Shown here: positions 1 to 55,578 of the stretch, in pieces
Layout: every line of letters begins with the position of its first letter
Numbering within the stretch: the first letter of the stretch is position 1
From: Candidatus Kerfeldbacteria bacterium
Lineage (GTDB): Bacteria > Patescibacteriota > Patescibacteriia > SBBC01 > JACPUP01
Direction of reading: 5' to 3'
Assembly (NCBI GenBank): GCA_016192205.1
Contig: JACPUP010000029.1
Location: forward strand, 1-55,578
Length of the DNA: 55,578 nt
The notes under the pieces: model-generated
Told to the model about the DNA's origin: nothing
Database searches by the model: none
What the model saw: the letters and a program-made list of their open reading frames with translations, nothing else
Made by a program: the position numbers and the translations under genes

Positions 1-93
1 TCGCCGGCCAAGATTATGGCGCAACACGGCGAGATCACCATCATCCGGAAGCGGGAAACGGCCGCGGACGTCGGAAAAATGTTTGGGTGGTAA
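1..93 (+). CDS. 3' end of an upstream ORF (partial, product unknown)
   Basis: Frame 1 is open from the window edge to TAA at 91-93 (...IMAQHGEITIIRKRETAADVGKMFGW*). The next ATG is 1 nt downstream. No motif recognised. Confidence 0.35.
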   Translation, partial: SPAKIMAQHGEITIIRKRETAADVGKMFGW

Positions 94-94
94 G

Positions 95-973
95 ATGACT
101 GATCGTGGAGCTCCACCCGCAGCCGTTCGTTTCCCGCGGACTTTTTTTGGCGATCAAGCTTCCTGGAAACGGGCCAAGGCCGTGGTCATCCCAGCGCCGT
201 ACGACGCGGCCGTCTCGTTCCGCAGCGGCGCGCGGTACGGTCCGGCTGCACTCCTTGAAGATTCGGTATCGATCGAGTGGTACGACCTGGAGCTCGGCCT
301 GAACATTGCCGAGCGCGTGCCGCTCCACACGCTCGATCCTTTGGAACTGCCGGTGTCTGGGCCGGCCGACGCTGTTGCGGTCATCGAGCGCGAGGTCGCA
401 CGCGTGCTCACGGCGAAGAAGTTCCCGCTGCTGGTCGGCGGGGACCACTCGTTGACCGCGGGCGCCGTCCGCGCGGTCGCCGCGAAGCATCGCCATTTGA
501 CCGTCATGCATTTGGATGCGCACGGCGATCTCCGTGACGAATACCAGCACTCCTCATTCTCCCACGCCACGTGCATGCGCCGGGCGTACGAGGCTACCGG
601 CCGCCTCGTCCAAGTGGGGATCCGCGATGTCGAAGAAGAGCAAGTCGCATTCCAGCAGCGCCACCGCATCCCTGTTTTTGCCGCGCCAAACGTTCCCGTG
701 CAAAAAATCATCGCTGCCTGCGGACCCAAGGTTTACGTGACGGTCGACGTTGACGTCTTCGACCCGAGCATCATGCCAGCAACTGGTACGCCCGTGCCCG
801 GCGGACTGGGTTGGTATGACGTCATCGGCCTGCTCCGCGCGCTCGGCAAATCCCGCCGCATTGTTGCCGCAGACATTATGGAGCTGGCACCAATTCCTGG
901 ACTGGCTGCGCCCAACGTTTTGGCCGCCCGGTTGGCCTACAAAATGCTCGGCTACGCGCTGCTGCGACGATAA
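95..973 (+). CDS. speB: Agmatinase / ureohydrolase (arginase family)
   Basis: Arginase-fold Mn-binding motifs GGDHS, HLDAHGD and VDVDVFDP. The ORF track starts at TTG 83. I prefer ATG 95, which sits just after the upstream stop. Confidence 0.8.
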   Translation: MTDRGAPPAAVRFPRTFFGDQASWKRAKAVVIPAPYDAAVSFRSGARYGPAALLEDSVSIEWYDLELGLNIAERVPLHTLDPLELPVSGPADAVAVIEREVARVLTAKKFPLLVGGDHSLTAGAVRAVAAKHRHLTVMHLDAHGDLRDEYQHSSFSHATCMRRAYEATGRLVQVGIRDVEEEQVAFQQRHRIPVFAAPNVPVQKIIAACGPKVYVTVDVDVFDPSIMPATGTPVPGGLGWYDVIGLLRALGKSRRIVAADIMELAPIPGLAAPNVLAARLAYKMLGYALLRR

Positions 974-1020
974 CGCTTGTTTTTCTATCCCAGCTCGTGT
1001 AGGCTTGCCGGTGCTTTTCT

Positions 1021-3741
1021 ATGTCGCTGCTGGTAAAACTGTTTGGGGATCCGAACCGAAAAACCGTCGGCGCGCTCCAGCAACGCGTGGCGCGCACCAA
1101 TGCCCTGGAGGCCGAGGTCAGCGCGCAGTCCGACGAACGCCTGAAGCTGACCGTCAACGAGCTACGAAAAACCCAGCCTGATTTTTCGGCGCTCGACCAA
1201 CACCTCGAGCGCGTCTTCGCCATCGTCCGCGAAACCGCCAAGCGCCAACTCAAACAACGCCCCTATGACGTGCAACTGATTGGCGGCATGGCGTTAAACG
1301 ACGGCCAGATTGCCGAGATGAGGACCGGCGAGGGGAAAACGCTGGTCGCCACGCTGCCGGCCACCCTCAACGCGCTCACCGGCCGCGGTGTGCACGTCGT
1401 CACCGTGAACGATTACTTGGCTAAGCGTGACGCTGTTTGGATGGGCCCCATTTACCAGGCACTGGGCGTTACCGTCGGTTCCATCCAGCACGAGGCAGCG
1501 TTTCGGTACGATCCCACCTACACCGATGCGCCGGAAACCGCTCGTTTCCTGCGGCCGGTCTCACGCCGCGAAGCGTATGCCTGCGACGTGCTCTACGGAA
1601 CGAACAATGAGTTTGGCTTCGATTACCTCCGCGATAACATGGTGGCGGATGTGTCCCAGAAGGTCCAGCGGCCGCTCGCGTACGCCATCGTCGACGAGGT
1701 CGACTCGATTCTCGTCGATGAAGCGCGAACGCCACTCATCATTTCCGCGCCCGCCGAGGAATCAACCGATCAGTACTACCGTTTTGCCCAACTCGTGCGA
1801 ACGCTCACCGAGGGTGAGGACTACAACGTCGACGAGAAGATGAAAGCTGCCACGCTGACCGACGCGGGCATGACCAAGATGGAACGTGCGCTCGGCGTGG
1901 AGAACATCTACGCGGTCGATGGAATCGAGCTCGCCCATCACATGGAGCAGGCCCTCAAGGCGCACGCCTTATTCAAGCTTGATCGCGACTACGTTGTCCG
2001 CGCAGGCGAAGTCGTCATCGTGGACGAGTTCACCGGGCGGCTCATGTTTGGCCGACGGTACTCCGAAGGGCTTCACCAAGCGATTGAAGCCAAGGAAGGC
2101 GTGGCGATAAAGCAGGAGAGCCGGACGCTGGCCACCATCACGTTCCAGAACTACTTCCGGCTGTACCAGAAACTTTCGGGGATGACCGGGACCGCGCTCA
2201 CTGAAGCCGAGGAGTTTGCCAAAATCTACAACCTCGATGTGGTGGTTATCCCGACCAACCGACCCATGGTTCGCGCTGATCGGCCGGACGCAGTATTCGT
2301 CAATGAGCAGGGAAAATTTCAAGCGGTCGTACGGGAGATCAAATCACGCCACCAAGCCGGACAACCGGTGCTCGTGGGCACTATTTCCATCGAGAAGAAC
2401 GAAATCCTCCATGAGCTGCTCGAACGTGAGGGCGTGCCGCACGAGGTGCTGAATGCCAAGAACCACGAGCGCGAAGCAGCTATCATTGCGCAGGCTGGTC
2501 GCAAGGGTGCGGTGACCATTGCCACGAACATGGCCGGTCGTGGCGTCGACATCATCTTAGGCGGCACCGGCGCGGACAAACCCGCCCAAGACGAGATTCG
2601 CGCACTCGGCGGGGTGCACGTACTCGGCACGGAGCGTCATGAAGCTCGGCGGATTGACAACCAGCTCCGTGGCCGCACGGGCCGGCAGGGCGACCCCGGT
2701 TCGTCCCAGTTTTTCGTGTCGCTCGATGATGACCTCATGCGCGTGTTCGGCTCGGACCGCGTCAAGGGCATTATGGAGCGTTTGAACGTGCCGCCAGACC
2801 TGCCGATTGAAAACCGGGTGGTGTCGCGCTCCATCGAAGCGGCCCAGAAGAAAATCGAAGGCCGGAACTTCGACCTCCGCAAGCACTTAGTCGAGTACGA
2901 CGACGTCATGAACAAGCACCGTGAGGTCATCTACCGTCGCCGCAACCGCGTGCTCGCCCAAGCGGGTTCGGAAACACTCGAACAGGTGAGCGAGCTCGTC
3001 GATGCGGAAATCGAGCACGTCGTAGCCTTCCACACGGCCGGGGAGCATGAACGCGACTGGAACCTCAAGGAGATCGTGGAAACGGTCGATGCGATGTTCG
3101 GCTTGACCGAAGGGCGAGCCGAAGTAGAGGGCACACTGCGGGATATCGCCAAAGACCGTCGCGAACAAGCCAAAGCCCGTGATGCGATGTGCGCCTCCTT
3201 GTCCGAGCGTGCGGATCAAGCGCTCCAGGCATTGGGCAAACGTCTCGGCGGTGACGAGCGTTTGTCAGTGGCTGCGCGGTCTGTACTCTTACGGACCATC
3301 GACGCGCTCTGGATCGAGCACCTGGACCAAATGGACCATTTACGCGAGGGGATCGGGCTGCGTGGCTATGGCCAACGCGATCCGCTCGTTGAGTACAAGC
3401 GGGAAGCATTCCGGCTCTTTCAGCAGCTGACGCAGAGTATTGATGCGTCGTTCGTCAATACCCTCTTCAAGATTCAGCCCGCACCACCTTCGACGGTATC
3501 AACCACGCTCACCCGCGCGCGTCAGGTTGAGTCTGGGCCAGCGAAAGAGAGCACCTCATCGTCTGCGATCCGCGCTCTGGCAACGGGTGAGCCAGCCCGC
3601 GCACCCGGTGCGCAGCTGACAGCGGAGAGCCAAGAGCCGACTGCCACCGCGCCAGGACGTTATCACGGCCAGAAAGTCGGCCGCAACGAACCCTGCCCGT
3701 GCGGTTCGGGCAAGAAATTCAAGAAGTGCCATGGTGCGTAA
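1021..3741 (+). CDS. secA: Preprotein translocase ATPase SecA
   Basis: 906 aa. [12 protein letters not shown] start, Walker [27 protein letters not shown], and the C-terminal zinc motif [14 protein letters not shown]. Confidence 0.97.
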
Positions 3742-3746
3742 AACGC

Positions 3747-3774
3747 CGAATAATGAATAGCGAATAACGAATGG
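3747..3774. repeat. Degenerate heptamer tandem repeat (CGAATAA TGAATAG CGAATAA CGAATGG)
   Basis: Read directly from the sequence just after the secA stop. Four units only. Confidence 0.5.
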
Positions 3775-3901
3775 CGGGAGGGCCGCGAAGAATCAGGACT
3801 GAAATTCAGAATATTCAAACGTCTTGCTTACCAACGAACCGTTCAGGCGCTGAAAACCCAGTCAACAATTCTACAATTCCACAGACGCATTCTCGCCCTG
3901 C

Positions 3902-3930
3902 TTGATTTATCATAGAAAACGTGCTACACT
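3902..3930 (+). promoter_or_regulatory. Sigma70-type promoter with extended -10
   Basis: TTGATT (3902-3907), 17-nt spacer ending in TGC, TACACT (3925-3930). Lies in an AT-rich island of a GC-rich genome. Confidence 0.5.
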
Positions 3931-3978
3931 TTGAAATGTAGTTCTTTCAAGACGAAAACAAAAAGAAAAAGAAAAGCG

Positions 3979-4070
3979 ACCCTAGAGGTCAACAAGTGCC
4001 TTTAGGAACATAAGAGGGTTTCAACGAGGCCTGGCCTCTAGGGTTCCATCCCCCTGCACCGAGAGTGCAG
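3979..4070 (+). promoter_or_regulatory. Structured 5' leader (candidate cis-regulatory RNA) of the FG-GAP/YkuD gene
   Basis: Perfect 10-bp helix ACCCTAGAGG (3979-3988) / CCTCTAGGGT (4035-4044), extendable to 12 bp. A second hairpin CTGCAC-cgaga-GTGCAG lies at 4054-4070. An A-rich tract (3951-3978) precedes both. Confidence 0.3.
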
Positions 4071-4093
4071 ACGGGTCATTTACGGTAAGTAAG

Positions 4094-5515
4094 ATGGATA
4101 ACGAATCTGGAATTCCGGAGCACGGGACGAAAGTCCTCATCGCGCTTGGTGGAAGCCTCATGAGTTTCCTGGTGTTCGTTGGTTCAGCGTCGGCCGGTTC
4201 CACCCCGAACGAGATCCGCGTACTCACACCAGCTGGTGAAAAACAGCAGGCGTTTGCCTTCGGTGACAAAGAGCTCCGCCGCGGTGCGGAAATCGCCACT
4301 GGTGACGTTGACGGCGACGGGGAACTCGAGATTGTCGCTACGCCAACGTACAGAGCCAAGCCGAATGTACGAGTCTTTTCATCGAGCGGGACACTCCGGA
4401 CGGACTTCGACGTCCTCGACCGTAAGTTTACTGGTGGTGTGAACCTTGCCGTCGGTGATGTCACCGGTGACGGCGTTGCCGAAATCGTTATCGGTGCTCG
4501 CGATGGCGGCGGACCGACCGTTGAAGTCTACACGAACACGGGACAGCGACTGGCAACCTTCGTTGCGTACAGCCCGAAATATCGCGGCGGAGTCGACGTC
4601 GCCACCGGCGACATTGACGGCGACGGGGTCGAGGAAATCGTCACTGCCGCCGGATTCGAATCTTCGGGACACATCCGCGCGTTCGAGGGCGATGGACGTG
4701 AAACCGTGACCTCGGTTTTCCCTTTTGGTACCAGCGGGCAGTTCGGTGCACGCGTCGCCGTCGGCGACGTTGATCCCGACAGCCCGTATGAGGAAATCGT
4801 CGTCGTACCGTTATCCGATCATGCACCGCAGGTCAAGATTCTTTCGAACCGCGGCAAGACGCTCAAGACCATCACTGCTTTTTCCGCCAGCCGCACCAGT
4901 GGCCTGTCCGTGACGACCCTCCAGGCCGATGCTGACGCGAGCGAGGAAATTGCCGTCATTGTCCGCAACTGGCGTCCGCACCTGCGCGTTTTGAATGCCG
5001 ACGGGTCGCGCCTCACGAGTACGTACGCATTTGCCAAATCGTTCGTCGGTGACGTTTCCTTGACCGCAGGCGGTGCCAACACGCTCCTGGCGTCCGTAAC
5101 AAAACTCCGGGCCAGCGGCCGCAGCGACCTTCCCCGCTCCATCGAGATTGACTTGTCCGACCAAAAACTCACGTATTACCGCAAAGGTGTTACGGTGGCA
5201 ACCCGAGCAGTCTCCACCGGCAAATGGTCAATGCCCACACCCACCGGGACGTTCAAAACCCGCAACAAGATTCGCACCGCCTACTCAAGCCGGTATGCGC
5301 TCTACATGGATTACTGGATGGCGGTCACGCCCGATGGCTCCTACGGCATCCACGCGCTGCCGTTTTGGAAATTGAAGAACGGCGGTCGCATCTATGAAGG
5401 CGAAGACCACCTTGGGACACCCGTATCCCATGGCTGCATTCGCCTTGCGCCGAGCGCTGCGCGCGAGCTCTACGAATGGGCACCCGTGGGCACAGCCGTC
5501 TTCATTCGTCCGTAA
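4094..5515 (+). CDS. Secreted/membrane-anchored FG-GAP repeat propeller fused to a YkuD-type L,D-transpeptidase domain
   Basis: N-terminal hydrophobic segment. Repeated GDVDGDGELEIV / GDVTGDGVAEIV / GDIDGDGVEEIV / GDVDPDSPYEEIV (FG-GAP/VCBS-like). C-terminal YkuD catalytic motif HGTPVSHGCIRL. Confidence 0.85.
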   Translation: MDNESGIPEHGTKVLIALGGSLMSFLVFVGSASAGSTPNEIRVLTPAGEKQQAFAFGDKELRRGAEIATGDVDGDGELEIVATPTYRAKPNVRVFSSSGTLRTDFDVLDRKFTGGVNLAVGDVTGDGVAEIVIGARDGGGPTVEVYTNTGQRLATFVAYSPKYRGGVDVATGDIDGDGVEEIVTAAGFESSGHIRAFEGDGRETVTSVFPFGTSGQFGARVAVGDVDPDSPYEEIVVVPLSDHAPQVKILSNRGKTLKTITAFSASRTSGLSVTTLQADADASEEIAVIVRNWRPHLRVLNADGSRLTSTYAFAKSFVGDVSLTAGGANTLLASVTKLRASGRSDLPRSIEIDLSDQKLTYYRKGVTVATRAVSTGKWSMPTPTGTFKTRNKIRTAYSSRYALYMDYWMAVTPDGSYGIHALPFWKLKNGGRIYEGEDHLGTPVSHGCIRLAPSAARELYEWAPVGTAVFIRP

Positions 5516-5523
5516 TGTTCTGA

Positions 5524-5553
5524 TTGACCCGAACCCACCGGCGGTGGTACGCT
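5524..5553 (+). promoter_or_regulatory. Possible sigma70-type promoter for secDF
   Basis: TTGACC (5524-5529), 18-nt spacer ending in TGG, TACGCT (5548-5553). ATG is 22 nt downstream. Confidence 0.35.
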
Positions 5554-5575
5554 ACCTCCGCTGTTTTCGCTTTCC

Positions 5576-7255
5576 ATGACCTCCCGCACGAAACTCGGGC
5601 TCACATTTTTCAGCCTCATCGTCCTCCTCGCGCTCGCCGTCCTCGTTGACGTGCCTGGCGGCCCGGATCTGCGTGTCGGCTCGTGGCACAAGGAAATGAA
5701 AGTCCACCTCGGGCTTGATTTGAAAGGCGGGACGCGGCTCATCTACGACGCGGACGTGAGCGGTTTGCCCGGGGGTGAGGAATCCTCGGCGTTGGACGGC
5801 GTGCGGGACGTGATTGAACGTCGCGTCAACCAGTTTGGCGTGTCCGAACCGATCGTCCAGACGAGCGAGGCCGGCGGACAGCACCGGATTATCGTTGAGT
5901 TGGCTGGTGTGCAGGATGTCGACGCTGCGATACAACAGATTGGTGAAACACCGCTGCTGGAATTCAAAGAGCTAGGCACACCGGCTCCGCTGATTCCCGA
6001 AGACCTGGCCGCGGCCGAGGCCTTCAATCGAGAACAACGCGCAAAAGCCGAGCGGGCGCTGGCTGACGTCCGTGCGCCCAATGCGGATTTTGCCGCCATC
6101 GCAAGCGAACGCTCCGAAGACACGGGGTCGGCGCCGAGCGGCGGTGACATTGGTTTTCAGCGGAGGGAAAATCTCGTCACCGAATACGCCGACGTCCTCT
6201 TCGATCAGCTCGAAGACGGTCAGCTGTTCGATCAACTGGTAGAATCGCCGTTTGGCTATCACGTCATCAAACGAACGGAATCACGCGCGTCCGGGGAAGG
6301 GGAGAGCGCCGTGACCGAGGTGCGCTCACGTCACATCCTTGTCCGGACGCGAGAAACCCATCCAGAAGAGACCGAGCAAACCTACGTCGAGACTGGACTG
6401 ACCGGCGAGCACCTCGACAACGCCCAGGTATCGTTTGACCAGCAGACGGGCCAGCCGGACGTTGTGTTGAAATTCAACGACGAGGGAAAACAACTCTTTG
6501 GCGATATTACCACTCGGAACCTCAACCAGCCGGTTGGCATTTTCTTGGACGGTCTCCCCATCTCCGAGCCGATTGTCCAAACCGAGATTACGACTGGTGA
6601 AGCGACGATCAGCGGTGACTTCGATCTGTCAGAGGCGAAGGAGCTCGCCCAGCGTCTCAATGCTGGTGCCCTGCCCGTGCCGATTACCCTCGTGAACCAA
6701 ACGACCGTCGGCCCGACGCTCGGTCGCGTCTCCATCGAGCGCAGTTTCTTCGCTGGTCTCGTTGGCCTGGCCGCGGTAGTACTGTTCATGCTCCTCCAGT
6801 ACCGATTCCTCGGCTTCATCGCGGTGCTCTCCCTCTTCGCGTACACAGCGTTGACCTTTGCCATTTTTAAACTCTGGCCGGTCACGCTCACGCTGGCCGG
6901 TGTGGCCGGGTTCATTCTGTCTATTGGCATCGCCGTGGATGCGAATATCCTCATTTTCGAACGCATCCGCGAGGAACTGCGCAGTGGCCGGCTCCTCGGA
7001 GATGCCGTCGAGGAAGGCTTCCAGCGCGCCTGGCTCTCCATCCGTGACTCCAACGTCTCGAGCCTCATCACGACGTTCATCCTGGCCTGGTTCGGCACGG
7101 GCATCATCAAGGGGTTTGCCATCACCTTGGCGATCGGGATCCTCGTCTCCATGTTTTCGGCCGTGACCATCGCTCGAACATTACTGCGCCTGACTGCCAA
7201 GCGGTGGCTCCAGCGTCACCCGAAGTTCCTGAGCGTTGAGCACGTGAGCGAGTAG
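5576..7255 (+). CDS. secD: Protein-export membrane protein SecD with an inserted parvulin-like module
   Basis: N-terminal TM, HLGLDLKGG, IIVELAGV, GETPLLEF, LDGLPISEPIV, and a C-terminal 6-TM SecD/F core (GIAVDANILIFERIREE). The insert at about aa 133-268 carries GGDIGF...SPFGYHVIKR. Confidence 0.93.
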   Translation: MTSRTKLGLTFFSLIVLLALAVLVDVPGGPDLRVGSWHKEMKVHLGLDLKGGTRLIYDADVSGLPGGEESSALDGVRDVIERRVNQFGVSEPIVQTSEAGGQHRIIVELAGVQDVDAAIQQIGETPLLEFKELGTPAPLIPEDLAAAEAFNREQRAKAERALADVRAPNADFAAIASERSEDTGSAPSGGDIGFQRRENLVTEYADVLFDQLEDGQLFDQLVESPFGYHVIKRTESRASGEGESAVTEVRSRHILVRTRETHPEETEQTYVETGLTGEHLDNAQVSFDQQTGQPDVVLKFNDEGKQLFGDITTRNLNQPVGIFLDGLPISEPIVQTEITTGEATISGDFDLSEAKELAQRLNAGALPVPITLVNQTTVGPTLGRVSIERSFFAGLVGLAAVVLFMLLQYRFLGFIAVLSLFAYTALTFAIFKLWPVTLTLAGVAGFILSIGIAVDANILIFERIREELRSGRLLGDAVEEGFQRAWLSIRDSNVSSLITTFILAWFGTGIIKGFAITLAIGILVSMFSAVTIARTLLRLTAKRWLQRHPKFLSVEHVSE

Positions 7256-7258
7256 CGT

Positions 7259-8146
7259 ATGTTTCAGATTATCCGCCACCGGCGCATCTTCCTCGCCTTC
7301 TCCGCGCTCCTCGTTGTCCTGGGAGTGGCGGCCTTTGCCGTGTGGGGTCTGAAACTCGGTATTGATTTTACCGGTGGCACCATTGTCCAGTACGAAGGCG
7401 TGGACGAGACGGCGCGCGGTGTATTGCGGTCGACGTATGCGGACGCAGGCCTTTCCCCGGTCCTGCAACGCGTTGGCGCGGACGGCGTCAGCATCCGATT
7501 GAGTGAACTGTCGCTCGACGATCAGGCGTCGCTCCGCGACGCGGTCAGCGCTGCGTTGCCAAACATCACCGAGACGTCGTTCGAGACTATTGGTCCGACC
7601 ATTGGTCGTGAGCTTCGTCAGAAAGCGGTCGTGGCCACTGCCCTCGTGTTGGTTGGCATCGTCCTCTACGTTACCTGGGCGTTTCGTCGCGTGTCGATCG
7701 GACCAGTACGCGCCTGGGTCTACGGTGCCGCCACCATCATCGCGCTCGCTCACGATTTGGTTGTCGTCATTGGCGTGTTCGCGATCCTGGGAACATTTTT
7801 CAATGTGGAAATCGACAGCCTCTTCGTCACTGCCCTTCTGACAGTCCTTGGGTTCTCCGTCCACGACACTATCGTGGTGTTTGACCGGATCCGCGAACGT
7901 CTTGGCCTGACCGAAACACAACAGTTTGCAGAGACGGTCAACGAGAGCGTCAACCAGACCATGGTCCGCTCGCTCGCGACCTCGGCCACAACACTCCTCG
8001 TGCTCGTCGCGCTCTTCCTCTTCGGCGGCGAGAGCATTCGCTACTTCACTCTGGCATTGGTCGTTGGCATCGTCTCTGGTACGTACTCCTCCATTTTCGT
8101 CGCCAGTCCGTTGCTCGTGGTCTGGGAGCGCTGGAGAAACACTTAA
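7259..8146 (+). CDS. secF: Protein-export membrane protein SecF
   Basis: GIDFTGGT motif and the SecF TM core (SVHDTIVVFDRIRE). Starts 3 nt after secD. Confidence 0.93.
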   Translation: MFQIIRHRRIFLAFSALLVVLGVAAFAVWGLKLGIDFTGGTIVQYEGVDETARGVLRSTYADAGLSPVLQRVGADGVSIRLSELSLDDQASLRDAVSAALPNITETSFETIGPTIGRELRQKAVVATALVLVGIVLYVTWAFRRVSIGPVRAWVYGAATIIALAHDLVVVIGVFAILGTFFNVEIDSLFVTALLTVLGFSVHDTIVVFDRIRERLGLTETQQFAETVNESVNQTMVRSLATSATTLLVLVALFLFGGESIRYFTLALVVGIVSGTYSSIFVASPLLVVWERWRNT

Positions 8147-8191
8147 AGCGCGGTAGCAGGCAGGTACACTTTTTACATTTATCCTTATTTC

Positions 8192-8220
8192 TTGACAGAA
8201 TAACAAATCTGTGCTATACT
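8192..8220 (+). promoter_or_regulatory. Near-consensus sigma70 promoter with extended -10
   Basis: TTGACA (8192-8197), 17-nt spacer ending in TGC, TATACT (8215-8220). An A/T-rich tract lies upstream at 8170-8191. Confidence 0.6.
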
Positions 8221-8260
8221 AGTCTACAAGGAGAAATCCTGCGCGAACCCTTCAGTTTTT

Positions 8261-9397
8261 ATGGACAGCGGGAACTCGATCATCGATCGCATCCTCACCT
8301 CCAAGCAAACCGAGGCGATGGAGCATTTGAGCCCCTCCGAAACCGTGTCGCAACTGCTCAAGGCGCTGACAGAGAAAGAGGCAGATGTGGTACGCCGTCG
8401 CTATGGTTTGAACGGTCTCCGGCGGGAGACGCTCGAAGATATTGGCAAGCAGTATCGGGTCACGCGCGAGCGTATCCGCCAGATTGAGCGCCTCGCCATT
8501 AAGAAAGTCGTCGCCCTCAAAGACTTTGACGTGATTACCCGACCGACGACGACGGCAGTCTCGCAAGTGCTGTCTTCACACGGCGGTTTTCTGGAGGAGC
8601 AGGCACTCCTCCGAACGCTCCTCCAGATTGCGGGGGATACACCGGAGAACTGTAACGCCATGCTCTTTTTGCTTCATGAACTTCTGGGAGAGCATTTCGA
8701 TCACATCGATGCCAACCGACGTTACCACGCCGGTTGGCGGATGCGGCTCTCGTCGATGGAGCAACTCGACACGCTCGTAAACCGCCTCGTCGCGTTTTTT
8801 GAAAACGTTGGCCATCCCCTCGCGCACGACGAGTTCATCCATCGCTTCCGTGGCGTCGAGGGTCAGGCCGCCGTGAGCGATGACGCGCTCTTGGCCGCCG
8901 TCGATGTTGCAATAGCCCTCGGCCACAACCCATTCGGTGAGTATGGCCTCACGGAGTGGGGACACATTGCACCCCGCCGCATGAACGACAAAATCTTCCT
9001 CGTGCTCAAGCGCGCAGGCGAGCCCCTGCACTTCATGGAAATCGCCAAACGCATCAACGAGGCGGGCTTCGATGATCGGAAAGCGTATCCGCCGACCGTG
9101 CACAACGAACTCATCCTGGATCCGCACTACGTCTTAGTCGGTCGCGGCATCTACGCGTTGAAGGAATGGGGCTACGAACCCGGCATTGTCGCCGATGTCC
9201 TTGCCAGCGTCCTGCGACGGGCGGGCCGGCCCTTGGAGCGTGATGAGCTCGTGGAGGCCGTTCTCAAGCAACGGATGGTCAAACGGAACACGATTCACCT
9301 CGCCCTCACCGACCGCGAACGGTTCTCCCGCCATCAGAACGGGACCTACACCCTCACCGACCGCCAAACGAATGCCACTCCTCCAGCTCGTCATTGA
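8261..9397 (+). CDS. Sigma-70 region-4-only protein fused to tandem HARE-HTH-like winged-helix modules
   Basis: aa 30-86, LTEKEADVVRRRYGL...ETLEDIGKQYRVTRERIRQIERLAIKK, is sigma region 4.2. No region 2 is present. C-terminal modules end in FGEYGLTEWG, VGRGIYALKEWGY and NGTYTL (HARE-HTH pattern). Confidence 0.7.
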   Translation: MDSGNSIIDRILTSKQTEAMEHLSPSETVSQLLKALTEKEADVVRRRYGLNGLRRETLEDIGKQYRVTRERIRQIERLAIKKVVALKDFDVITRPTTTAVSQVLSSHGGFLEEQALLRTLLQIAGDTPENCNAMLFLLHELLGEHFDHIDANRRYHAGWRMRLSSMEQLDTLVNRLVAFFENVGHPLAHDEFIHRFRGVEGQAAVSDDALLAAVDVAIALGHNPFGEYGLTEWGHIAPRRMNDKIFLVLKRAGEPLHFMEIAKRINEAGFDDRKAYPPTVHNELILDPHYVLVGRGIYALKEWGYEPGIVADVLASVLRRAGRPLERDELVEAVLKQRMVKRNTIHLALTDRERFSRHQNGTYTLTDRQTNATPPARH

Positions 9398-10721
9398 CGT
9401 GAGCGGGATTACCGCTACGAGTTTCAGCAATCCATTTGCGACGGCCGCTTTCCTTTTCATCAATGGAGGGTGGGTCATTGTCGTCCCGGCGATTCTCTGG
9501 GGATTGTGGCAAGCGTACGTCCTCTACATTCAGCTCCGCTACGACGCGTCGATCGAATTCATCCTGCTCGCGATTGACGTTCCAAAAGAAAACGAACAGA
9601 GCCCCAAGGCGGTTGAGCAAATCTTCGCCCACCTCTCCGGCATCCAGAAGAAGGCGAATCTCGTTGAGCGATTCATTCATGGATACAACCAGCAAAGCTT
9701 CTCTTTGGAACTCGTATCGATCGGCGGATACATCCAGTTCATCATTCGGACTCCCAAAGAGCATCGCGATCTGGTCGAGGCCGCAGTCTACGCCCAGTAC
9801 CCAGACGCGGAAATCAGCGAGATCGACGACTACGTGCCGCAGCTGAAGCCTGATTTTCCCAACGAGTACAACCTGTGGGGAACTGAGTTCAAGTTGACCG
9901 GCGCGCCGCCAAAGCCCATTCGAACCTACCCATCGTTCGAGCATACGCTGTCCCAGAAGTTTCTCGACCCCATGGCGTCCACTCTGGAAATCATGTCGCG
10001 GCTCCGGCCCGGCGAGCAGATTTGGCTTCAGCTCAATGTCACCCCAACACTCGACGACCGCTGGCGCGAAGCTGGGGAACGACTCATCAGAAAACTCATA
10101 AAGGCAAAAGTGGAGCAGGGTGGGGGAGGAGTGCTCGGGCTTCCCGGAAACGTTGCCCTCGGCACGTACGAAACACTCACCCGAACACTGTTCGAACCAG
10201 GCGCCGAAGAGAGAAAGCAAGACACGAGTAAGTTCCCAACGCTCATGCAGCACCTGCCACCGAACGAGAAGGCTGTCGTGGAATCGATCGGTATTAAAAT
10301 TTCCAAAATTGCGTACGAAGCGAAGTTCCGTTTCATCTATTTCGCGCATCGGTCCGTCTTCGACAAGAGCCGTGTCCCAGCGGTCGTGGGCGCCATCAAG
10401 CAACTCAACACGCTCGATTTGAACGGGCTCATTCCGAACAAAAAAATCTCCACCAAGATTGATTACTTCATGATTCGGACGCGAGAGCGATGGCGCAAAG
10501 CCAAGCTGTACTACGGGTATCGTGCTCGCAGCATGCGCCGCGGGCAGAAGAAGCTCGTTCTCAACGTCGAAGAGCTGGCCACCATTTACCACTTCCCGGT
10601 CATGGACGTAAAGGCGCCGCTCGTCAAGCGTACGGAGAGTAAGCGCAGTGAACCGCCGCTCGCCCTGCCGGTCGCCCCGCCGGAAATTCAAGGAGCCGTC
10701 GAAGCGCCACCACCCCGATGA
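9372..10721 (+). CDS. Membrane-anchored protein of unknown function (partner of the downstream ATPase)
   Basis: N-terminal hydrophobic hairpin (AAFLFINGGWVIVVPAILWGLWQAYVLYI), then a soluble domain of about 400 aa. The ORF-track start at 9186 overlaps the previous gene. I use ATG 9372. In-frame GTG 9399 is an alternative. The stop overlaps the next ATG (ATGA at 10718-10721). Confidence 0.65.
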   Translation: MPLLQLVIDVSGITATSFSNPFATAAFLFINGGWVIVVPAILWGLWQAYVLYIQLRYDASIEFILLAIDVPKENEQSPKAVEQIFAHLSGIQKKANLVERFIHGYNQQSFSLELVSIGGYIQFIIRTPKEHRDLVEAAVYAQYPDAEISEIDDYVPQLKPDFPNEYNLWGTEFKLTGAPPKPIRTYPSFEHTLSQKFLDPMASTLEIMSRLRPGEQIWLQLNVTPTLDDRWREAGERLIRKLIKAKVEQGGGGVLGLPGNVALGTYETLTRTLFEPGAEERKQDTSKFPTLMQHLPPNEKAVVESIGIKISKIAYEAKFRFIYFAHRSVFDKSRVPAVVGAIKQLNTLDLNGLIPNKKISTKIDYFMIRTRERWRKAKLYYGYRARSMRRGQKKLVLNVEELATIYHFPVMDVKAPLVKRTESKRSEPPLALPVAPPEIQGAVEAPPPR

Positions 10722-12409
10722 CCCCGTACACCGCCAACGAGGACGAGATTAACTACTTTGCCAAAACGAACTTTCGTAACGTCTGGAAATTGTTTGGCAT
10801 CCGTTTGGACGACCGCCGGCGCCACCTGTACGTCATCGGGAAAACCGGCATGGGGAAATCAACCATGCTCGAGAACATGGTCGTGCAGGACATCCGGAAC
10901 GGCCACGGTCTGGCCCTCGTCGATCCGCACGGCGACGCGGTGGAAAAAATACTCGATTACATTCCGTCGAACCGCGTCAACGACGTCATCTACTTCAACC
11001 CGGCCGACATCGACCACCCCATCGCCTTCAACGTTTTGGAATCGGTCGACCCGACACACCGCCACCTCGTCTCGTCGGGACTCATCGCTATTTTCAAAAA
11101 ACTCTGGATTGATTCCTGGGGGCCACGACTCGAATACGTATTGCGGAACACCATCCTCGCCCTCATTGAGTACCCGGGCTCAACCCTCCTCGGCGTCACG
11201 CGCATGCTCGTCGACAAAAATTATCGCAGCAAAGTCATCGCCAAGTTGACCGACCCCATTGTCAAAGCGTTCTGGGTCGATGAGTTCAATGCGTACTCGA
11301 ATCAGTTTCGGACCGAAGCGGTCAGCCCCATCCAAAACAAGGTCGGGCAGTACCTGTCTTCGTCGATAATCCGCAATATCGTCGGGCAGCCGCAATCATC
11401 CGTCGACCTTCGCGACGCGATCGACAGCGGCAAAATCATCCTCATGAACCTGGCCAAGGGACGCATTGGCGAAGACAACTCGCAATTGTTGGGCGCCATG
11501 CTCATTACGAAGTTGCAACTCGCGGCCATGAGTCGCATCAACATCGCCGAATCCGAGCGACGCGACTTCTTCTTGTACGTCGATGAGTTCCAGAATTTCG
11601 CGACCGAATCGTTTGCCAATATCCTGTCGGAAGCGCGCAAGTACCGTCTCAATCTCATTATCGCGCACCAGTACATCGAGCAGCTGACCGAAGAGGTGCG
11701 AGCGGCGGTCTTCGGAAACGTCGGCACGCTCGTCTGCTTCCGCATCGGGGCAGCTGATTCAGAATTCCTCCAGAAAGAATTCGACCCGGTGTTCTCGGAA
11801 TCCGATTTGGTCAACCTGACAAAGTACGACGTCTACCTCAAGCTCATGATCAACGGCTTGGCATCGGATCCATTCTCTGCGACGACACTCCCGCCCATCT
11901 CCCGCCACGAAGGCAACGCCGAAACCGTCATCCGCGTTGCTCGTGAGCGCTACGCCAGCCCGCGCGAACGTGTCGAAGAGAAAATCGCTCGCTGGGCGGC
12001 TGGCGTCCACGCCGGCGAGGCTGGACAGCCGATTGGCGCACGCCCACCGCGTGGTCGCCCACCGGAACGACGCGAGCGCGATACGCCGCGGACCATCCCT
12101 CCGCCCCAGCAACTCGAACCCGTTGCCCACATTCCAACCGAAGCGCCCATTTCCCTGGCCCAAGCGCTGACGCGCGAGCCCCAGCCATTCCACAAGGCCG
12201 GGCCGCCGTCGGCCCCGAAACGGAGAGCGTTTGAGCCGCGACGTGACCGCAGCCGGCATCGTCATCACCGACCGCCACGTGCCAACACCCCAGGGCAACC
12301 GCAGACGACGAAACCGACACCGCCCCCGTCTGTTCCTCCGTCAGCACACGTTGAGGATGAACCCACGCCCATTCAACCTGGGCAAGTGGTCCAGGTGAAA
12401 GACGAGTAA
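10718..12409 (+). CDS. VirD4/TraD/TraG-like (type IV coupling protein-like, FtsK/HerA-superfamily) P-loop ATPase lacking TM segments
   Basis: Walker A GKTGMGKS, LVDPHGD, Walker B FFLYVDEFQNF, SEARKYRLNLIIAHQYIEQL. No N-terminal TM helices. About 130 aa of Pro/Arg-rich low-complexity C-terminal tail. Confidence 0.8.
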   Translation: MTPYTANEDEINYFAKTNFRNVWKLFGIRLDDRRRHLYVIGKTGMGKSTMLENMVVQDIRNGHGLALVDPHGDAVEKILDYIPSNRVNDVIYFNPADIDHPIAFNVLESVDPTHRHLVSSGLIAIFKKLWIDSWGPRLEYVLRNTILALIEYPGSTLLGVTRMLVDKNYRSKVIAKLTDPIVKAFWVDEFNAYSNQFRTEAVSPIQNKVGQYLSSSIIRNIVGQPQSSVDLRDAIDSGKIILMNLAKGRIGEDNSQLLGAMLITKLQLAAMSRINIAESERRDFFLYVDEFQNFATESFANILSEARKYRLNLIIAHQYIEQLTEEVRAAVFGNVGTLVCFRIGAADSEFLQKEFDPVFSESDLVNLTKYDVYLKLMINGLASDPFSATTLPPISRHEGNAETVIRVARERYASPRERVEEKIARWAAGVHAGEAGQPIGARPPRGRPPERRERDTPRTIPPPQQLEPVAHIPTEAPISLAQALTREPQPFHKAGPPSAPKRRAFEPRRDRSRHRHHRPPRANTPGQPQTTKPTPPPSVPPSAHVEDEPTPIQPGQVVQVKDE

Positions 12410-12412
12410 CGG

Positions 12413-12441
12413 TTGCATCCCGGCGCGGCCCAGCGTATACT
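12413..12441 (+). promoter_or_regulatory. Possible sigma70-type promoter for mnmA-alaS
   Basis: TTGCAT (12413-12418), 17-nt spacer, TATACT (12436-12441). Confidence 0.4.
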
Positions 12442-12444
12442 CAC

Positions 12445-12480
12445 GTCGGTCATTCGTCTGGCCGACTGTTTTCCTGTTTC
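12445..12480 (+). terminator. Weak hairpin plus T-rich tract (terminator of the upstream operon, or a leader attenuator)
   Basis: GTCGG (12445-12449) / CCGAC (12462-12466) with a 12-nt loop (10 nt if T12450 pairs with G12461 as a wobble), followed by tgttttcctgtttc. The stem is short, so this is tentative. Confidence 0.2.
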
Positions 12481-12488
12481 GAACCACT

Positions 12489-13535
12489 GTGCAGCACCGA
12501 ACCATTTTTCTTGGACTCTCCGGCGGCGTTGATTCAGCCGTCAGTGCTGCGCTTTTGCAGAGACGCGGCGAGCGCGTGGTTGGCGTGTTTCTGGAGAGCT
12601 GGTCCGAGTCGCTCGCCCCCGCAGCCTGCGAGCAGACCGCGGACCGCCGTGACGCTGCTCGCGTCGCAGCCCACCTACACCTCCCCTTTCTGGTCTTACC
12701 GTGCGCAGAGCTGTACCGCGAGCGGGTGCTAGCGTTTTTCTTGCACGAGCTCCGAGCCGGTCGAACACCGAATCCTGACGTCGAGTGCAACGCGTCAATC
12801 AAGTTCGAGGTGTTTCGCGACGTCAGCCGCGCTGCTGGCGCCGACGCCATCGCCACCGGTCACTATGCCAGGGTTGAAAAAAAGTCCGGGCGTGTTGTTC
12901 TCAAAAAAGGCGTCGATCCATCCAAGGATCAATCCTACTTTTTGTCGCGCGTGGCACCATCCGCCTTGTCCGATGCAGAATTCCCCGTCGGTGGGCTGCG
13001 CAAAAACGCTGTACGGACATTGGCAAAGTCGCTGCGGTTGCCCAACGCTGCCAAACCGGACAGTCAAGGTTTATGTTTCGTTGGCAAGATTGCATTACCC
13101 CAGTTCCTCCGACACTTCTTCGCCCCGACTCCCGGCCCCATCCAAACCGCCGATGGTCAACGCATTGGTGAGCACACAGGATTGTCGCAGTTCACCATTG
13201 GCCAACGTCGCGGGACACACGTGGCAACGGGCGCACCAACGTACGTAGTGGCGAAACACGTTCAGGCGAACACGCTCGTAGTTTCTTCCAGGGCCACAGA
13301 CCTCGAACGTTCCCAAGTGCAGGCCGACAGCTGGCGTTGGTTCGGCGATCCCATCTCGACCGGACTAACGGCCAAACTCCGGTACCGCCAGCCCGATCAG
13401 GCCGTGACGTCGATTGCTGTCCGCGGCGCGCGTGCAGACGTTCGCTTTGCCCGTCCCCAGCGGGCTGTTACGCCCGGTCAAGTGCTCGTCGTGTATGAGG
13501 GTGATCGCCTGGCCGGTTCGGGGATTCTCGTATGA
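12489..13535 (+). CDS. mnmA: tRNA 2-thiouridine(34) synthase MnmA
   Basis: GTG start. PP-loop LGLSGGVDSAV, DQSYFL, and the C-terminal barrel. The stop overlaps the alaS ATG (ATGA). Confidence 0.92.
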   Translation: MQHRTIFLGLSGGVDSAVSAALLQRRGERVVGVFLESWSESLAPAACEQTADRRDAARVAAHLHLPFLVLPCAELYRERVLAFFLHELRAGRTPNPDVECNASIKFEVFRDVSRAAGADAIATGHYARVEKKSGRVVLKKGVDPSKDQSYFLSRVAPSALSDAEFPVGGLRKNAVRTLAKSLRLPNAAKPDSQGLCFVGKIALPQFLRHFFAPTPGPIQTADGQRIGEHTGLSQFTIGQRRGTHVATGAPTYVVAKHVQANTLVVSSRATDLERSQVQADSWRWFGDPISTGLTAKLRYRQPDQAVTSIAVRGARADVRFARPQRAVTPGQVLVVYEGDRLAGSGILV

Positions 13536-15343
13536 CGAGTCGCGAACTGCGAGCGGCATTTCTGGAGTTCTACCGCCACCGTGGCCACACGGTTATCCCG
13601 TCGTCATCGCTTGTACCCGACAATGACCCGAGTGTCCTCTTAACGTCAGCCGGGATGCAACAGCTGAAGCCGTATTTCTTGGGCGAACGTGATCCCGTCA
13701 AAGATTTTGGGGGGCGAAAACTCGCCAGCGTTCAACGCTGCTTTCGCACCTCGGACATTGACGAAGTTGGCGATCAAACGCACAACACCTTCTTTGAAAT
13801 GGTGGGGAATTTTTCCATTGCCGACTACTTTAGGGAAGAGGCGATCGCCTCGGCCTGGACATTTCTCACCGCGGAGCTCCGCCTGTCGACGGATCGACTC
13901 TGGGCGACCATCTTCGCCGGTGACGAGTTGACCCCTCGCGATACCGAGGCGGAACGGCTTTGGCAGGCCTACCTCCCAGCCGACCGTATCAGCGCTTTTG
14001 GCCGCGCTGAAAATTTCTGGGGTCCACCAGGCCGGGCTGGCTCATGCGGTCCATCCTCGGAAATCCACGTCGATCTGACTGCCCAGGCGTGCCAGCGTGG
14101 TTCGGGTTGTGTGCCGAACTGCGCTTGCGGTCGGTTCGTGGAACTTTGGAATCTCGTGTTCACGGAGTTCGAGAAACGAGCCGACGGGTCATTCGTTCCG
14201 CTCGCCACGAAGAACATTGACACGGGCATGGGACTGGAACGGCTGGCGCTCGTCCAGCAGAAGGCCGAGACGATTTTTGAAACGGACCTGTTCGTTCCCA
14301 TCATCGAGAGCGTCGTCGCCATCGATGCAATGTCGGCGCTGAAACCCGACGACCGCACACGGCGACAGCGCATCGTCGCTGACCACCTCCGAGCCGCCGT
14401 CTGGTTATTGGCTGATGGCGTCACGTTCAGCAATAAAGACCAGGGGTACATCCTCCGCCGCATTGTTCGACGAGCCCTCGATCAACTGACCGTGCCAAAG
14501 CCTGACCTCCTGCCGATTTTGACATCGGTGGCGTCCGTCTATACCTCGATTGACCCGTCGTTGAAGGAACGCCTTCCGTCATTTCACTCCGCCCTGAAGA
14601 CCGAACAGACAGCGTACGATCGCGTCCAACGTCAGGAGTTGGGCACATTGATTGCCAAATTGCGCGGTCAGACTGGCGAAGCCGTTGACCGTAACCTTAC
14701 GCCTGAAGAGGCCTTCACGCTCTACGCAACACACGGGACCGCCGTGACACGACTCGAGCGCGAGGGGTATCACTTTGACCGCGTAGCATTCGACCAACTG
14801 CTCGCTCACCATCAAGCGAAGTCGCGCGGGAGCCAAGAAAAGAAATTTGGCGGCCATGGACTCGCGCATGGGGTCGCCACCGAAGGTATGAGCAACACCG
14901 ACGTTCAGAAAATCACCCGGCTCCATACGGCTACCCACTTGCTCCACGCTGCGCTCCGCGCCGTCCTCGGTTCCGCGGTTCAGCAGAACGGTTCAGACAT
15001 CAATCCCGAGCGCCTGCGTTTCGATTTTTCCTTTCCGCGGAAGCTCACCGACGCCGAGCGTCACCGCGTTGAAGAACTGGTGAATGAAAAAATCCGGGCT
15101 GATCTCCCGGTGTCCTGGGTAGTGATGCCGTACGAGCAGGCGATCGCCGAAGGAGCGCTTGCATTCTTCAAGGAAAAGTATGAGCCCGAAGTCAAGGTCT
15201 ACACGATGGGTGATTTTTCCAAAGAGCTCTGCGGCGGACCTCACGTCGAGCACACCGCCCAGGTCGGTCGCTTCCGACTGCTGTCAGAAAAATCCATCGC
15301 CGCTGGTATGCGGAGAATCAAAGCGGTGGTGGAGGGCGCTTGA
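13532..15343 (+). CDS. alaS: Alanine--tRNA ligase, short form (no C-Ala domain)
   Basis: Class II AlaRS N-terminus (LRAAFLEFYRHRGH, FTSAGMQQ-like, NTFFEMVGNFS). Editing-domain HxxxH (TATHLLHAAL) and CGGPHV. Ends at 603 aa. Confidence 0.93.
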   Translation: MTSRELRAAFLEFYRHRGHTVIPSSSLVPDNDPSVLLTSAGMQQLKPYFLGERDPVKDFGGRKLASVQRCFRTSDIDEVGDQTHNTFFEMVGNFSIADYFREEAIASAWTFLTAELRLSTDRLWATIFAGDELTPRDTEAERLWQAYLPADRISAFGRAENFWGPPGRAGSCGPSSEIHVDLTAQACQRGSGCVPNCACGRFVELWNLVFTEFEKRADGSFVPLATKNIDTGMGLERLALVQQKAETIFETDLFVPIIESVVAIDAMSALKPDDRTRRQRIVADHLRAAVWLLADGVTFSNKDQGYILRRIVRRALDQLTVPKPDLLPILTSVASVYTSIDPSLKERLPSFHSALKTEQTAYDRVQRQELGTLIAKLRGQTGEAVDRNLTPEEAFTLYATHGTAVTRLEREGYHFDRVAFDQLLAHHQAKSRGSQEKKFGGHGLAHGVATEGMSNTDVQKITRLHTATHLLHAALRAVLGSAVQQNGSDINPERLRFDFSFPRKLTDAERHRVEELVNEKIRADLPVSWVVMPYEQAIAEGALAFFKEKYEPEVKVYTMGDFSKELCGGPHVEHTAQVGRFRLLSEKSIAAGMRRIKAVVEGA

Positions 15344-15482
15344 CACGAATGCGGGAAGTCCGTACAGTACCAGGGAACTTCTGAAGTGCAAGATTTCGTG
15401 GTGCATTTGAGCCGGGAAATCCGTCAAGGTCTGTACCTCCTGCGCTTTCAGAATGCGCCTATTTTGAGCATTTTTTCCTTGG

Positions 15483-15764
15483 ATGGCACGACATAAGCGC
15501 CGTCGCGTACTTCCCCCCCCGGCTTCAACCAACGCTTCGGGGCCTGCCCAAAATGCGAAGGGATTCATCGAGGTGCAGGGAAAGGTCACCGAGCTGCTTC
15601 CCTCCGCAATGTTTCGTGTCGAGCTGGATAACGGCCACACGGTCCTCGCCCACCTCTCCGGGAAAATGCGCATGTTCAAGATCCGCCTGATGAGCGGCGA
15701 CCGTGTCACCGTTGAAATGACGCCCTACGACCTGTCCAAGGGCCGCATCACCTATCGTCACTAG
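15483..15764 (+). CDS. infA: Translation initiation factor IF-1 with ~20-aa basic N-terminal extension
   Basis: [35 protein letters not shown]...[18 protein letters not shown] matches the IF-1 S1 fold. The only ATG is at 15483. Confidence 0.88.
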
Positions 15765-15768
15765 CGCT

Positions 15769-15882
15769 ATGAAAGTCCGTTCGTCGGTCAAGCCCATGTG
15801 CAAGAACTGCCGCGTTGTCCGCCGGAACCAGCGCGTCTACATCGTCTGTCCGAATCCGAAGCATAAGCAACGTCAGGGGTAA
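15769..15882 (+). CDS. rpmJ: 50S ribosomal protein L36
   Basis: Not in the ORF track (37 aa). I translated it as [37 protein letters not shown]. Canonical position between infA and rpsM. Confidence 0.9.
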
Positions 15883-15884
15883 CC

Positions 15885-16277
15885 ATGGCCATCCGCATCG
15901 CCGGCATCACCCTCCCACCCACGAAACGCATTGAGTTCGCGTTAACGGCGATCTATGGCATCGGCCGGGCCCACGCGCTGCGCATCCTCCAGGAAGCCAA
16001 TGTCGCGATTGGACGCACAACCGAGTCACTCAACGAACAGGAAGTGAACGCCCTGCGCGATATCATCGAAAAGCGTTTTCGCGTTGAGGGTGAGCTGCGG
16101 CGCGAAGTCCTCGCCAACATCAAGCGCCTCAAAGAGATCGGTGCCTATCGCGGTGTTCGCCACACGCGCGGACTGCCGGTCCGCGGACAACGGACGAAGA
16201 CCAACTCGCGCACGGTTCGCGGCAACGTTCGCCGGACCATGGGATCGGGACGACGCGCTGCCGCGGAGAAGACGTAA
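15885..16277 (+). CDS. rpsM: 30S ribosomal protein S13
   Basis: [11 protein letters not shown]..., [27 protein letters not shown]. Confidence 0.95.
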
Positions 16278-16280
16278 TCC

Positions 16281-16694
16281 ATGCCTTCGTCAGCTCCAGC
16301 TACACCAGCCCCGCGCCCGGCCAGTCGAACGAAGAAACGACGAAAGTTCGTCCAATCCGGCCAAGCGCACATTCTCGCGACGTACAACAATACGATCGTC
16401 ACGCTCACCGACCAGCAGGGGAATGTCCTCGCCTGGGCGTCTGCTGGCCACGTGGGATTCCGCGGACCCAAGAAATCGACGCCGTACGCAGCCGGCGTCA
16501 TCGTGCGAAACGTAGCGGAGAAAGTGCGCGACTACGGCTTGAAGAGTATTGATGTGTTCGTCCGCGGTGTGGGGAGCGGCCGCGAAGCTGCCATTCGCGC
16601 GCTCGGCGCCAATGGCTTTTCCATCCAGAGCATTAAAGACGTCACCCCGATCCCGCATAACGGCCCACGGCCACGCAAGCCACGGCGCGTCTAA
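16281..16694 (+). CDS. rpsK: 30S ribosomal protein S11
   Basis: [41 protein letters not shown]. Confidence 0.95.
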
Positions 16695-16700
16695 CCCCCT

Positions 16701-17330
16701 ATGGCCCGCAACCTCGAACCAGCGTGTAAACAGTGCCGCCGCGTCGGCGAGAAACTCTTCTTGAAAGGGGAGAAGTGCTTTACGCCGAAATGTCCGGTTG
16801 TCCGACGCGCCTACCCACCCGGCATGCACGGCCAGCAGGCCACGAGCCGCCTGTCGAAGTACGGCACCCAGCTTCGCGAGAAGCAAAAGGCGAAGAAGAT
16901 GTACGGGCTCATGGAAAATCAGTTCCGGCTCTACTTTGCGCGGGCCGTCGCCAAGCCGGGTAATACCGGGGAACTCCTCCTGCGGATGCTCGAGCAGCGA
17001 CTCGATAATGTCGTGTACCGATTAGGCTTCGCCAAATCCCGCGCTGCCGCACGCCAAATGGTCCGGCATGGCCACCTGACCGTCAACGGTCAACACGTTG
17101 ATATTCCCTCCTACCAGGTGCAGGTCCAGGATGTGGTGGCCATTGCCGACGCCAAGAAATCGAAGGAGCGGTACGGTGATCTCGTCAAAGAGCTCGAACG
17201 CCACGAGCTCCCGGATTGGCTCGCGCTGGACAAGACCGCCCTGACCGGAACGGTCCAGACGGCGCCGTCCGTCGAATCGTTGCAGCAGAGCATCAAGGCT
17301 CAACTGGTCGTCGAATTCTACTCACGCTAA
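16701..17330 (+). CDS. rpsD: 30S ribosomal protein S4
   Basis: CKQCRRVGEKLFLKGEKC, YGTQLREKQK, and an S4 RNA-binding domain (RLDNVVYRLGFA). Confidence 0.95.
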   Translation: MARNLEPACKQCRRVGEKLFLKGEKCFTPKCPVVRRAYPPGMHGQQATSRLSKYGTQLREKQKAKKMYGLMENQFRLYFARAVAKPGNTGELLLRMLEQRLDNVVYRLGFAKSRAAARQMVRHGHLTVNGQHVDIPSYQVQVQDVVAIADAKKSKERYGDLVKELERHELPDWLALDKTALTGTVQTAPSVESLQQSIKAQLVVEFYSR

Positions 17331-17348
17331 TTTCTTCATTCTTGTCCT

Positions 17349-18128
17349 ATGCAGAGCATTCCCCTCCCCGCTAAGTGCGTCGTCAACGAAGACGGTAGCG
17401 ACCACGCGACGGTGGTCGTCGAGCCCTTGTACCCCGGGTACGGTGCGACGCTTGGGAATGCGTTGCGTCGCGTCCTCCTCTCGTCGTTGCCCGGCGCTGC
17501 CGTCACCGCCGTGAAAATCGCCAATGTTTTCCACGAATTCTCCACGCTGCCGCACGTCAAGGAAGACATCGTCGCGATCCTCTTGAATATCAAGCGGTTG
17601 CGCTTCAAGCTTAGAGGTGATGAACCGCTCGTGGCCACGCTCAAAGCCAAGGGAGAAAAAACCGTGACCGGCGCAGACTTGAAGCTGCCGACGAACCTCG
17701 AGCTCATCAATACCGACCAGCCTCTGGCGACGCTCACCGATAAGGCAGCGGCGTTCGAGCTCGAACTGACCGTGAACGCTGGTCGTGGGTACATTCCCGT
17801 GGAAAACCGTGAGAAAGAGCGCTGGGACATTGGCACGATTGCGGTCGACGCGGTCTATACGCCGATGCGGAATGTCAATTTTGAGGTCGAGCATGTGCGC
17901 GTTGAGCAAATGACCAACTACGACCGGCTGATCCTCGACGTACGGACCGATGGCACGATGTCACCAGCCGAAGCCATGCGCATCGCCGGCGGCATTCTCG
18001 TCGAGCACTTCCAGTTCGTTACCAACTCGCTGCCCGAGACTGGGGTTGAAGAAAAGGCACCGGCAAAACCCGTCAAGAAAAAGCCGACCAAGAAAACCGA
18101 GGGGGCGAACGAGGAAACGAGCGAATAA
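17349..18128 (+). CDS. rpoA: DNA-directed RNA polymerase alpha subunit, N-terminal domain only
   Basis: NTD motifs (EPLYPGYGATLGNALRRVLLSSLPG, YDRLILDV). 259 aa ending in a Lys-rich tail. rplQ starts 3 nt later, so there is no room for an alpha-CTD. Confidence 0.9.
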   Translation: MQSIPLPAKCVVNEDGSDHATVVVEPLYPGYGATLGNALRRVLLSSLPGAAVTAVKIANVFHEFSTLPHVKEDIVAILLNIKRLRFKLRGDEPLVATLKAKGEKTVTGADLKLPTNLELINTDQPLATLTDKAAAFELELTVNAGRGYIPVENREKERWDIGTIAVDAVYTPMRNVNFEVEHVRVEQMTNYDRLILDVRTDGTMSPAEAMRIAGGILVEHFQFVTNSLPETGVEEKAPAKPVKKKPTKKTEGANEETSE

Positions 18129-18131
18129 GCT

Positions 18132-18482
18132 ATGCGACATCGGAAGCATGGACGAATCTTGAGTCGAACGCCCGCCCACCGGCGCGCACTGGCGTCGGCG
18201 CTCACGCGCTCACTGATCGTGCGTGGTCATATCACCACGACGGTCGCGAAGGCCAAGGAAGTGCGTTCGACTGTCGAGCGCCTCATTTCGCTGGCTCGTA
18301 CGAATACGCTTCAGCGGCGGCGGATGATCCTGCAACGCCTCAATGATCGAACCACGACGAATGCGCTCTTGACGACCATCGGTCCGAAGTATGCCTCCCG
18401 ACCAGGTGGGTACACGCGGATCGTCAAACTCGGAACGCGCGCTGGCGATGGTGCGCCGCTCGCCCGGCTGGAGCTGGTGTAA
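18132..18482 (+). CDS. rplQ: 50S ribosomal protein L17
   Basis: MRHRKHGRILSRTPAHRRAL..., TTVAKAKEVR, GGYTRIVKLG. Confidence 0.93.
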   Translation: MRHRKHGRILSRTPAHRRALASALTRSLIVRGHITTTVAKAKEVRSTVERLISLARTNTLQRRRMILQRLNDRTTTNALLTTIGPKYASRPGGYTRIVKLGTRAGDGAPLARLELV

Positions 18483-18486
18483 TTCT

Positions 18487-18840
18487 ATGGCAACCCTCAC
18501 GGAGACCCTCGAATTTGACGCAACGAACCAGCCGCTCGGCCGGTTAGCAGCCACGGTTGCCAAAACCCTCCGCGGGAAGCACCGACCTGATTTCACTCCC
18601 CAGGCAGCGCCGCGTGTTCGCATCCGCGTCAAGCACGTCGAACACCTCGCGCTCTCCGCGCGCCGTCGAAGCGCGCACCGGTACCGTTACTCTGGGTACC
18701 CGGGAGGCTTGAAAGACGTCGCGTTCGGCAAAGCGTTTGCGCAAAATCCAGAACGGGTATTTCGCGCCGTCGTCCGCGCCATGCTGCCGGAAAATCGGTT
18801 GCGCCGCCACCTCCTTCGGAACCTGACCTTCAGCCACTGA
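18487..18840 (+). CDS. rplM: 50S ribosomal protein L13 (short)
   Basis: PLGRLAATVAKTLRGKHRPDFTP, YSGYPGGLK. Start re-set to ATG 18487. The ORF-track start at 18391 overlaps rplQ. Confidence 0.9.
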   Translation: MATLTETLEFDATNQPLGRLAATVAKTLRGKHRPDFTPQAAPRVRIRVKHVEHLALSARRRSAHRYRYSGYPGGLKDVAFGKAFAQNPERVFRAVVRAMLPENRLRRHLLRNLTFSH

Positions 18841-18844
18841 TTAT

Positions 18845-19372
18845 ATGCCAACGAAGACCACCGCGAAAAAGCGAAAGGCGCCCAGCCGGCCACGTGCGCG
18901 AAAAACCGTATCGAAGCCCAGCCTAGGCATCACGCCACCGGCGCGACCCGCACGTACCCCTGACAAGCCGAAAAGCACGAAGCGCACCTACCTCTACGCG
19001 GTTGGCCGCAGGAAATCCGCCGTTGCGCGCGTCCGATTCCAGGCGAACGACGGTGGAGCATTCACGGTGAACGGACTTCCCGTCGAGCAGTACTTCCCTC
19101 AGGTCGAGCTGCAGCAAATCGCCACGAGTCCATTGGAAACGATTGCCCGCAGCGTTGCCGGCTCCTTCAGCATCCGAACGCATGGCGGCGGAAAGCGGGG
19201 ACAAGCTGACGCGATTCGACTGGGTGTTGCTCGTGCCCTCGTCACCCACGACCCAGCGCTCCGGCCGACGATCAAACACGCCGGACACTTAACCCGTGAC
19301 CCGCGCGTGAAGGAACGGAAGAAATACGGTTTGAAGCGAGCCCGTCGCGCCCCGCAGTGGCAGAAACGGTAG
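18845..19372 (+). CDS. rpsI: 30S ribosomal protein S9 with Lys/Pro-rich N-terminal extension
   Basis: GRRKSAVARV, GGGKRGQADAIRLGVARAL, DPRVKERKKYGLKRARRAPQWQKR. Confidence 0.93.
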   Translation: MPTKTTAKKRKAPSRPRARKTVSKPSLGITPPARPARTPDKPKSTKRTYLYAVGRRKSAVARVRFQANDGGAFTVNGLPVEQYFPQVELQQIATSPLETIARSVAGSFSIRTHGGGKRGQADAIRLGVARALVTHDPALRPTIKHAGHLTRDPRVKERKKYGLKRARRAPQWQKR

Positions 19373-19402
19373 CGGGTCCCTTGTACGCGCGCTGCTGAAA
19401 TC

Positions 19403-20848
19403 ATGCCCGCGCCGGACCAACCACCAGGACAACTGACGAGGAATACCGCGTACCTGACGGTGGCTTCTATCGTCCAGAAAATCCTGGCCTTCGCGTACTT
19501 CGTCGTTTTCGCTAATCTCATCGGCACGCAGAACACCGGCTCGTTCTTCTTCGCGGTTTCTTTTGCGAACCTCTTCGGCATTTTCGTCGATCTGGGCTTC
19601 TCGCCGATGGTCATCCGCGATGTCGCGCGCGATCCGAGCCGGGCTCGAGCGATCTATTCTGCCGTCATGCGGTTCAAGGTCTGGACAGCGATCACCACCA
19701 CCGTGGCTCTCGTTGGCATCGCACCGTTCATCATTCATGATGCGTTAACGCGTTGGTTGCTCGTCCTGGCGGCGCTCGTGATGGTTTTCGAATCCTTTGC
19801 GCTGACAGCGTACGGCGTCCTGCGCGGGCTGCAACGGTTACGATTCGAGGCGGTTGGATCGACCATCAGCCAAGTGCTCATCTTGCTCGTGGGCGTGACC
19901 GGGCTCGTCGCCACCCGACAACCCATCTGGCTTGGGATTGCGCTGCTGGCGGCCAGCCTCTTCAACGTGACGTACGCGACGACGCGGCTCCGGGCGGCGC
20001 TCCCGCCCAGCGCTGGCACGGGACCGGCCGGCTTACCCTGGAGCAAACGCGCGATGAGCCCGTTCTTCCTCTCGGGCCTCTTCGTCAGGGTCTACGCGTA
20101 CGTCGACACCGTCTTGGTCGGACTGCTCTCGACCAGCCACTACGTTGGTCTCTATGGGGCCGCCTACCGCATCACGTACGCGCTCCAGTTCCTCCCCGTC
20201 GCGTTCAACACAAGCGTGTACCCAGCGTTGAGCCAAGCGTTTGAGCTGTCGCGTGAACGCTTGGAGCACCTCATTGTGCTCTCGCTGCGTGGCTTGTCCT
20301 TCCTAAGCTTTCCGATCGCAGCGCTCATCATCGTCCACGCCCGACCCATCCTCGCACTGATCACGCCTGAATTCGTCGACGCCGCACTCGCACTGCAAAT
20401 CTCCATCGCGAGCGTCCCGTTCCTCTTCATCAACCTGTTCCTCACCTCCCTCCTGAACGCAATGAATCGTCAGGTGAACAATACGATCGGGCTGGGCGGC
20501 GTGGTGACGGTGAATGTCCTGCTCAACCTCATGCTCATTCCGCAGTGGCAGCACGTTGGCGCGAGCATTGCCGCACTCGCGAGCGCGATCACCTTCACCG
20601 TGTACGGATTCATCGCGGCGCGCGATCGTATCGCGTGGCGGAGTCTCGGTGCCTTCGCAGTCCGACTCGGCCTCGCCACCGCAGCGATGACGCTGGTCTC
20701 GCTGGTGCTGGTCGATCGCCTTCCCGTTCTCGTGTCGTTGGCTTTGGGTGGGGGAGTCTACGTCATCGGCAGCATGCTCGCGCGAAGCATCAGCCGGTCG
20801 GAGTTGGCACTGCTCGTGCGGCAGCTTCGGCAGCGGGGAAGCGTATGA
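19403..20848 (+). CDS. MOP-superfamily oligo/polysaccharide flippase (Wzx-like)
   Basis: 481 aa and about 12-14 TM. The N-terminal pattern resembles polysaccharide-biosynthesis (Wzx) proteins rather than MurJ. The stop overlaps the next ATG (ATGA). Confidence 0.75.
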   Translation: MPAPDQPPGQLTRNTAYLTVASIVQKILAFAYFVVFANLIGTQNTGSFFFAVSFANLFGIFVDLGFSPMVIRDVARDPSRARAIYSAVMRFKVWTAITTTVALVGIAPFIIHDALTRWLLVLAALVMVFESFALTAYGVLRGLQRLRFEAVGSTISQVLILLVGVTGLVATRQPIWLGIALLAASLFNVTYATTRLRAALPPSAGTGPAGLPWSKRAMSPFFLSGLFVRVYAYVDTVLVGLLSTSHYVGLYGAAYRITYALQFLPVAFNTSVYPALSQAFELSRERLEHLIVLSLRGLSFLSFPIAALIIVHARPILALITPEFVDAALALQISIASVPFLFINLFLTSLLNAMNRQVNNTIGLGGVVTVNVLLNLMLIPQWQHVGASIAALASAITFTVYGFIAARDRIAWRSLGAFAVRLGLATAAMTLVSLVLVDRLPVLVSLALGGGVYVIGSMLARSISRSELALLVRQLRQRGSV

Positions 20849-23628
20849 AGCGCGTCGTCCTCGTTGCAGCATTCTTTCCCCCTGACCGAGGCGGTATTGA
20901 AGCAACGGCCGAGACGATCGCTCGGCACTTCGCTGACCGGTGCACGGTCGTGGCGCCACCCCACGACGCTGCCCGGCGCTACGACGGGGAACAGGCGTTC
21001 CGCGTTCGCCGCATGCCAATCTTCGAGCGAGGGCAATGGCCGAGTTGGCGCCGGTTCGCCTCCAGACTCGCCGCCGTCTGCGTGGAAGAGCGCGCCGACC
21101 TTGTCCTCTTTGCCCACTACGCGCCGTACGTGTGGGCTGGCCGCTGGCTGCACCGTGCGCTGGGAGTCCAGACAGCGGTCTACCTCCACGGCTTTGATTT
21201 TCTCGCCTACACGCCTTCTCCGGCGCATCGTCTCCTGCTGCGACGCAGTCTGCGCGAAACCGGGTCGGTTCTCGTCAATAGCCAGTGGACCTCACGCCAA
21301 CTGGCACCGTATCTGCCCATCCACCGGCACGGCTTGCTCTATCCGCCGGTCGCCGCGAACCGCTGCCCGGTCACACCGGTTCCCGCCACGCACACCGTAA
21401 CTTCGCTGGGGCGCTGGACGAGCATCAAAGGGTACGATACGGCCATCGCCGCCGTGAGCAAGCTCCGTCCGCACTACCCCGACGTTTCTTACCGCCTCTT
21501 GGGCAGCGGTCCGGCCGAACCGTCATATCGTGCGCTCATACGGCGCCTTGGCATCGAGGCGAACGTCTCGTTGGAACCCGCGTCCGATGAACGCGACCGG
21601 TGCGAAGCGTTGGCCGCAAGTTCCATTTTTCTCCAACCGAGCCGCAGTCTGCTCCATCCAACCTACGTCCAGGAAGAGAGTTTTGGCGTTGCCGCGCTCG
21701 AAGCCAATGCGGCCGGCCGACCCGTCGTCGCCTCGCGCGTCGGCGGGGTTCCGGAAGCAGTGGTCGACGGCGTGACCGGCATCTTGGTTCCGCCTGACGA
21801 CCCGACCGCCCTGGCGGACGCAATCGCGGCCCTGTGGGAGCAACCAACGATGCTCCGGGCAATGGCCGCACAAGGGCCCGAGCACGTCCGCCGGACGTTC
21901 GGGACCGAGCGGTTCGTCGCGCGGCTGGAACGGCTGCTCGGATTGATGACGGACCGACCGCGCGTGTCCATTTGCATCCCGGCGCGCAACGCTGCCCGCA
22001 CGCTCGGCGCAACGCTCGATTCTCTCCTGACGCAAGACTACCCGAACCTCGAGTGGATTGTGGTGGATGATCAGTCCACCGACGCCACGCCAGCCATTGC
22101 CACCCGTGACCCGCGGGTCCGACTCGTCCGAGGGGAGGCGCGCGGTGCAGCTGCTGCTCGCAACCTCGCGGCCCGTCACGCCTCCGGCGAATTCCTCTAC
22201 TTCTCCGACGATGACTGCGTGCACCGGCTCGACGCCATCCGAACCCTCGTTGACGCGCTCGAACGCCAGCCGTCAGCCGCCTTTGCGTACTCGTCGTTCC
22301 GCTTGGGCTGGAAAACGTTCAAGCTTCGACCGTTTGATCTGGCTGCGCTCCGCGAGCGGAACTACATCTCGACCCGTGCGCTCATCCGCCGGAGAGACTT
22401 TCCGGGGTTCGATGAGTCGTTGCAGCGGCTCCAGGATTGGGACTTGTGGTTGCGCATGGGAGCGCAAGGCCGGCCCGGGATCTGGGTCAACGAAGCGTTG
22501 TATCGCCAGGACCCGGGATCGAACTCGATGAGCAGCCGCTGGTTCCCCAAGTTCCTGTACCGTTTTCCGCGGCTGGCTGATCGGCTGTCGCGCGGCGCGG
22601 GCATGAGCCTGCGCGAAGCAGAAGCCATTGTGCTCCGAAAACACCCGGCGCGCCTTCCGCTGTCGCCAACCGAACAGTGGTCCTGTCCACGCTGTCGCCG
22701 AACGCTCCCAACGCAGTTCCCGGCCGTGTGTCCGCGCTGTCAAGTGCGATTTGCAACCGTCCATGGCATTCCCGTTTTCCTCCATCCTGCCTACTTCGAC
22801 ACCTTTAAGCAAACCGAGGTGGCTGCGCACAGCCACGACCCAGAGCCAGGAGCAAACCGCATCGCGCCGCGCAACCGCCACTACCACCAGCAGCCAAAGC
22901 GGCGATTACTCGATGCACCGACCCGCAGCCACGTCCTCGAAGTCGCGTGCGGAAACCGGCCTGACAGTTTTGAACTTGCCCAGCACGGGCTGTTCGTGAC
23001 TGCGACAGACATTGCCCTAGCGAGGGTGGAGCGCGCTCGGGAAGCAGCGCGTCAGTTGGGCCTGTCCCATCGAATGCGCTTCGCTGTCGCGGACGCAGAG
23101 CATCTTCCATTTCTGAATCGCCAGTTCGATGCCGTGCTCACCGCCGCCTCCTTCCACCACTTTCCCCACCCAGCGAACGCCCTGCGCGAACTGCGCCGCG
23201 TCGTCCGCCCGGGCGGCCTGATCGTCCTGGAGCTCGAGCCCCAACGCTGGCCCTACCGGACGGTGTTCCGGCTCCTCGGTCCGCTGCGCCGCGTGTTCCG
23301 CAACCAGGAGCACGGTGTCCAGCATTCGCTCGGCGATGACACCACCCAAGGGTTCACCGCGGCGGAATTGCGCGCACTCTGCCGAAACGCGAACCTCGAA
23401 GTCCTCTCCCTCCGTCCGGCGAAAATCCTGACAGAGCTCGCCGATCAGACGACGCGTTTCCTCGCGAAAGCGTTGGGCCGAACCTGGGACACCCCCCATC
23501 TTCTTCTGACCGTCTTGAGCCTGGCCGATCGCGTCCTCGAGCACAGCCCCGGCGTGAACCGGGTGAGCTGGCATTGGAATCTCGTGGCCCGCGTCCGCGA
23601 GGAGAGCCAGGAATCGGCGCAGGCTTGA
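20845..23628 (+). CDS. Tri-functional fusion: GT4 glycosyltransferase + GT2 glycosyltransferase + Zn-ribbon + class I SAM methyltransferase
   Basis: Start re-set to ATG 20845 (MKRVVLVAAFFPP). GT4 motif: EESFGVAALEANAAGRPVVASRVGGVPE. GT2: VSICIPARN...VVDDQSTD...FSDDDC. Zn-ribbon: CPRC...CPRC. MTase: VLEVACG...VVRPGGLIVLE. Confidence 0.85.
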   Translation: MKRVVLVAAFFPPDRGGIEATAETIARHFADRCTVVAPPHDAARRYDGEQAFRVRRMPIFERGQWPSWRRFASRLAAVCVEERADLVLFAHYAPYVWAGRWLHRALGVQTAVYLHGFDFLAYTPSPAHRLLLRRSLRETGSVLVNSQWTSRQLAPYLPIHRHGLLYPPVAANRCPVTPVPATHTVTSLGRWTSIKGYDTAIAAVSKLRPHYPDVSYRLLGSGPAEPSYRALIRRLGIEANVSLEPASDERDRCEALAASSIFLQPSRSLLHPTYVQEESFGVAALEANAAGRPVVASRVGGVPEAVVDGVTGILVPPDDPTALADAIAALWEQPTMLRAMAAQGPEHVRRTFGTERFVARLERLLGLMTDRPRVSICIPARNAARTLGATLDSLLTQDYPNLEWIVVDDQSTDATPAIATRDPRVRLVRGEARGAAAARNLAARHASGEFLYFSDDDCVHRLDAIRTLVDALERQPSAAFAYSSFRLGWKTFKLRPFDLAALRERNYISTRALIRRRDFPGFDESLQRLQDWDLWLRMGAQGRPGIWVNEALYRQDPGSNSMSSRWFPKFLYRFPRLADRLSRGAGMSLREAEAIVLRKHPARLPLSPTEQWSCPRCRRTLPTQFPAVCPRCQVRFATVHGIPVFLHPAYFDTFKQTEVAAHSHDPEPGANRIAPRNRHYHQQPKRRLLDAPTRSHVLEVACGNRPDSFELAQHGLFVTATDIALARVERAREAARQLGLSHRMRFAVADAEHLPFLNRQFDAVLTAASFHHFPHPANALRELRRVVRPGGLIVLELEPQRWPYRTVFRLLGPLRRVFRNQEHGVQHSLGDDTTQGFTAAELRALCRNANLEVLSLRPAKILTELADQTTRFLAKALGRTWDTPHLLLTVLSLADRVLEHSPGVNRVSWHWNLVARVREESQESAQA

Positions 23629-23703
23629 TGGGGAAGGCGAGAGTATGCACAATACAGGCGCCTCCGAATCCATCGTAACCTCCGTGTTGCCTGACCGAAA
23701 CGA

Positions 23704-25185
23704 ATGATTGACCGGCGCTTCCTCTTCTTCATGACCCTCGTGCTCGTGGCCAACGAGCTCGTGTCGTTTGCGGTCTCGCAGAATACCGTTGCGGGCGTCG
23801 CAGCCTTTTTCGTCATCTCCGCGATGTTCCTCGCCATTGCACTGCTCTCAACCGACTTTGCCCTGCTCATCGTCATCGCTGAACTCGTCGTGGGCGGTAA
23901 GGGCTACCTCTACCACTTCGCGGTTGGTTCGTTCGACGTCTCGATCCGACTCTCGCTGTTCGTCATCCTGCTGATCGTGTGGTTGCTCAAACGGCGCTAC
24001 AAGAAACTCTCGTTCTTTACGTCCGTCCAGCCCTACACCGCGTACCTCATCGCTCTCGCCTCCATTGTCATCCTGGGCTTTCTGAACGCGCTCGTGCACG
24101 GCTACCCGTTCGCCCGCATCTTCTTCGATGTCAACGCGTACCTGTACTTTCTCCTCGCCCCGGTCATTTTCACGAGCTTGGAGAAGCCAGAGCAACGCCG
24201 GAAGCTCTACAACGTCTTCTTCAGCGGCATTCTCCTGGTCGGGCTGAAGAGTTTGGTCGTGCTCGGCATCTTCACCCACTACGGCCTGTCAACGGTGCGG
24301 CCGCTCTACTCGTGGATTCGCGACACCGGCGTGGGAGAGGTGGCGCACATCTTCGCGAACTTTTACCGCGTGTTCTTCCAGAGCCAGATCTTCGGCTTGG
24401 TCGGGTTCTTGATTGCCTTCGGCGTCTTAGCCATGCGTTTGCTCCGTGAACGGCACGACGACCGAGGCGGGCTGTACGTCATTTCCCTCGCCGGCGTCGT
24501 TGCCATCCTCGTGAGCCTGTCGCGGAGCTTCTGGGTTGGCGCAGCTGCCAGTCTCATCGTCGGCGCGCTCATCCTTATCCGCTACCGCTACGGTTGGCGG
24601 CGCGGGTTCCTCACCCTCGGCTTGCTGGCGTCCCTGGGCGCGCTCGCGACCGGGCTCATCTCCTGGAGCATGTCCTTCCCGCTGCCGTTCCCCACGGGCG
24701 GCGAACCTTCCGGCGGACAAGCACTCGTGCGTGAGCGGTTCAGCCAGAACCAGCCAGCGGTCGATTCCCGCCGGGCGCTGCTGCCGGCCATGTTCACGCG
24801 CATCGGCCAGCACCCGGCCATCGGAACAGGTTTTGGCAGCACCATCACGTACTCCTCCTCTGATCCGCGGATTGCCAGGGATGGAAAGCCGGCGCGCTTC
24901 ACCACGTCCGCGTTCGAATGGGGCTGGCTCGACATCGCGGTCAAAATGGGACTCGTCGGTGTCATCATCTACATCATTTTCCTCAAACGGCTCATCCACG
25001 ACTGCGCCCTGCGGCTGCGGGCACTCCGGGACGAGGTCAGCGCTGTCAGCTTCGGCCTGCTCCTTGCCTTGATCGGGCTGGCGGTGACGCACGTGTTCAG
25101 TCCCTACCTCAACCACCCGCTCGGCATCGGCATTGTCCTCTTGAGTGCAGCGCTACTACGGGCGATGCCCGTGAAGACCGTATGA
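23704..25185 (+). CDS. O-antigen ligase/polymerase-like (Wzy_C-type) polytopic membrane protein
   Basis: About 10-12 TM helices. LVSLSRSFWVG motif, followed by a periplasmic loop. Confidence 0.7.
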   Translation: MIDRRFLFFMTLVLVANELVSFAVSQNTVAGVAAFFVISAMFLAIALLSTDFALLIVIAELVVGGKGYLYHFAVGSFDVSIRLSLFVILLIVWLLKRRYKKLSFFTSVQPYTAYLIALASIVILGFLNALVHGYPFARIFFDVNAYLYFLLAPVIFTSLEKPEQRRKLYNVFFSGILLVGLKSLVVLGIFTHYGLSTVRPLYSWIRDTGVGEVAHIFANFYRVFFQSQIFGLVGFLIAFGVLAMRLLRERHDDRGGLYVISLAGVVAILVSLSRSFWVGAAASLIVGALILIRYRYGWRRGFLTLGLLASLGALATGLISWSMSFPLPFPTGGEPSGGQALVRERFSQNQPAVDSRRALLPAMFTRIGQHPAIGTGFGSTITYSSSDPRIARDGKPARFTTSAFEWGWLDIAVKMGLVGVIIYIIFLKRLIHDCALRLRALRDEVSAVSFGLLLALIGLAVTHVFSPYLNHPLGIGIVLLSAALLRAMPVKTV

Positions 25186-26171
25186 GCGCTGCGGTGACGG
25201 TCAGCATGGTGACTTGGAACAGTGCCAAGGTCATCCGCGACTGCCTCCTCAGCCTGGCCGCGCAAACGTTTCAGGATTTTTCCGTGACGGTCGTCGACAA
25301 CGGTTCCATCGACCACACGGTGACCGTCGTACGCGAAACCTTTCCCCCGGCGTCACTCATCCAGAAACGGAGGAACATGGGGTTCGGCGCAGCGCACAAC
25401 CAAGCGCTGCGCATTTCTCGCTCGCCGCTGGTCCTGTGCCTGAATCCGGACACAATCCTCGAGCCATCGGCGCTGGCACTCCTGGTCGAGACCATGCAAC
25501 GCCAGGCGCGCGCCGGGGCGGTCGGTCCGAAGCTCCGGCGCTCTCGTCGCGGAGCGTCCGAGTTCGATCTGGTCGAGCGGCTCACCGCGCTCGATTCGAC
25601 CGGCATCGTCCGCGACCGGTCAGGCGCCGTCCGTGACCGCGGCGCCGGCGAGGAGGACACCGGCCAGTACGACCGCGCCGAGCCCATGTTCGCACTGAGC
25701 GCGGCGTGCTGTCTCTATCGCCGTGCGGCACTCGAAGACATTAGGTTCCGCGACGAGTTCTTCGATGCAGATTTCTTCATGTACAAAGAGGATGTCGACC
25801 TCTCGTGGCGGTTCCGTCACCGCGGGTGGACCTGCTGGTACGAACCGCGCGCGGTTGTCTTCCATGCCCGCAGCGGACTCCCACCGGCAGCGCGGAACAG
25901 TCCCCGAGCGCAGCGCCAACTGCGGCTCGCCCGCCCCCTCCATCTTCGCCAGCGCTCGTACCGGAATCACTTCCTCGTCGCATACAAAAACCAGCCGTTC
26001 GGCGACCTGCTCAGGCGGCTGCCCTGGACCATTCCGTACGAGGTTGGTAAATTCTTCTTTCTCCTCGGCACCGAGCCGCGGACGTTGGCAGGATTGGGCC
26101 AGGCCGTCGCAGCCCTCCCGCGCCTCTGGCCGAAACGTCAACACATCCTTCGCCAGCGCCAGACCGCATGA
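25182..26171 (+). CDS. Family 2 glycosyltransferase
   Basis: Start re-set to ATG 25182 (ATGA overlap). VSMVTWNS...VVDNGSIDHT...NMGFGAAHNQ...LNPDT. Confidence 0.85.
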   Translation: MSAAVTVSMVTWNSAKVIRDCLLSLAAQTFQDFSVTVVDNGSIDHTVTVVRETFPPASLIQKRRNMGFGAAHNQALRISRSPLVLCLNPDTILEPSALALLVETMQRQARAGAVGPKLRRSRRGASEFDLVERLTALDSTGIVRDRSGAVRDRGAGEEDTGQYDRAEPMFALSAACCLYRRAALEDIRFRDEFFDADFFMYKEDVDLSWRFRHRGWTCWYEPRAVVFHARSGLPPAARNSPRAQRQLRLARPLHLRQRSYRNHFLVAYKNQPFGDLLRRLPWTIPYEVGKFFFLLGTEPRTLAGLGQAVAALPRLWPKRQHILRQRQTA

Positions 26172-26959
26172 AACTCTCCCTGATCATCCTCAACTACGAG
26201 AGTGCTGGCCTCGTGCGCGAGTGCATCCGCGGTATTCACGCAGCCCGCCTCGCACTATCATACGAAATCATCGTCGTGGACAACAATTCTGGTGATGGCG
26301 TTGGCGCAATGCTCGCCCGTTCATTCCCGGGTGTGCGGTTCATCGGCTCACCGGTCAACGGCGGCTGCGCAGCCGGCAACAACCTCGGCCTGCTGGCAGC
26401 GCAGGGCGCGTACGCCCTCATCCTCAATCCTGACATCGCCGTTCTCCCCGGTGCCGTCGAGACGCTTGTCACGTTCCTGGATGCGCATCCGGACGCGGCC
26501 CTGGTCGCACCGCAACTCGTCAACCCCGACGGCACCACCCAGCTCTCCTGTTTTCGTTTCCCGGACCCGCTCATCCCCATCCTCCGCCGAACGCCGCTCG
26601 GGAACCTCCCCGGGGCGCGGCGCCGGCTCCGCGCATACCTGCTCACGAGCTGGGACCACACGGATACGCGAACGGTTGATTGGGTCTTGGGTGCCTGTAT
26701 GCTCGTGCGCATGGAGGCGGTTGAGCGCGTCGGCCTCATGGACGAACGGTTCTTCCTCTACTTCGAAGACGTTGACTGGTGCCGACGTTTCTGGGCGGCT
26801 GGGTACAAAATTTATTACCATCCGGCCAGTCGCATGGTGCACTACCACCGTCGCCTCTCGGCCGTGAACCCGGGACTCAAGGGAATCTTGAGCGCCTCCA
26901 CGCGAGTCCACATCGTTAGCGGACTCCGCTACTTTGCGAAGTACGGATTCCACCGGTAA
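26168..26959 (+). CDS. Family 2 glycosyltransferase
   Basis: LIILNYES...IVVDNNSGDG...NGGCAAGNN...LNPDI, and ED motif FFLYFEDVDWC. ATGA overlap with the previous gene. Confidence 0.85.
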   Translation: MKLSLIILNYESAGLVRECIRGIHAARLALSYEIIVVDNNSGDGVGAMLARSFPGVRFIGSPVNGGCAAGNNLGLLAAQGAYALILNPDIAVLPGAVETLVTFLDAHPDAALVAPQLVNPDGTTQLSCFRFPDPLIPILRRTPLGNLPGARRRLRAYLLTSWDHTDTRTVDWVLGACMLVRMEAVERVGLMDERFFLYFEDVDWCRRFWAAGYKIYYHPASRMVHYHRRLSAVNPGLKGILSASTRVHIVSGLRYFAKYGFHR

Positions 26960-26962
26960 GCT

Positions 26963-28927
26963 ATGCCCATGCGCTTGTTCAGGCTCAACACGCGTGAGCG
27001 GCTCGATTTCCTCCAGGGATCGGGGCGCCGACGGCCCTGGTGGCGGCGCCGGAGGGTGGCGATGACCATCGCGATCGTCAGCGCGGTGCTCGCGTTGCTG
27101 GCCATTGTCACGGTCCCGCCGGCTGTCCGAACGGCCAACGCGGCCAAGAAGTTCCAATCACGTTTAGTCAAATCCCAGCAGCTGCTCGTGGCCCAACGCT
27201 TCGACGAGGCCCGCGCTGAACTCGACAAAACACGGAAAGCACTGGATGACACGCGGGTCGCGTTTCGATCGCTGCGGTGGTGGCGCATCGTTCCGCTCGT
27301 CGGCAGCAACATTCGCGCCGGCGACGACTTACTCGTCATCGGCGACATCCTCTTGACGATGGTCGGGCGGGTCACGGATTTCACCGATGACCTCATCGGA
27401 CCGTTCGTGAAGCGCGACACGCCACTGACGCTCGCGAGCTTGAGCATTGATGACCGAACCCAGATCCTCGAACGGCTCGGCGAGGCCGAACCAACGCTCC
27501 GGACCGTGCAAACGGATCTCCGCACGATGGTCGAACGCCTCGATGCCATGCCGCGTTCCCTGGTCAGATCGCGCGTCAACCGCGAACTTGCGCCGCTGCG
27601 GGAAAACTTCCTCATCATCGAAGAAGCCCTCTCCCGCGCCGCACCAATCGCACGCATCCTCCCAACCTTCCTTGGCCACGGCGACCAGCAGACCTATCTC
27701 TTCTTGTTGCAGAATAACGCGGAACTCCGTCCGGCCGGCGGATTCATCGGCACGTACGGCATCATGAAGGTCGAAGACGGCGAGATCGTGCACTTCACGA
27801 CGGAGAATGCCTACAATCTCGATAACCGCGCCAAAAGCACCTTGAACGTTGAGCCACCGCTGCCGTTGAAGCTCTACAACAGTGCCGAGCGGTGGTGGTT
27901 CCGTGATGCGAACTGGTCCCCGGACTTCCCCACGAGCGCTGCCAAAGCCGCGGAGCTGTACCGACTTGAGGGCGGCCGGGAACAGCTCGACGGCGTCCTG
28001 GCAGTCACGCCCACCTTCATCGAGGCACTCATCGCCCTGACCGGACCGATTACGGTTTCGGGTGTCGAATTCACCAGAGACAACTTCGTGGACACCCTCC
28101 AAGACCTCACCACCTTCGGCTACTACCGACAGGGTGTGGCGGAATCAGAACGCAAAGAAATCATCGGGGCGCTCGGACAAATCCTCTTGACTCGCATCTA
28201 CGAACTCCCGCAGACCCAGTGGAGTGAGCTCTGGAAAACCATGCTCACCGAACTCACGGAAAAACAGGTCTTGCTCAATTTCACCAACCGCGATTTGCAG
28301 ACCTTCGCCCTCGAGCAGAAGTGGGGCGGTGCGGTCGAGTCGGTCCCGGGTGATTTCCTCATGCTCGTCGACGCCAATGTGGCAGCCCTCAAAACTGATC
28401 CGGTCGTGAACCGCACCATCCGCTACGAGCTCAAACCGGTTGACCAACACTTCGAAGCGACGGCGACGATCACCTACGAGCATACCGGCGACTTCACTGA
28501 GAAAACCACCCGTTACCGCACCTACCTGCGCGTGTACGTCCCCTTCGGCTCGGAGCTCATCACCAGTGACGGGGCAGACCTGACGGACCGGTCAGACCGT
28601 CCCGGACAGGTGACCATCGATGAAGAGCACGGGAAGACCGTTTTCGCTGCCTTCAAGTCCATCGAGCCCGGCACGACCGAACACATCACGTTCACCTTCC
28701 AACTCCCAGACGCAGTGACGCAACAAATCGCAGCGGGTTCCTACACGCTCTACCTCGAAAAGCAGGCGGGTACAGCCGCGCACGCCGTGGTGCTCTCGCT
28801 CACGTTCGATTCCGAGATTACCGCCGTGACCGGGATTGACACCCTGTTCGCAAAACGACATACTGACCTGTCGCACGAGACAAACCTCCAGACGGATCGT
28901 GCCCTCACCCTTCACTTGGCGCGCTAA
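26963..28927 (+). CDS. DUF4012-domain membrane-anchored protein
   Basis: N-terminal TM. Hallmark LFLLQNNAELRPAGGFIGTYG motif. Confidence 0.75.
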   Translation: MPMRLFRLNTRERLDFLQGSGRRRPWWRRRRVAMTIAIVSAVLALLAIVTVPPAVRTANAAKKFQSRLVKSQQLLVAQRFDEARAELDKTRKALDDTRVAFRSLRWWRIVPLVGSNIRAGDDLLVIGDILLTMVGRVTDFTDDLIGPFVKRDTPLTLASLSIDDRTQILERLGEAEPTLRTVQTDLRTMVERLDAMPRSLVRSRVNRELAPLRENFLIIEEALSRAAPIARILPTFLGHGDQQTYLFLLQNNAELRPAGGFIGTYGIMKVEDGEIVHFTTENAYNLDNRAKSTLNVEPPLPLKLYNSAERWWFRDANWSPDFPTSAAKAAELYRLEGGREQLDGVLAVTPTFIEALIALTGPITVSGVEFTRDNFVDTLQDLTTFGYYRQGVAESERKEIIGALGQILLTRIYELPQTQWSELWKTMLTELTEKQVLLNFTNRDLQTFALEQKWGGAVESVPGDFLMLVDANVAALKTDPVVNRTIRYELKPVDQHFEATATITYEHTGDFTEKTTRYRTYLRVYVPFGSELITSDGADLTDRSDRPGQVTIDEEHGKTVFAAFKSIEPGTTEHITFTFQLPDAVTQQIAAGSYTLYLEKQAGTAAHAVVLSLTFDSEITAVTGIDTLFAKRHTDLSHETNLQTDRALTLHLAR

Positions 28928-29937
28928 TGTTCCATAAGCGAATCGGCATTGACCTCGGCACGACGAACACCCTTGTCCACATTCCAGGCAAGGGGATTCT
29001 CATCAATGAGCCGTCAGTCGTGGCCGTGTCCTTGAGTGACAAGAAGGTCTTAGCCGTCGGTGATGAGGCCAAAGAAATGCTCGGTCGTACCCCCGACACC
29101 ATTGTCGCGCGGCGGCCGTTGAAAGACGGGGTGATAGCCGACTACCGCACGACCGAAGCCATGATCCGCTACTTCATCAACAAAGCCATTGGTGGTGTGC
29201 GTTTTTTTCAACCCGAGGTCATGATTGCCGTCCCCGGCGGCATCACCTCGACCGAGCGACGGGCGGTGATTGACGCCACGCTGGCCGCTGGCGCGAAAGC
29301 CGCGTACATCATCAAAGAGCCGGTGGCCGCCGCCATCGGCGCCAACATCCCCATCGGTTCGGCCTCCGGCCACATGATTATCGACATCGGGGGTGGCACC
29401 ACCGAAATCGCAATCATTTCCCTGGGTGGGATTGTGGCGAACACGTCCGTCCGCATCGGCGGCACGAAACTCGACGCGGCGATTCAAGAGTCCGTCCGGA
29501 AGAAGTACGGGTTGGCGATCGGCGAGCGCACGGCCGAGCACATGAAAATCACCATCGGTTCGGCGCTGCCGCTCGAGGAGACGCTCTCCCTGGAAGTGCG
29601 CGGCCGCGACGTCATCTCTGGACTCCCGAAGACCATCACCGTCACCTCGGACGATGTGACCGAAGCCGTCCAGGATGAGCTCAGCGGCATTGTCCACGCC
29701 GTAAAATCCGTCCTCCAAGAAACGCCGCCCGAGCTGTCCGCTGACGTTATCGACAAAGGCATGATCATGTCCGGCGGATCAGCCTTGCTCCGGAACATCG
29801 ACCGGCTCATTGCCCAAGCCACGGGCGTCCCGGCCTACGTCGCTGACGATCCCTTGCTCTGCGTGGCAAAGGGCACCGGGATCGCGCTGGAGAACCTCGA
29901 GTCCTACAAGCGGAGCATCCTCTCGACCAAAACATGA
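28927..29937 (+). CDS. MreB-family actin-like protein (paralog 1, inside the glycan cluster)
   Basis: GIDLGTTNT, DIGGGTTEIA, SGGSALLRN. The start overlaps the DUF4012 stop (TAATG) and the stop overlaps the next ATG (ATGA). Confidence 0.9.
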   Translation: MFHKRIGIDLGTTNTLVHIPGKGILINEPSVVAVSLSDKKVLAVGDEAKEMLGRTPDTIVARRPLKDGVIADYRTTEAMIRYFINKAIGGVRFFQPEVMIAVPGGITSTERRAVIDATLAAGAKAAYIIKEPVAAAIGANIPIGSASGHMIIDIGGGTTEIAIISLGGIVANTSVRIGGTKLDAAIQESVRKKYGLAIGERTAEHMKITIGSALPLEETLSLEVRGRDVISGLPKTITVTSDDVTEAVQDELSGIVHAVKSVLQETPPELSADVIDKGMIMSGGSALLRNIDRLIAQATGVPAYVADDPLLCVAKGTGIALENLESYKRSILSTKT

Positions 29938-31133
29938 TCATCGGCATCGACGCCTCGCGCGCCACGGTCCGAGAGAAAACCGGAACCGAGTGGTACTCCC
30001 AGTACATCATCGAGCACCTCGTCCTTCGCCATCCCGAGGTGACGTTTTGGCTGTACTCGAAAGAGCCACTCGGCCCGCCACTCAGCGGGCTCCTTGGTCC
30101 GCGGGTGGTCAATAAAGTCCTGCAGTGGCCAGCGGCACTGCTCTGGAGCCAATTGAGACTCTCCCTGGAGATGCTCTGGCGACGACCAGACGTCTTGTTC
30201 GTGCCAGCGCACACCATACCGCTCATCCATCCACGAGCCACCGTCACCACCTGTCACGACGCAGGTTTTGAAGCCTTCCCGGAACTGTATGGACAGACGC
30301 CGATCGGACCGCGCCGCGGGTGGCAGCGCACGCTCGTGAGCCTCTTGGTGCGGCTCGTCACGCTGGGGCGGTACGGAAACAGTGAACTCGACTATCACCG
30401 CTTTAGCATGCGACTGGCACTCCGCCGGGCCGCGCGGGTGATTACGGTCTCACGGTTTAGCCGGGACGAGTTCGTTCGCTCCTACGGTGCGGACCCGAAC
30501 CGCTTCACCATCATCCCGCATGGCGCCACCCCAACGAGCGCCGGGGAGCGGCACGCTGGGAAGAGCGCGCCAGCGCGCTCCGGGCTCACCCGTCCCTACA
30601 TCCTGTCGATCGGCCGCCTCGAGCGGAAGAAGAATGTCGCCGGCGCGCTGTCGACATACGGTCTGCTCCAGCGCCGGCTCCGAGACGCTCCGGATTTCGT
30701 GCTCGTGGGCAAGGCCGGGGTCGGTTTTGACGAGATTCAGCGGGCGCTCAATGCCGTCCCGCACCCGGAACGCGTCCATCAGCTCTCGTGGGTACCCGCC
30801 GACGACCTGGAATCACTGTGGCGAGACGCCCGAGCCTTCTTCTTCCCCTCGTTCTATGAAGGATTCGGCATGCCCGTCCTCGACGCGTTCCGCCACGGTG
30901 TTCCGGTGGTTGCGTCGAACATCGGTGCACTCCGCGAGGTATCAGGCGACGCAGCGCTGTTGGCTGATCCCAACGACCATCAACAGCTCGCCGAGCACCT
31001 CTACCGCGTCCTGACCGACGACGCACTTCGCCACCAGCTCCGCGAACGCGGAACGCGGCAGGCGGCACACTTTCCCGACTGGGACACTGTAGCCGATCAG
31101 ACGTTCCGCGTCCTGACGCGCGCAGCCGGGTAA
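29934..31133 (+). CDS. Family 4 (GT-B) glycosyltransferase
   Basis: FFFPSFYEGFGMPVLDAFRHGVPVVASNIGALREV (E-x7-E region). Confidence 0.85.
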   Translation: MIIGIDASRATVREKTGTEWYSQYIIEHLVLRHPEVTFWLYSKEPLGPPLSGLLGPRVVNKVLQWPAALLWSQLRLSLEMLWRRPDVLFVPAHTIPLIHPRATVTTCHDAGFEAFPELYGQTPIGPRRGWQRTLVSLLVRLVTLGRYGNSELDYHRFSMRLALRRAARVITVSRFSRDEFVRSYGADPNRFTIIPHGATPTSAGERHAGKSAPARSGLTRPYILSIGRLERKKNVAGALSTYGLLQRRLRDAPDFVLVGKAGVGFDEIQRALNAVPHPERVHQLSWVPADDLESLWRDARAFFFPSFYEGFGMPVLDAFRHGVPVVASNIGALREVSGDAALLADPNDHQQLAEHLYRVLTDDALRHQLRERGTRQAAHFPDWDTVADQTFRVLTRAAG

Positions 31134-31135
31134 CG

Positions 31136-31164
31136 TTGTCGTCGAGGGCATCTCGTGGTATAGT
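31136..31164 (+). promoter_or_regulatory. Possible sigma70-type promoter with extended -10 for holB
   Basis: TTGTCG (31136-31141), 17-nt spacer ending in TGG, TATAGT (31159-31164). ATG is 15 nt downstream. Confidence 0.45.
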
Positions 31165-31179
31165 CGCGACGCCTTTGCT

Positions 31180-32232
31180 ATGCATTTGATCGCACCAACA
31201 CTCGTTGGCAACGAGCACGCCCGCCAGTACCTTCGCCTTCTCATCGAACGGGAAACGGCCAGGGGAAGCTTTCTCTTCGTCGGTCCGGAAGGGGTGGGCA
31301 AGCGCGCAGTCGCCCGAGCGTTCGGCCGCGCGCTGCAGTGCGCGGCCACGCCAGACCGCCGACCGTGCGGAACCTGCGGGCTGTGCCGTGCCTGGAACCA
31401 TGGCACCAACCCGGATGCACTGATCGTCCGTCGAGCGGCCGACCATGCTGCTATCCGCCTCGAGCAAATCCGACCCACGGCCAACGGGACGACGCCGGCT
31501 CAAGACACCGTCCACCGCCGACTCCAACTTCGTTCCGTCGTTGGGCCACGCCAGGTCGTTATCATCGAAGACGCCGACCGCTTGAACGACGCCGCGGCGA
31601 GCGCCCTCCTGAAAACGCTGGAAGAACCTCGGGGCGACACCATCCTCATTCTCACCACGTCCGCACTCGACGCTGTACCACGGACGGTTCGCTCCCGCTG
31701 CACGCTCGTGTACTTCCACCGCGTCCCAACGGCGGTGATCCGTGATGCCCTCCGCCTTGAGCGTCGACTCACCACACCGGAACGCGAGCTTATCGCCAGC
31801 CTTGCGGACGGCCGCCCGGACATCGCTCACGACCTCGCGCACAGCCCCGAAAGACTGGCGGGAGAACTCGACGCCTTCGCGACCCTGCTCCGTACCCTCC
31901 AGGGCAGCACGCAACGACCATTCGGGTTGAGCGAGGCCGTACTGCCGACTGATCGAAAGGCGAGCGGCCCGGTAGCAACGGCGACGTTTCGACGACTCGC
32001 CCTGATCGTCCACGACGTGCTCATGGTCACCACGGGCGCCCCGTCACTCATCCGCCTCAAGCGTTTTCGCGTTGCCCTCGAACGCCTCGCCGCCGGCCTC
32101 CCCGAACAACCCCTCCACCAGCTCGCGGATTTCGTCTCGACCCTGCCCGCATTGCTCGACCAGAATGTCAGCCCCAAGAACATCCTCGATCGGTTCACCA
32201 ACCAGTTCGCCGCCCATGCGCACCCACGGTAG
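31180..32232 (+). CDS. holB: DNA polymerase III delta' subunit
   Basis: FLFVGPEGVGKRAVA, Cys cluster CGTCGLC, VVIIEDADRLN, SRC box (VRSRCTLV). Confidence 0.85.
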   Translation: MHLIAPTLVGNEHARQYLRLLIERETARGSFLFVGPEGVGKRAVARAFGRALQCAATPDRRPCGTCGLCRAWNHGTNPDALIVRRAADHAAIRLEQIRPTANGTTPAQDTVHRRLQLRSVVGPRQVVIIEDADRLNDAAASALLKTLEEPRGDTILILTTSALDAVPRTVRSRCTLVYFHRVPTAVIRDALRLERRLTTPERELIASLADGRPDIAHDLAHSPERLAGELDAFATLLRTLQGSTQRPFGLSEAVLPTDRKASGPVATATFRRLALIVHDVLMVTTGAPSLIRLKRFRVALERLAAGLPEQPLHQLADFVSTLPALLDQNVSPKNILDRFTNQFAAHAHPR

Positions 32233-33280
32233 CATTCTCGCCATTGTCGTCCTGTTCTTCCTGCTGGCTGGCCAGGCCTGCATTCGTTTTTCTTCCCCGC
32301 CGCCACTCGGACCGACGCTCCTGCGCAGCGATAATCGTGGGATTGATTGGGTGGCGAAAGACTTCGTTGAAGTCGTCCAGGACGGGAAGAAAACGGTGAC
32401 GGTGTCACTCACGAGCTGGCCCTCCTACGATCTCCGCTCCAGCCCGGCCAACCCAGGTCTGCTCTTCCTCTCGACCTATACGAGCGGCCTCTTCCGCTCG
32501 ACCACGCGCGGCGAGCAGTGGGATCGCACCGGCTTCCGTGGTCAAGTTGTTGCGTTCGCGCTCGACCCACTCGATGATGAGCGTCTCTTCCTCACGGACG
32601 GGAAGGGCCTCTTCCGCTCCGATGACCGAGGAGCCAATTGGACCACCGTCTTCACCATCACCCGCGGCGAAGAAGTGCTCCGCACGCTCGAAGTCGACTT
32701 CTTCAACCCGGCGCGCATCATGGCGGTCTCCAACCTCGGCGCGGTGTATCGGACCACCGACCAGGGCGAGACCTGGACGAACATTACACAGATTGCCGAC
32801 GACCCGGCCGATCTCATCTTCAGCCCGCGCGACAGCCGCGTCGCGTTTCTCCGCGGCGCCAGACAGGGCCTCTGGCGATCGCGTGACGGCGGCAGCACCT
32901 GGGAGTCGCTCCGGACGACCTTCGACGCCTTCCCGAAGGCAGCCGAGCACGTCCGTATCACGTTCGCCGGCCCTGACCGCGCTACCATCTATGCCGCCAC
33001 TGGCAATGGCCTCTTACGCTCACGCGACAACGGCGATACCTGGGAGCGGATCCCAACGCTCTTCCAGCCGCCGTTTCGCATCGGGGAGGTCGCAGTTGAT
33101 CCAGGCAATGAAGCAATCCTGAGCTTCGCCGTCAGCAACAAACTCCACCAGAGTCTCGATGGCGGTTCGAGCTGGACCGTCTACACCATTCCCACGAACC
33201 GCCCGCTCACGTACCTCCGCATCGACCCGAACGACTCGACGGTCATGTACCTCGGCGCTGAATTCCCTCCCGAACAGTAA
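32216..33280 (+). CDS. Exported 7-Asp-box (BNR-repeat) beta-propeller protein
   Basis: Start re-set to ATG 32216. Signal/anchor ILAIVVLFFLLAGQAC. Seven SxDxGxxW-like boxes (SDNRGIDW, TTRGEQW, SDDRGANW, TTDQGETW, SRDGGSTW, SRDNGDTW, SLDGGSSW). Confidence 0.75.
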   Translation: MRTHGSILAIVVLFFLLAGQACIRFSSPPPLGPTLLRSDNRGIDWVAKDFVEVVQDGKKTVTVSLTSWPSYDLRSSPANPGLLFLSTYTSGLFRSTTRGEQWDRTGFRGQVVAFALDPLDDERLFLTDGKGLFRSDDRGANWTTVFTITRGEEVLRTLEVDFFNPARIMAVSNLGAVYRTTDQGETWTNITQIADDPADLIFSPRDSRVAFLRGARQGLWRSRDGGSTWESLRTTFDAFPKAAEHVRITFAGPDRATIYAATGNGLLRSRDNGDTWERIPTLFQPPFRIGEVAVDPGNEAILSFAVSNKLHQSLDGGSSWTVYTIPTNRPLTYLRIDPNDSTVMYLGAEFPPEQ

Positions 33281-33288
33281 CCCTGACT

Positions 33289-33831
33289 ATGCAACGCACC
33301 GACGCGCCCATCGCCAACCTCCTGGCCCACCTCGAATCCGAGCTCCGTGGCATTCGATCCGGCCGCGCTAACCCCTCCCTCATTGAACAGGTGCCCATTG
33401 CTGCGTACGGCTCACCCATGAAACTCGTTGAGCTCGCATCCATTACGGTACCGGAGCCACGACAGCTCCTGGTGCAACCATGGGACACCAACCTCTTGAA
33501 GGACATTGAGCGGGGGATTGCGGTAGCGAAACTCGACCTGCACCCGGTCGTCGACGGCAAACTCATCCGCATCACGCTCCCGAGCTTGACCGAAGAGCGT
33601 CGGACCGCGTACCGCAAACTCGCGCGCGAAAAAACCGAGCAGGCGAAAGTTGCGTTGCGCCGATTGCGCGATGATGCCATGCGCGATCTCCGAGACGCAG
33701 AACGAGCCGGCACCCAGTCCGAGGACGAGGTCAAGCGAGAGAAAGAACGGGTCGAGTCAATCGTGAAAGAGGTCAGCCAGGACATCGACGAACGCTACGC
33801 AGCCAAGGAGCGCGAATTGACCGCTGTCTAG
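33289..33831 (+). CDS. frr: Ribosome recycling factor
   Basis: LRGIRSGRANPSLIE, ITVPEPRQLLVQPWD, LPSLTEERR. Confidence 0.95.
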   Translation: MQRTDAPIANLLAHLESELRGIRSGRANPSLIEQVPIAAYGSPMKLVELASITVPEPRQLLVQPWDTNLLKDIERGIAVAKLDLHPVVDGKLIRITLPSLTEERRTAYRKLAREKTEQAKVALRRLRDDAMRDLRDAERAGTQSEDEVKREKERVESIVKEVSQDIDERYAAKERELTAV

Positions 33832-33832
33832 T

Positions 33833-34945
33833 ATGGCGATTCTCCTGTTTGTCTTCGTTCTCGGCCTCCTCGTCTTCGTCCACGAGCTCGGCCACTTCTG
33901 GACCGCCCGCCGTCTCGGCGTCCACGTCGAAGAGTTCGGCTTCGGCTTTCCGCCGCGCATCGTGGGCCGGCGACGCAACGGCGTCGTCTACTCCATCAAT
34001 TGGATTCCGTTCGGCGGGTTCGTCCGGCTCAAGGGCGAGCAAGCGCACGAACCGAGCGACGATCCGCGCAGTTTCCAGAATGCGCCGCGCCACCGGCGGG
34101 CGCTCATCATCGCGGCGGGAGTGCTCATGAACGGCGCACTCGCCATGGTCCTCCTCATCGTGACGTACCTCGGCGGGATGAAAACCTTTGCCACGGAAAC
34201 GCTCCCGGGAGCCCAGCTCCGCGATCCGGAAGTCGTCATCACCTCGATCCTGGCCGAGTCACCGGCGGGCAACGCGGGACTCACGGAAGGCGCGTTCATC
34301 CGATCCGTCAACGGCGAATCCGTTTCCGACGCAGAGGTCGTGCGAGAGCGCATTGAGCAGGCGCTGGGCCAGCCGCTCACGTTCGTCGTCGAACGCGATG
34401 CCGTGCTCCAAGACGTGGTCATAACGCCAACGTCCATTGAAGGCAGCGATGTTGGCAAAATCGGCGCTGGGATCGAAACCGTCGCCCGTGCGACCTATCC
34501 CGTCCACTGGGCCATCCTCAACGCGTTTCGCACGACGGGCGAGCTCGCCTGGTTGGTGCTCGTCGCCTTCGGGACGCTCGTGAAAGACATTGTGGTCCAT
34601 CAATCCATCAGCGCCGACGTGGCTGGTCCCGTTGGCATCGCCGTGCTAACCGGCCAAGTGGCGCAGTTTGGGCTCCTGGCCATTTTCCAGTTCATGGCCA
34701 TCCTGTCCATCTCCCTCATGGTCATCAACCTCATGCCGTTCCCCGGGCTCGACGGTGGCCGACTCTTCTTCCTCTGGCTCGAGGCGATTCGGAAGAAGGG
34801 CATCAGTCAGAAGACCGAGGCCATCATCCACAACGTCGGGTTCGTGCTCCTCATCCTCCTCCTCGTGGCGGTCTCGATCAAAGACGTGCGGCAGTTCGGC
34901 GTGGGAGAGCGCATCGCCGACGCTGTCCGTTCCATTTTCCGCTAA
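33833..34945 (+). CDS. rseP: RIP site-2 metalloprotease (RseP/M50 family) with PDZ domain
   Basis: HELGHFWTAR (HExxH), GFGFPP, and C-terminal NLMPFPGLDGG. Confidence 0.88.
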   Translation: MAILLFVFVLGLLVFVHELGHFWTARRLGVHVEEFGFGFPPRIVGRRRNGVVYSINWIPFGGFVRLKGEQAHEPSDDPRSFQNAPRHRRALIIAAGVLMNGALAMVLLIVTYLGGMKTFATETLPGAQLRDPEVVITSILAESPAGNAGLTEGAFIRSVNGESVSDAEVVRERIEQALGQPLTFVVERDAVLQDVVITPTSIEGSDVGKIGAGIETVARATYPVHWAILNAFRTTGELAWLVLVAFGTLVKDIVVHQSISADVAGPVGIAVLTGQVAQFGLLAIFQFMAILSISLMVINLMPFPGLDGGRLFFLWLEAIRKKGISQKTEAIIHNVGFVLLILLLVAVSIKDVRQFGVGERIADAVRSIFR

Positions 34946-34949
34946 GCCC

Positions 34950-36200
34950 ATGCGCGCCTCCAACCTCTTCGCTCCCAGCCGAAAGGAACTCCCGAAAGAT
35001 GAGACGAGCACGAACGCGCAACTCTTGCTCCGGGCTGGCTACGTCGACAAACTCATGGCCGGCGTCTACTCGCTCCTGCCGCTCGGCCTGACCGTACAGC
35101 GCCACATCGAGCGTATCATCCGCGAGGAGATGAACGCACTCGGCGCACAGGAGCTCCTCTTGCCGGCGCTCCACCCGAAATCCCTGTGGGACGTCACTGG
35201 CCGCTGGGCGACGCTGGCTGACATCATGTACCAGTTCCGCGATCATCAGGATCGCTCCGTGGGGCTGGGGACAACCCATGAAGAGGTCATCACTGACATC
35301 GTGGCGCACAGCGTGACGTCCTACCGTGACCTCCCCCTCAAAGTCTACCAAATCCAGACGAAGTTCCGCGACGAGCCCCGCGCCAAATCAGGGCTCATTC
35401 GTCTGCGCGAGTTCACGATGAAGGATTTGTACACCTTCCACGCGGACGCGGCCGACCTCGCAACCTGCTACGACCAGGTTCAAGCTGCCTACCGCACGAT
35501 CTTCGAGCGCTGCGGCCTCAAGGCAAAAATCATCGAAGCCTCTGGCGGTGCTTTCACCAAAGAATTTTCCCACGAGTTTTCCGTTGTGAGCGACGCGGGC
35601 GAAGACCGCATCGTGTTCTGCCCGGCCTGCGACGTCGCCCAGAACAAAGAGATTGCTCGGGTCAAGGGTGGCCAACTGTGTCCCAACGGCGATGGCACGC
35701 TCGCCGAAGCGAAAGCCGTTGAGGTCGGCAACATTTTCAAGCTCGGCACGCGGTTCTCCGAAGCGCTCCACGCTGTCTTCCGCGATGCCCACGGCCGTGA
35801 GCAGCCGATGCACATGGCGTCGTACGGAATTGGACCGGGTCGGGTACTGGCAACCATCGTTGAGGTTCACCACGATGAGCAGGGGATTGTCTGGCCGGCC
35901 AGCGTCAGCCCCTCCCTGGCGACGATCATCTCCCTCGGTGCGGAACCTGCTGCCGCAGCCTTGTACCGAGCTTGCGAAAAAGCCGGGGTTCCCGTACTCT
36001 ACGCCGACCGCGCTGGTAGTGCCGGCGAGCAGTTCGCCACCGCCGACCTCCTCGGTTTTCCCGTGCGCATCGTCGCCTCGAAGAAAACCGGCGCCAAACT
36101 TGAATGGAAACGCCGAGACGAAGACACCCTTGAGCTCGTCACCCCAGCGGAAGCGCTCAAACGTCTGACCGCGCTCGAACGGGAACGCTATGCTCGCTAG
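34950..36200 (+). CDS. proS: Proline--tRNA ligase, bacterial type without the INS editing domain
   Basis: Start re-set to ATG 34950. RAGYVDKL, FRDEPRAKSGLIRLREFTMKD (motif 2), GNIFKLGTRFSEAL, YGIGPGR (motif 3). 416 aa. Confidence 0.9.
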   Translation: MRASNLFAPSRKELPKDETSTNAQLLLRAGYVDKLMAGVYSLLPLGLTVQRHIERIIREEMNALGAQELLLPALHPKSLWDVTGRWATLADIMYQFRDHQDRSVGLGTTHEEVITDIVAHSVTSYRDLPLKVYQIQTKFRDEPRAKSGLIRLREFTMKDLYTFHADAADLATCYDQVQAAYRTIFERCGLKAKIIEASGGAFTKEFSHEFSVVSDAGEDRIVFCPACDVAQNKEIARVKGGQLCPNGDGTLAEAKAVEVGNIFKLGTRFSEALHAVFRDAHGREQPMHMASYGIGPGRVLATIVEVHHDEQGIVWPASVSPSLATIISLGAEPAAAALYRACEKAGVPVLYADRAGSAGEQFATADLLGFPVRIVASKKTGAKLEWKRRDEDTLELVTPAEALKRLTALERERYAR

Positions 36201-37245
36201 ACTCCTGGGACGCTTTTCCCACGACATGGGCATTGACCTCGGCACGGCCAACACGCTCGTCTACGTCAAGGACCGAGGGATTGTCATCAATGAGCCATCG
36301 GTCGTAGCCGTGAACACGCGGACGAACGAAATCCTGGCCGTGGGCGATGACGCGCGACAGATGGTCGGCAAAACGCCCGGGCACATCGTCGCAACGCGGC
36401 CACTCGTGGACGGCGTGATCTCGGACTTCGAAATCACCGAACGGATGCTCAGACACTTCATCGAGAAGGTCCACCGCGAATCGTTTGCGTTCCTCCCGCG
36501 GCCGCGGATCGTCATCGGCATTCCGCTCGGCGTCACCGAAGTGGAACGCAAGGCCGTCGAGGATGCCACGCTTCGGGCCGGCGCCCGCGAGGTCTTCCTG
36601 ATTGAAGAACCCATGGCCGCCGCCATCGGCATCCGCTTGCCAGTCCAGGATGCCTCGGGGAACATGGTCGTGGACATTGGCGGCGGCACGACCGAGATCG
36701 CCGTCATCTCTCTGGGCGGCGTCGTCAGTTGGCGTTCGCTCCGGGTGGCCGGCGCCGAGCTCAACGAGAACATCGTCGCGTATGCTCGGGACCAATTCAA
36801 CCTGCTCATTGGCGAGCGAACCGCCGAGGAGGTGAAGATCAACATCGGCACCGTGGTGCCGGACGCCGAGCCGCTCGAAATGAAAATGCGCGGACGGGAT
36901 CTCATCTCTGGCCTCCCGAAAGAGGTTTCCATCACCAGCGAGCAAACGCGCGAGGCCCTGAACCGTTCCGCCAAGCTCATCGTCGATAACATCAAGGCGA
37001 CCATTGAGGACACGCCGCCTGAACTCGTGGCCGATATCTTCAAGCGGGGGATTGTCCTGACCGGTGGTGGCGCACTCCTCCGTGGTCTCGCAACCTTCCT
37101 GCACCGCGAGACGCAGGTCCCGGTTCATGTCGCCGACGATCCGCTCACCTGCGTGGTGCGGGGAACGGGTATCGTGCTGGACGACTTGGAAACGCTGCGG
37201 GACGTCCTGGTCCCAACCGAGACCGACGACGCATTCTCCACGTAG
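36190..37245 (+). CDS. mreB: Rod-shape-determining protein MreB (paralog 2)
   Basis: GIDLGTANT, DIGGGTTEIA, TGGGALLRG. Followed directly by mreC and mreD. Confidence 0.93.
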   Translation: MLARLLGRFSHDMGIDLGTANTLVYVKDRGIVINEPSVVAVNTRTNEILAVGDDARQMVGKTPGHIVATRPLVDGVISDFEITERMLRHFIEKVHRESFAFLPRPRIVIGIPLGVTEVERKAVEDATLRAGAREVFLIEEPMAAAIGIRLPVQDASGNMVVDIGGGTTEIAVISLGGVVSWRSLRVAGAELNENIVAYARDQFNLLIGERTAEEVKINIGTVVPDAEPLEMKMRGRDLISGLPKEVSITSEQTREALNRSAKLIVDNIKATIEDTPPELVADIFKRGIVLTGGGALLRGLATFLHRETQVPVHVADDPLTCVVRGTGIVLDDLETLRDVLVPTETDDAFST

Positions 37246-37248
37246 TGT

Positions 37249-38067
37249 ATGGCGCGCCCCACCCTGCGGCCAGCGCGAACCGTCCTCGTCATCATCGGCC
37301 TTGCCATCGTCGGGTTCTTTGCGCTCCATCGCATTGGCGCACTGCGCCCGCTGGAAGGATTCGGCGTCCGCGTGTTTGCGCCACTCCAATCCGGGCTGGC
37401 GCGTGCGGCCCAGAGCGTCCAAGCCTTCGGCCAATCCATCGCTGGCACGCGCTCCATCCATGAGGAGAACGAGCAGCTACGCGATACCCTCGCTGCCGCG
37501 CTGGCCGAGAATGAACGCTTACGTCTTGATCGAGAGGAAGCGGTCGAGGTCGACCGGGCGCTCCAGTTCCTCGGTGAGCGTTCCTGGACCGGGACGGTCG
37601 CCCGCGTCGTCGGGCGATCCCCAGACCCAACCTTCCAACTGTTCCTCGTCAACCGCGGACGGAGCCAGGGGGTGCTCCCGGGCGCAGCGGTCATCGTCGG
37701 CGACGGCGTGTTGGTAGGGAAAGTTCTCGAGAGCGAACCCGAATCAGCCCGCTTCATTGTCTTGACTGATTCCCACGCGCGCGTGGCCGGTCGCGTCGAG
37801 AACGAACGGCACAGCCAGGGCATCCTAACCGGCGAGCATGGCCTTTCCCTCCGCATGGACCTACTCGAGAAAACCGACCCCGTGGAACCTGGTACGTTAG
37901 TCGTCACCTCCGGGATTGAACAGGGGATTCCCGCCGGCCTCGTCATCGGTCGCATCACCGCAGTTGAGCAACGCCCTGGGGACCTCTTCCAGTCGGCATC
38001 GGTCGACGCGGTCGCCACTGTACGGTCGCTGACCGTCGTCACGATCCTCACGTTCGACCATGCGTAA
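37249..38067 (+). CDS. mreC: Rod-shape-determining protein MreC
   Basis: N-terminal TM, a coiled-coil (ENEQLRDTLAAALAENERL), beta-rich C-terminal domains (VVTSGIEQGIPAGLVIG), and position after mreB. Confidence 0.85.
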   Translation: MARPTLRPARTVLVIIGLAIVGFFALHRIGALRPLEGFGVRVFAPLQSGLARAAQSVQAFGQSIAGTRSIHEENEQLRDTLAAALAENERLRLDREEAVEVDRALQFLGERSWTGTVARVVGRSPDPTFQLFLVNRGRSQGVLPGAAVIVGDGVLVGKVLESEPESARFIVLTDSHARVAGRVENERHSQGILTGEHGLSLRMDLLEKTDPVEPGTLVVTSGIEQGIPAGLVIGRITAVEQRPGDLFQSASVDAVATVRSLTVVTILTFDHA

Positions 38068-38593
38068 ACAGGCACTCCTCTTCCTCACCTTCGTGCTGCT
38101 GGCGCACCTCCAGGTGTCCTGGCTCAACCTCACCAACCCGACCCTCACGTTTAACCTGCCCTGGACCCTCCTCTTGCTGCTCATGCCCTTCGTCCGACCA
38201 CCGCTGCTGGCGAGCGCCGCAATCGGCATGGCACTCACGCTCGATTACCTCTCGGCGCTCCCCTTCGGCAGCTACCTCATGAGTACGGGTGCGACCCTCG
38301 CGCTCCTCACCCTCTCGGCCCGCCGCATTCCCGTTCGACAACACCGACTGTTTCGACTCCTGACGATCGGCCTCGGTTCGCTCCTCATGTTCGGCCTGCT
38401 CGTGAGCGTCTCCACCGCACTCGCGGTTGTGGGTCTCGCGCCATTCGCTTTCGCACTCGACAGCCGCATTTTCAGCGAATGGGCGATCTTCCTTGGCTGG
38501 AATCTCCTGCTCTCCGGCGGAGCGTTCGTCATCGTGCTCCTCATCCGTCGCCTGGCCGCCCCGCACTTCTTCCTCCGCCATGAAACCCCATAA
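38060..38593 (+). CDS. mreD: Rod-shape-determining protein MreD (polytopic membrane protein)
   Basis: 177 aa, 5-6 TM, overlaps both mreC and mrdA. The call rests mainly on position. Confidence 0.65.
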   Translation: MRKQALLFLTFVLLAHLQVSWLNLTNPTLTFNLPWTLLLLLMPFVRPPLLASAAIGMALTLDYLSALPFGSYLMSTGATLALLTLSARRIPVRQHRLFRLLTIGLGSLLMFGLLVSVSTALAVVGLAPFAFALDSRIFSEWAIFLGWNLLLSGGAFVIVLLIRRLAAPHFFLRHETP

Positions 38594-40487
38594 TCCCTTC
38601 GAACCGTTCCTCCCACACGAGGATATCCGGTCGCGGCGCGTGGTTGGTTGGCACCGCGAAACAACCGTCGACGATTTTCTCGATGCGCCCGACCGCGCGG
38701 CCATGAAGCAGCGGTTCGCGTTTCCGCGCCTCCGGCTTCTGTCGGTGCTGGTGCTGGTGACCGCCGTGGTCTTCACGTTTCGCCTCCTGCAGTTGCAGCT
38801 CGTCCGCGGCGCCGAGCTCCGGGACCAATCTGAATCGAACCGCGTCAAGCGCGAGCTGCTCCTGGCGTCGCGCGGCATACTCTTCGACCGGAATCACGTA
38901 CCGCTCACAGCCAACCACCCGCGGTTCACCGTGACGGTGATCCCGGCAGAACTCGCAGTCGAACCAGCCACCCGGGCAACCGTCCTCGAAGCACTCGCGA
39001 CGATCGTTGGTCAGCCAGCCGACGACGTCCGGGCGGCGCTGGAACATCCCGGTGACGACGGGCGCGTGGAACTCGACGTGGAACTGACGCACGAGCAGGC
39101 CATCAACCTCGACGTGCGCTTTGGCGACACGCCCGGCATTGCCGTCGACGCGCAACCGCTCCGGACGTACACACTCGGTCCGGCCAGCAGCCACCTGCTC
39201 GGCACCCTCGGCAAACCGACCCAGGAAGAGGTGGAGAACGGTTACGCGCCCGTCGAGACGCTCGGGAAGAGCGGCTTGGAAGCGGTATTTGAGGAAACAC
39301 TGCGTGGCCGCAACGGCGTCCAGGACATCGAACGAGACAGTGCCAACCGCGAGCAACGCGTCATCGCGACCGAGCGTCCGCGTCCGGGCGCCAACCTCGT
39401 TCTCACGATCGACGGCGAACTCCAGCAACACCTCTACGACGAGCTGACGGCCGCGATCAAACGCGTGCACGCTCCGGCTGGGGCGGCCGTGGCCATCGAC
39501 CCGCGGACTGGGGACGTCCTCGGGCTCGTGTCCGTTCCGGGATACGACCCGAATGCGTTCTCCCGCGGACTGACCCCAGAGGCGTTCGCTGCACTTTCGT
39601 CTGATGCGCGCCTTCCGCTCTTCAACCGCGCCATTGCCGGTGAGTACCCGTCAGGCTCCACCATCAAGCCATTCATCGCCGCGTCCGCCCTCGACGAGCG
39701 CATTATCACCCCGTCGACCAGCGTGCAGTCGGTCGGCGGCATCCAGATCGGCCAGTGGTTTTTCCCCGACTGGAAACCCGGTGGTCACGGCACAACTGAC
39801 GTCCGGAAAGCCATCGCCGAATCGGTCAACACGTTCTTCTATATGGTGGGCGGCGGGACCGATGACTTCCGCGGACTCGGGATAGAAACGATGACCACGC
39901 ACGTTCGTCGCTTTGGCTTCGGATCAGCCACCGGCATTGACCTGCCGGGCGAACGGAGCGGATTCCTTCCATCCATGGCCTGGAAAGAGGAGGTCAAGGG
40001 CGATCGCTGGTACATCGGCGATACCTACCACTTCGCCATCGGCCAGGGTGACCTGCTCGTGACACCACTGCAACTCGCCAGCGGTGTCGCCACCATTGCC
40101 AACGGCGGCACGCGGTACCGACCGCACCTCGTCTCCGCCATCACGTCAGCCGAGGGGGAGACGCTTAAAACGTTCCCGCCCGAGGTCGAAGACCGCCGCG
40201 CCGCCGGCACGAGCAGCATTGGCGTCGTCCGCGAAGGCATGCGACAAACCGTCCTCTCCGGAACCGCACAAAGCATGCAGAGTGTCCCGGTCCCGGTCGC
40301 CGGGAAAACCGGCACGGCCCAGTTCGGTGCGAACGACCAAACGCATTCCTGGCTCACCGCCTTCGCCCCCTATGACGAACCAACGATAGCACTCGCGGTC
40401 CTCGTCGAGGCCGGCGGCGAGGGAACGGATGCGGCGCTGCCAGTTGCCCGATCGGTGCTTTCCTGGTATTTTTCTCGGAGTCAGTAA
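38580..40487 (+). CDS. mrdA: Penicillin-binding protein 2 (class B transpeptidase)
   Basis: Start re-set to ATG 38580. SxxK (SGSTIKP), SxN (ESVN), KTG (GKTGTAQ), and an N-terminal TM. Confidence 0.9.
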   Translation: MKPHNPFEPFLPHEDIRSRRVVGWHRETTVDDFLDAPDRAAMKQRFAFPRLRLLSVLVLVTAVVFTFRLLQLQLVRGAELRDQSESNRVKRELLLASRGILFDRNHVPLTANHPRFTVTVIPAELAVEPATRATVLEALATIVGQPADDVRAALEHPGDDGRVELDVELTHEQAINLDVRFGDTPGIAVDAQPLRTYTLGPASSHLLGTLGKPTQEEVENGYAPVETLGKSGLEAVFEETLRGRNGVQDIERDSANREQRVIATERPRPGANLVLTIDGELQQHLYDELTAAIKRVHAPAGAAVAIDPRTGDVLGLVSVPGYDPNAFSRGLTPEAFAALSSDARLPLFNRAIAGEYPSGSTIKPFIAASALDERIITPSTSVQSVGGIQIGQWFFPDWKPGGHGTTDVRKAIAESVNTFFYMVGGGTDDFRGLGIETMTTHVRRFGFGSATGIDLPGERSGFLPSMAWKEEVKGDRWYIGDTYHFAIGQGDLLVTPLQLASGVATIANGGTRYRPHLVSAITSAEGETLKTFPPEVEDRRAAGTSSIGVVREGMRQTVLSGTAQSMQSVPVPVAGKTGTAQFGANDQTHSWLTAFAPYDEPTIALAVLVEAGGEGTDAALPVARSVLSWYFSRSQ

Positions 40488-40508
40488 CTGCTTATCCACA
40501 CCTCACGT

Positions 40509-40973
40509 ATGGTTGACGACCAAATAATCCTCACGCCGGAAGGGTACGAACGCGCCCGCAACGAATTGGACCTGCTCAAGAACGTCAAACGGAAAGAAAT
40601 CGCCGCGCGGATCCAAGACGCGAAAGAACTCGGCGACCTGTCGGAGAACGCCGAGTACGCCGAAGCCAAGAACGAGCAATCCTTCATCGAAGGCCGCATC
40701 ATCGAACTGGAGAACCTCCTGAAGACGGCGACGGTCATCGAAACACCATCAGACTCGAGCGTCGTCCACATCGGCTCCCAGGTCACGGTCAAACAGGGGA
40801 CGAGCCAGCGAACGTTCATCATTGTCGGCTCGAATGAGGCCGACCCCACGAATGGGAAGATTTCGAACGAATCGCCGCTCGGCAAGGCCTTCATCGGGAA
40901 GAAAGCTGGGGCCGACGTCACGGTCGCCACTCCGGCGGGCGAGACGACGTTCTCCATCGTTTCCATCGGGTAG
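40509..40973 (+). CDS. greA: Transcription elongation factor GreA
   Basis: Coiled-coil N-terminus ([22 protein letters not shown]) plus the C-terminal FKBP-like domain. Confidence 0.93.
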
Positions 40974-40984
40974 GCCTTCCTGGC

Positions 40985-41014
40985 TTGCGTCGACGTCGAG
41001 ACGTCGGCTACACT
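40985..41014 (+). promoter_or_regulatory. Possible promoter giving a near-leaderless lysS transcript
   Basis: TTGCGT (40985-40990), 18-nt spacer containing the palindrome CGACGT-cgag-ACGTCG, TACACT (41009-41014). ATG at 41023 is only 8 nt after the -10. Confidence 0.3.
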
Positions 41015-41022
41015 ACAAGCCC

Positions 41023-42525
41023 ATGGGCAACGCGCGCGAGCTCGACCAGATTGTCGTGAGGCGGCAGAAGCTTGAGGAGCTCCGCCGGCTTGGGATTGAC
41101 CCGTACCCGGCGCGCATCACACCGCCGACCAGCGCAACGTCCTTCATCCAATCCATTGATCAAAGGGCCTCGGCGCGCGCAACCGTGGCCGGCCGCGTGC
41201 TCGCGATCCGGTTGCACGGCGGCTCGTGTTTTTGCTCGTTATCCGATGGGACGGCGACGCTCCAACTCTATCTGAAGCGAGACGCACTCGGCGACTGGTA
41301 CGATCGCTGGACGAAGCTCCTGGATGCAGGCGACATCGTTCAAGCCACGGGCACGCCCATGCGGACGAAGCGGGGGGAACCGACGATGCTCGTGTCCGAG
41401 CTCCGGTTGCTCACGAAGTCCCTCCGACCGCTGCCGGCAAAATGGCACGGCTTGGCGGACGTCGAAACGCGCTACCGCAAACGGGAGCTCGATCTCATCG
41501 CCAATCCCGACGTGCGTTTGGTCTTCGAACGCCGTGCGAAACTCATCACGGCCCTCCGTACCTTTCTAGACGGGCGGGGATTTTTGGAGGTTGAGACGCC
41601 CGTGCTCCAATCCATCGCGGGTGGCACGATCGCGCGGCCGTTCATAACGCAACACCACGCGCTCGGTCACGAGTTTTTCCTGCGCATCGCGCCGGAACTC
41701 TACCTCAAACGCTTGGTCGTCGGCGGGCTCAACCGCGTCTACGAGATCGGTCGGTGTTTCCGGAACGAAGGGCTCGATCCGCACCACAACCCCGAATTCA
41801 CCATGGCCGAGTTCTACGTCGCCTACGCAGACTATGCGTGGCTCATGACCTTCACCGAGGAACTCATGGCCACGGTCGTGCGCGCCGTCCTGCAGACAAC
41901 GACGGTCACCGTGGGCGACCACCAACTCGATTTTGCCCCGCCGTATGAGCGTCTCACGTTCCAAGCGGCGCTCCAACGCCACGCCCAGCTTTCACTGACC
42001 GCGACCGACGCGGAGTTGCAACGATTTTCCCAGACAAAAAAACTCGATGTTCCAGCCCAGGCCGGGCGCGGGAAAATTTTCGACGAGGCTTTCAAAACGT
42101 TCGCGCGCGCGGCAATCGTCCAGCCAACGTTCGTCACTGACCACCCCGTCGAATTGTCTCCGCTGGCCAAGCAGCGGGCTGACGACCGGGCCGTGGTCGA
42201 ACGCTTCCAACTCATCGCCGACGGCAGCGAACTCATCAACGCCTATTCTGAGCTCAATGACCCCGAAGAGCAGCAGCGCCGCTTTACCGAAAACCAGGCT
42301 CGCCGCGATCGCGGGGATGAAGAAGCCCACCCGTACGATCCGGACTACCTCGAGGCGCTCGAAACCGGCCTCCCACCAACGGCTGGTTGGGGCTTAGGCC
42401 TTGACCGGTTGGCCATGCTCATGAACAACGTCGGGTCCATCAAAGATGTCATCCTCTTTCCGACCCTCAAACCGAAAACGAAGCGAACCGTGCCACCAGC
42501 GAAGCGGAAGCGAACACGACGGTGA
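41023..42525 (+). CDS. lysS: Lysine--tRNA ligase (class II)
   Basis: Start re-set to ATG 41023. OB-fold N-terminus, [30 protein letters not shown]. Confidence 0.95.
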
Positions 42526-42535
42526 AACGCTAAGT

Positions 42536-43798
42536 ATGCTCGATCTCCGGTACATTCGAGCCCACCGCGACCACGTTGAAAACGTTGCTCGCAGCCGCGG
42601 GATCACGGTATCCCTGGACAAGCTCCTCGCGCTGAACGACAAGCTCAGCGAGCTCCGCGGACACCTGGAACGCGCCCAAGCCGAGCGCAATGCCGCATCG
42701 CACGCCATGGCCGGACTCGAGGAGCGTCAGCGCCAGGCCCAACGAGCTTCGCTCAAGGCACTCGGCGACACGGTCACGAAACTCAAGCAGCGCTACGCGG
42801 AACTCGAGCAACGCCAGACCGAGCTCGCATCGGCCGTCCCCAACATCGTGACGGACGACGTCCCACTCGACCCCAACCCCGAGCACAACCGCGTCCTCCG
42901 CGCAGAGGGAGCCAAGCCGACCTTTTCGTTTCCGCCGCGCGACTACCTGACGATTGCCGAAAAGCTCGACCTTATCGATACAGCGCGTGCGGCGAAAGTC
43001 TCGGGGACGCGCTTCGGCTACCTGAAAGGAGCAGCAGCAGAACTTGAGTTTGCCCTGGTGCGCTTTGCCCTCGACTACGTGGCCGAACAAGGATTCATTG
43101 CCGTCGTACCGCCCGTGATGGTTCGCGACGAGGTCATCCGTGGGGTCGGCTACTTGGAAGCTGGCGGAACGCTCGAACGGTACCACCTCGATGCCGACGG
43201 ACTGTACCTCGTGGGATCGGCAGAACACGCACTCGTCCCGCTCCACATGAACGAGCGACTTGCAGCGGACGAACTCCCGCGCCGCTACGCTGGCTTCTCA
43301 ACCTGTTTCCGCCGCGAGGCTGGCGCCGCCGGCAAGGACACGCGCGGGATTCTGCGCGTCCACCAATTCGATAAACTCGAGCTCGTGACAGTGTGCCTCC
43401 CAGAACACGGGGACGAAGAGTTCAACCGCTTGCTCGGCATTGAGGAAGGGTTGCTCCGCGCGCTCGGCCTGCCCTACCGCATTGTGCAGCTGGTGAGTGG
43501 AGACATCCCGTTCCCGCTCGCCAAGACCTACGACGTGGAAACCTGGATGCCAGGCCAGGGCGTCTACCGGGAAACACACTCGTGCAGTACGGCGCTCGAT
43601 TTCCAGGCGCGGCGGCTCAACATCCGCTACCAGCGCGGTGCGGAGCGCGGGTTTGTCCACACGCTCAACGCCACTGGCTTGGCCATCGGTCGCACGCTCA
43701 TCGCCATCATCGAAAACTACCAGACGAAGAAAGGGTTTGCGATTCCGAAAAAACTCCGGCCGTACCTGAATGGCCGGAAGGATGTGACGGCGGAGTAG
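42536..43798 (+). CDS. serS: Serine--tRNA ligase
   Basis: Start re-set to ATG 42536 (MLDLRYIR). tRNA-binding coiled coil, FRREAGAAGKDTRGILRVHQF, NATGLAIGRTLIAIIENYQ. Confidence 0.95.
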   Translation: MLDLRYIRAHRDHVENVARSRGITVSLDKLLALNDKLSELRGHLERAQAERNAASHAMAGLEERQRQAQRASLKALGDTVTKLKQRYAELEQRQTELASAVPNIVTDDVPLDPNPEHNRVLRAEGAKPTFSFPPRDYLTIAEKLDLIDTARAAKVSGTRFGYLKGAAAELEFALVRFALDYVAEQGFIAVVPPVMVRDEVIRGVGYLEAGGTLERYHLDADGLYLVGSAEHALVPLHMNERLAADELPRRYAGFSTCFRREAGAAGKDTRGILRVHQFDKLELVTVCLPEHGDEEFNRLLGIEEGLLRALGLPYRIVQLVSGDIPFPLAKTYDVETWMPGQGVYRETHSCSTALDFQARRLNIRYQRGAERGFVHTLNATGLAIGRTLIAIIENYQTKKGFAIPKKLRPYLNGRKDVTAE

Positions 43799-43804
43799 GG
43801 GAGT

Positions 43805-44926
43805 ATGGTCGAGCGCCGGACTTGGGTCGAAATTCACCAGCGCAGCCTGCATTCGAATCTCCTTCAGTACCAACGTCTGCTGCCGAAAAACGTCAAAATT
43901 GCCCCAGTGATCAAGGCCAATGCCTATGGGCACGGAACCCTTGTGGTCGTTCAAACGCTCAAAAAATCGCCAATTTGGGGCTTCTGCGTGGCTTCAGGCG
44001 AAGAGGCGCTTGAACTGCGGCAGCACTTTTCACGCCGAATCCTCGTGCTCAGTTCTTGGCAACCGCGTGAACTGCCAGACCTCATCCGCGCCCGCATCGA
44101 CCTCGTCGTCTGGGATACGGCCGCTGCCCGCCAGGCGCACCGCATTGCCACAAGGATTGGCACGCGAGCGCGGGTGCATGCGAAGATTGACACTGGGGCA
44201 GGCCGGATCGGCGTGCTCCCAGACGCTGCCCCGACATTCCTCAATGAACTGCAGCGCTTCTCCGGAATCAAACTCGCGGGTGTGTTCACCCACTTCGCCG
44301 CGGTTGAAGAGAACCAAATCCGCTTTACGCAGCTCCAGCTGCGGCGCTTTCGTGAGGTCACGCAATCGCTTCCACCAAGCGTCGAGCGGCACACGGCCAG
44401 CACCGCGGCCATCACGCGGGCCCGCCAGTCCTGGCACAGTTTCGTTCGGCTCGGCATCGGACTCTACGGCCTCTGGCCATCCGCAGCGACCAAACGCTAT
44501 GCCCGTCGCGATCGACTGGGGGTATCACTCACGCCCGTGCTGAGTTGGAAAACGCACGTGCTCCAAGTCAAGCGCATTCCACGGGGCACCACGGTCGGCT
44601 ACGGCCGCACGTTCCACGCCACGCGTCCCACCACGCTTGGCATCATCCCGATTGGCTACTGGGATGGCTTCGATCGGAGCTTGAGCAACAATGGCGCGGC
44701 GCTCGTGCGCGGGAAACGGGTACGCGTCGCCGGCCGCGTCTCGATGAACCTGACCATGCTCGATCTGACGGACCTTCCCAACCCAAGGCCGGGCGATCTC
44801 GTCACGCTCATCGGAGAGAACGGCCGCGCCAGCGTGACCGCCGAGGCAATGGCCGCTGCCGCCGGCACCATCAACTACGAGGTCGTGACGCGCATTAACC
44901 CGCGGATCCCGAGAATCCTCGTATGA
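43805..44926 (+). CDS. alr: Alanine racemase
   Basis: PLP lysine motif APVIKANAYGHG. C-terminal YEVVTRINPRIPR. Confidence 0.92.
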   Translation: MVERRTWVEIHQRSLHSNLLQYQRLLPKNVKIAPVIKANAYGHGTLVVVQTLKKSPIWGFCVASGEEALELRQHFSRRILVLSSWQPRELPDLIRARIDLVVWDTAAARQAHRIATRIGTRARVHAKIDTGAGRIGVLPDAAPTFLNELQRFSGIKLAGVFTHFAAVEENQIRFTQLQLRRFREVTQSLPPSVERHTASTAAITRARQSWHSFVRLGIGLYGLWPSAATKRYARRDRLGVSLTPVLSWKTHVLQVKRIPRGTTVGYGRTFHATRPTTLGIIPIGYWDGFDRSLSNNGAALVRGKRVRVAGRVSMNLTMLDLTDLPNPRPGDLVTLIGENGRASVTAEAMAAAAGTINYEVVTRINPRIPRILV

Positions 44927-45966
44927 AACGTCGCCTCCGCCTCGGCATCCTCTTCGGTGGCCGTTCGGCCGAGCATGAGATCTCCATTGCGTCGGCCCGG
45001 TCCGTCCTCCAGCACCTGGATCGGGCACGGTTCGACGTCGTGCCGATGGTCATTCGCCGTGACGGACGTTGGGTGACCGGTCCAGCCGCCCGGCAGCTCC
45101 TGGAGGGTCGCATGACGCCAGAACAGGGGGGTCGAGCGCTCGCCCAGGGGCCGTCGCCCGCTGATCCAACGCGTGGTTTGGATGTCGTGTTCCCCATCCT
45201 GCACGGCCGCGACGGCGAAGACGGCACGGTCCAAGGCATGCTGGAGCTCTTCGACGTGCCGTACGTCGGTTCAGGGGTACTGGCGTCAGCGCTCGGCTTG
45301 GATAAACTGCGGAGTCGCCGGTTATTCCGAGACGCCGGTCTCCACGTGCCGCGAACCATCGCCCTCTCTCGTCCGACGGTGAACCAAGCCACGCGCGCGG
45401 TTCGCTCGCTCGGACTGCCCGTCTTCGTCAAACCGAACCAGAGCGGCTCCAGCATCGGCGTCACGCGCGTTCAGGCGCTCACCGAACTCGCCACCGCCGT
45501 CCGCACGGCCCGGGAACACGACGATGACATTCTCATCGAGCAAGGCCTCCCTGGCCGGGAATTGACCGTGGCCGTCCTCGGCGACCGCAAGCCCCGCGCG
45601 TTACCCGTCATTGAGATCGTCCCCACGCATGGATTTTTCGACCTGTACGCCAAATACCGCGGAGTCGCGGCTGGCGAGACGCTGGAGCAGTGTCCGGCGA
45701 ACATCCCCGTCGCCGTGGCACGGCGCGTCCAGCACGCGGCCATCGCAGCGCACACGACACTCGGCTGCCGCGGTCTCACGCGGACAGACTTGATCCTCTC
45801 GCCGCGTGGCCGACTGACCGTCCTCGAGCTCAACACGATCCCAGGCTTCACTGCCGAGAGCCTGGCGCCGAAGTCCGCCCGCGCCGCTGGAATCCCGTTC
45901 ACGGCGCTTCTGAACCGGCTGATTGACGATGCCCTCCGAAGGTCGCGTCGGGGACGGAGCCGCTAG
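44923..45966 (+). CDS. ddl: D-alanine--D-alanine ligase
   Basis: LGILFGGRSAEHEISIASA, HGRDGEDGTVQGMLE, LELNTIPGFT. ATGA overlap with alr. Confidence 0.93.
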   Translation: MKRRLRLGILFGGRSAEHEISIASARSVLQHLDRARFDVVPMVIRRDGRWVTGPAARQLLEGRMTPEQGGRALAQGPSPADPTRGLDVVFPILHGRDGEDGTVQGMLELFDVPYVGSGVLASALGLDKLRSRRLFRDAGLHVPRTIALSRPTVNQATRAVRSLGLPVFVKPNQSGSSIGVTRVQALTELATAVRTAREHDDDILIEQGLPGRELTVAVLGDRKPRALPVIEIVPTHGFFDLYAKYRGVAAGETLEQCPANIPVAVARRVQHAAIAAHTTLGCRGLTRTDLILSPRGRLTVLELNTIPGFTAESLAPKSARAAGIPFTALLNRLIDDALRRSRRGRSR

Positions 45967-45967
45967 C

Positions 45968-46966
45968 ATGCTGCGGCGGAGATCCGGCCGCTCGTTCGTG
46001 CAACGTCGCGTTCCCCGTGAGCGCCTCCCGACAGCGCAACCACCTCGGCGCATCCCCGGACCGCTGACCGACCTCGCGGTCATCGTCACCCTCGGACTCC
46101 TGTTTTTGATTGTCTCGCTCCTGCCACCCTTCCGCCTTTCAGCCATCGAGGTGAGCGGCACCAAACGTTTGCGACCGGAGTACGTCGTCGACATTGCCCG
46201 ACAGCTCATGGGGCAACGGCGTTTGGGCATTCTGCCGAAGAGCTCCTACTTCTATTTCGATCCAGCCCAACTCCAGGAACAGCTCACCGCGAACCTCCAA
46301 CAGTTCGTCCCACTCGACGGCATAATCGTCACGAAGCGCTTCCCTCGGTTCGTCGCCATTGCGGTCCGGGAACTCGAGCCCGCTGCCATTTTAGTCGTCG
46401 GTGACGTTCCATTGCTCATCGATGCACACGGTACGTTGACCGGGGAGGGGAGTGAGGCCGATGTCGCGTCGCTGCCCACCATTGAGGAAACGAACGCGGT
46501 GCTCCTTCAATCCGGCGATCAAGCCCTGGCACCTTCAGTGACGGCTGCGGTCGGGCCGATCCGCGACGCCCTTACGGTCCGGGGTCTTGACCCCATAACC
46601 TTTGCCACCCCTCAACTGCGTTGCCCATTCGAAAACCCGAATGACCAGCCGCTGACTATCGAGCCGCAGCCCATCGATGAGGAAACGGCAGGGGATGCCG
46701 ACGCCAACACGAACCTGTCAATCGAAAAGGTCCTACCAGCGCCGGCACCAATCGCCGAGCAGCTCTGCGACCTTTCCGCCGCGCTGAAAGCCACGACCGA
46801 GCTCGAGGTCAGGACCGGCGAGGGGTGGAGGGTGCACTTGGATACGAGCCGGCCGTTTGAGCAATCACTCGATGCGCTCTTCCTGGCTCTCAACAACAAA
46901 CTCCGCGACCGGACGTCGCTTCACAGGATTGATCTGCGCTTCCTCCCGCGTCTTTACTATCAGTAG
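45968..46966 (+). CDS. ftsQ: Cell division protein FtsQ/DivIB-like (POTRA domain)
   Basis: Start re-set to ATG 45968. TM (LAVIVTLGLLFLIVSLL), POTRA-like IEVSGTKRLRPEYVVDIA, and position after ddl. Confidence 0.7.
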   Translation: MLRRRSGRSFVQRRVPRERLPTAQPPRRIPGPLTDLAVIVTLGLLFLIVSLLPPFRLSAIEVSGTKRLRPEYVVDIARQLMGQRRLGILPKSSYFYFDPAQLQEQLTANLQQFVPLDGIIVTKRFPRFVAIAVRELEPAAILVVGDVPLLIDAHGTLTGEGSEADVASLPTIEETNAVLLQSGDQALAPSVTAAVGPIRDALTVRGLDPITFATPQLRCPFENPNDQPLTIEPQPIDEETAGDADANTNLSIEKVLPAPAPIAEQLCDLSAALKATTELEVRTGEGWRVHLDTSRPFEQSLDALFLALNNKLRDRTSLHRIDLRFLPRLYYQ

Positions 46967-47080
46967 GCACATGATATGCGGGGGAGGGGTGAAAACGGTT
47001 TAACAGGGGCGTAGTTATAGCTTAGTGTCGTAAAAGGTACATTTTATGAAGTCTAACATATTCCATATGGGTGGGGTAAT

Positions 47081-47145
47081 GGACTACAGCCTTCCACTCC
47101 TACTTACCTGCGGGTGGAATGAGCAGTCCTCTTTCCTGTCGGAAA
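47081..47145. terminator. Nested hairpins in the AT-rich spacer between convergent genes (possible bidirectional terminator or small RNA)
   Basis: GGACT (47081-47085) / AGTCC (47125-47129) enclose CTTCCAC (47091-47097) / GTGGAA-t-G (47114-47121). TTTCC-tgtc-GGAAA follows at 47132-47145. There is no long U-tract. Confidence 0.3.
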
Positions 47146-47166
47146 TAAAGACGGCGACATGGAACT

Positions 47167-48489
47167 TTACTGCAAATACCCTAATGGATCGACTGGAATG
47201 CCGTTCTCGCGCACCTCGAAGTGCAGGTGCGGTCCGGTCGTCCAAACGCCAGCGCCGGCCGTGCCGGGCAGTGCACCGGACAACCCAATGACGTCCCCCC
47301 GGCTGACGAACGTATCCTCGATGACCTTGACCGAGGACAGGTGCCCGTAGACCGTTGCCAGGCCATCGCCGTGAATGATGGTCACGTAGTTGTAGGCGGA
47401 ACGGGTGATCTCGCCTTGTGCGTTCCGAATCCAGTCGAGCCGGCGCGCAATCGCAACGTAGCCGTCGGACGCGGCCTTGACCGGCGTCCCTGGGGGTACG
47501 CGAATGTCAATGGCCGAGTGCTCGCCGATGCAGTTGCGATTCGTGCCGATGCAACGGAACGGGTAAGTCGGATCGCGGAAGTACGCGCTAATACCATTGT
47601 TGCTGTCGACCGGCCAGCGGAGCGGGCCCGTGCCGAGGATCCCTTCCTCCGGATTTTCGCCGAGCTGCTCGCGGACGCGGCGCTCGAGCGTTGAGATCTC
47701 GGCGTTTATGGCATCGGCTTCGGAACGAATGTCACCGAGGAGTTTTTCGAATTCCGCCTGGCTCGATTGGGTTTGGGTGAGTAATCGGTCTTGGTAGGCC
47801 TTCTGCTCATCCAGAGACTGGCGCTGGACCTCGAGTCGCTCCTTCGTCGTTTCGAGTTCGGCCCGCTTGCCGCCGAGATCCTCCTGGTTGACGCGGAGGT
47901 CGTGCCGCAACGCCACGAGTCGGTTCAGACCGAGTTCGACGTCTGATTGCATCTGGGTCAGATACTGCAGGGCGGAAAAGAACTTGGAGAACGACTGCTC
48001 AACGACGGCAACCTCGAGCATGGACCGCTGCTGCTCACGGTAGTACCGGCGCAAGAAGCTCGACAGCCGTTCGCGCTGGGCCGCAATCTCGTCCTCTTTC
48101 TCGGTAAGCTGCTTTTCGATGAGGCTGATTTCAAGACCGATGGTTGCGATCTCCGTCGCCGTCACCTCCAGGTTTACGGTTGACTGTTCGAGCTGCGTAC
48201 CTAAACGCGACACCTCGTTGGACAAGGTGATGGCCTCGCGCTCCTTCGCCCGAATCGTACCTTCGAACGCTTGCGCCTGCTGCTCGAGCTCTTGCACTTT
48301 CTGCCGGTGCTCGCTGATCTGCTGGTTCAGATCCAGCAGAGACGGGTCAGCGGGTGCGACCACCGGCGTATCCGTTTGCGCACGCACAGCGCCGCCAATG
48401 GTCAGGAAACCGGCGACCACAACCGCGGCTCCGATGAGGAGCACGGAGTGACGTTCACGTTGGTTTTGTGTTCGGGATCGCCCGGGCAT
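47167..48489 (-). CDS. M23-family (LytM/EnvC-like) peptidoglycan endopeptidase with N-terminal TM and coiled coil
   Basis: TM LLIGAAVVVAGFLTIGG. A long Q/E/L-rich coiled coil. M23 motifs HSAIDI, GHLS, GPHLHFEV. Confidence 0.88.
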   Translation of the reverse strand: MPGRSRTQNQRERHSVLLIGAAVVVAGFLTIGGAVRAQTDTPVVAPADPSLLDLNQQISEHRQKVQELEQQAQAFEGTIRAKEREAITLSNEVSRLGTQLEQSTVNLEVTATEIATIGLEISLIEKQLTEKEDEIAAQRERLSSFLRRYYREQQRSMLEVAVVEQSFSKFFSALQYLTQMQSDVELGLNRLVALRHDLRVNQEDLGGKRAELETTKERLEVQRQSLDEQKAYQDRLLTQTQSSQAEFEKLLGDIRSEADAINAEISTLERRVREQLGENPEEGILGTGPLRWPVDSNNGISAYFRDPTYPFRCIGTNRNCIGEHSAIDIRVPPGTPVKAASDGYVAIARRLDWIRNAQGEITRSAYNYVTIIHGDGLATVYGHLSSVKVIEDTFVSRGDVIGLSGALPGTAGAGVWTTGPHLHFEVRENGIPVDPLGYLQ

Positions 48490-48510
48490 TGCAAAACCTC
48501 GCGGAACACG

Positions 48511-48539
48511 AGTATAGCACGGTGTCGGTCTTACCGCAA
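48511..48539 (-). promoter_or_regulatory. Sigma70-type promoter with extended -10 for the M23 peptidase gene
   Basis: On the minus strand: TTGCGG (48539-48534), 17-nt spacer ending in GTGC, TATACT (48516-48511). GAGG lies 7 nt before the ATG. Confidence 0.5.
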
Positions 48540-49988
48540 TGCGTTTAAGCGCTCTTCGGCCACGGACAAACGCTGGAGTGCTTCAGCGCGGTCGAGTAAG
48601 GCGGTGGACTCGTACACGGGCGGGCTCACCGCTTGGCCGGTGATGGCCACGCGCGTGGTCCAGAGCACGCTCGTCCGGTCGCCCACCTGCTGACCAGCTT
48701 GATCGAGCCCTTGCCGAATCGCGTCAACGTTCCAGTGCGCTTCTGGAAGCACCTGCAACGCTTGGCGCGCAACTGCCAGACCGTCACGCGCTTGCGCAGC
48801 CGTGTGCTTCTTGGGTACGAGGAGCCTAGGCTCATAGGGAGGGAGCGCTTCGACAAAACCGATCAGCGCCGGAATATCCGCAAACCGCTTGACGCGCTCG
48901 CGCACAGCCCGGGCGAGCAGTGCGAACCACGGCGGCGGCCGCTCCCCTACCCCGGACGGGATCCGCTTGAGGTACATCTGCACCTGCGCACCATATTCGT
49001 CATCCGAAAACCGTCGCAAGTGCTGCAAGTTCATCCACGCGAGTTTCGTTTCGTCAAACACCGCGCCGGATGGCTGCACGCGTTCCAAGGAAAACGCGTG
49101 GATGAGCTCGTCGAGCGTGAAGAGTTCGCGTTCATCCCCGGGATTCCATCCAAGCAAGGCGAGGAAATTCGCGACGGCTGGCGGCACATACCCTTCGTCT
49201 TGAAACCGCTGGACGGAAAACGAACCGTGACGTTTCGAAAGTTTCGATCGATCCTTCCCCAGCAGCAGCGGCAAATGGGCGAACTGCGGTGGGGCCCATC
49301 CAAACGCCTGGTAAAGACAGAGGTGCTTCGGCAGCGACGGTAACCATTCCTCGCCGCGAATGACGTGGGAAATCTCCATGAGGTGGTCATCGACCACGTG
49401 CGCCAGGTGGTAGGTCGGAAAACCGTCGGACTTCATGAGCACGGTATCGTCAACCGTGCTGGCGGCGAACGAAACCTCGCCACGGATGAGGTCTCGGTGG
49501 GCGAACGTTCCCGATTCAGGGACTTTCAAGCGGATGACGGTCGGGGCCCCGCTCGCTCGGCGCTGCGACCGTTCCTCCTCGGTCAGGTCTCGACAGGTAC
49601 GGTCGTACATGGTGGCCACACTCCCTTGCGCGCGGAGCCGCGCCAATCGCTCGGTCGTGCAGTAGCACTCATAGGCATGCCCGGCGGCAACGAGCGTGGC
49701 CGCATGTTCACGGTACAATACCAGGCGCTCGGACTGGACATACGGTCTATGGGGTCCACCAACGGGCGGCCCTTCGTCCATCGTGATGCCAATCCACGCG
49801 AGCGCATCGAACATCCGCTGGTCGCTCCCGGGAACGAGCCGAGAGCGGTCCGTGTCCTCAATCCGCACGATGAACGTACCGCGATGCTGTCGCGCGAACA
49901 GGTAGTTGAACAGCGCGGTGCGCAAACTGCCGACGTGCGGTTCACCAGTCGGCGATGGAGCGAAGCGAACGCGAACGGGAGCAACCAT
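48531..49988 (-). CDS. gltX: Glutamate--tRNA ligase
   Basis: RFAPSPTGEPHVGSLRTALFNYLFA (HIGH-type), IVRIEDTD, KLSKRHG (KMSKS). Confidence 0.95.
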   Translation of the reverse strand: MVAPVRVRFAPSPTGEPHVGSLRTALFNYLFARQHRGTFIVRIEDTDRSRLVPGSDQRMFDALAWIGITMDEGPPVGGPHRPYVQSERLVLYREHAATLVAAGHAYECYCTTERLARLRAQGSVATMYDRTCRDLTEEERSQRRASGAPTVIRLKVPESGTFAHRDLIRGEVSFAASTVDDTVLMKSDGFPTYHLAHVVDDHLMEISHVIRGEEWLPSLPKHLCLYQAFGWAPPQFAHLPLLLGKDRSKLSKRHGSFSVQRFQDEGYVPPAVANFLALLGWNPGDERELFTLDELIHAFSLERVQPSGAVFDETKLAWMNLQHLRRFSDDEYGAQVQMYLKRIPSGVGERPPPWFALLARAVRERVKRFADIPALIGFVEALPPYEPRLLVPKKHTAAQARDGLAVARQALQVLPEAHWNVDAIRQGLDQAGQQVGDRTSVLWTTRVAITGQAVSPPVYESTALLDRAEALQRLSVAEERLNALR

Positions 49989-49997
49989 ACGGATAGT

Positions 49998-50768
49998 CTA
50001 CCCGACTGCGAAGTCTCGGAGCAATTGCCGGACCCGATCCGCCAGCGCGAGCGCGGGGAACACAACGACCGCCGTGAAGATCCGAGCGACCCGCCGCGGT
50101 TGCTGGAGCAGCCGGTAAAGCCACTCGAGCCCAAGCTGATGCAGAAGACGAGGCGGTCGCGGCACCCGCTGGGACCAGTAATCAAAAGCGCCGCCCACGC
50201 CCATGAACACGGTGACGTTCGGCAGGACTGGCCGCTGGCGAGCGATCCACGCCTCCTGTTTGGGTGCGCCCAGCCCAACGACCACAACGTCAGCCTGGCG
50301 GCTCCGGATGCGGTCGAGCAACCCCTGGAGACCACCGGGGCTGTCACGGCCATCACCGGACTCTGCCCCAACAACCTGCAAGGCCGGGGACAAACGCTTG
50401 AGCTGGTCTGCAGCCGTGGCCGCCACGCCCGGTTCACCGCCAACGAAAAACACGCGCCGACGTGATTGCTCGGCTGCTTCGCACACGTCGAGGAGGAAGT
50501 CGACGCCGGTGATCCGCGTGAGCCGGACGCCCCACAGCAGTCGGGCGGCCAGGATGAGGCCGAACCCGTCGGGCAACCGAAGGTCGGCTGTCTGCAAGAG
50601 ACGACGGAACTCGCGGTCAACAGCCGCCCGCACGCAAAACTCCGGGTTCGGCGTCACGATCATCCGACCACTCCCCTCCTCTTTCAACCACGAACGGACG
50701 CGGGCCGCCGCTGCACTCCTCGATTGTCCGTGAAACGGCACGCCGAGAATCGTACACCGGTCATTCAT
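49998..50768 (-). CDS. WecB/TagA/CpsF-family (GT26) glycosyltransferase
   Basis: ILGVPF...IVTPNPEF...ADLRLPDGFGLILAARLL...VFFVGG...PKQEAW. Confidence 0.85.
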   Translation of the reverse strand: MNDRCTILGVPFHGQSRSAAAARVRSWLKEEGSGRMIVTPNPEFCVRAAVDREFRRLLQTADLRLPDGFGLILAARLLWGVRLTRITGVDFLLDVCEAAEQSRRRVFFVGGEPGVAATAADQLKRLSPALQVVGAESGDGRDSPGGLQGLLDRIRSRQADVVVVGLGAPKQEAWIARQRPVLPNVTVFMGVGGAFDYWSQRVPRPPRLLHQLGLEWLYRLLQQPRRVARIFTAVVVFPALALADRVRQLLRDFAVG

Positions 50769-51277
50769 ACGAGTGACAACCGTTCAAGAATCGTGAACCG
50801 CGGGCCGGCCGCTTCAAGCACGGACGACACGAGGCAGAGCGTACCAACGGTGAAACGGCAATCGGTTGCACGCTGATCCGTCACGGTATCCCGTCCCAAT
50901 CGAGCGAGCGTCACGTGCGGACGGAAGGGCTGGTCGCGGCGTGGCAACCCGAGCGTCGCGGCAGCGGCGTCGACGCGCGCGGCGAGTGTCATGAGTGCCG
51001 GCGACGTCTCAACCACACCGGCGAACGGTTGGCCCGGACGTGGCGGTCCGAAGCCCTTCACCCCCTGGATGGCGAGCGTTACCGCTCCGCTCCCAGTCAG
51101 CGGCGCGAGCGCACTCATGAGCTCATCTGCTGCGAACGGCGCATCGCCGAACCACCGCAGGGTCAGGTGGACGTTGTCGACCGGCACCGGACGCGCGCCT
51201 GACGGCAATGGAACCACGGTCAGGAGTTGCTCAACTGCCGGACGCGGCACAAACAGGGCCAAGAAGCGACGCAACAC
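50765..51277 (-). CDS. thpR: RNA 2',3'-cyclic phosphodiesterase / 2'-5' RNA ligase (2H family)
   Basis: Two HxTx motifs (HLTLRWFG, HVTLARLG). Start re-set to GTG 51277 (V-LRRFLALFVP, the usual family N-terminus). The ORF-track start at 51430 overlaps the divergent gene. TGA overlaps the ATG of the GT26 gene. Confidence 0.8.
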   Translation of the reverse strand: MLRRFLALFVPRPAVEQLLTVVPLPSGARPVPVDNVHLTLRWFGDAPFAADELMSALAPLTGSGAVTLAIQGVKGFGPPRPGQPFAGVVETSPALMTLAARVDAAAATLGLPRRDQPFRPHVTLARLGRDTVTDQRATDCRFTVGTLCLVSSVLEAAGPRFTILERLSLV

Positions 51278-51278
51278 C

Positions 51279-51307
51279 TTGTCAGCATAGCACAGCTGCG
51301 GTATACT
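51279..51307 (+). promoter_or_regulatory. Sigma70-type promoter, apparently leaderless, for the 51315 gene
   Basis: TTGTCA (51279-51284), 17-nt spacer, TATACT (51302-51307), then 7 nt and ATG 51315. Confidence 0.5.
51284..51293 (-). promoter_or_regulatory. Extended -10 element (GTGCTATGCT) for the thpR-GT26-gltX operon, apparently leaderless
   Basis: The minus-strand decamer ends 6 nt before GTG 51277. It is embedded in the spacer of the divergent + promoter. No good -35. Confidence 0.35.
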
Positions 51308-51314
51308 CGAGGAG

Positions 51315-52742
51315 ATGCGACGCGTAGGTTTGAGGATCATCATTGCGCTCCTCGCTGTTGCCGTCACCGCACCGCAGGCGGCGTTGGCATTGAGCTTCGA
51401 CCAGAATCGGATTATCAACGACGAGGACATGACCGGCGGTCTGTTCTCGCTGGCGCAGACGGTTTCGTTTTTGCGCTCGAAAGACGGCTACCTCGGCCAG
51501 AACGCCGAACTCTACGGCCAGCAGATTTACGACGCTGCCATCACGAACGGACTGAACCCGCAGTTCCTCCTGGTCACCATCCAGAAGGAATCGTCGCTCA
51601 TCGAAGACCCTAATCCATCCCAGCACCGCATTGACTACGCCTTGGGCTTCGGCTGCCCGGATACCTCTGGCTGCGACCCCAGCTACAAAGGATTTTCCAC
51701 GCAAATTCTGCAAGCCGCCGGAATATTCCGCGCGTACTTGGAAAAACTCGCGCAAACCGGCAGCACGCATTCGGGTTGGAGCATTGGGCAAGCCAAACGC
51801 ACGGGCGTACCGGGGAGCCGCCTCGGCTGGGAGGTCATCAGTGGACAACCCGTCTACGTCACGCCGGAAAACGCAGCCACGGCCGCTCTGTACACCTACA
51901 CGCCGTGGGTCGGCGGCCATACCCAACCCAACGGCACGTACGTGGGCGCGAACTACAACTTCCGCGTGATCTGGGAACGCTACTTCATTGCGACGCGCAT
52001 CTACCCCGACGGCTCGCTGCTCCGCGGCAAAGGCCAGGCTGGCATCTGGCTCATCAAAGACGGGAAACGCCATCCGTTTCTCTCCCAGGCCGCATTCCTG
52101 GCAAACTACGACTCGCGCAAAGTCATTACGGTCCCACCCGAAGAGCTCGAGCAGTACGAGCGCGGGCCGGGCATCCGCTACGCCAACACATCACTCCTCC
52201 AAGCCCCGAGCGGCGGCATCTACCTGTTGGCCGATGGCTTCAAGCGGCCCATCACGTCCCGCCGGGCCTTCCAACAGGTTGGCTTCAACCCCGAAGAAGT
52301 CGTCAAAGGGGTGACCTGGGACGAACTCGACGCCTACCCAGACGGTGAGCCCATCACCGAGGAGACCGTGTCTCCGACCGGCAAACTCGTCCAGCTCGAC
52401 AACAGCGGGATTGCCTACGTTGACGAACACAACAGTACGCACGCCATCCACTCGAAAGAAATCCTCCGCTCCCAGTTCGGTCGACAGCGGGCCGAGCGCA
52501 TCAGCACCGCAACATTTGAGGCGTTGGCGAGCGGCGAGCCGGTGAAGTTCCGCGATGGCGAGCTCGTCCGGGCGCCCGGCCTGCCGTCCGTCTACCTCAT
52601 CTCCAACGGGGAGAAACGCCCGATTGCGTCCGCCGAAGCGTTTCGGGCGTACCGGTACAGCTGGCGCAACGTCATCACGACCACGGCGCGAGCGCTCGAA
52701 ATCCACCCGACCGGCGAACCACTCGACGTGGTCGCGGAGTAA
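51315..52742 (+). CDS. Secreted protein: lysozyme/glucosaminidase-like N-terminal region plus C-terminal ~35-aa repeats
   Basis: Signal peptide IIIALLAVAVTAPQAALA. GLNPQFLLVTIQKESSL (a Glu-Ser motif of the muramidase/FlgJ type). Four repeats of the form G(I/V)(Y/W)L(I/L)xxGxKRP(I/F)xSxxAF. Confidence 0.6.
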   Translation: MRRVGLRIIIALLAVAVTAPQAALALSFDQNRIINDEDMTGGLFSLAQTVSFLRSKDGYLGQNAELYGQQIYDAAITNGLNPQFLLVTIQKESSLIEDPNPSQHRIDYALGFGCPDTSGCDPSYKGFSTQILQAAGIFRAYLEKLAQTGSTHSGWSIGQAKRTGVPGSRLGWEVISGQPVYVTPENAATAALYTYTPWVGGHTQPNGTYVGANYNFRVIWERYFIATRIYPDGSLLRGKGQAGIWLIKDGKRHPFLSQAAFLANYDSRKVITVPPEELEQYERGPGIRYANTSLLQAPSGGIYLLADGFKRPITSRRAFQQVGFNPEEVVKGVTWDELDAYPDGEPITEETVSPTGKLVQLDNSGIAYVDEHNSTHAIHSKEILRSQFGRQRAERISTATFEALASGEPVKFRDGELVRAPGLPSVYLISNGEKRPIASAEAFRAYRYSWRNVITTTARALEIHPTGEPLDVVAE

Positions 52743-52743
52743 T

Positions 52744-53532
52744 ATGCCGCTGGTTGCGACTGCGCTCCTCCCGCACGCGCCGCTGCTCGCGCCGCACGTT
52801 GGCCGAGAGAACCGCCGGCAGCTCCGGCGGACGTTGGAGACCATCGCGCAGATCAACGCGGAACTGTACGCCCTCAAACCTTCGGTCATCGTCGTGCTCA
52901 CGCCGCATGGCCAGGCTCCGGACGACAGCTTTTTCGTGAACGTTGCCGAAACCTTCTCCCTCGACCTGCGACGATTCGGTGACCTCGAGACGATGGTGAC
53001 GGTGCGCGGAAACCCAACCTTTGCCTATCGGCTGCGCCGGGCCGCCCGCCGTCATCGCCTCCCGGTCACGCTCGGGACCAACCCGGCCGCTGATTATGGG
53101 GTTACGGTCCCGCTCGCATTGCTCACCTCGATCCACGCCCGTGTCTCAGTCATCCCGATCTCCATGACCACGCTGCCGCTGCGCGTCCACGAACACTTCG
53201 GCCGTTTGCTCGCGGACACGACCCACGATCAGCGAGAGCGCATCGCCATCATCGGCTCGATGGAACTAGGACACCATCCATCAGCAGATCAAACGTCCGG
53301 TGCGCGCCGGCACGAATACGACCGACGCGTCGTCCAGGCGATCCGCGAGGGGCAGCTGGCACCGATCATGACGCTCGACGCGCACCTGGTTGAAACAGCC
53401 AACACCTGCGCCCAGCGCGTCCTCGCGACCCTGTCCGGCGTGCTCGGCCAGGATCGGACCCATCCGAGCCAGCTCTCCTACGAAGCGCCGTTCGGTGTTG
53501 GCGAGTTGGCGGCGCTGTTCCCGAGAATCTAA
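52744..53532 (+). CDS. LigB-family (class III extradiol dioxygenase-like / Memo-like fold) protein
   Basis: Start re-set to ATG 52744. ALLPHAP, LTPHG, DYGVTVPL, GSMELGHH resemble LigB-type metal-site motifs. Function unknown. Confidence 0.5.
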   Translation: MPLVATALLPHAPLLAPHVGRENRRQLRRTLETIAQINAELYALKPSVIVVLTPHGQAPDDSFFVNVAETFSLDLRRFGDLETMVTVRGNPTFAYRLRRAARRHRLPVTLGTNPAADYGVTVPLALLTSIHARVSVIPISMTTLPLRVHEHFGRLLADTTHDQRERIAIIGSMELGHHPSADQTSGARRHEYDRRVVQAIREGQLAPIMTLDAHLVETANTCAQRVLATLSGVLGQDRTHPSQLSYEAPFGVGELAALFPRI

Positions 53533-55302
53533 ATGATTGCCCACGTTGTCCCAGCACTCGCGCTCCCGCGGTCCATGGGGATCTTTGACTACACCGTCCC
53601 GGCTGGGGTCACGGTCGCCCCTGGTGATCGAGTGCGGATCCCATTCCGCCGCCGCGTGGTCTTGGGCGTGGTCTGGGACGTCCGACCATCGTCGTCCATT
53701 GACCCACGGCGCCTCCGACCGCTCCTCGCCGAGACGCCTCGCGCGCCAGTCTTTTCCCCATCGCACCGTTCGTATTTCTCCTGGATTGCGGAACGCTACG
53801 CCGTTTCATTGGGCCTGATCGTGAAAACCGCACTGGCGTTCAGTGCCCCTCTGAACCTCCAGCAAAAAATCGCCAACCCACAACCGCCCCGGACCGACAT
53901 TCCCCTCCAGCCGGGACAGTTGACACTCGTGACGTTCGACCGTTACCGACAGCGGGACGCGATCCTGTCAACGCTGGCGACGGCTTCGGGGAAACGATCA
54001 ATCGCCCTGGTCGTCCCCGAGCGCAACCGTCTCAACGCTCTGGCCACCATGTTCCCGCACGCGGTGGTCGTACACAGTGGACTGACGGCCCGGCAGCGAG
54101 CGGCGACCGTGAACGGGCTGCCTACCGCGCGGGTCATCATTGGTACGCGCCTGCTCCTGCTCACGCCGCTGCCCGACCTCGGGCTCATCGTCCTCGACGA
54201 TGAGGAAAACGAACAGCACAAGCAACGTGACCTCCAGCCGCGGTTCACGAGCCAAGCCCTCGCGACCACCTGGATCCGCCAACAACAGATCCCGTTGCTC
54301 GCCCTGTCCCCGGCCCCGACCTTAGCGACGTTCCACACTGCGCGCACCCACCGCGGGTACGTGCATCAACCAGCGCGAAAGCCAACGGTACAGCTCGTCG
54401 TCCCGGCGCAGACACGAAAGCAAACCGCACTCGAGCACACGCTCGTGACCTTCCTGGAGAATGCACGCCGCGACCACGCCCGGACCTTCGTGTTCCTTAA
54501 CCGTCGCGGCTTGGCGCGACGTGTCCAGTGCCCTGACTGCGGCTGGATAGCACGGTGTCCGGACTGCGGGACGGCCTTGACCCAGCACGCCGAGGCCTTG
54601 CGCTGCCCAACCTGCGGGTTCACGGGAGCCGCACCGACGCACTGTCCGGACTGCGGGAGTGCGACGCTCCGCGCGAGTGTGCCCGGCACCGCCGGACTCG
54701 AACGCATCATTGCACGCCGTTTTCCCGGACACGTCTCACGCCTCGACCGTGATGTCGATCAAGCTCCGGCTGCACCGATCTTGATTGGGACCGAGCGGGC
54801 CTTGTCGCGCTTAGCGAGCTTCGCGCCCCAGCGGGCGATCGTCCTTGGAACCGACGCGCTCTTCTCCCAGCCCAGCGCCCGAGCGGTCGAACGCGGCTTC
54901 CAGCTCCTGCGGCGCATCGCGGCCACGGACACGCTGGAATCCATGCTCATCGAAACGCGTGCGCCACGGCATGAGCTTTTTCAGCGATTCGCCTCGGGTG
55001 CGGTGGAGCTGTTTTTGGCCGGTGAATGGGAACGCCGCCGTGAGCTTGGGCTCGCGCCGGCTGCCCCCGCCGTCGTCTTCGAGCAACGCCGCACCACCGA
55101 CAGCGCCCTCCCCGCACTCCGCGCGTGGCTGACGGCCGCAGGCCTGCATCCGGACGAGCTCCGTGGTCCACTCGAGGCGTACATCGGACGCCGGAAAGTC
55201 CTGCGCTATCAGCTGACCGGCGAGGGTGCACACCGCATCCCTCCGACCGCATTGACAGCCCTGCCGGAATCCTGGATCATCGACCCAGACCCAGTGGGGT
55301 AA
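53533..55302 (+). CDS. priA: Primosomal protein N' (PriA)-like with degenerate helicase motifs
   Basis: PriA 3'-DNA-binding N-terminus (FDYTVP...GDRVRIPFRRRVVLGVV). Cys-rich region CPDCG...CPDCG...CPTCG...CPDCG. No GxGKT Walker A. DEEN replaces DEEH. Confidence 0.8.
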   Translation: MIAHVVPALALPRSMGIFDYTVPAGVTVAPGDRVRIPFRRRVVLGVVWDVRPSSSIDPRRLRPLLAETPRAPVFSPSHRSYFSWIAERYAVSLGLIVKTALAFSAPLNLQQKIANPQPPRTDIPLQPGQLTLVTFDRYRQRDAILSTLATASGKRSIALVVPERNRLNALATMFPHAVVVHSGLTARQRAATVNGLPTARVIIGTRLLLLTPLPDLGLIVLDDEENEQHKQRDLQPRFTSQALATTWIRQQQIPLLALSPAPTLATFHTARTHRGYVHQPARKPTVQLVVPAQTRKQTALEHTLVTFLENARRDHARTFVFLNRRGLARRVQCPDCGWIARCPDCGTALTQHAEALRCPTCGFTGAAPTHCPDCGSATLRASVPGTAGLERIIARRFPGHVSRLDRDVDQAPAAPILIGTERALSRLASFAPQRAIVLGTDALFSQPSARAVERGFQLLRRIAATDTLESMLIETRAPRHELFQRFASGAVELFLAGEWERRRELGLAPAAPAVVFEQRRTTDSALPALRAWLTAAGLHPDELRGPLEAYIGRRKVLRYQLTGEGAHRIPPTALTALPESWIIDPDPVG

Positions 55303-55312
55303 CCGTTTCGGC

Positions 55313-55578
55313 ATGGTCTACGACATCGTCACAAAAGAGAATGACGTGTTACGCCACAGAACCACACCAGTCAGCCTGGCGTTTCTCACGTCTCGCGAGG
55401 GGCAACGACTCATTGCCGACATGGTCGAAACGATGCGTGCCGCCAACGGCATCGGGTTGGCTGCACCGCAGATCGGCAAACCCATTCAGCTGGCCGTGAT
55501 CGCGTTCAAAGATCACGCGCTGACCATCGCCAACCCCGCTATCCGCCAACGCTCGTTCCGCAAGCAAACCGAGGAAGA
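55313..55578 (+). CDS. def: Peptide deformylase (5' part, runs off the window)
   Basis: Not in the ORF track because no stop falls inside the window. My translation is MVYDIVTKENDVLRHRTTPV...ANGIGLAAPQIGKPIQLAVI, containing motif 1 GIGLAAPQ. Confidence 0.88.
   Translation, partial: MVYDIVTKENDVLRHRTTPVSLAFLTSREGQRLIADMVETMRAANGIGLAAPQIGKPIQLAVIAFKDHALTIANPAIRQRSFRKQTEE

Follow-up and report, generated by a model that had tools for sequence, protein, structure and literature searches.

A SecD protein with a predicted circularly permuted parvulin-type domain in its extracytoplasmic P1 region

The association of parvulin chaperones (PpiD, SurA, PrsA, Mpn444) with SecDF in model bacteria is only loose or transient. 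To our knowledge, no SecD or SecDF structure containing a PPIase domain has been solved. In AlphaFold models, SurA docks through its parvulin domains onto the P1 head of SecDF (PMC9987972), the parvulin lipoprotein Mpn444 of M. pneumoniae cross-links to SecD (bioRxiv 10.1101/2024.09.05.611430) and PpiD-YfgM is reported to associate with SecYEG (PMC9643414). The protein described here carries a parvulin-type domain within SecD itself and bears on the question of how chains are handed from SecYEG to folding helpers.

The window analysed, a stretch of 55,578 nucleotides from a Candidatus Kerfeldbacteria genome, contains a secD open reading frame of 559 aa (stop included) at 5576..7255 on the + strand, as are all window features below. 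Its product is a SecD by its HMM match, the adjoining secF and the membrane aspartate. It matches the TIGR01129 secD model with 390 bits (cut-off 244.4) and T. thermophilus SecDF (3aqp) at E 9e-82; secF (7259..8146, 295 aa; PF02355 E 2.4e-57, Sec_GG motif) starts 3 nt past the secD stop. Three Pfam SecD models score above their cut-offs. TM1 (aa 3-25, 5582..5650) is a hydrophobic segment predicted by AF2 as a helix over the same residues. The N-terminal part of the P1 base (aa 75-133, 5798..5974; PF21760 SecD_1st, E 5.1e-18) closes with the strand LLEFKEL (AF2 strand 128-134), the P1 head subdomain occupies aa 268-368 (6377..6679; PF22599 SecDF_P1_head, E 1.2e-28, profile 12-114) and the SecD_SecF_C membrane domain aa 372-541 (6689..7198; PF02355). 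The AVDAN motif of the membrane domain aligns on AVDGN of T. thermophilus and supplies D455, the conserved proton-path Asp in the membrane. Across 30 aligned SecD homologues, neither D455 nor N457 varies.

Between the last P1-base strand, LLEFKEL, and the first P1-head strand, YVETGLTG, lies an inserted domain (aa ~135-265, 5978..6370). A preliminary description of this DNA had recognised a parvulin-like module of about 135 aa here, in the region at 6 kb (5972-6379, +), which corresponds to SecD residues 133-268 with a translation identical to the one it quoted. The module and its insertion in SecD hold, and size and exact position are revised as follows. The flanking SecD landmarks are GETPLLEF (aa 123-130) and ETGLTGEHL (aa 272-280). 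Between the anchor blocks GETPLLEF and TGLTGEHL there are 141 residues in this protein and 27 in G082, a 467-aa SecD from the same phylum that lacks the insert, giving a net insertion of ~114 aa. The domain is placed in the extracytoplasmic P1, as had been proposed, where the base meets the N-terminal edge of the head, instead of inside the head body. Alignments with relatives agree on these boundaries: insert-less SecDs are without exactly this segment and their matches are split at ~aa 132-140 and 263-272.

The Rotamase model PF00639 matches aa 149-234 (E 4.5e-15, 56.8 bits, cut-off 21.7), a sequence match that is far above chance, and Rotamase_3 (PF13616) matches with E 3.6e-14 (53.7 bits, cut-off 22.5). 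Since PF00639 is covered only from position 13 to 96 of 97, the N-terminal side lacks strand beta1. NCBIfam models for SurA, PrsA and PpiC each match the insert, and its sequence matches in the PDB include SurA P2 (E 2e-19) and PrsA domains. The SurA_N, SurA_N_2 and SurA_N_3 models of Pfam give no match in SecD. The parvulins found by a search of genome contigs with the single insert sequence were all unrelated ones, belonging to myxobacteria and to other phyla. The insert has a G+C content of 0.58-0.63, equal to that of its flanks, and a recent horizontal insertion was rejected on this uniform composition.

AF2 predicts a confident, parvulin-like fold for the isolated insert (pLDDT 93.5, pTM 0.81), and the same elements recur in the full-length SecD model (insert pLDDT 86-94). 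The permuted domain begins with helix alpha1 (aa 141-166, 5996..6073), consistent with the Pfam match starting at position 13, followed by alpha2 (aa 172-179). S180-E181-D182 (6113..6121) aligns with the SqD of SurA P2 and presumably takes the position of S111-x-C113 in Pin1. The glycine motif GGDIGFQ (aa 189-195, 6140..6160) includes strand beta2 (aa 191-195). After alpha4 (aa 202-211), strands beta3 (aa 222-224) and beta4 (aa 227-239) occupy 6239..6292 and include FGYHVIK with H229. A hairpin loop, GEGESA (aa 240-245, 6293..6310), variable in length among homologues, then joins the positions at which a canonical parvulin would have its C- and N-termini and leads to the relocated strand beta1' (aa 246-257, 6311..6346; VTEVRSRHILVR) with H253. 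DSSP analysis of the AF2 model shows all four strands, with beta4 and beta1' as a hairpin and the HILV strand at a pLDDT of ~98 in the domain model. From DSSP and knowledge of the fold we infer a contact between H229 and H253 and the exact slot of beta1' in the model; if the strand ends given by DSSP are taken at face value, residue 239 pairs with 246, which would put H229 and H253 on opposite faces unless there is a bulge. In Foldseek searches with the domain model, only a SurA-like PPIase of B. fragilis (8hm3/8hm4) scored well (E 1e-7, TMq 0.52); the BfUbb paper (PMC11467351) says nothing about the 8hm3 fold. The full SecD model retrieved SecDF and AcrB only. Canonical single-domain parvulins were not among the top 50 Foldseek matches of the domain model, and the fold is consequently assigned from sequence profiles together with the secondary structure predicted by AF2.

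The canonical order beta1-alpha1-alpha2-alpha3-beta2-alpha4-beta3-beta4 is not found in the insert, where a beta1-like strand including VRSRHILVRT sits after beta4. This unusual position of SRHILVR (aa 251-257) behind FGYHVIK (aa 226-232) had been noticed in the preliminary description, which offered a circular permutation or a truncated second copy as explanations. When the strand is placed ahead of the rest of the domain, the Pfam match covers positions 1-96 with 62.3 bits, compared with 60.5 bits for the native order. In hhalign comparisons with canonical parvulins the re-permuted sequence scores 218.6 over 105 columns and the native one 200.3 over 87 columns, the re-permuted consensus evr--HIL falling on the canonical ev-AsHILI. 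These re-permutation tests support homology of the HILV strand with beta1 at the level of sequence. In PDB sequence alignments, the insert follows the order of SurA P1 minus its beta1 and then continues with the beta1 of SurA P2, and for this reason the second-copy idea serves as an account of where the sequence came from. Between the two explanations the evidence favours permutation. The domain is a circular permutant of the parvulin fold that is undescribed in the literature searched, in which we found neither a circular permutation of this fold nor a fusion of SecD with a parvulin or other PPIase in Patescibacteria.

The residues of the parvulin site, two His and an S-x-D/C motif, are present in the insert. 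Among 24 single-insert SecDs with a mean column identity of 46%, S180, D182, G189, G190, G227, H229 and H253 are invariant. In the alignment, SurA P2 has counterparts of S180, D182 and H229, and its beta1 falls on the strand that carries H253. A well-matching sequence can nonetheless belong to a catalytically inactive parvulin domain, as in SurA P1 and PpiD, and the insert might be a folded but silent parvulin, a holdase lacking isomerase activity that gives the P1 head only an additional surface or clamp to bind unfolded substrate. Chaperone-type parvulin domains devoid of isomerase activity are generally known, and SecDs with a double insert provide a parallel. Both His are present in the inner canonical domain in all 14 cases, the His in beta4 of the first unit and the His of the last strand are kept or lost together in 13 of 14, and the copy equivalent to the permuted domain has dropped both His and is still retained in 11 of 14, so that the parvulin scaffold is useful without its catalytic set. 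We nevertheless regard a silent domain as unlikely in the single-insert protein, where S180, D182, G189-G190, H229 and H253 do not vary and match the active SurA P2 position by position. Single inserts and the outer domains of double forms were grouped by FastTree with a weak support of 0.66 over ~90 columns.

Of 61 relatives that belong to the same class and represent 43 families, ~58 carry the insert. Most other classes of Patescibacteria have SecDs of 450-470 aa lacking it. In one member of the class (G049), a 54-aa non-parvulin segment stands in its place, so that the insert is dispensable at least there. A search of a representative library was dominated by tandem parvulins, with ~26 of the best 150 matches being of the SecD type.

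The search for a separate prsA or surA gene, suggested in the preliminary description, identified a PrsA-like parvulin in the same genome (contig C47, L001, 1315-2358) that has a SurA_N_3 match and is 29% identical to the SecD insert. The genome also encodes a membrane-anchored cyclophilin. With these two further outward-facing prolyl isomerases, the SecD insert fills no obvious gap. PrsA-like proteins of Patescibacteria consist of a TM anchor, SurA_N_3 and then the parvulin domain (305-408 aa). In all 21 sampled from inside and outside the class, that of the genome itself included, GYH precedes the HIL strand, which reads (E)VRA(S/R)HILI. In a weakly resolved FastTree tree, these parvulins mostly cluster apart from the SecD inserts. 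The permuted parvulin type likely predates the SecD fusion, with a PrsA-like protein of the phylum as the likely donor.

Taken together, sequence comparison and structure prediction make it probable that this SecD contains a folded, circularly permuted parvulin-type domain in P1 that acts in cis at the Sec exit. A parvulin of ~114 aa is spliced into the extracytoplasmic P1 between base and head, with new termini at the beta1/alpha1 junction joined to SecD. In its permuted order, alpha1, beta2, alpha4, beta3 and beta4 (FGYHVIK) are followed by the short Gly-rich loop and the SRHILV strand, whose pairing onto beta4 would restore the usual sheet and the two-His site formed by H229 and H253 with S180-x-D182. 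Unfolded chains emerging from SecYEG and held by the mobile P1 head would meet in cis a domain working as prolyl isomerase, as holdase or in both ways, and the insert would do covalently what PpiD, SurA, PrsA or Mpn444 do in trans. A foldase or holdase on the SecDF motor is the likely role, in agreement with the conserved catalytic motifs and the published trans contacts between SecDF and parvulins. As the permuted parvulin sits at the base/head junction, the pivot of the proton-driven P1 swing, each stroke could present a chain to the isomerase site and then release it. Such an energy-coupled extracytoplasmic foldase, worked by the power stroke of the P1 head, is a speculative extension that we consider improbable; if it were true, proton-motive force would be coupled to folding outside the cell, where ATP is absent.

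The position at the pivot of the head would also suit a docking or regulatory module for another envelope factor, such as the PrsA-like protein, YidC or cell-wall enzymes, or a tuner of the P1 swing that does not itself act on substrate, and the pTM of 0.46 for the full-length model is compatible with mobile domains. We hold this to be very unlikely given that conservation gathers on the catalytic motifs instead of a surface patch and that secDF is flanked by a gene for an FG-GAP/YkuD protein, with no partner gene adjoining. A chimeric open reading frame due to assembly or annotation, or a segment that is simply the normal P1-head subdomain, can be rejected with near certainty, since ~58 independent genomes in ~30 protein clusters share the architecture, G+C is continuous across the insert and insert-less SecDs are without exactly this segment, which in addition has a Rotamase match well above cut-off.

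A class-wide fusion of a parvulin with SecD P1 provides a 'Rosetta stone' argument for functional coupling of the two, and a single polypeptide with both activities would be a minimal test system for that coupling. The naturally occurring single and nested forms could show how the parvulin permutation arose. As a corollary of the improbable, speculative extension above, the permuted form might be the usual extracytoplasmic parvulin throughout the phylum, which would make it a new topological class of parvulin fold. Patescibacteria are host-attached organisms with very small genomes. That three prolyl isomerases facing outward are retained in 0.88 Mb suggests that it is important for them to fold their surface proteins.

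The SecD described here shares TM1, P1 base and P1 head with the SecD/SecDF proteins of T. thermophilus (3AQP, 5YHF) and D. radiodurans (5XAN, 5XAP), as well as the RND-type membrane domain with its conserved Asp (AVDAN), and secF is adjacent to it. Where T. thermophilus SecDF has ~15 unaligned residues (chain 145-159), this SecD has ~120 (aa 155-274), which form the parvulin domain. With SurA P2 (1M5Y, 4G2P), PrsA (2JZV, 4WO7), Par10/PpiC and Pin1, the insert shares the S-x-D, GGDxG and FGxH motifs, the second His strand and the predicted helices and strands. It differs from these canonical parvulins in running from alpha1 to beta4-beta1 instead of from beta1-alpha1 to beta4, in its long alpha1 of 26 residues and in its setting within a membrane transporter instead of a SurA_N-type chaperone. 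The job proposed for the insert, taking chains off SecYEG and folding them, is the one that PpiD-YfgM of E. coli, PrsA of Bacillus, Mpn444 of M. pneumoniae and SurA at the holo-translocon do in trans. These are separate proteins with NC chaperone domains of their own, in contrast to the SecD insert, which is a parvulin module alone and covalently attached. The PrsA-like proteins of Patescibacteria share the permuted order with the SecD insert and differ from it in being stand-alone chaperones with an N-terminal SurA-like domain.

The SecD protein encoded in the window carries a parvulin domain within its P1 region. The secD gene (5576-7255, 559 aa) is followed after 3 nt by secF (7259-8146), and its product scores 390 bits against the NCBIfam SecD model TIGR01129 (cut-off 244.4). 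Pfam assigns SecD_1st to residues 75-133, SecDF_P1_head to residues 268-368 (profile positions 12-114) and SecD_SecF_C to residues 372-541. Between the first two lies a Rotamase match (PF00639, residues 149-234, profile positions 13-96 of 97) with an E-value of 4.5e-15 and a score of 56.8 bits (cut-off 21.7). Rotamase_3 (PF13616) also matches (E 3.6e-14), and the NCBIfam SurA, PrsA and PpiC models match the insert more weakly. The preliminary description had placed a parvulin-like module at 5972-6379, which reads as quoted there and corresponds to SecD residues 133-268; its parvulin identity is borne out by the Pfam score, by the best PDB sequence matches, SurA P2 (E 2e-19) and PrsA parvulin domains, and by confident structure prediction. 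The G+C content does not shift across the insert. Upstream of secD, positions 4094-5515 (+) encode a protein of 473 aa that combines FG-GAP repeats with a YkuD L,D-transpeptidase domain (E 1.9e-24) at its C-terminus.

SecD proteins of other Patescibacteria classes are 450-470 aa long and match the window SecD as two pieces, with breaks at about residues 132-140 and 263-272. In a MAFFT alignment the spacing between the LEF and TGLTG motifs is 141 residues in the window SecD vs 27 in the insert-less SecD of G082, from the same phylum, a difference that puts the net insertion at about 114 aa. An extra segment in P1 had thus been correctly recognized, but its size had been put at about 135 aa and its site in the head. 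Alignment to Thermus thermophilus SecDF (residues 39-154 onto chain residues 29-144 and 275-552 onto 160-437) places the site at the base-to-head connection instead of the body of the head.

The parvulin fold of the insert is circularly permuted. Profile positions 1-12, corresponding to strand β1, are absent from the Pfam match, and the HILV strand (SRHILVR, residues 251-257) follows the FGYHVIK motif (residues 226-232), as previously noted. The insert is colinear with SurA P1 minus β1, followed by β1 of SurA P2 ('esavTEVrsRHILvrt' on 'ISVTEVHARHILLKP'). When this strand is moved to the front, the Pfam match reaches positions 1-96 and rises from 60.5 to 62.3 bits, and the hhalign score with 25 aligned canonical parvulin domains as reference increases from 200.3 (87 columns, β1 unaligned) to 218.6 (105 columns), with the consensus 'evr--HIL' falling on the canonical 'ev-AsHILI'. 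Both gains favour circular permutation, one of the two readings proposed earlier, the other being a truncated second copy.

AlphaFold2 modeled the insert with a pLDDT of 86-94 within whole SecD (30 homologues) and 93.5 (pTM 0.81) for the domain alone (residues 126-282, 24 homologues). The predicted domain comprises α1 (residues 141-166), α2 (172-179), β2 (191-195), α4 (202-211), β3 (222-224), β4 (227-239) and, after a six-residue loop, the relocated strand β1' (246-257) as its last element. In canonical parvulins such as Pin1 and Par10, the histidine-bearing β1 and β4 lie next to each other in antiparallel orientation, and the two ends of the chain are side by side. The modeled β4-loop-β1' hairpin fits a reproduction of this sheet. 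Across 24 single-insert SecDs, whose mean column identity is 46%, no substitution occurs at S180, D182, G189, G190, G227, H229 or H253. We infer a contact between the two histidines from the DSSP assignment and the known fold; if the strand ends given by DSSP are taken at face value, the two residues would be offset unless a bulge is present. Foldseek returned strong matches only to a Bacteroides fragilis SurA-like PPIase (8hm3/8hm4; E 1e-7, TMq 0.52, 126 columns), and canonical single-domain parvulins were absent from the best 50 matches. The B. fragilis sequence has a GFHIIQLIEKRGD strand followed a few residues later by RINTRHILLK, and its β4 and next β1 may form a hairpin similar to that of the insert.

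Double-insert SecDs are encoded in other genomes (L045-L060, P0022, P0028, P0045 and L041). In fourteen double-insert SecDs, a first unit (α1 to β4) is followed by a complete canonical parvulin and then one extra strand. This order fits a nested topology with the canonical parvulin set into the β4-β1' hairpin of a permuted domain. The inner domain keeps both histidines in 14/14; of the outer pair (unit-1 β4 and final strand), 2 SecDs retain both residues, 11 have lost both and 1 is discordant. Such a pattern fits the nested topology with an outer copy that is decaying, and supports the β1' assignment; the losses probably represent few independent events. In a FastTree phylogeny of core domains, inner domains group with canonical tandem parvulins (support 0.945) and outer domains are monophyletic (0.979), adjoining the single inserts at weak support (0.66).

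The same permuted order is found in stand-alone proteins. The preliminary description had suggested looking for a separate prsA/surA gene, and the genome does encode a 347-aa PrsA-like protein (contig C47, L001 1315-2358 (-)) with a TM anchor, SurA_N_3 and a parvulin whose Rotamase match begins at profile position 17 and whose 'RHILIRAK' strand follows 'QGYHIVE'. In 20/20 further PrsA-like proteins (305-408 aa) from inside and outside the class, GYH precedes an (E)VRA(S/R)HILI-type strand, and none has a β1-like HILV strand in front of the parvulin, which suggests that the permuted parvulin occurs throughout the phylum and predates the SecD fusion. Protein P0054 shows this order too. In two of the PrsA-like proteins an H-V-(L/V) triplet lies some 95 residues upstream and is interpreted as belonging to a helix of the chaperone domain. 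The strand histidine is kept in 17/20, with glutamine in three from one family of the same taxonomic order (L062, L063 and L064 in G003, G013 and G016: VHASQIFI, VHLLQITI and VRVAQIFI, respectively).

In 200 genomes sampled evenly across the phylum, SecD-embedded parvulins are essentially confined to the class of the window genome, the exceptions being G135, G201 and the SecDF fusions of G140 and G116. Among 61 same-class relatives from 43 families, 59 have a match, within a SecD-sized frame in about 58, and these SecDs have one copy of the insert (protein length about 550-600 aa) or two (about 670-740 aa). One member of the class, G049, encodes a 512-aa SecD (L035 835-2373 (+)) without a Rotamase match; its insertion site is occupied by a 54-aa segment, rich in Asp, Gly and Thr, that is not a parvulin, so that the parvulin was apparently lost or replaced secondarily. 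In G140, from another class of the phylum, SecD and SecF form one 1021-aa protein (L041 100-3165 (-)) with the parvulin cassette still at the same P1 site and its first unit degenerate; the G116 fusion (L042) is a 1035-aa open frame. About 30 SecD clusters sharing this Pfam architecture emerged from a word-seeded search, the named ones all 'Patescibacteria group bacterium'. Databases annotate these proteins plainly as SecD and already display both Pfam domains on them; in the literature searched, neither a SecD-embedded nor a permuted parvulin is described.

The genome also encodes a cyclophilin of 212 aa whose N-terminus carries a hydrophobic anchor (contig C59, L081 1324-1962 (+)) and a 473-aa frame with an FKBP_C match, a probable trigger factor. 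The insert thus supplements the other foldases of the genome instead of replacing them. The anchored cyclophilin is the third outward-facing prolyl isomerase in this 0.88-Mb genome. By homology to SecDF, P1 faces outward. Review literature portrays the P1 head as a mobile element coupled to proton flow (PMC8669966), and P1 is presumed to bind polypeptide (PMC9987972). PpiD-YfgM associates with SecYEG (PMC9643414), and the active Mycoplasma pneumoniae parvulin lipoprotein Mpn444 cross-links to SecD (bioRxiv 10.1101/2024.09.05.611430). Troman et al. reported SurA bound to the holo-translocon, with its parvulin domains on the SecDF P1 head in all AlphaFold models (PMC9987972). The SecD-parvulin fusion would render contacts of this kind permanent.

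Follow-up and report, generated by a model that had tools for sequence, protein, structure and literature searches.

Judged by their sequences, two genes of a Candidatus Kerfeldbacteria contig, g2 and g3, appear to encode complementary halves of a membrane-anchored motor ATPase of the conjugation type, a family belonging to the core of Patescibacteria. On balance, we favour the view that their products assemble into a hexameric translocase, anchored in the membrane and independent of the T4SS, that probably moves DNA. The two genes lie, together with a third gene (g1), between secDF and mnmA, where the three coupled genes run from a predicted promoter to a terminator-like hairpin. The features of the locus in the window (the whole stretch of 55,578 nucleotides that was analysed) are:

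8192..8220, + strand: sigma-70-type promoter, TTGACA-17 nt-TATACT with TG extension, predicted from the consensus only (11/12 matches)
8261..9397, + strand: g1, 378 aa, sigma-70 region 4, then winged-helix domains, HARE-HTH among them (ORF, Pfam)
8354..8509, + strand: sigma-70 region 4 domain of g1, residues 32-83 (Pfam Sigma70_r4, 9e-13)
8981..9169, + strand: HARE-HTH, RNAP-delta-like winged helix of g1, approximately residues 241-303 (Pfam HARE-HTH, 3e-10)
9372..10721, + strand: g2, 449-aa DUF8128 (PF26449) protein, putative N-terminal module of the translocase, a separate gene here (ATG at 9372; identical to NCBI protein HYZ09_01670)
9441..9527, + strand: predicted single TM helix of g2, approximately residues 24-52, N-terminus outside, domain cytoplasmic (hydropathy; AF2 model)
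9552..10601, + strand: cytoplasmic alpha/beta domain of g2, residues 61-410, predicted fold like the VirB4 N-terminal domain (Foldseek)
10718..12409, + strand: g3, 563-aa VirD4/TrwB-like ATPase without TM helix, putative motor half (Pfam, hhalign, Foldseek)
10838..10861, + strand: Walker A of g3, GKTGMGKS, residues 41-48 (sequence; invariant in the alignment of g3 homologues)
11567..11590, + strand: Walker B of g3, FFLYVDEF, residues 284-291 (VDEFQNFA invariant among homologues; lines up with the Walker B region of TrwB)
12008..12406, + strand: Pro/Arg-rich disordered C-terminal tail of g3, residues 431-563 (composition; low pLDDT)
12445..12466, + strand: terminator-like hairpin 3' of g3 and ahead of mnmA, 8-bp stem with 5 G-C pairs and a T-rich tail (pattern match only)

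The first-pass annotation had described three coupled genes behind a near-consensus promoter, and the ORFs and the promoter match were confirmed, as were both overlaps by direct reading of the sequence (26 nt between g1 and g2, 9372-9397; ATGA between g2 and g3, 10718-10721). Promoter-like sites are not enriched in the region (2 observed against 1.4 expected in shuffles), nor are terminator-like sites. The locus is flanked by secD, secF, mnmA and alaS, and in the window, as in two other loci of the family (L001 and L086), secA precedes it by a few kb. In agreement with the annotation, no T4SS, relaxase or integrase domain was found in the 20 larger or unassigned ORFs scanned in the 55 kb window, and no tRNA was found in the window; T4SS genes are also absent from three other genomic contexts of the family. 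The locus is part of a housekeeping neighbourhood rather than a conjugative element.

All the motifs first read in g3 (GKTGMGKS, FFLYVDEFQNF and SEARKYRLNLIIAHQYIEQL) are present, and the proposed kinship with coupling proteins was borne out by Pfam matches to TrwB_AAD_bind (PF10412, 3e-9), TraG-D_C (PF12696, 9e-6) and DUF87 (PF01935, 7e-5), the first two passing their thresholds. Comparison with TrwB by hhalign gave a probability of 95.6% (E 1e-8), more than 170 alignment columns are invariant among 50 g3 homologues, and a Foldseek search with the AF2 model, which is of moderate quality (pLDDT 67, residues 320-390 poorly modelled), returned TrwB, DotL and Cag-beta as top matches. By structure, the closest relatives are T4CPs, HerA and DndH. 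Together, sequence and model support the assignment of g3 as a coupling-protein-like ATPase, neither FtsK-like nor VirB4-like. With the T4CPs (VirD4/TrwB/TraD; PF10412, PF02534, PF12696) it shares a P-loop domain of the FtsK/HerA superfamily, an all-alpha insertion and a disordered C-terminal tail, yet it scores far below all NCBIfam TraD/VirD4 equivalog cutoffs (48 bits against 366) and lacks their two-helix N-terminal TM domain as well as a linked relaxase or T4SS. Instead, a 350-aa DUF8128 with a single TM helix is fused to it or encoded upstream, and unlike the T4CPs of mobile elements g3 is a core chromosomal gene that is vertically inherited. FtsK/SpoIIIE and HerA also belong to the ASCE P-loop superfamily, HerA being a weaker structural match, but g3 lacks the 4TM, alpha and gamma domains as well as a HAS barrel. 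The Pfam FtsK_SpoIIIE score of 13.7 bits, under the cutoff of 24, and the TrwB-type top matches speak against an assignment to FtsK/SpoIIIE.

Hydropathy, composition and AF2 confidence agree with the earlier description of g3 as an ATPase without TM helices (top 19-residue Kyte-Doolittle mean 1.27) and with a disordered tail, the last 133 aa being 23% Pro and 13% Arg. The tail contains two conserved short motifs, PISLAQAL (nt 12143-12166) and IQPGQVV (nt 12371-12391), with conserved alignment columns at S479, L480, A483, P554 and G555; by analogy with the TraD tail and TraM, these motifs may recruit partners.

The DUF8128 family to which g2 belongs comprises 1974 clusters at 50% identity. The AF2 model of g2 (pLDDT 86, pTM 0.82) places residues 21-60 in one continuous helix, and exactly one hydrophobic segment is present in 55/71 g2 homologues, so that of the N-terminal hydrophobic hairpin proposed earlier the anchor stands while the hairpin gives way to a single helix. 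The K+R count is 0.36 ahead of the TM segment and 2.58 behind it, which supports an N-out/C-in helix and a cytoplasmic domain. The top 14 Foldseek matches of the model in the PDB are all TrwK/VirB4 (best E 2.5e-5, TM 0.31-0.35), TrwK chains being the sole significant ones, and searches of BFVD returned phage G gp156 (3.5e-17), the VirB4-like gp155 (5.8e-7) and a 'Component of type IV transporter system' (8e-4). Profile comparison revealed no sequence-level similarity of DUF8128 to VirB4 N-terminal domains; the predicted resemblance is at fold level only, with low TM-scores and the aligned part of TrwK unspecified. In layout, g2-g3 matches VirB4 (TrwK of R388), which likewise combines a membrane helix, an N-terminal domain of about 400 aa and an ATPase and occurs naturally in VirB3-VirB4 fusions, whereas the motor domain of g3 is clearly nearer TrwB than TrwK.

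In 56/72 patescibacterial species-level loci, drawn from Kerfeld-, Buchanan-, Magasanik-, Uhr-, Falkow-, Morani-, Doudna- and Terrybacteria, g3 is the gene immediately after g2; the median gap between the two is 13 nt. The 16 loci in which the genes do not adjoin count against reading them as one unit. A profile search with a g2+g3 chimera recovered at least 120 clusters of single-chain proteins that combine PF26449 with PF10412, PF01935 or PF12696 (824-1315 aa, query coverage 91-98% in nearly all), and therefore the two would be parts of one machine. Phages encode the same architecture of DUF8128 and T4CP-like ATPase. In the phrog_5156 profile, g2 matches positions 61-358 and g3 positions 407-806, and Bacillus phage G gp156 of this family carries DUF8128 at residues 8-324 (hhalign 98.3%, E 2e-14) followed by a g3-like ATPase (tblastn E 2e-40). 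Since its DUF8128 alignment starts at residue 8, an N-terminal TM helix like that of g2 is unlikely in gp156, which is encoded beside a VirB4-like ATPase. The related SPO1 gp27.4 and CP-51 gp91 are flanked on one side by a partition gene and on the other by a gene with the annotation 'replication initiation by nicking', a nickase supported by a Replic_Relax domain in SPO1 gp27.3 and by annotation in CP-51. The phage proteins are only 24-28% identical to g3, and SPO1 has weak similarity (36%) to DUF8128.

Tight synteny, translational coupling and the many natural fusions support g2 as the membrane-anchoring partner of g3, as the first-pass annotation had supposed; its alternative of a channel does not fit a single TM helix with a VirB4-NTD-like cytoplasmic domain. 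The lack of TM helices, taken there as a trait of the ATPase, is probably an artefact of gene fission, as in other lineages a TM helix and DUF8128 form its N-terminus. The family architecture would accordingly read one TM helix, DUF8128 (VirB4-NTD-like), VirD4/TrwB-type ATPase with all-alpha insertion and disordered tail, the Kerfeldbacteria gene being split at the domain boundary and its halves translationally coupled by the ATGA overlap. In the mechanism we propose, g3 would form a TrwB-like hexameric ring docking on a ring of g2 domains, which would hold it at the inner membrane face through the N-out/C-in helices, and ATP hydrolysis would drive a polymer through or along the g3 ring.

The first gene of the locus is more loosely attached: in 42/74 related loci g1 is the gene immediately ahead of g2, the median gap being 99 nt. 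The protein lacks sigma region 2, its matches to PDB sequences are limited to region 4 of RpoS/SigA, and TIGR04567 RNAP_delt_lowGC matches residues 241-303 at 1.9e-5, under the cutoff of the model. Because the Southlakia orthologue of g1, SEML1_0294, is essential in published Tn-seq while the ATPase is non-essential, g1 is not merely an accessory of the ATPase, contrary to the initial view of it as the ATPase's own partner. It is probably a frequently co-transcribed neighbour, likely an RNAP- or DNA-binding factor with an essential role of its own, and only possibly an adaptor for the motor.

What had looked like a novel local module belongs to a phylum-wide family. Of 3,035 Patescibacteria genomes, 2,918 (96%) are already known to carry VirD4-like T4CP homologues, mostly far from virB4 and flagged as possibly exapted, and 2,407 (~79%) carry the patescibacterial-clade VirB4, a bona fide VirB4 encoded separately elsewhere (PMC12102498). 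The family is thus far more widespread than VirB4. Across loci, g3 is the most conserved gene of the neighbourhood (median identity 63%, compared with 50% for SecD, 46% for SecF and 41% each for MnmA and AlaS). In Southlakia, SEML1_0293 appears, by length, domain positions and synteny, to be a fused g2-g3 orthologue with DUF8128 at its N-terminus, and it belongs to a 'Patescibacteria-enriched' core family (PMC10633639 Table S1). Tn-seq in this organism found SEML1_0293 non-essential and the T4SS genes essential; the normalised reads of SEML1_0293 fell about four-fold over passages (5817, 2940, 1372). Southlakia has a separate, essential FtsK, and its com genes are likewise non-essential. The extreme conservation of g3 coexists with non-essentiality in co-culture, which we count against our main reading.

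These data bear on whether g3 is a genuine patescibacterial T4SS coupling protein, encoded apart from the virB4 cluster and feeding DNA or effector proteins, with DUF8128 replacing the N-terminal TM domain. The Pfam and structural matches fit this reading, the conserved tail motifs resemble partner-recognition tails, and T4CP genes often lie distant from virB4 (PMC12102498). There is also precedent in pIP501 for a TM-less coupling-type ATPase, TraJ, with a separate membrane protein, TraI, proposed as its holder (PMC12857230), although TraI, likened to g2 by description, is a small two-TM protein without a large cytoplasmic domain, and the pair is encoded on a plasmid, in a conjugative T4SS operon that also contains a relaxase. 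However, the homologues exceed VirB4 in occurrence, just 148 of 5,713 lie near virB4, and relaxases are nearly absent from the phylum, with 109 in 3,035 genomes (PMC12102498). As g3 is moreover far more conserved than usual T4SS parts and parts company with the T4SS genes in Southlakia essentiality, we regard this explanation as unlikely.

A protein-handling or membrane-biogenesis ATPase working with Sec would explain the gene order secA ... secD-secF-(g1)-g2-g3. The strongest conserved neighbours of the module are secD and secF, with secF upstream on the same strand in 41/65 loci; secA precedes the locus as described above, and some T4CPs, for example DotL and VirD4, recruit protein substrates. 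This order may nevertheless be inherited core synteny, given that mnmA and alaS are likewise conserved downstream, and fused copies in two loci (L084 and L085) have no sec neighbours. Profile searches detected no similarity to Sec, YidC or chaperone components, and a Sec partner seems to us more doubtful still. Least probable is a defence ATPase of the HerA/DndH/MADS kind, directed against phages or plasmids, to which PADLOC mad8 (E 9e-19) and HerA models, a structural match to the DndH C-domain (1.8e-7) and the likeness of g1 region 4 to that of MzaA from a defence system would point. The MzaA match is restricted to generic sigma region 4, and neither the window nor three other contexts showed a linked nuclease, methylase or other effector. 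The pair itself occurs almost universally, is extremely conserved and holds a fixed housekeeping position, whereas defence islands are patchy and fast-evolving.

For the translocase that we favour, DNA, handled independently of the T4SS, is the most likely substrate, the pointers being the T4CP/HerA/DndH kinship, the nicking and partition neighbours in phages and the com gene pattern. T4CPs handle protein substrates too, and the secD/secF linkage could indicate protein handling rather than DNA; within Patescibacteria, no nickase, com or other DNA-processing gene was found linked to the g2-g3 module. CPR com systems are listed with ComEC, DprA and ComFC only, and the Southlakia annotation tables contain no 'ComFA'. 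As descriptions of CPR competence systems lack a ComFA motor, we favour a role of the g2-g3 translocase in DNA uptake or processing at the membrane.

The window, a contig of 55,578 bp from a Candidatus Kerfeldbacteria MAG (Patescibacteria/CPR), carries a locus of three plus-strand genes, here called g1, g2 and g3, that encodes a split, translationally coupled and membrane-anchored ATPase of the VirD4 type. Its features are:

8192-8220, plus strand: promoter match TTGACA-17-TATACT with TG, 11/12 positions
8261-9397, plus strand: g1, sigma-70 region 4/HARE-HTH gene, 378 aa
9372-10721, plus strand: g2, DUF8128 gene, 449 aa, product identical to NCBI HYZ09_01670
10718-12409, plus strand: g3, VirD4/TrwB-like ATPase gene, 563 aa
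12445-12466, plus strand: terminator-like hairpin directly before mnmA
9354-10691, 8576-9127 and 11759-12298, minus strand: antisense ORFs over g1-g3, up to 445 aa, no homology support

Read from the sequence, g1 and g2 overlap by 26 nt, while g2 and g3 share an ATGA overlap. Upstream lie secA, an FG-GAP/YkuD transpeptidase gene, secD and secF, and downstream mnmA, alaS, infA and ribosomal protein genes. The three-gene arrangement proposed in the first-pass annotation is thus borne out in its ORFs, overlaps, promoter and context, with the exception of a hairpin assigned to g2. A Pfam scan of 20 further ORFs in the window returned housekeeping and envelope functions only and no VirB4, VirB6, relaxase, pilin or integrase, as had been claimed from the sequence. 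A tRNA search of the window found none, and an Rfam search gave no match, hence no RNA element in the region. An integrated element, which the first-pass annotation had also argued against, was rejected on the lack of a tRNA and, in the ORFs scanned, of an integrase or relaxase, on a GC content that dips only slightly at the locus (0.57 versus 0.60) and on synteny conserved across lineages. The long minus-strand ORFs over g1-g3 were rejected as GC-rich antisense artefacts, the usual by-product of coding sequence of about 57-60% GC, all homology being on the plus strand.

Elsewhere in the window, an envelope-glycan cluster at 20545-28927, just upstream of mreB, encodes a 1027-aa triple fusion of GT4 and GT2 glycosyltransferases with a SAM methyltransferase, a Wzy_C O-antigen-ligase-like membrane protein, another GT2 and a DUF4012 protein. 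No Pfam family was matched by three ORFs of 420-475 aa: 51315-52742 (+), whose product has a signal-like hydrophobic N-terminus, and 30751-32013 (-) and 36160-37461 (-), which may be spurious.

The product of g3 is a motor of the VirD4/TrwB type, not of the FtsK, HerA or VirB4 type. In Pfam it scores 36.7 bits against PF10412 (TrwB_AAD_bind, cutoff 20.5) and 26.1 bits against PF12696 (TraG-D_C, cutoff 22) and narrowly passes the DUF87 threshold, so that all three models suggested for checking the initial assignment are exceeded; it stays far under every NCBIfam TraD/VirD4 equivalog cutoff. A search of PDB sequences gave no relatives besides TrwB and DotL. When its family profile was compared by hhalign with the R388 proteins (plasmid sequence NC_028464), 262 columns aligned with TrwB, the VirD4 protein (probability 95.6%, E 1e-8), while the P-loop alone aligned with TrwK, the VirB4 protein (1.8%). 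Foldseek with the AF2 model (pLDDT 67; core good, residues 320-390 and tail poor) placed TrwB (2e-9), DotL and Cag-beta best, followed by DndH-C and HerA, with TrwK at 4e-4. A T4CP-type (type IV coupling protein) P-loop NTPase domain with Walker A and B motifs is present, and helices 112-236 of the model lie between core strands as an all-alpha insertion of the TrwB type. As hhalign and Foldseek both show the protein to be TrwB-like, a VirB4 C-terminal domain is ruled out. Nor does g3 group with FtsK/SpoIIIE, a placement that the first-pass annotation had set against its own proposal: PF01580 (FtsK) reaches only 13.7 bits, below its cutoff of 24, over the P-loop alone, and TM helices are lacking. 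Replacement of FtsK was likewise rejected, Southlakia epibionticum having a separate, essential FtsK of its own (PMC10633639).

An alignment of 50 homologues contains more than 170 invariant columns, both Walker motifs included. The Pro/Arg-rich tail of about 130 aa noted at the outset was recovered, the last 133 residues being 23% Pro and 13% Arg, and two short motifs, PISLxEAL and a C-terminal LxPGQVV, are conserved across these homologues in the otherwise variable tail. Coupling proteins carry an N-terminal TM domain, usually of two helices, in the same polypeptide; g3 lacks this domain and has no hydrophobic segment at all (highest KD19 1.27), the anchor being instead the single helix of g2 or, in fused proteins, a helix N-terminal to DUF8128. 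We also observed that g3 matches mad8 of the MADS defence system in PADLOC (E 9e-19, across most of the profile) and that its structure compares well with the DndH C-domain, so that defence systems repeatedly contain T4CP-like motors of this sub-type.

In precomputed annotation, the database protein identical to g2 is assigned to PF26449 (DUF8128), as are nearly all of its listed homologues. Our own Pfam-A scan of g2 and 71 relatives, with E up to 10, returned no family, the PF26449 model being seemingly absent from the copy scanned. DUF8128 comprises 1974 clusters at 50% identity (E up to 1e-3), whose named sources are all patescibacterial, and it is not mentioned in the literature searched. 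The AF2 model built from a 71-sequence alignment (pLDDT 86, pTM 0.82) consists of a continuous helix at 21-60, an alpha/beta domain at 61-410 and a C-terminus that is disordered yet conserved. The pattern VKAPL..K.E.K..EPP..LP is conserved in the C-terminal region of g2. The N-terminal hydrophobic hairpin read into g2 by the first-pass annotation is replaced by this one helix, since hydropathy likewise gives one hydrophobic segment, not two, in g2 and in 55 of 71 relatives. The Lys+Arg count is 0.36 on the N-terminal side of the helix versus 2.58 on its C-terminal side, and the DUF8128 domain is therefore placed in the cytoplasm.

Searched against the PDB with Foldseek, the check suggested for this gene product, the g2 model returned TrwK/VirB4 chains from R388 type IV secretion system (T4SS) structures as all of its top 14 matches and its only significant ones, with E down to 2.5e-5 and, in the first 12, a probability of 1.0, but with TM-scores of just 0.31-0.35 and with no support at the profile level. 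In BFVD it matched phage G gp156 (3.5e-17), the VirB4-like gp155 (5.8e-7) and, at 8e-4, a protein named 'Component of type IV transporter system'. Were the domain a degenerate ATPase, chains of TrwB, HerA or FtsK should be among its matches; none is, and chain 8rtd_h (457 residues), which the g2 model matches, is missing from the top 50 of g3. On these grounds we read DUF8128 as probably similar to the VirB4 N-terminal domain at the level of fold, with all sequence-profile tests negative: the g2-family profile found nothing among PDB sequences with E up to 10 and nothing in hhalign against TrwK (probability below 1%), reached a probability of 0.6% against a 12-sequence alignment of plasmid-derived VirB4 N-terminal domains, and no CagE_TrbE_VirB or other Pfam match occurs in 71 DUF8128 members. 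The PDB matches that follow VirB4 are marginal and belong to chains of the type VII secretion complexes ESX-3 and ESX-5 of mycobacteria (6umm_A, E 8e-3, then 6sgz_D and 7b9f_E).

We examined 80 species-level GTDB loci. The adjacency called for by the first-pass annotation is found in relatives: of 72 loci whose sequence extends far enough, 56 have g3 immediately after g2, and the median gap is 13 nt. A search with a profile from nine g2+g3 chimeras recovered at least 120 natural proteins in which PF26449 and T4CP domains share one chain, 824-1315 aa long; nearly all cover 91-98% of the chimera query, and Peregrinibacteria and Jacksonbacteria are among their sources. The same order is seen in Bacillus phage G gp156 (825 aa), in which DUF8128 occupies residues 8-324 (hhalign 98.3%, E 2.4e-14) and the C-terminal half is g3-like (E 2e-40), and in PHROG family 5156, where g2 and then g3 matched at successive profile positions. 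From the fusions, the adjacency and the phage G architecture it follows that the TM-less coupling protein of the first-pass annotation, although g3 indeed has no TM helix, is the product of gene fission in a TM-bearing family. The family architecture is TM, DUF8128, VirD4-like motor and tail, and the orphan coupling protein comes with a DUF8128 module, fused or adjacent. Three fused genes seen in context have housekeeping neighbours and no T4SS genes around them; no T4SS or relaxase gene was found among the called genes of four related loci, and no VirB4 in the 80 loci.

The accompanying gene g1 encodes sigma-70 region 4 (residues 32-83) followed by winged helices including HARE-HTH. Sigma70_r4 is its only sigma domain in Pfam, its PDB matches cover region 4 alone, and NCBIfam sigma models align over their C-terminal 60-80 positions only, at 30-64 bits versus cutoffs of 240-800. 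As region 2 is absent, g1 does not qualify as a sigma factor. Of 74 loci, 42 have it immediately before g2, though less tightly spaced (median 99 nt), and a homologue adjoins the fused gene in the related locus L086 and the apparent fused gene of Southlakia. The order secD-secF-(g1)-g2-g3 occurs in 41 of 65 loci of many patescibacterial lineages (1021-8146 in the window; L001-L082), several of which also have secA and the FG-GAP/YkuD L,D-transpeptidase gene upstream; this order may stem from function or from inherited synteny.

In phage G, gp156 is annotated as 'MsbA-like' and is unlikely to have a TM helix, judging from the alignment, as just seven residues precede the aligned domain. Directly upstream lies gp155, a VirB4-like ATPase with P-loop_TraG and AAA_10 domains, so that a VirB4/VirD4-like pair sits inside a 497-kb phage (L099:2223-6365, equal to NC_023719 89194-93336). 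SPO1 (L100:774-6284) and CP-51 (L102:829-6314) encode a T4CP-like protein of 906-911 aa with a weakly DUF8128-like N-terminus, its gene lying between a 'partition protein' gene and one annotated 'replication initiation by nicking'. Only for SPO1 were the DUF8128 signal, weak at 36%, and a Replic_Relax domain in gp27.3 confirmed. With the SPO1-type arrangement, a lytic phage carries a module that resembles those of plasmids or relaxosomes. A search of IMG/VR for CPR-type DUF8128 gave one partial match only and tblastn of g2 against the phage collection nothing; the relatives in phages are accordingly remote, and it took profile or structure comparison to find them.

The ATPase family is phylum-wide, vertically inherited and independent of T4SS gene clusters. 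Across related loci the median identity of g3 to the window protein is 63%, compared with 50% for SecD, 46% for SecF, 41% for MnmA and AlaS, 40% for g2 and 36% for g1. That Patescibacteria have an orphan ATPase of this class had been published before: 5,713 VirD4-like T4CP homologues were reported in 2,918 of 3,035 genomes, only 148 of them near virB4, while 2,407 assemblies have a patescibacterial-clade VirB4 and 103 genomes a relaxase, and exaptation 'cannot be ruled out' according to the authors (Quinonero-Coronel et al., PMC12102498). Already catalogued, as core and in a Patescibacteria-enriched family, is SEML1_0293 of Southlakia (921 aa, TrwB_AAD_bind at residues 402-719; Wang et al., PMC10633639 Tables S1/S2), which we take to be the fused form from its length, domain position and synteny. 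New with respect to the literature searched are the DUF8128 partner and fusion, its VirB4-like fold, its topology with one TM helix, the relatives in phage G and SPO1-type phages and the ranking by conservation. Many genomes also hold a second, more divergent T4CP-like paralogue (e.g. L085:17618-18817, L028:8259-9704 and L023:9-1130); that of L085 is likewise DUF8128-fused and lies 7 kb from the first copy. In Southlakia this is SEML1_0142, a protein of 1019 aa without a Pfam match whose P-loop lies at residues 381-800 and which, unlike SEML1_0293, is essential (PMC10633639 Tables S1/S2).

By homology to TrwB, g3 would assemble into a ring of six beneath the membrane, kept there by a second ring made of DUF8128 domains, and would drive the movement of a polymer with ATP; the tail motifs may bind partners, as the TraD tail does with TraM. 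DNA is the favoured substrate because the relatives of g3 are coupling proteins, HerA and DndH, because the SPO1 and CP-51 homologues have a partition gene on one side and a nickase gene on the other, because the transposon-sequencing phenotype of SEML1_0293 resembles that of the com genes, and because the com system comes without a motor. SEML1_0293 was non-essential at all three time points, its normalised reads falling from 5817 to 2940 to 1372; comEC, comF and dprA are non-essential as well, while the adjoining g1 orthologue SEML1_0294 (Sigma70_r4 and HARE-HTH) is essential (PMC10633639). The com system listed for the CPR comprises ComEC, DprA and ComFC but not ComFA (PMC10633639).

The family might be pictured as a T4SS-independent envelope DNA motor, the missing ComFA equivalent that would pull DNA through ComEC, or else export it, with the sigma4/HARE-HTH protein or the tail motifs as adaptor to DNA or partners and with the family as an ancient VirB4/VirD4 intermediate shared with giant Bacillus phages; taken whole, this proposal is tentative and rather doubtful, and for a ComFA-like role specifically we are no more confident. 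That the protein serves the patescibacterial T4SS as a remote coupling protein is unlikely: the T4SS cluster is essential in Southlakia (PMC10633639) and SEML1_0293 is not, which argues against an obligatory role in T4SS delivery. The secDF synteny suggests a Sec-linked role in protein handling, which we nevertheless consider distinctly improbable. The similarity of g3 to mad8, HerA and DndH would fit a defence ATPase; a defence system was rejected on distribution and conservation, and such a role is very improbable indeed.

Much of bacterial diversity belongs to the Patescibacteria, whose exchange of material with their hosts is still to be explained. Here, an ATPase is kept in almost every genome of the phylum, apart from T4SS and more conserved than SecD or AlaS. 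The link to DUF8128, the resemblance to the VirB4 N-terminal domain and the phage relatives give the 'possibly exapted T4CP' a definition precise enough to be tested, for which the viable Southlakia mutant makes transformation, DNA-release and host-interaction assays directly feasible, and its architecture bears on the divergence of VirB4 and VirD4.
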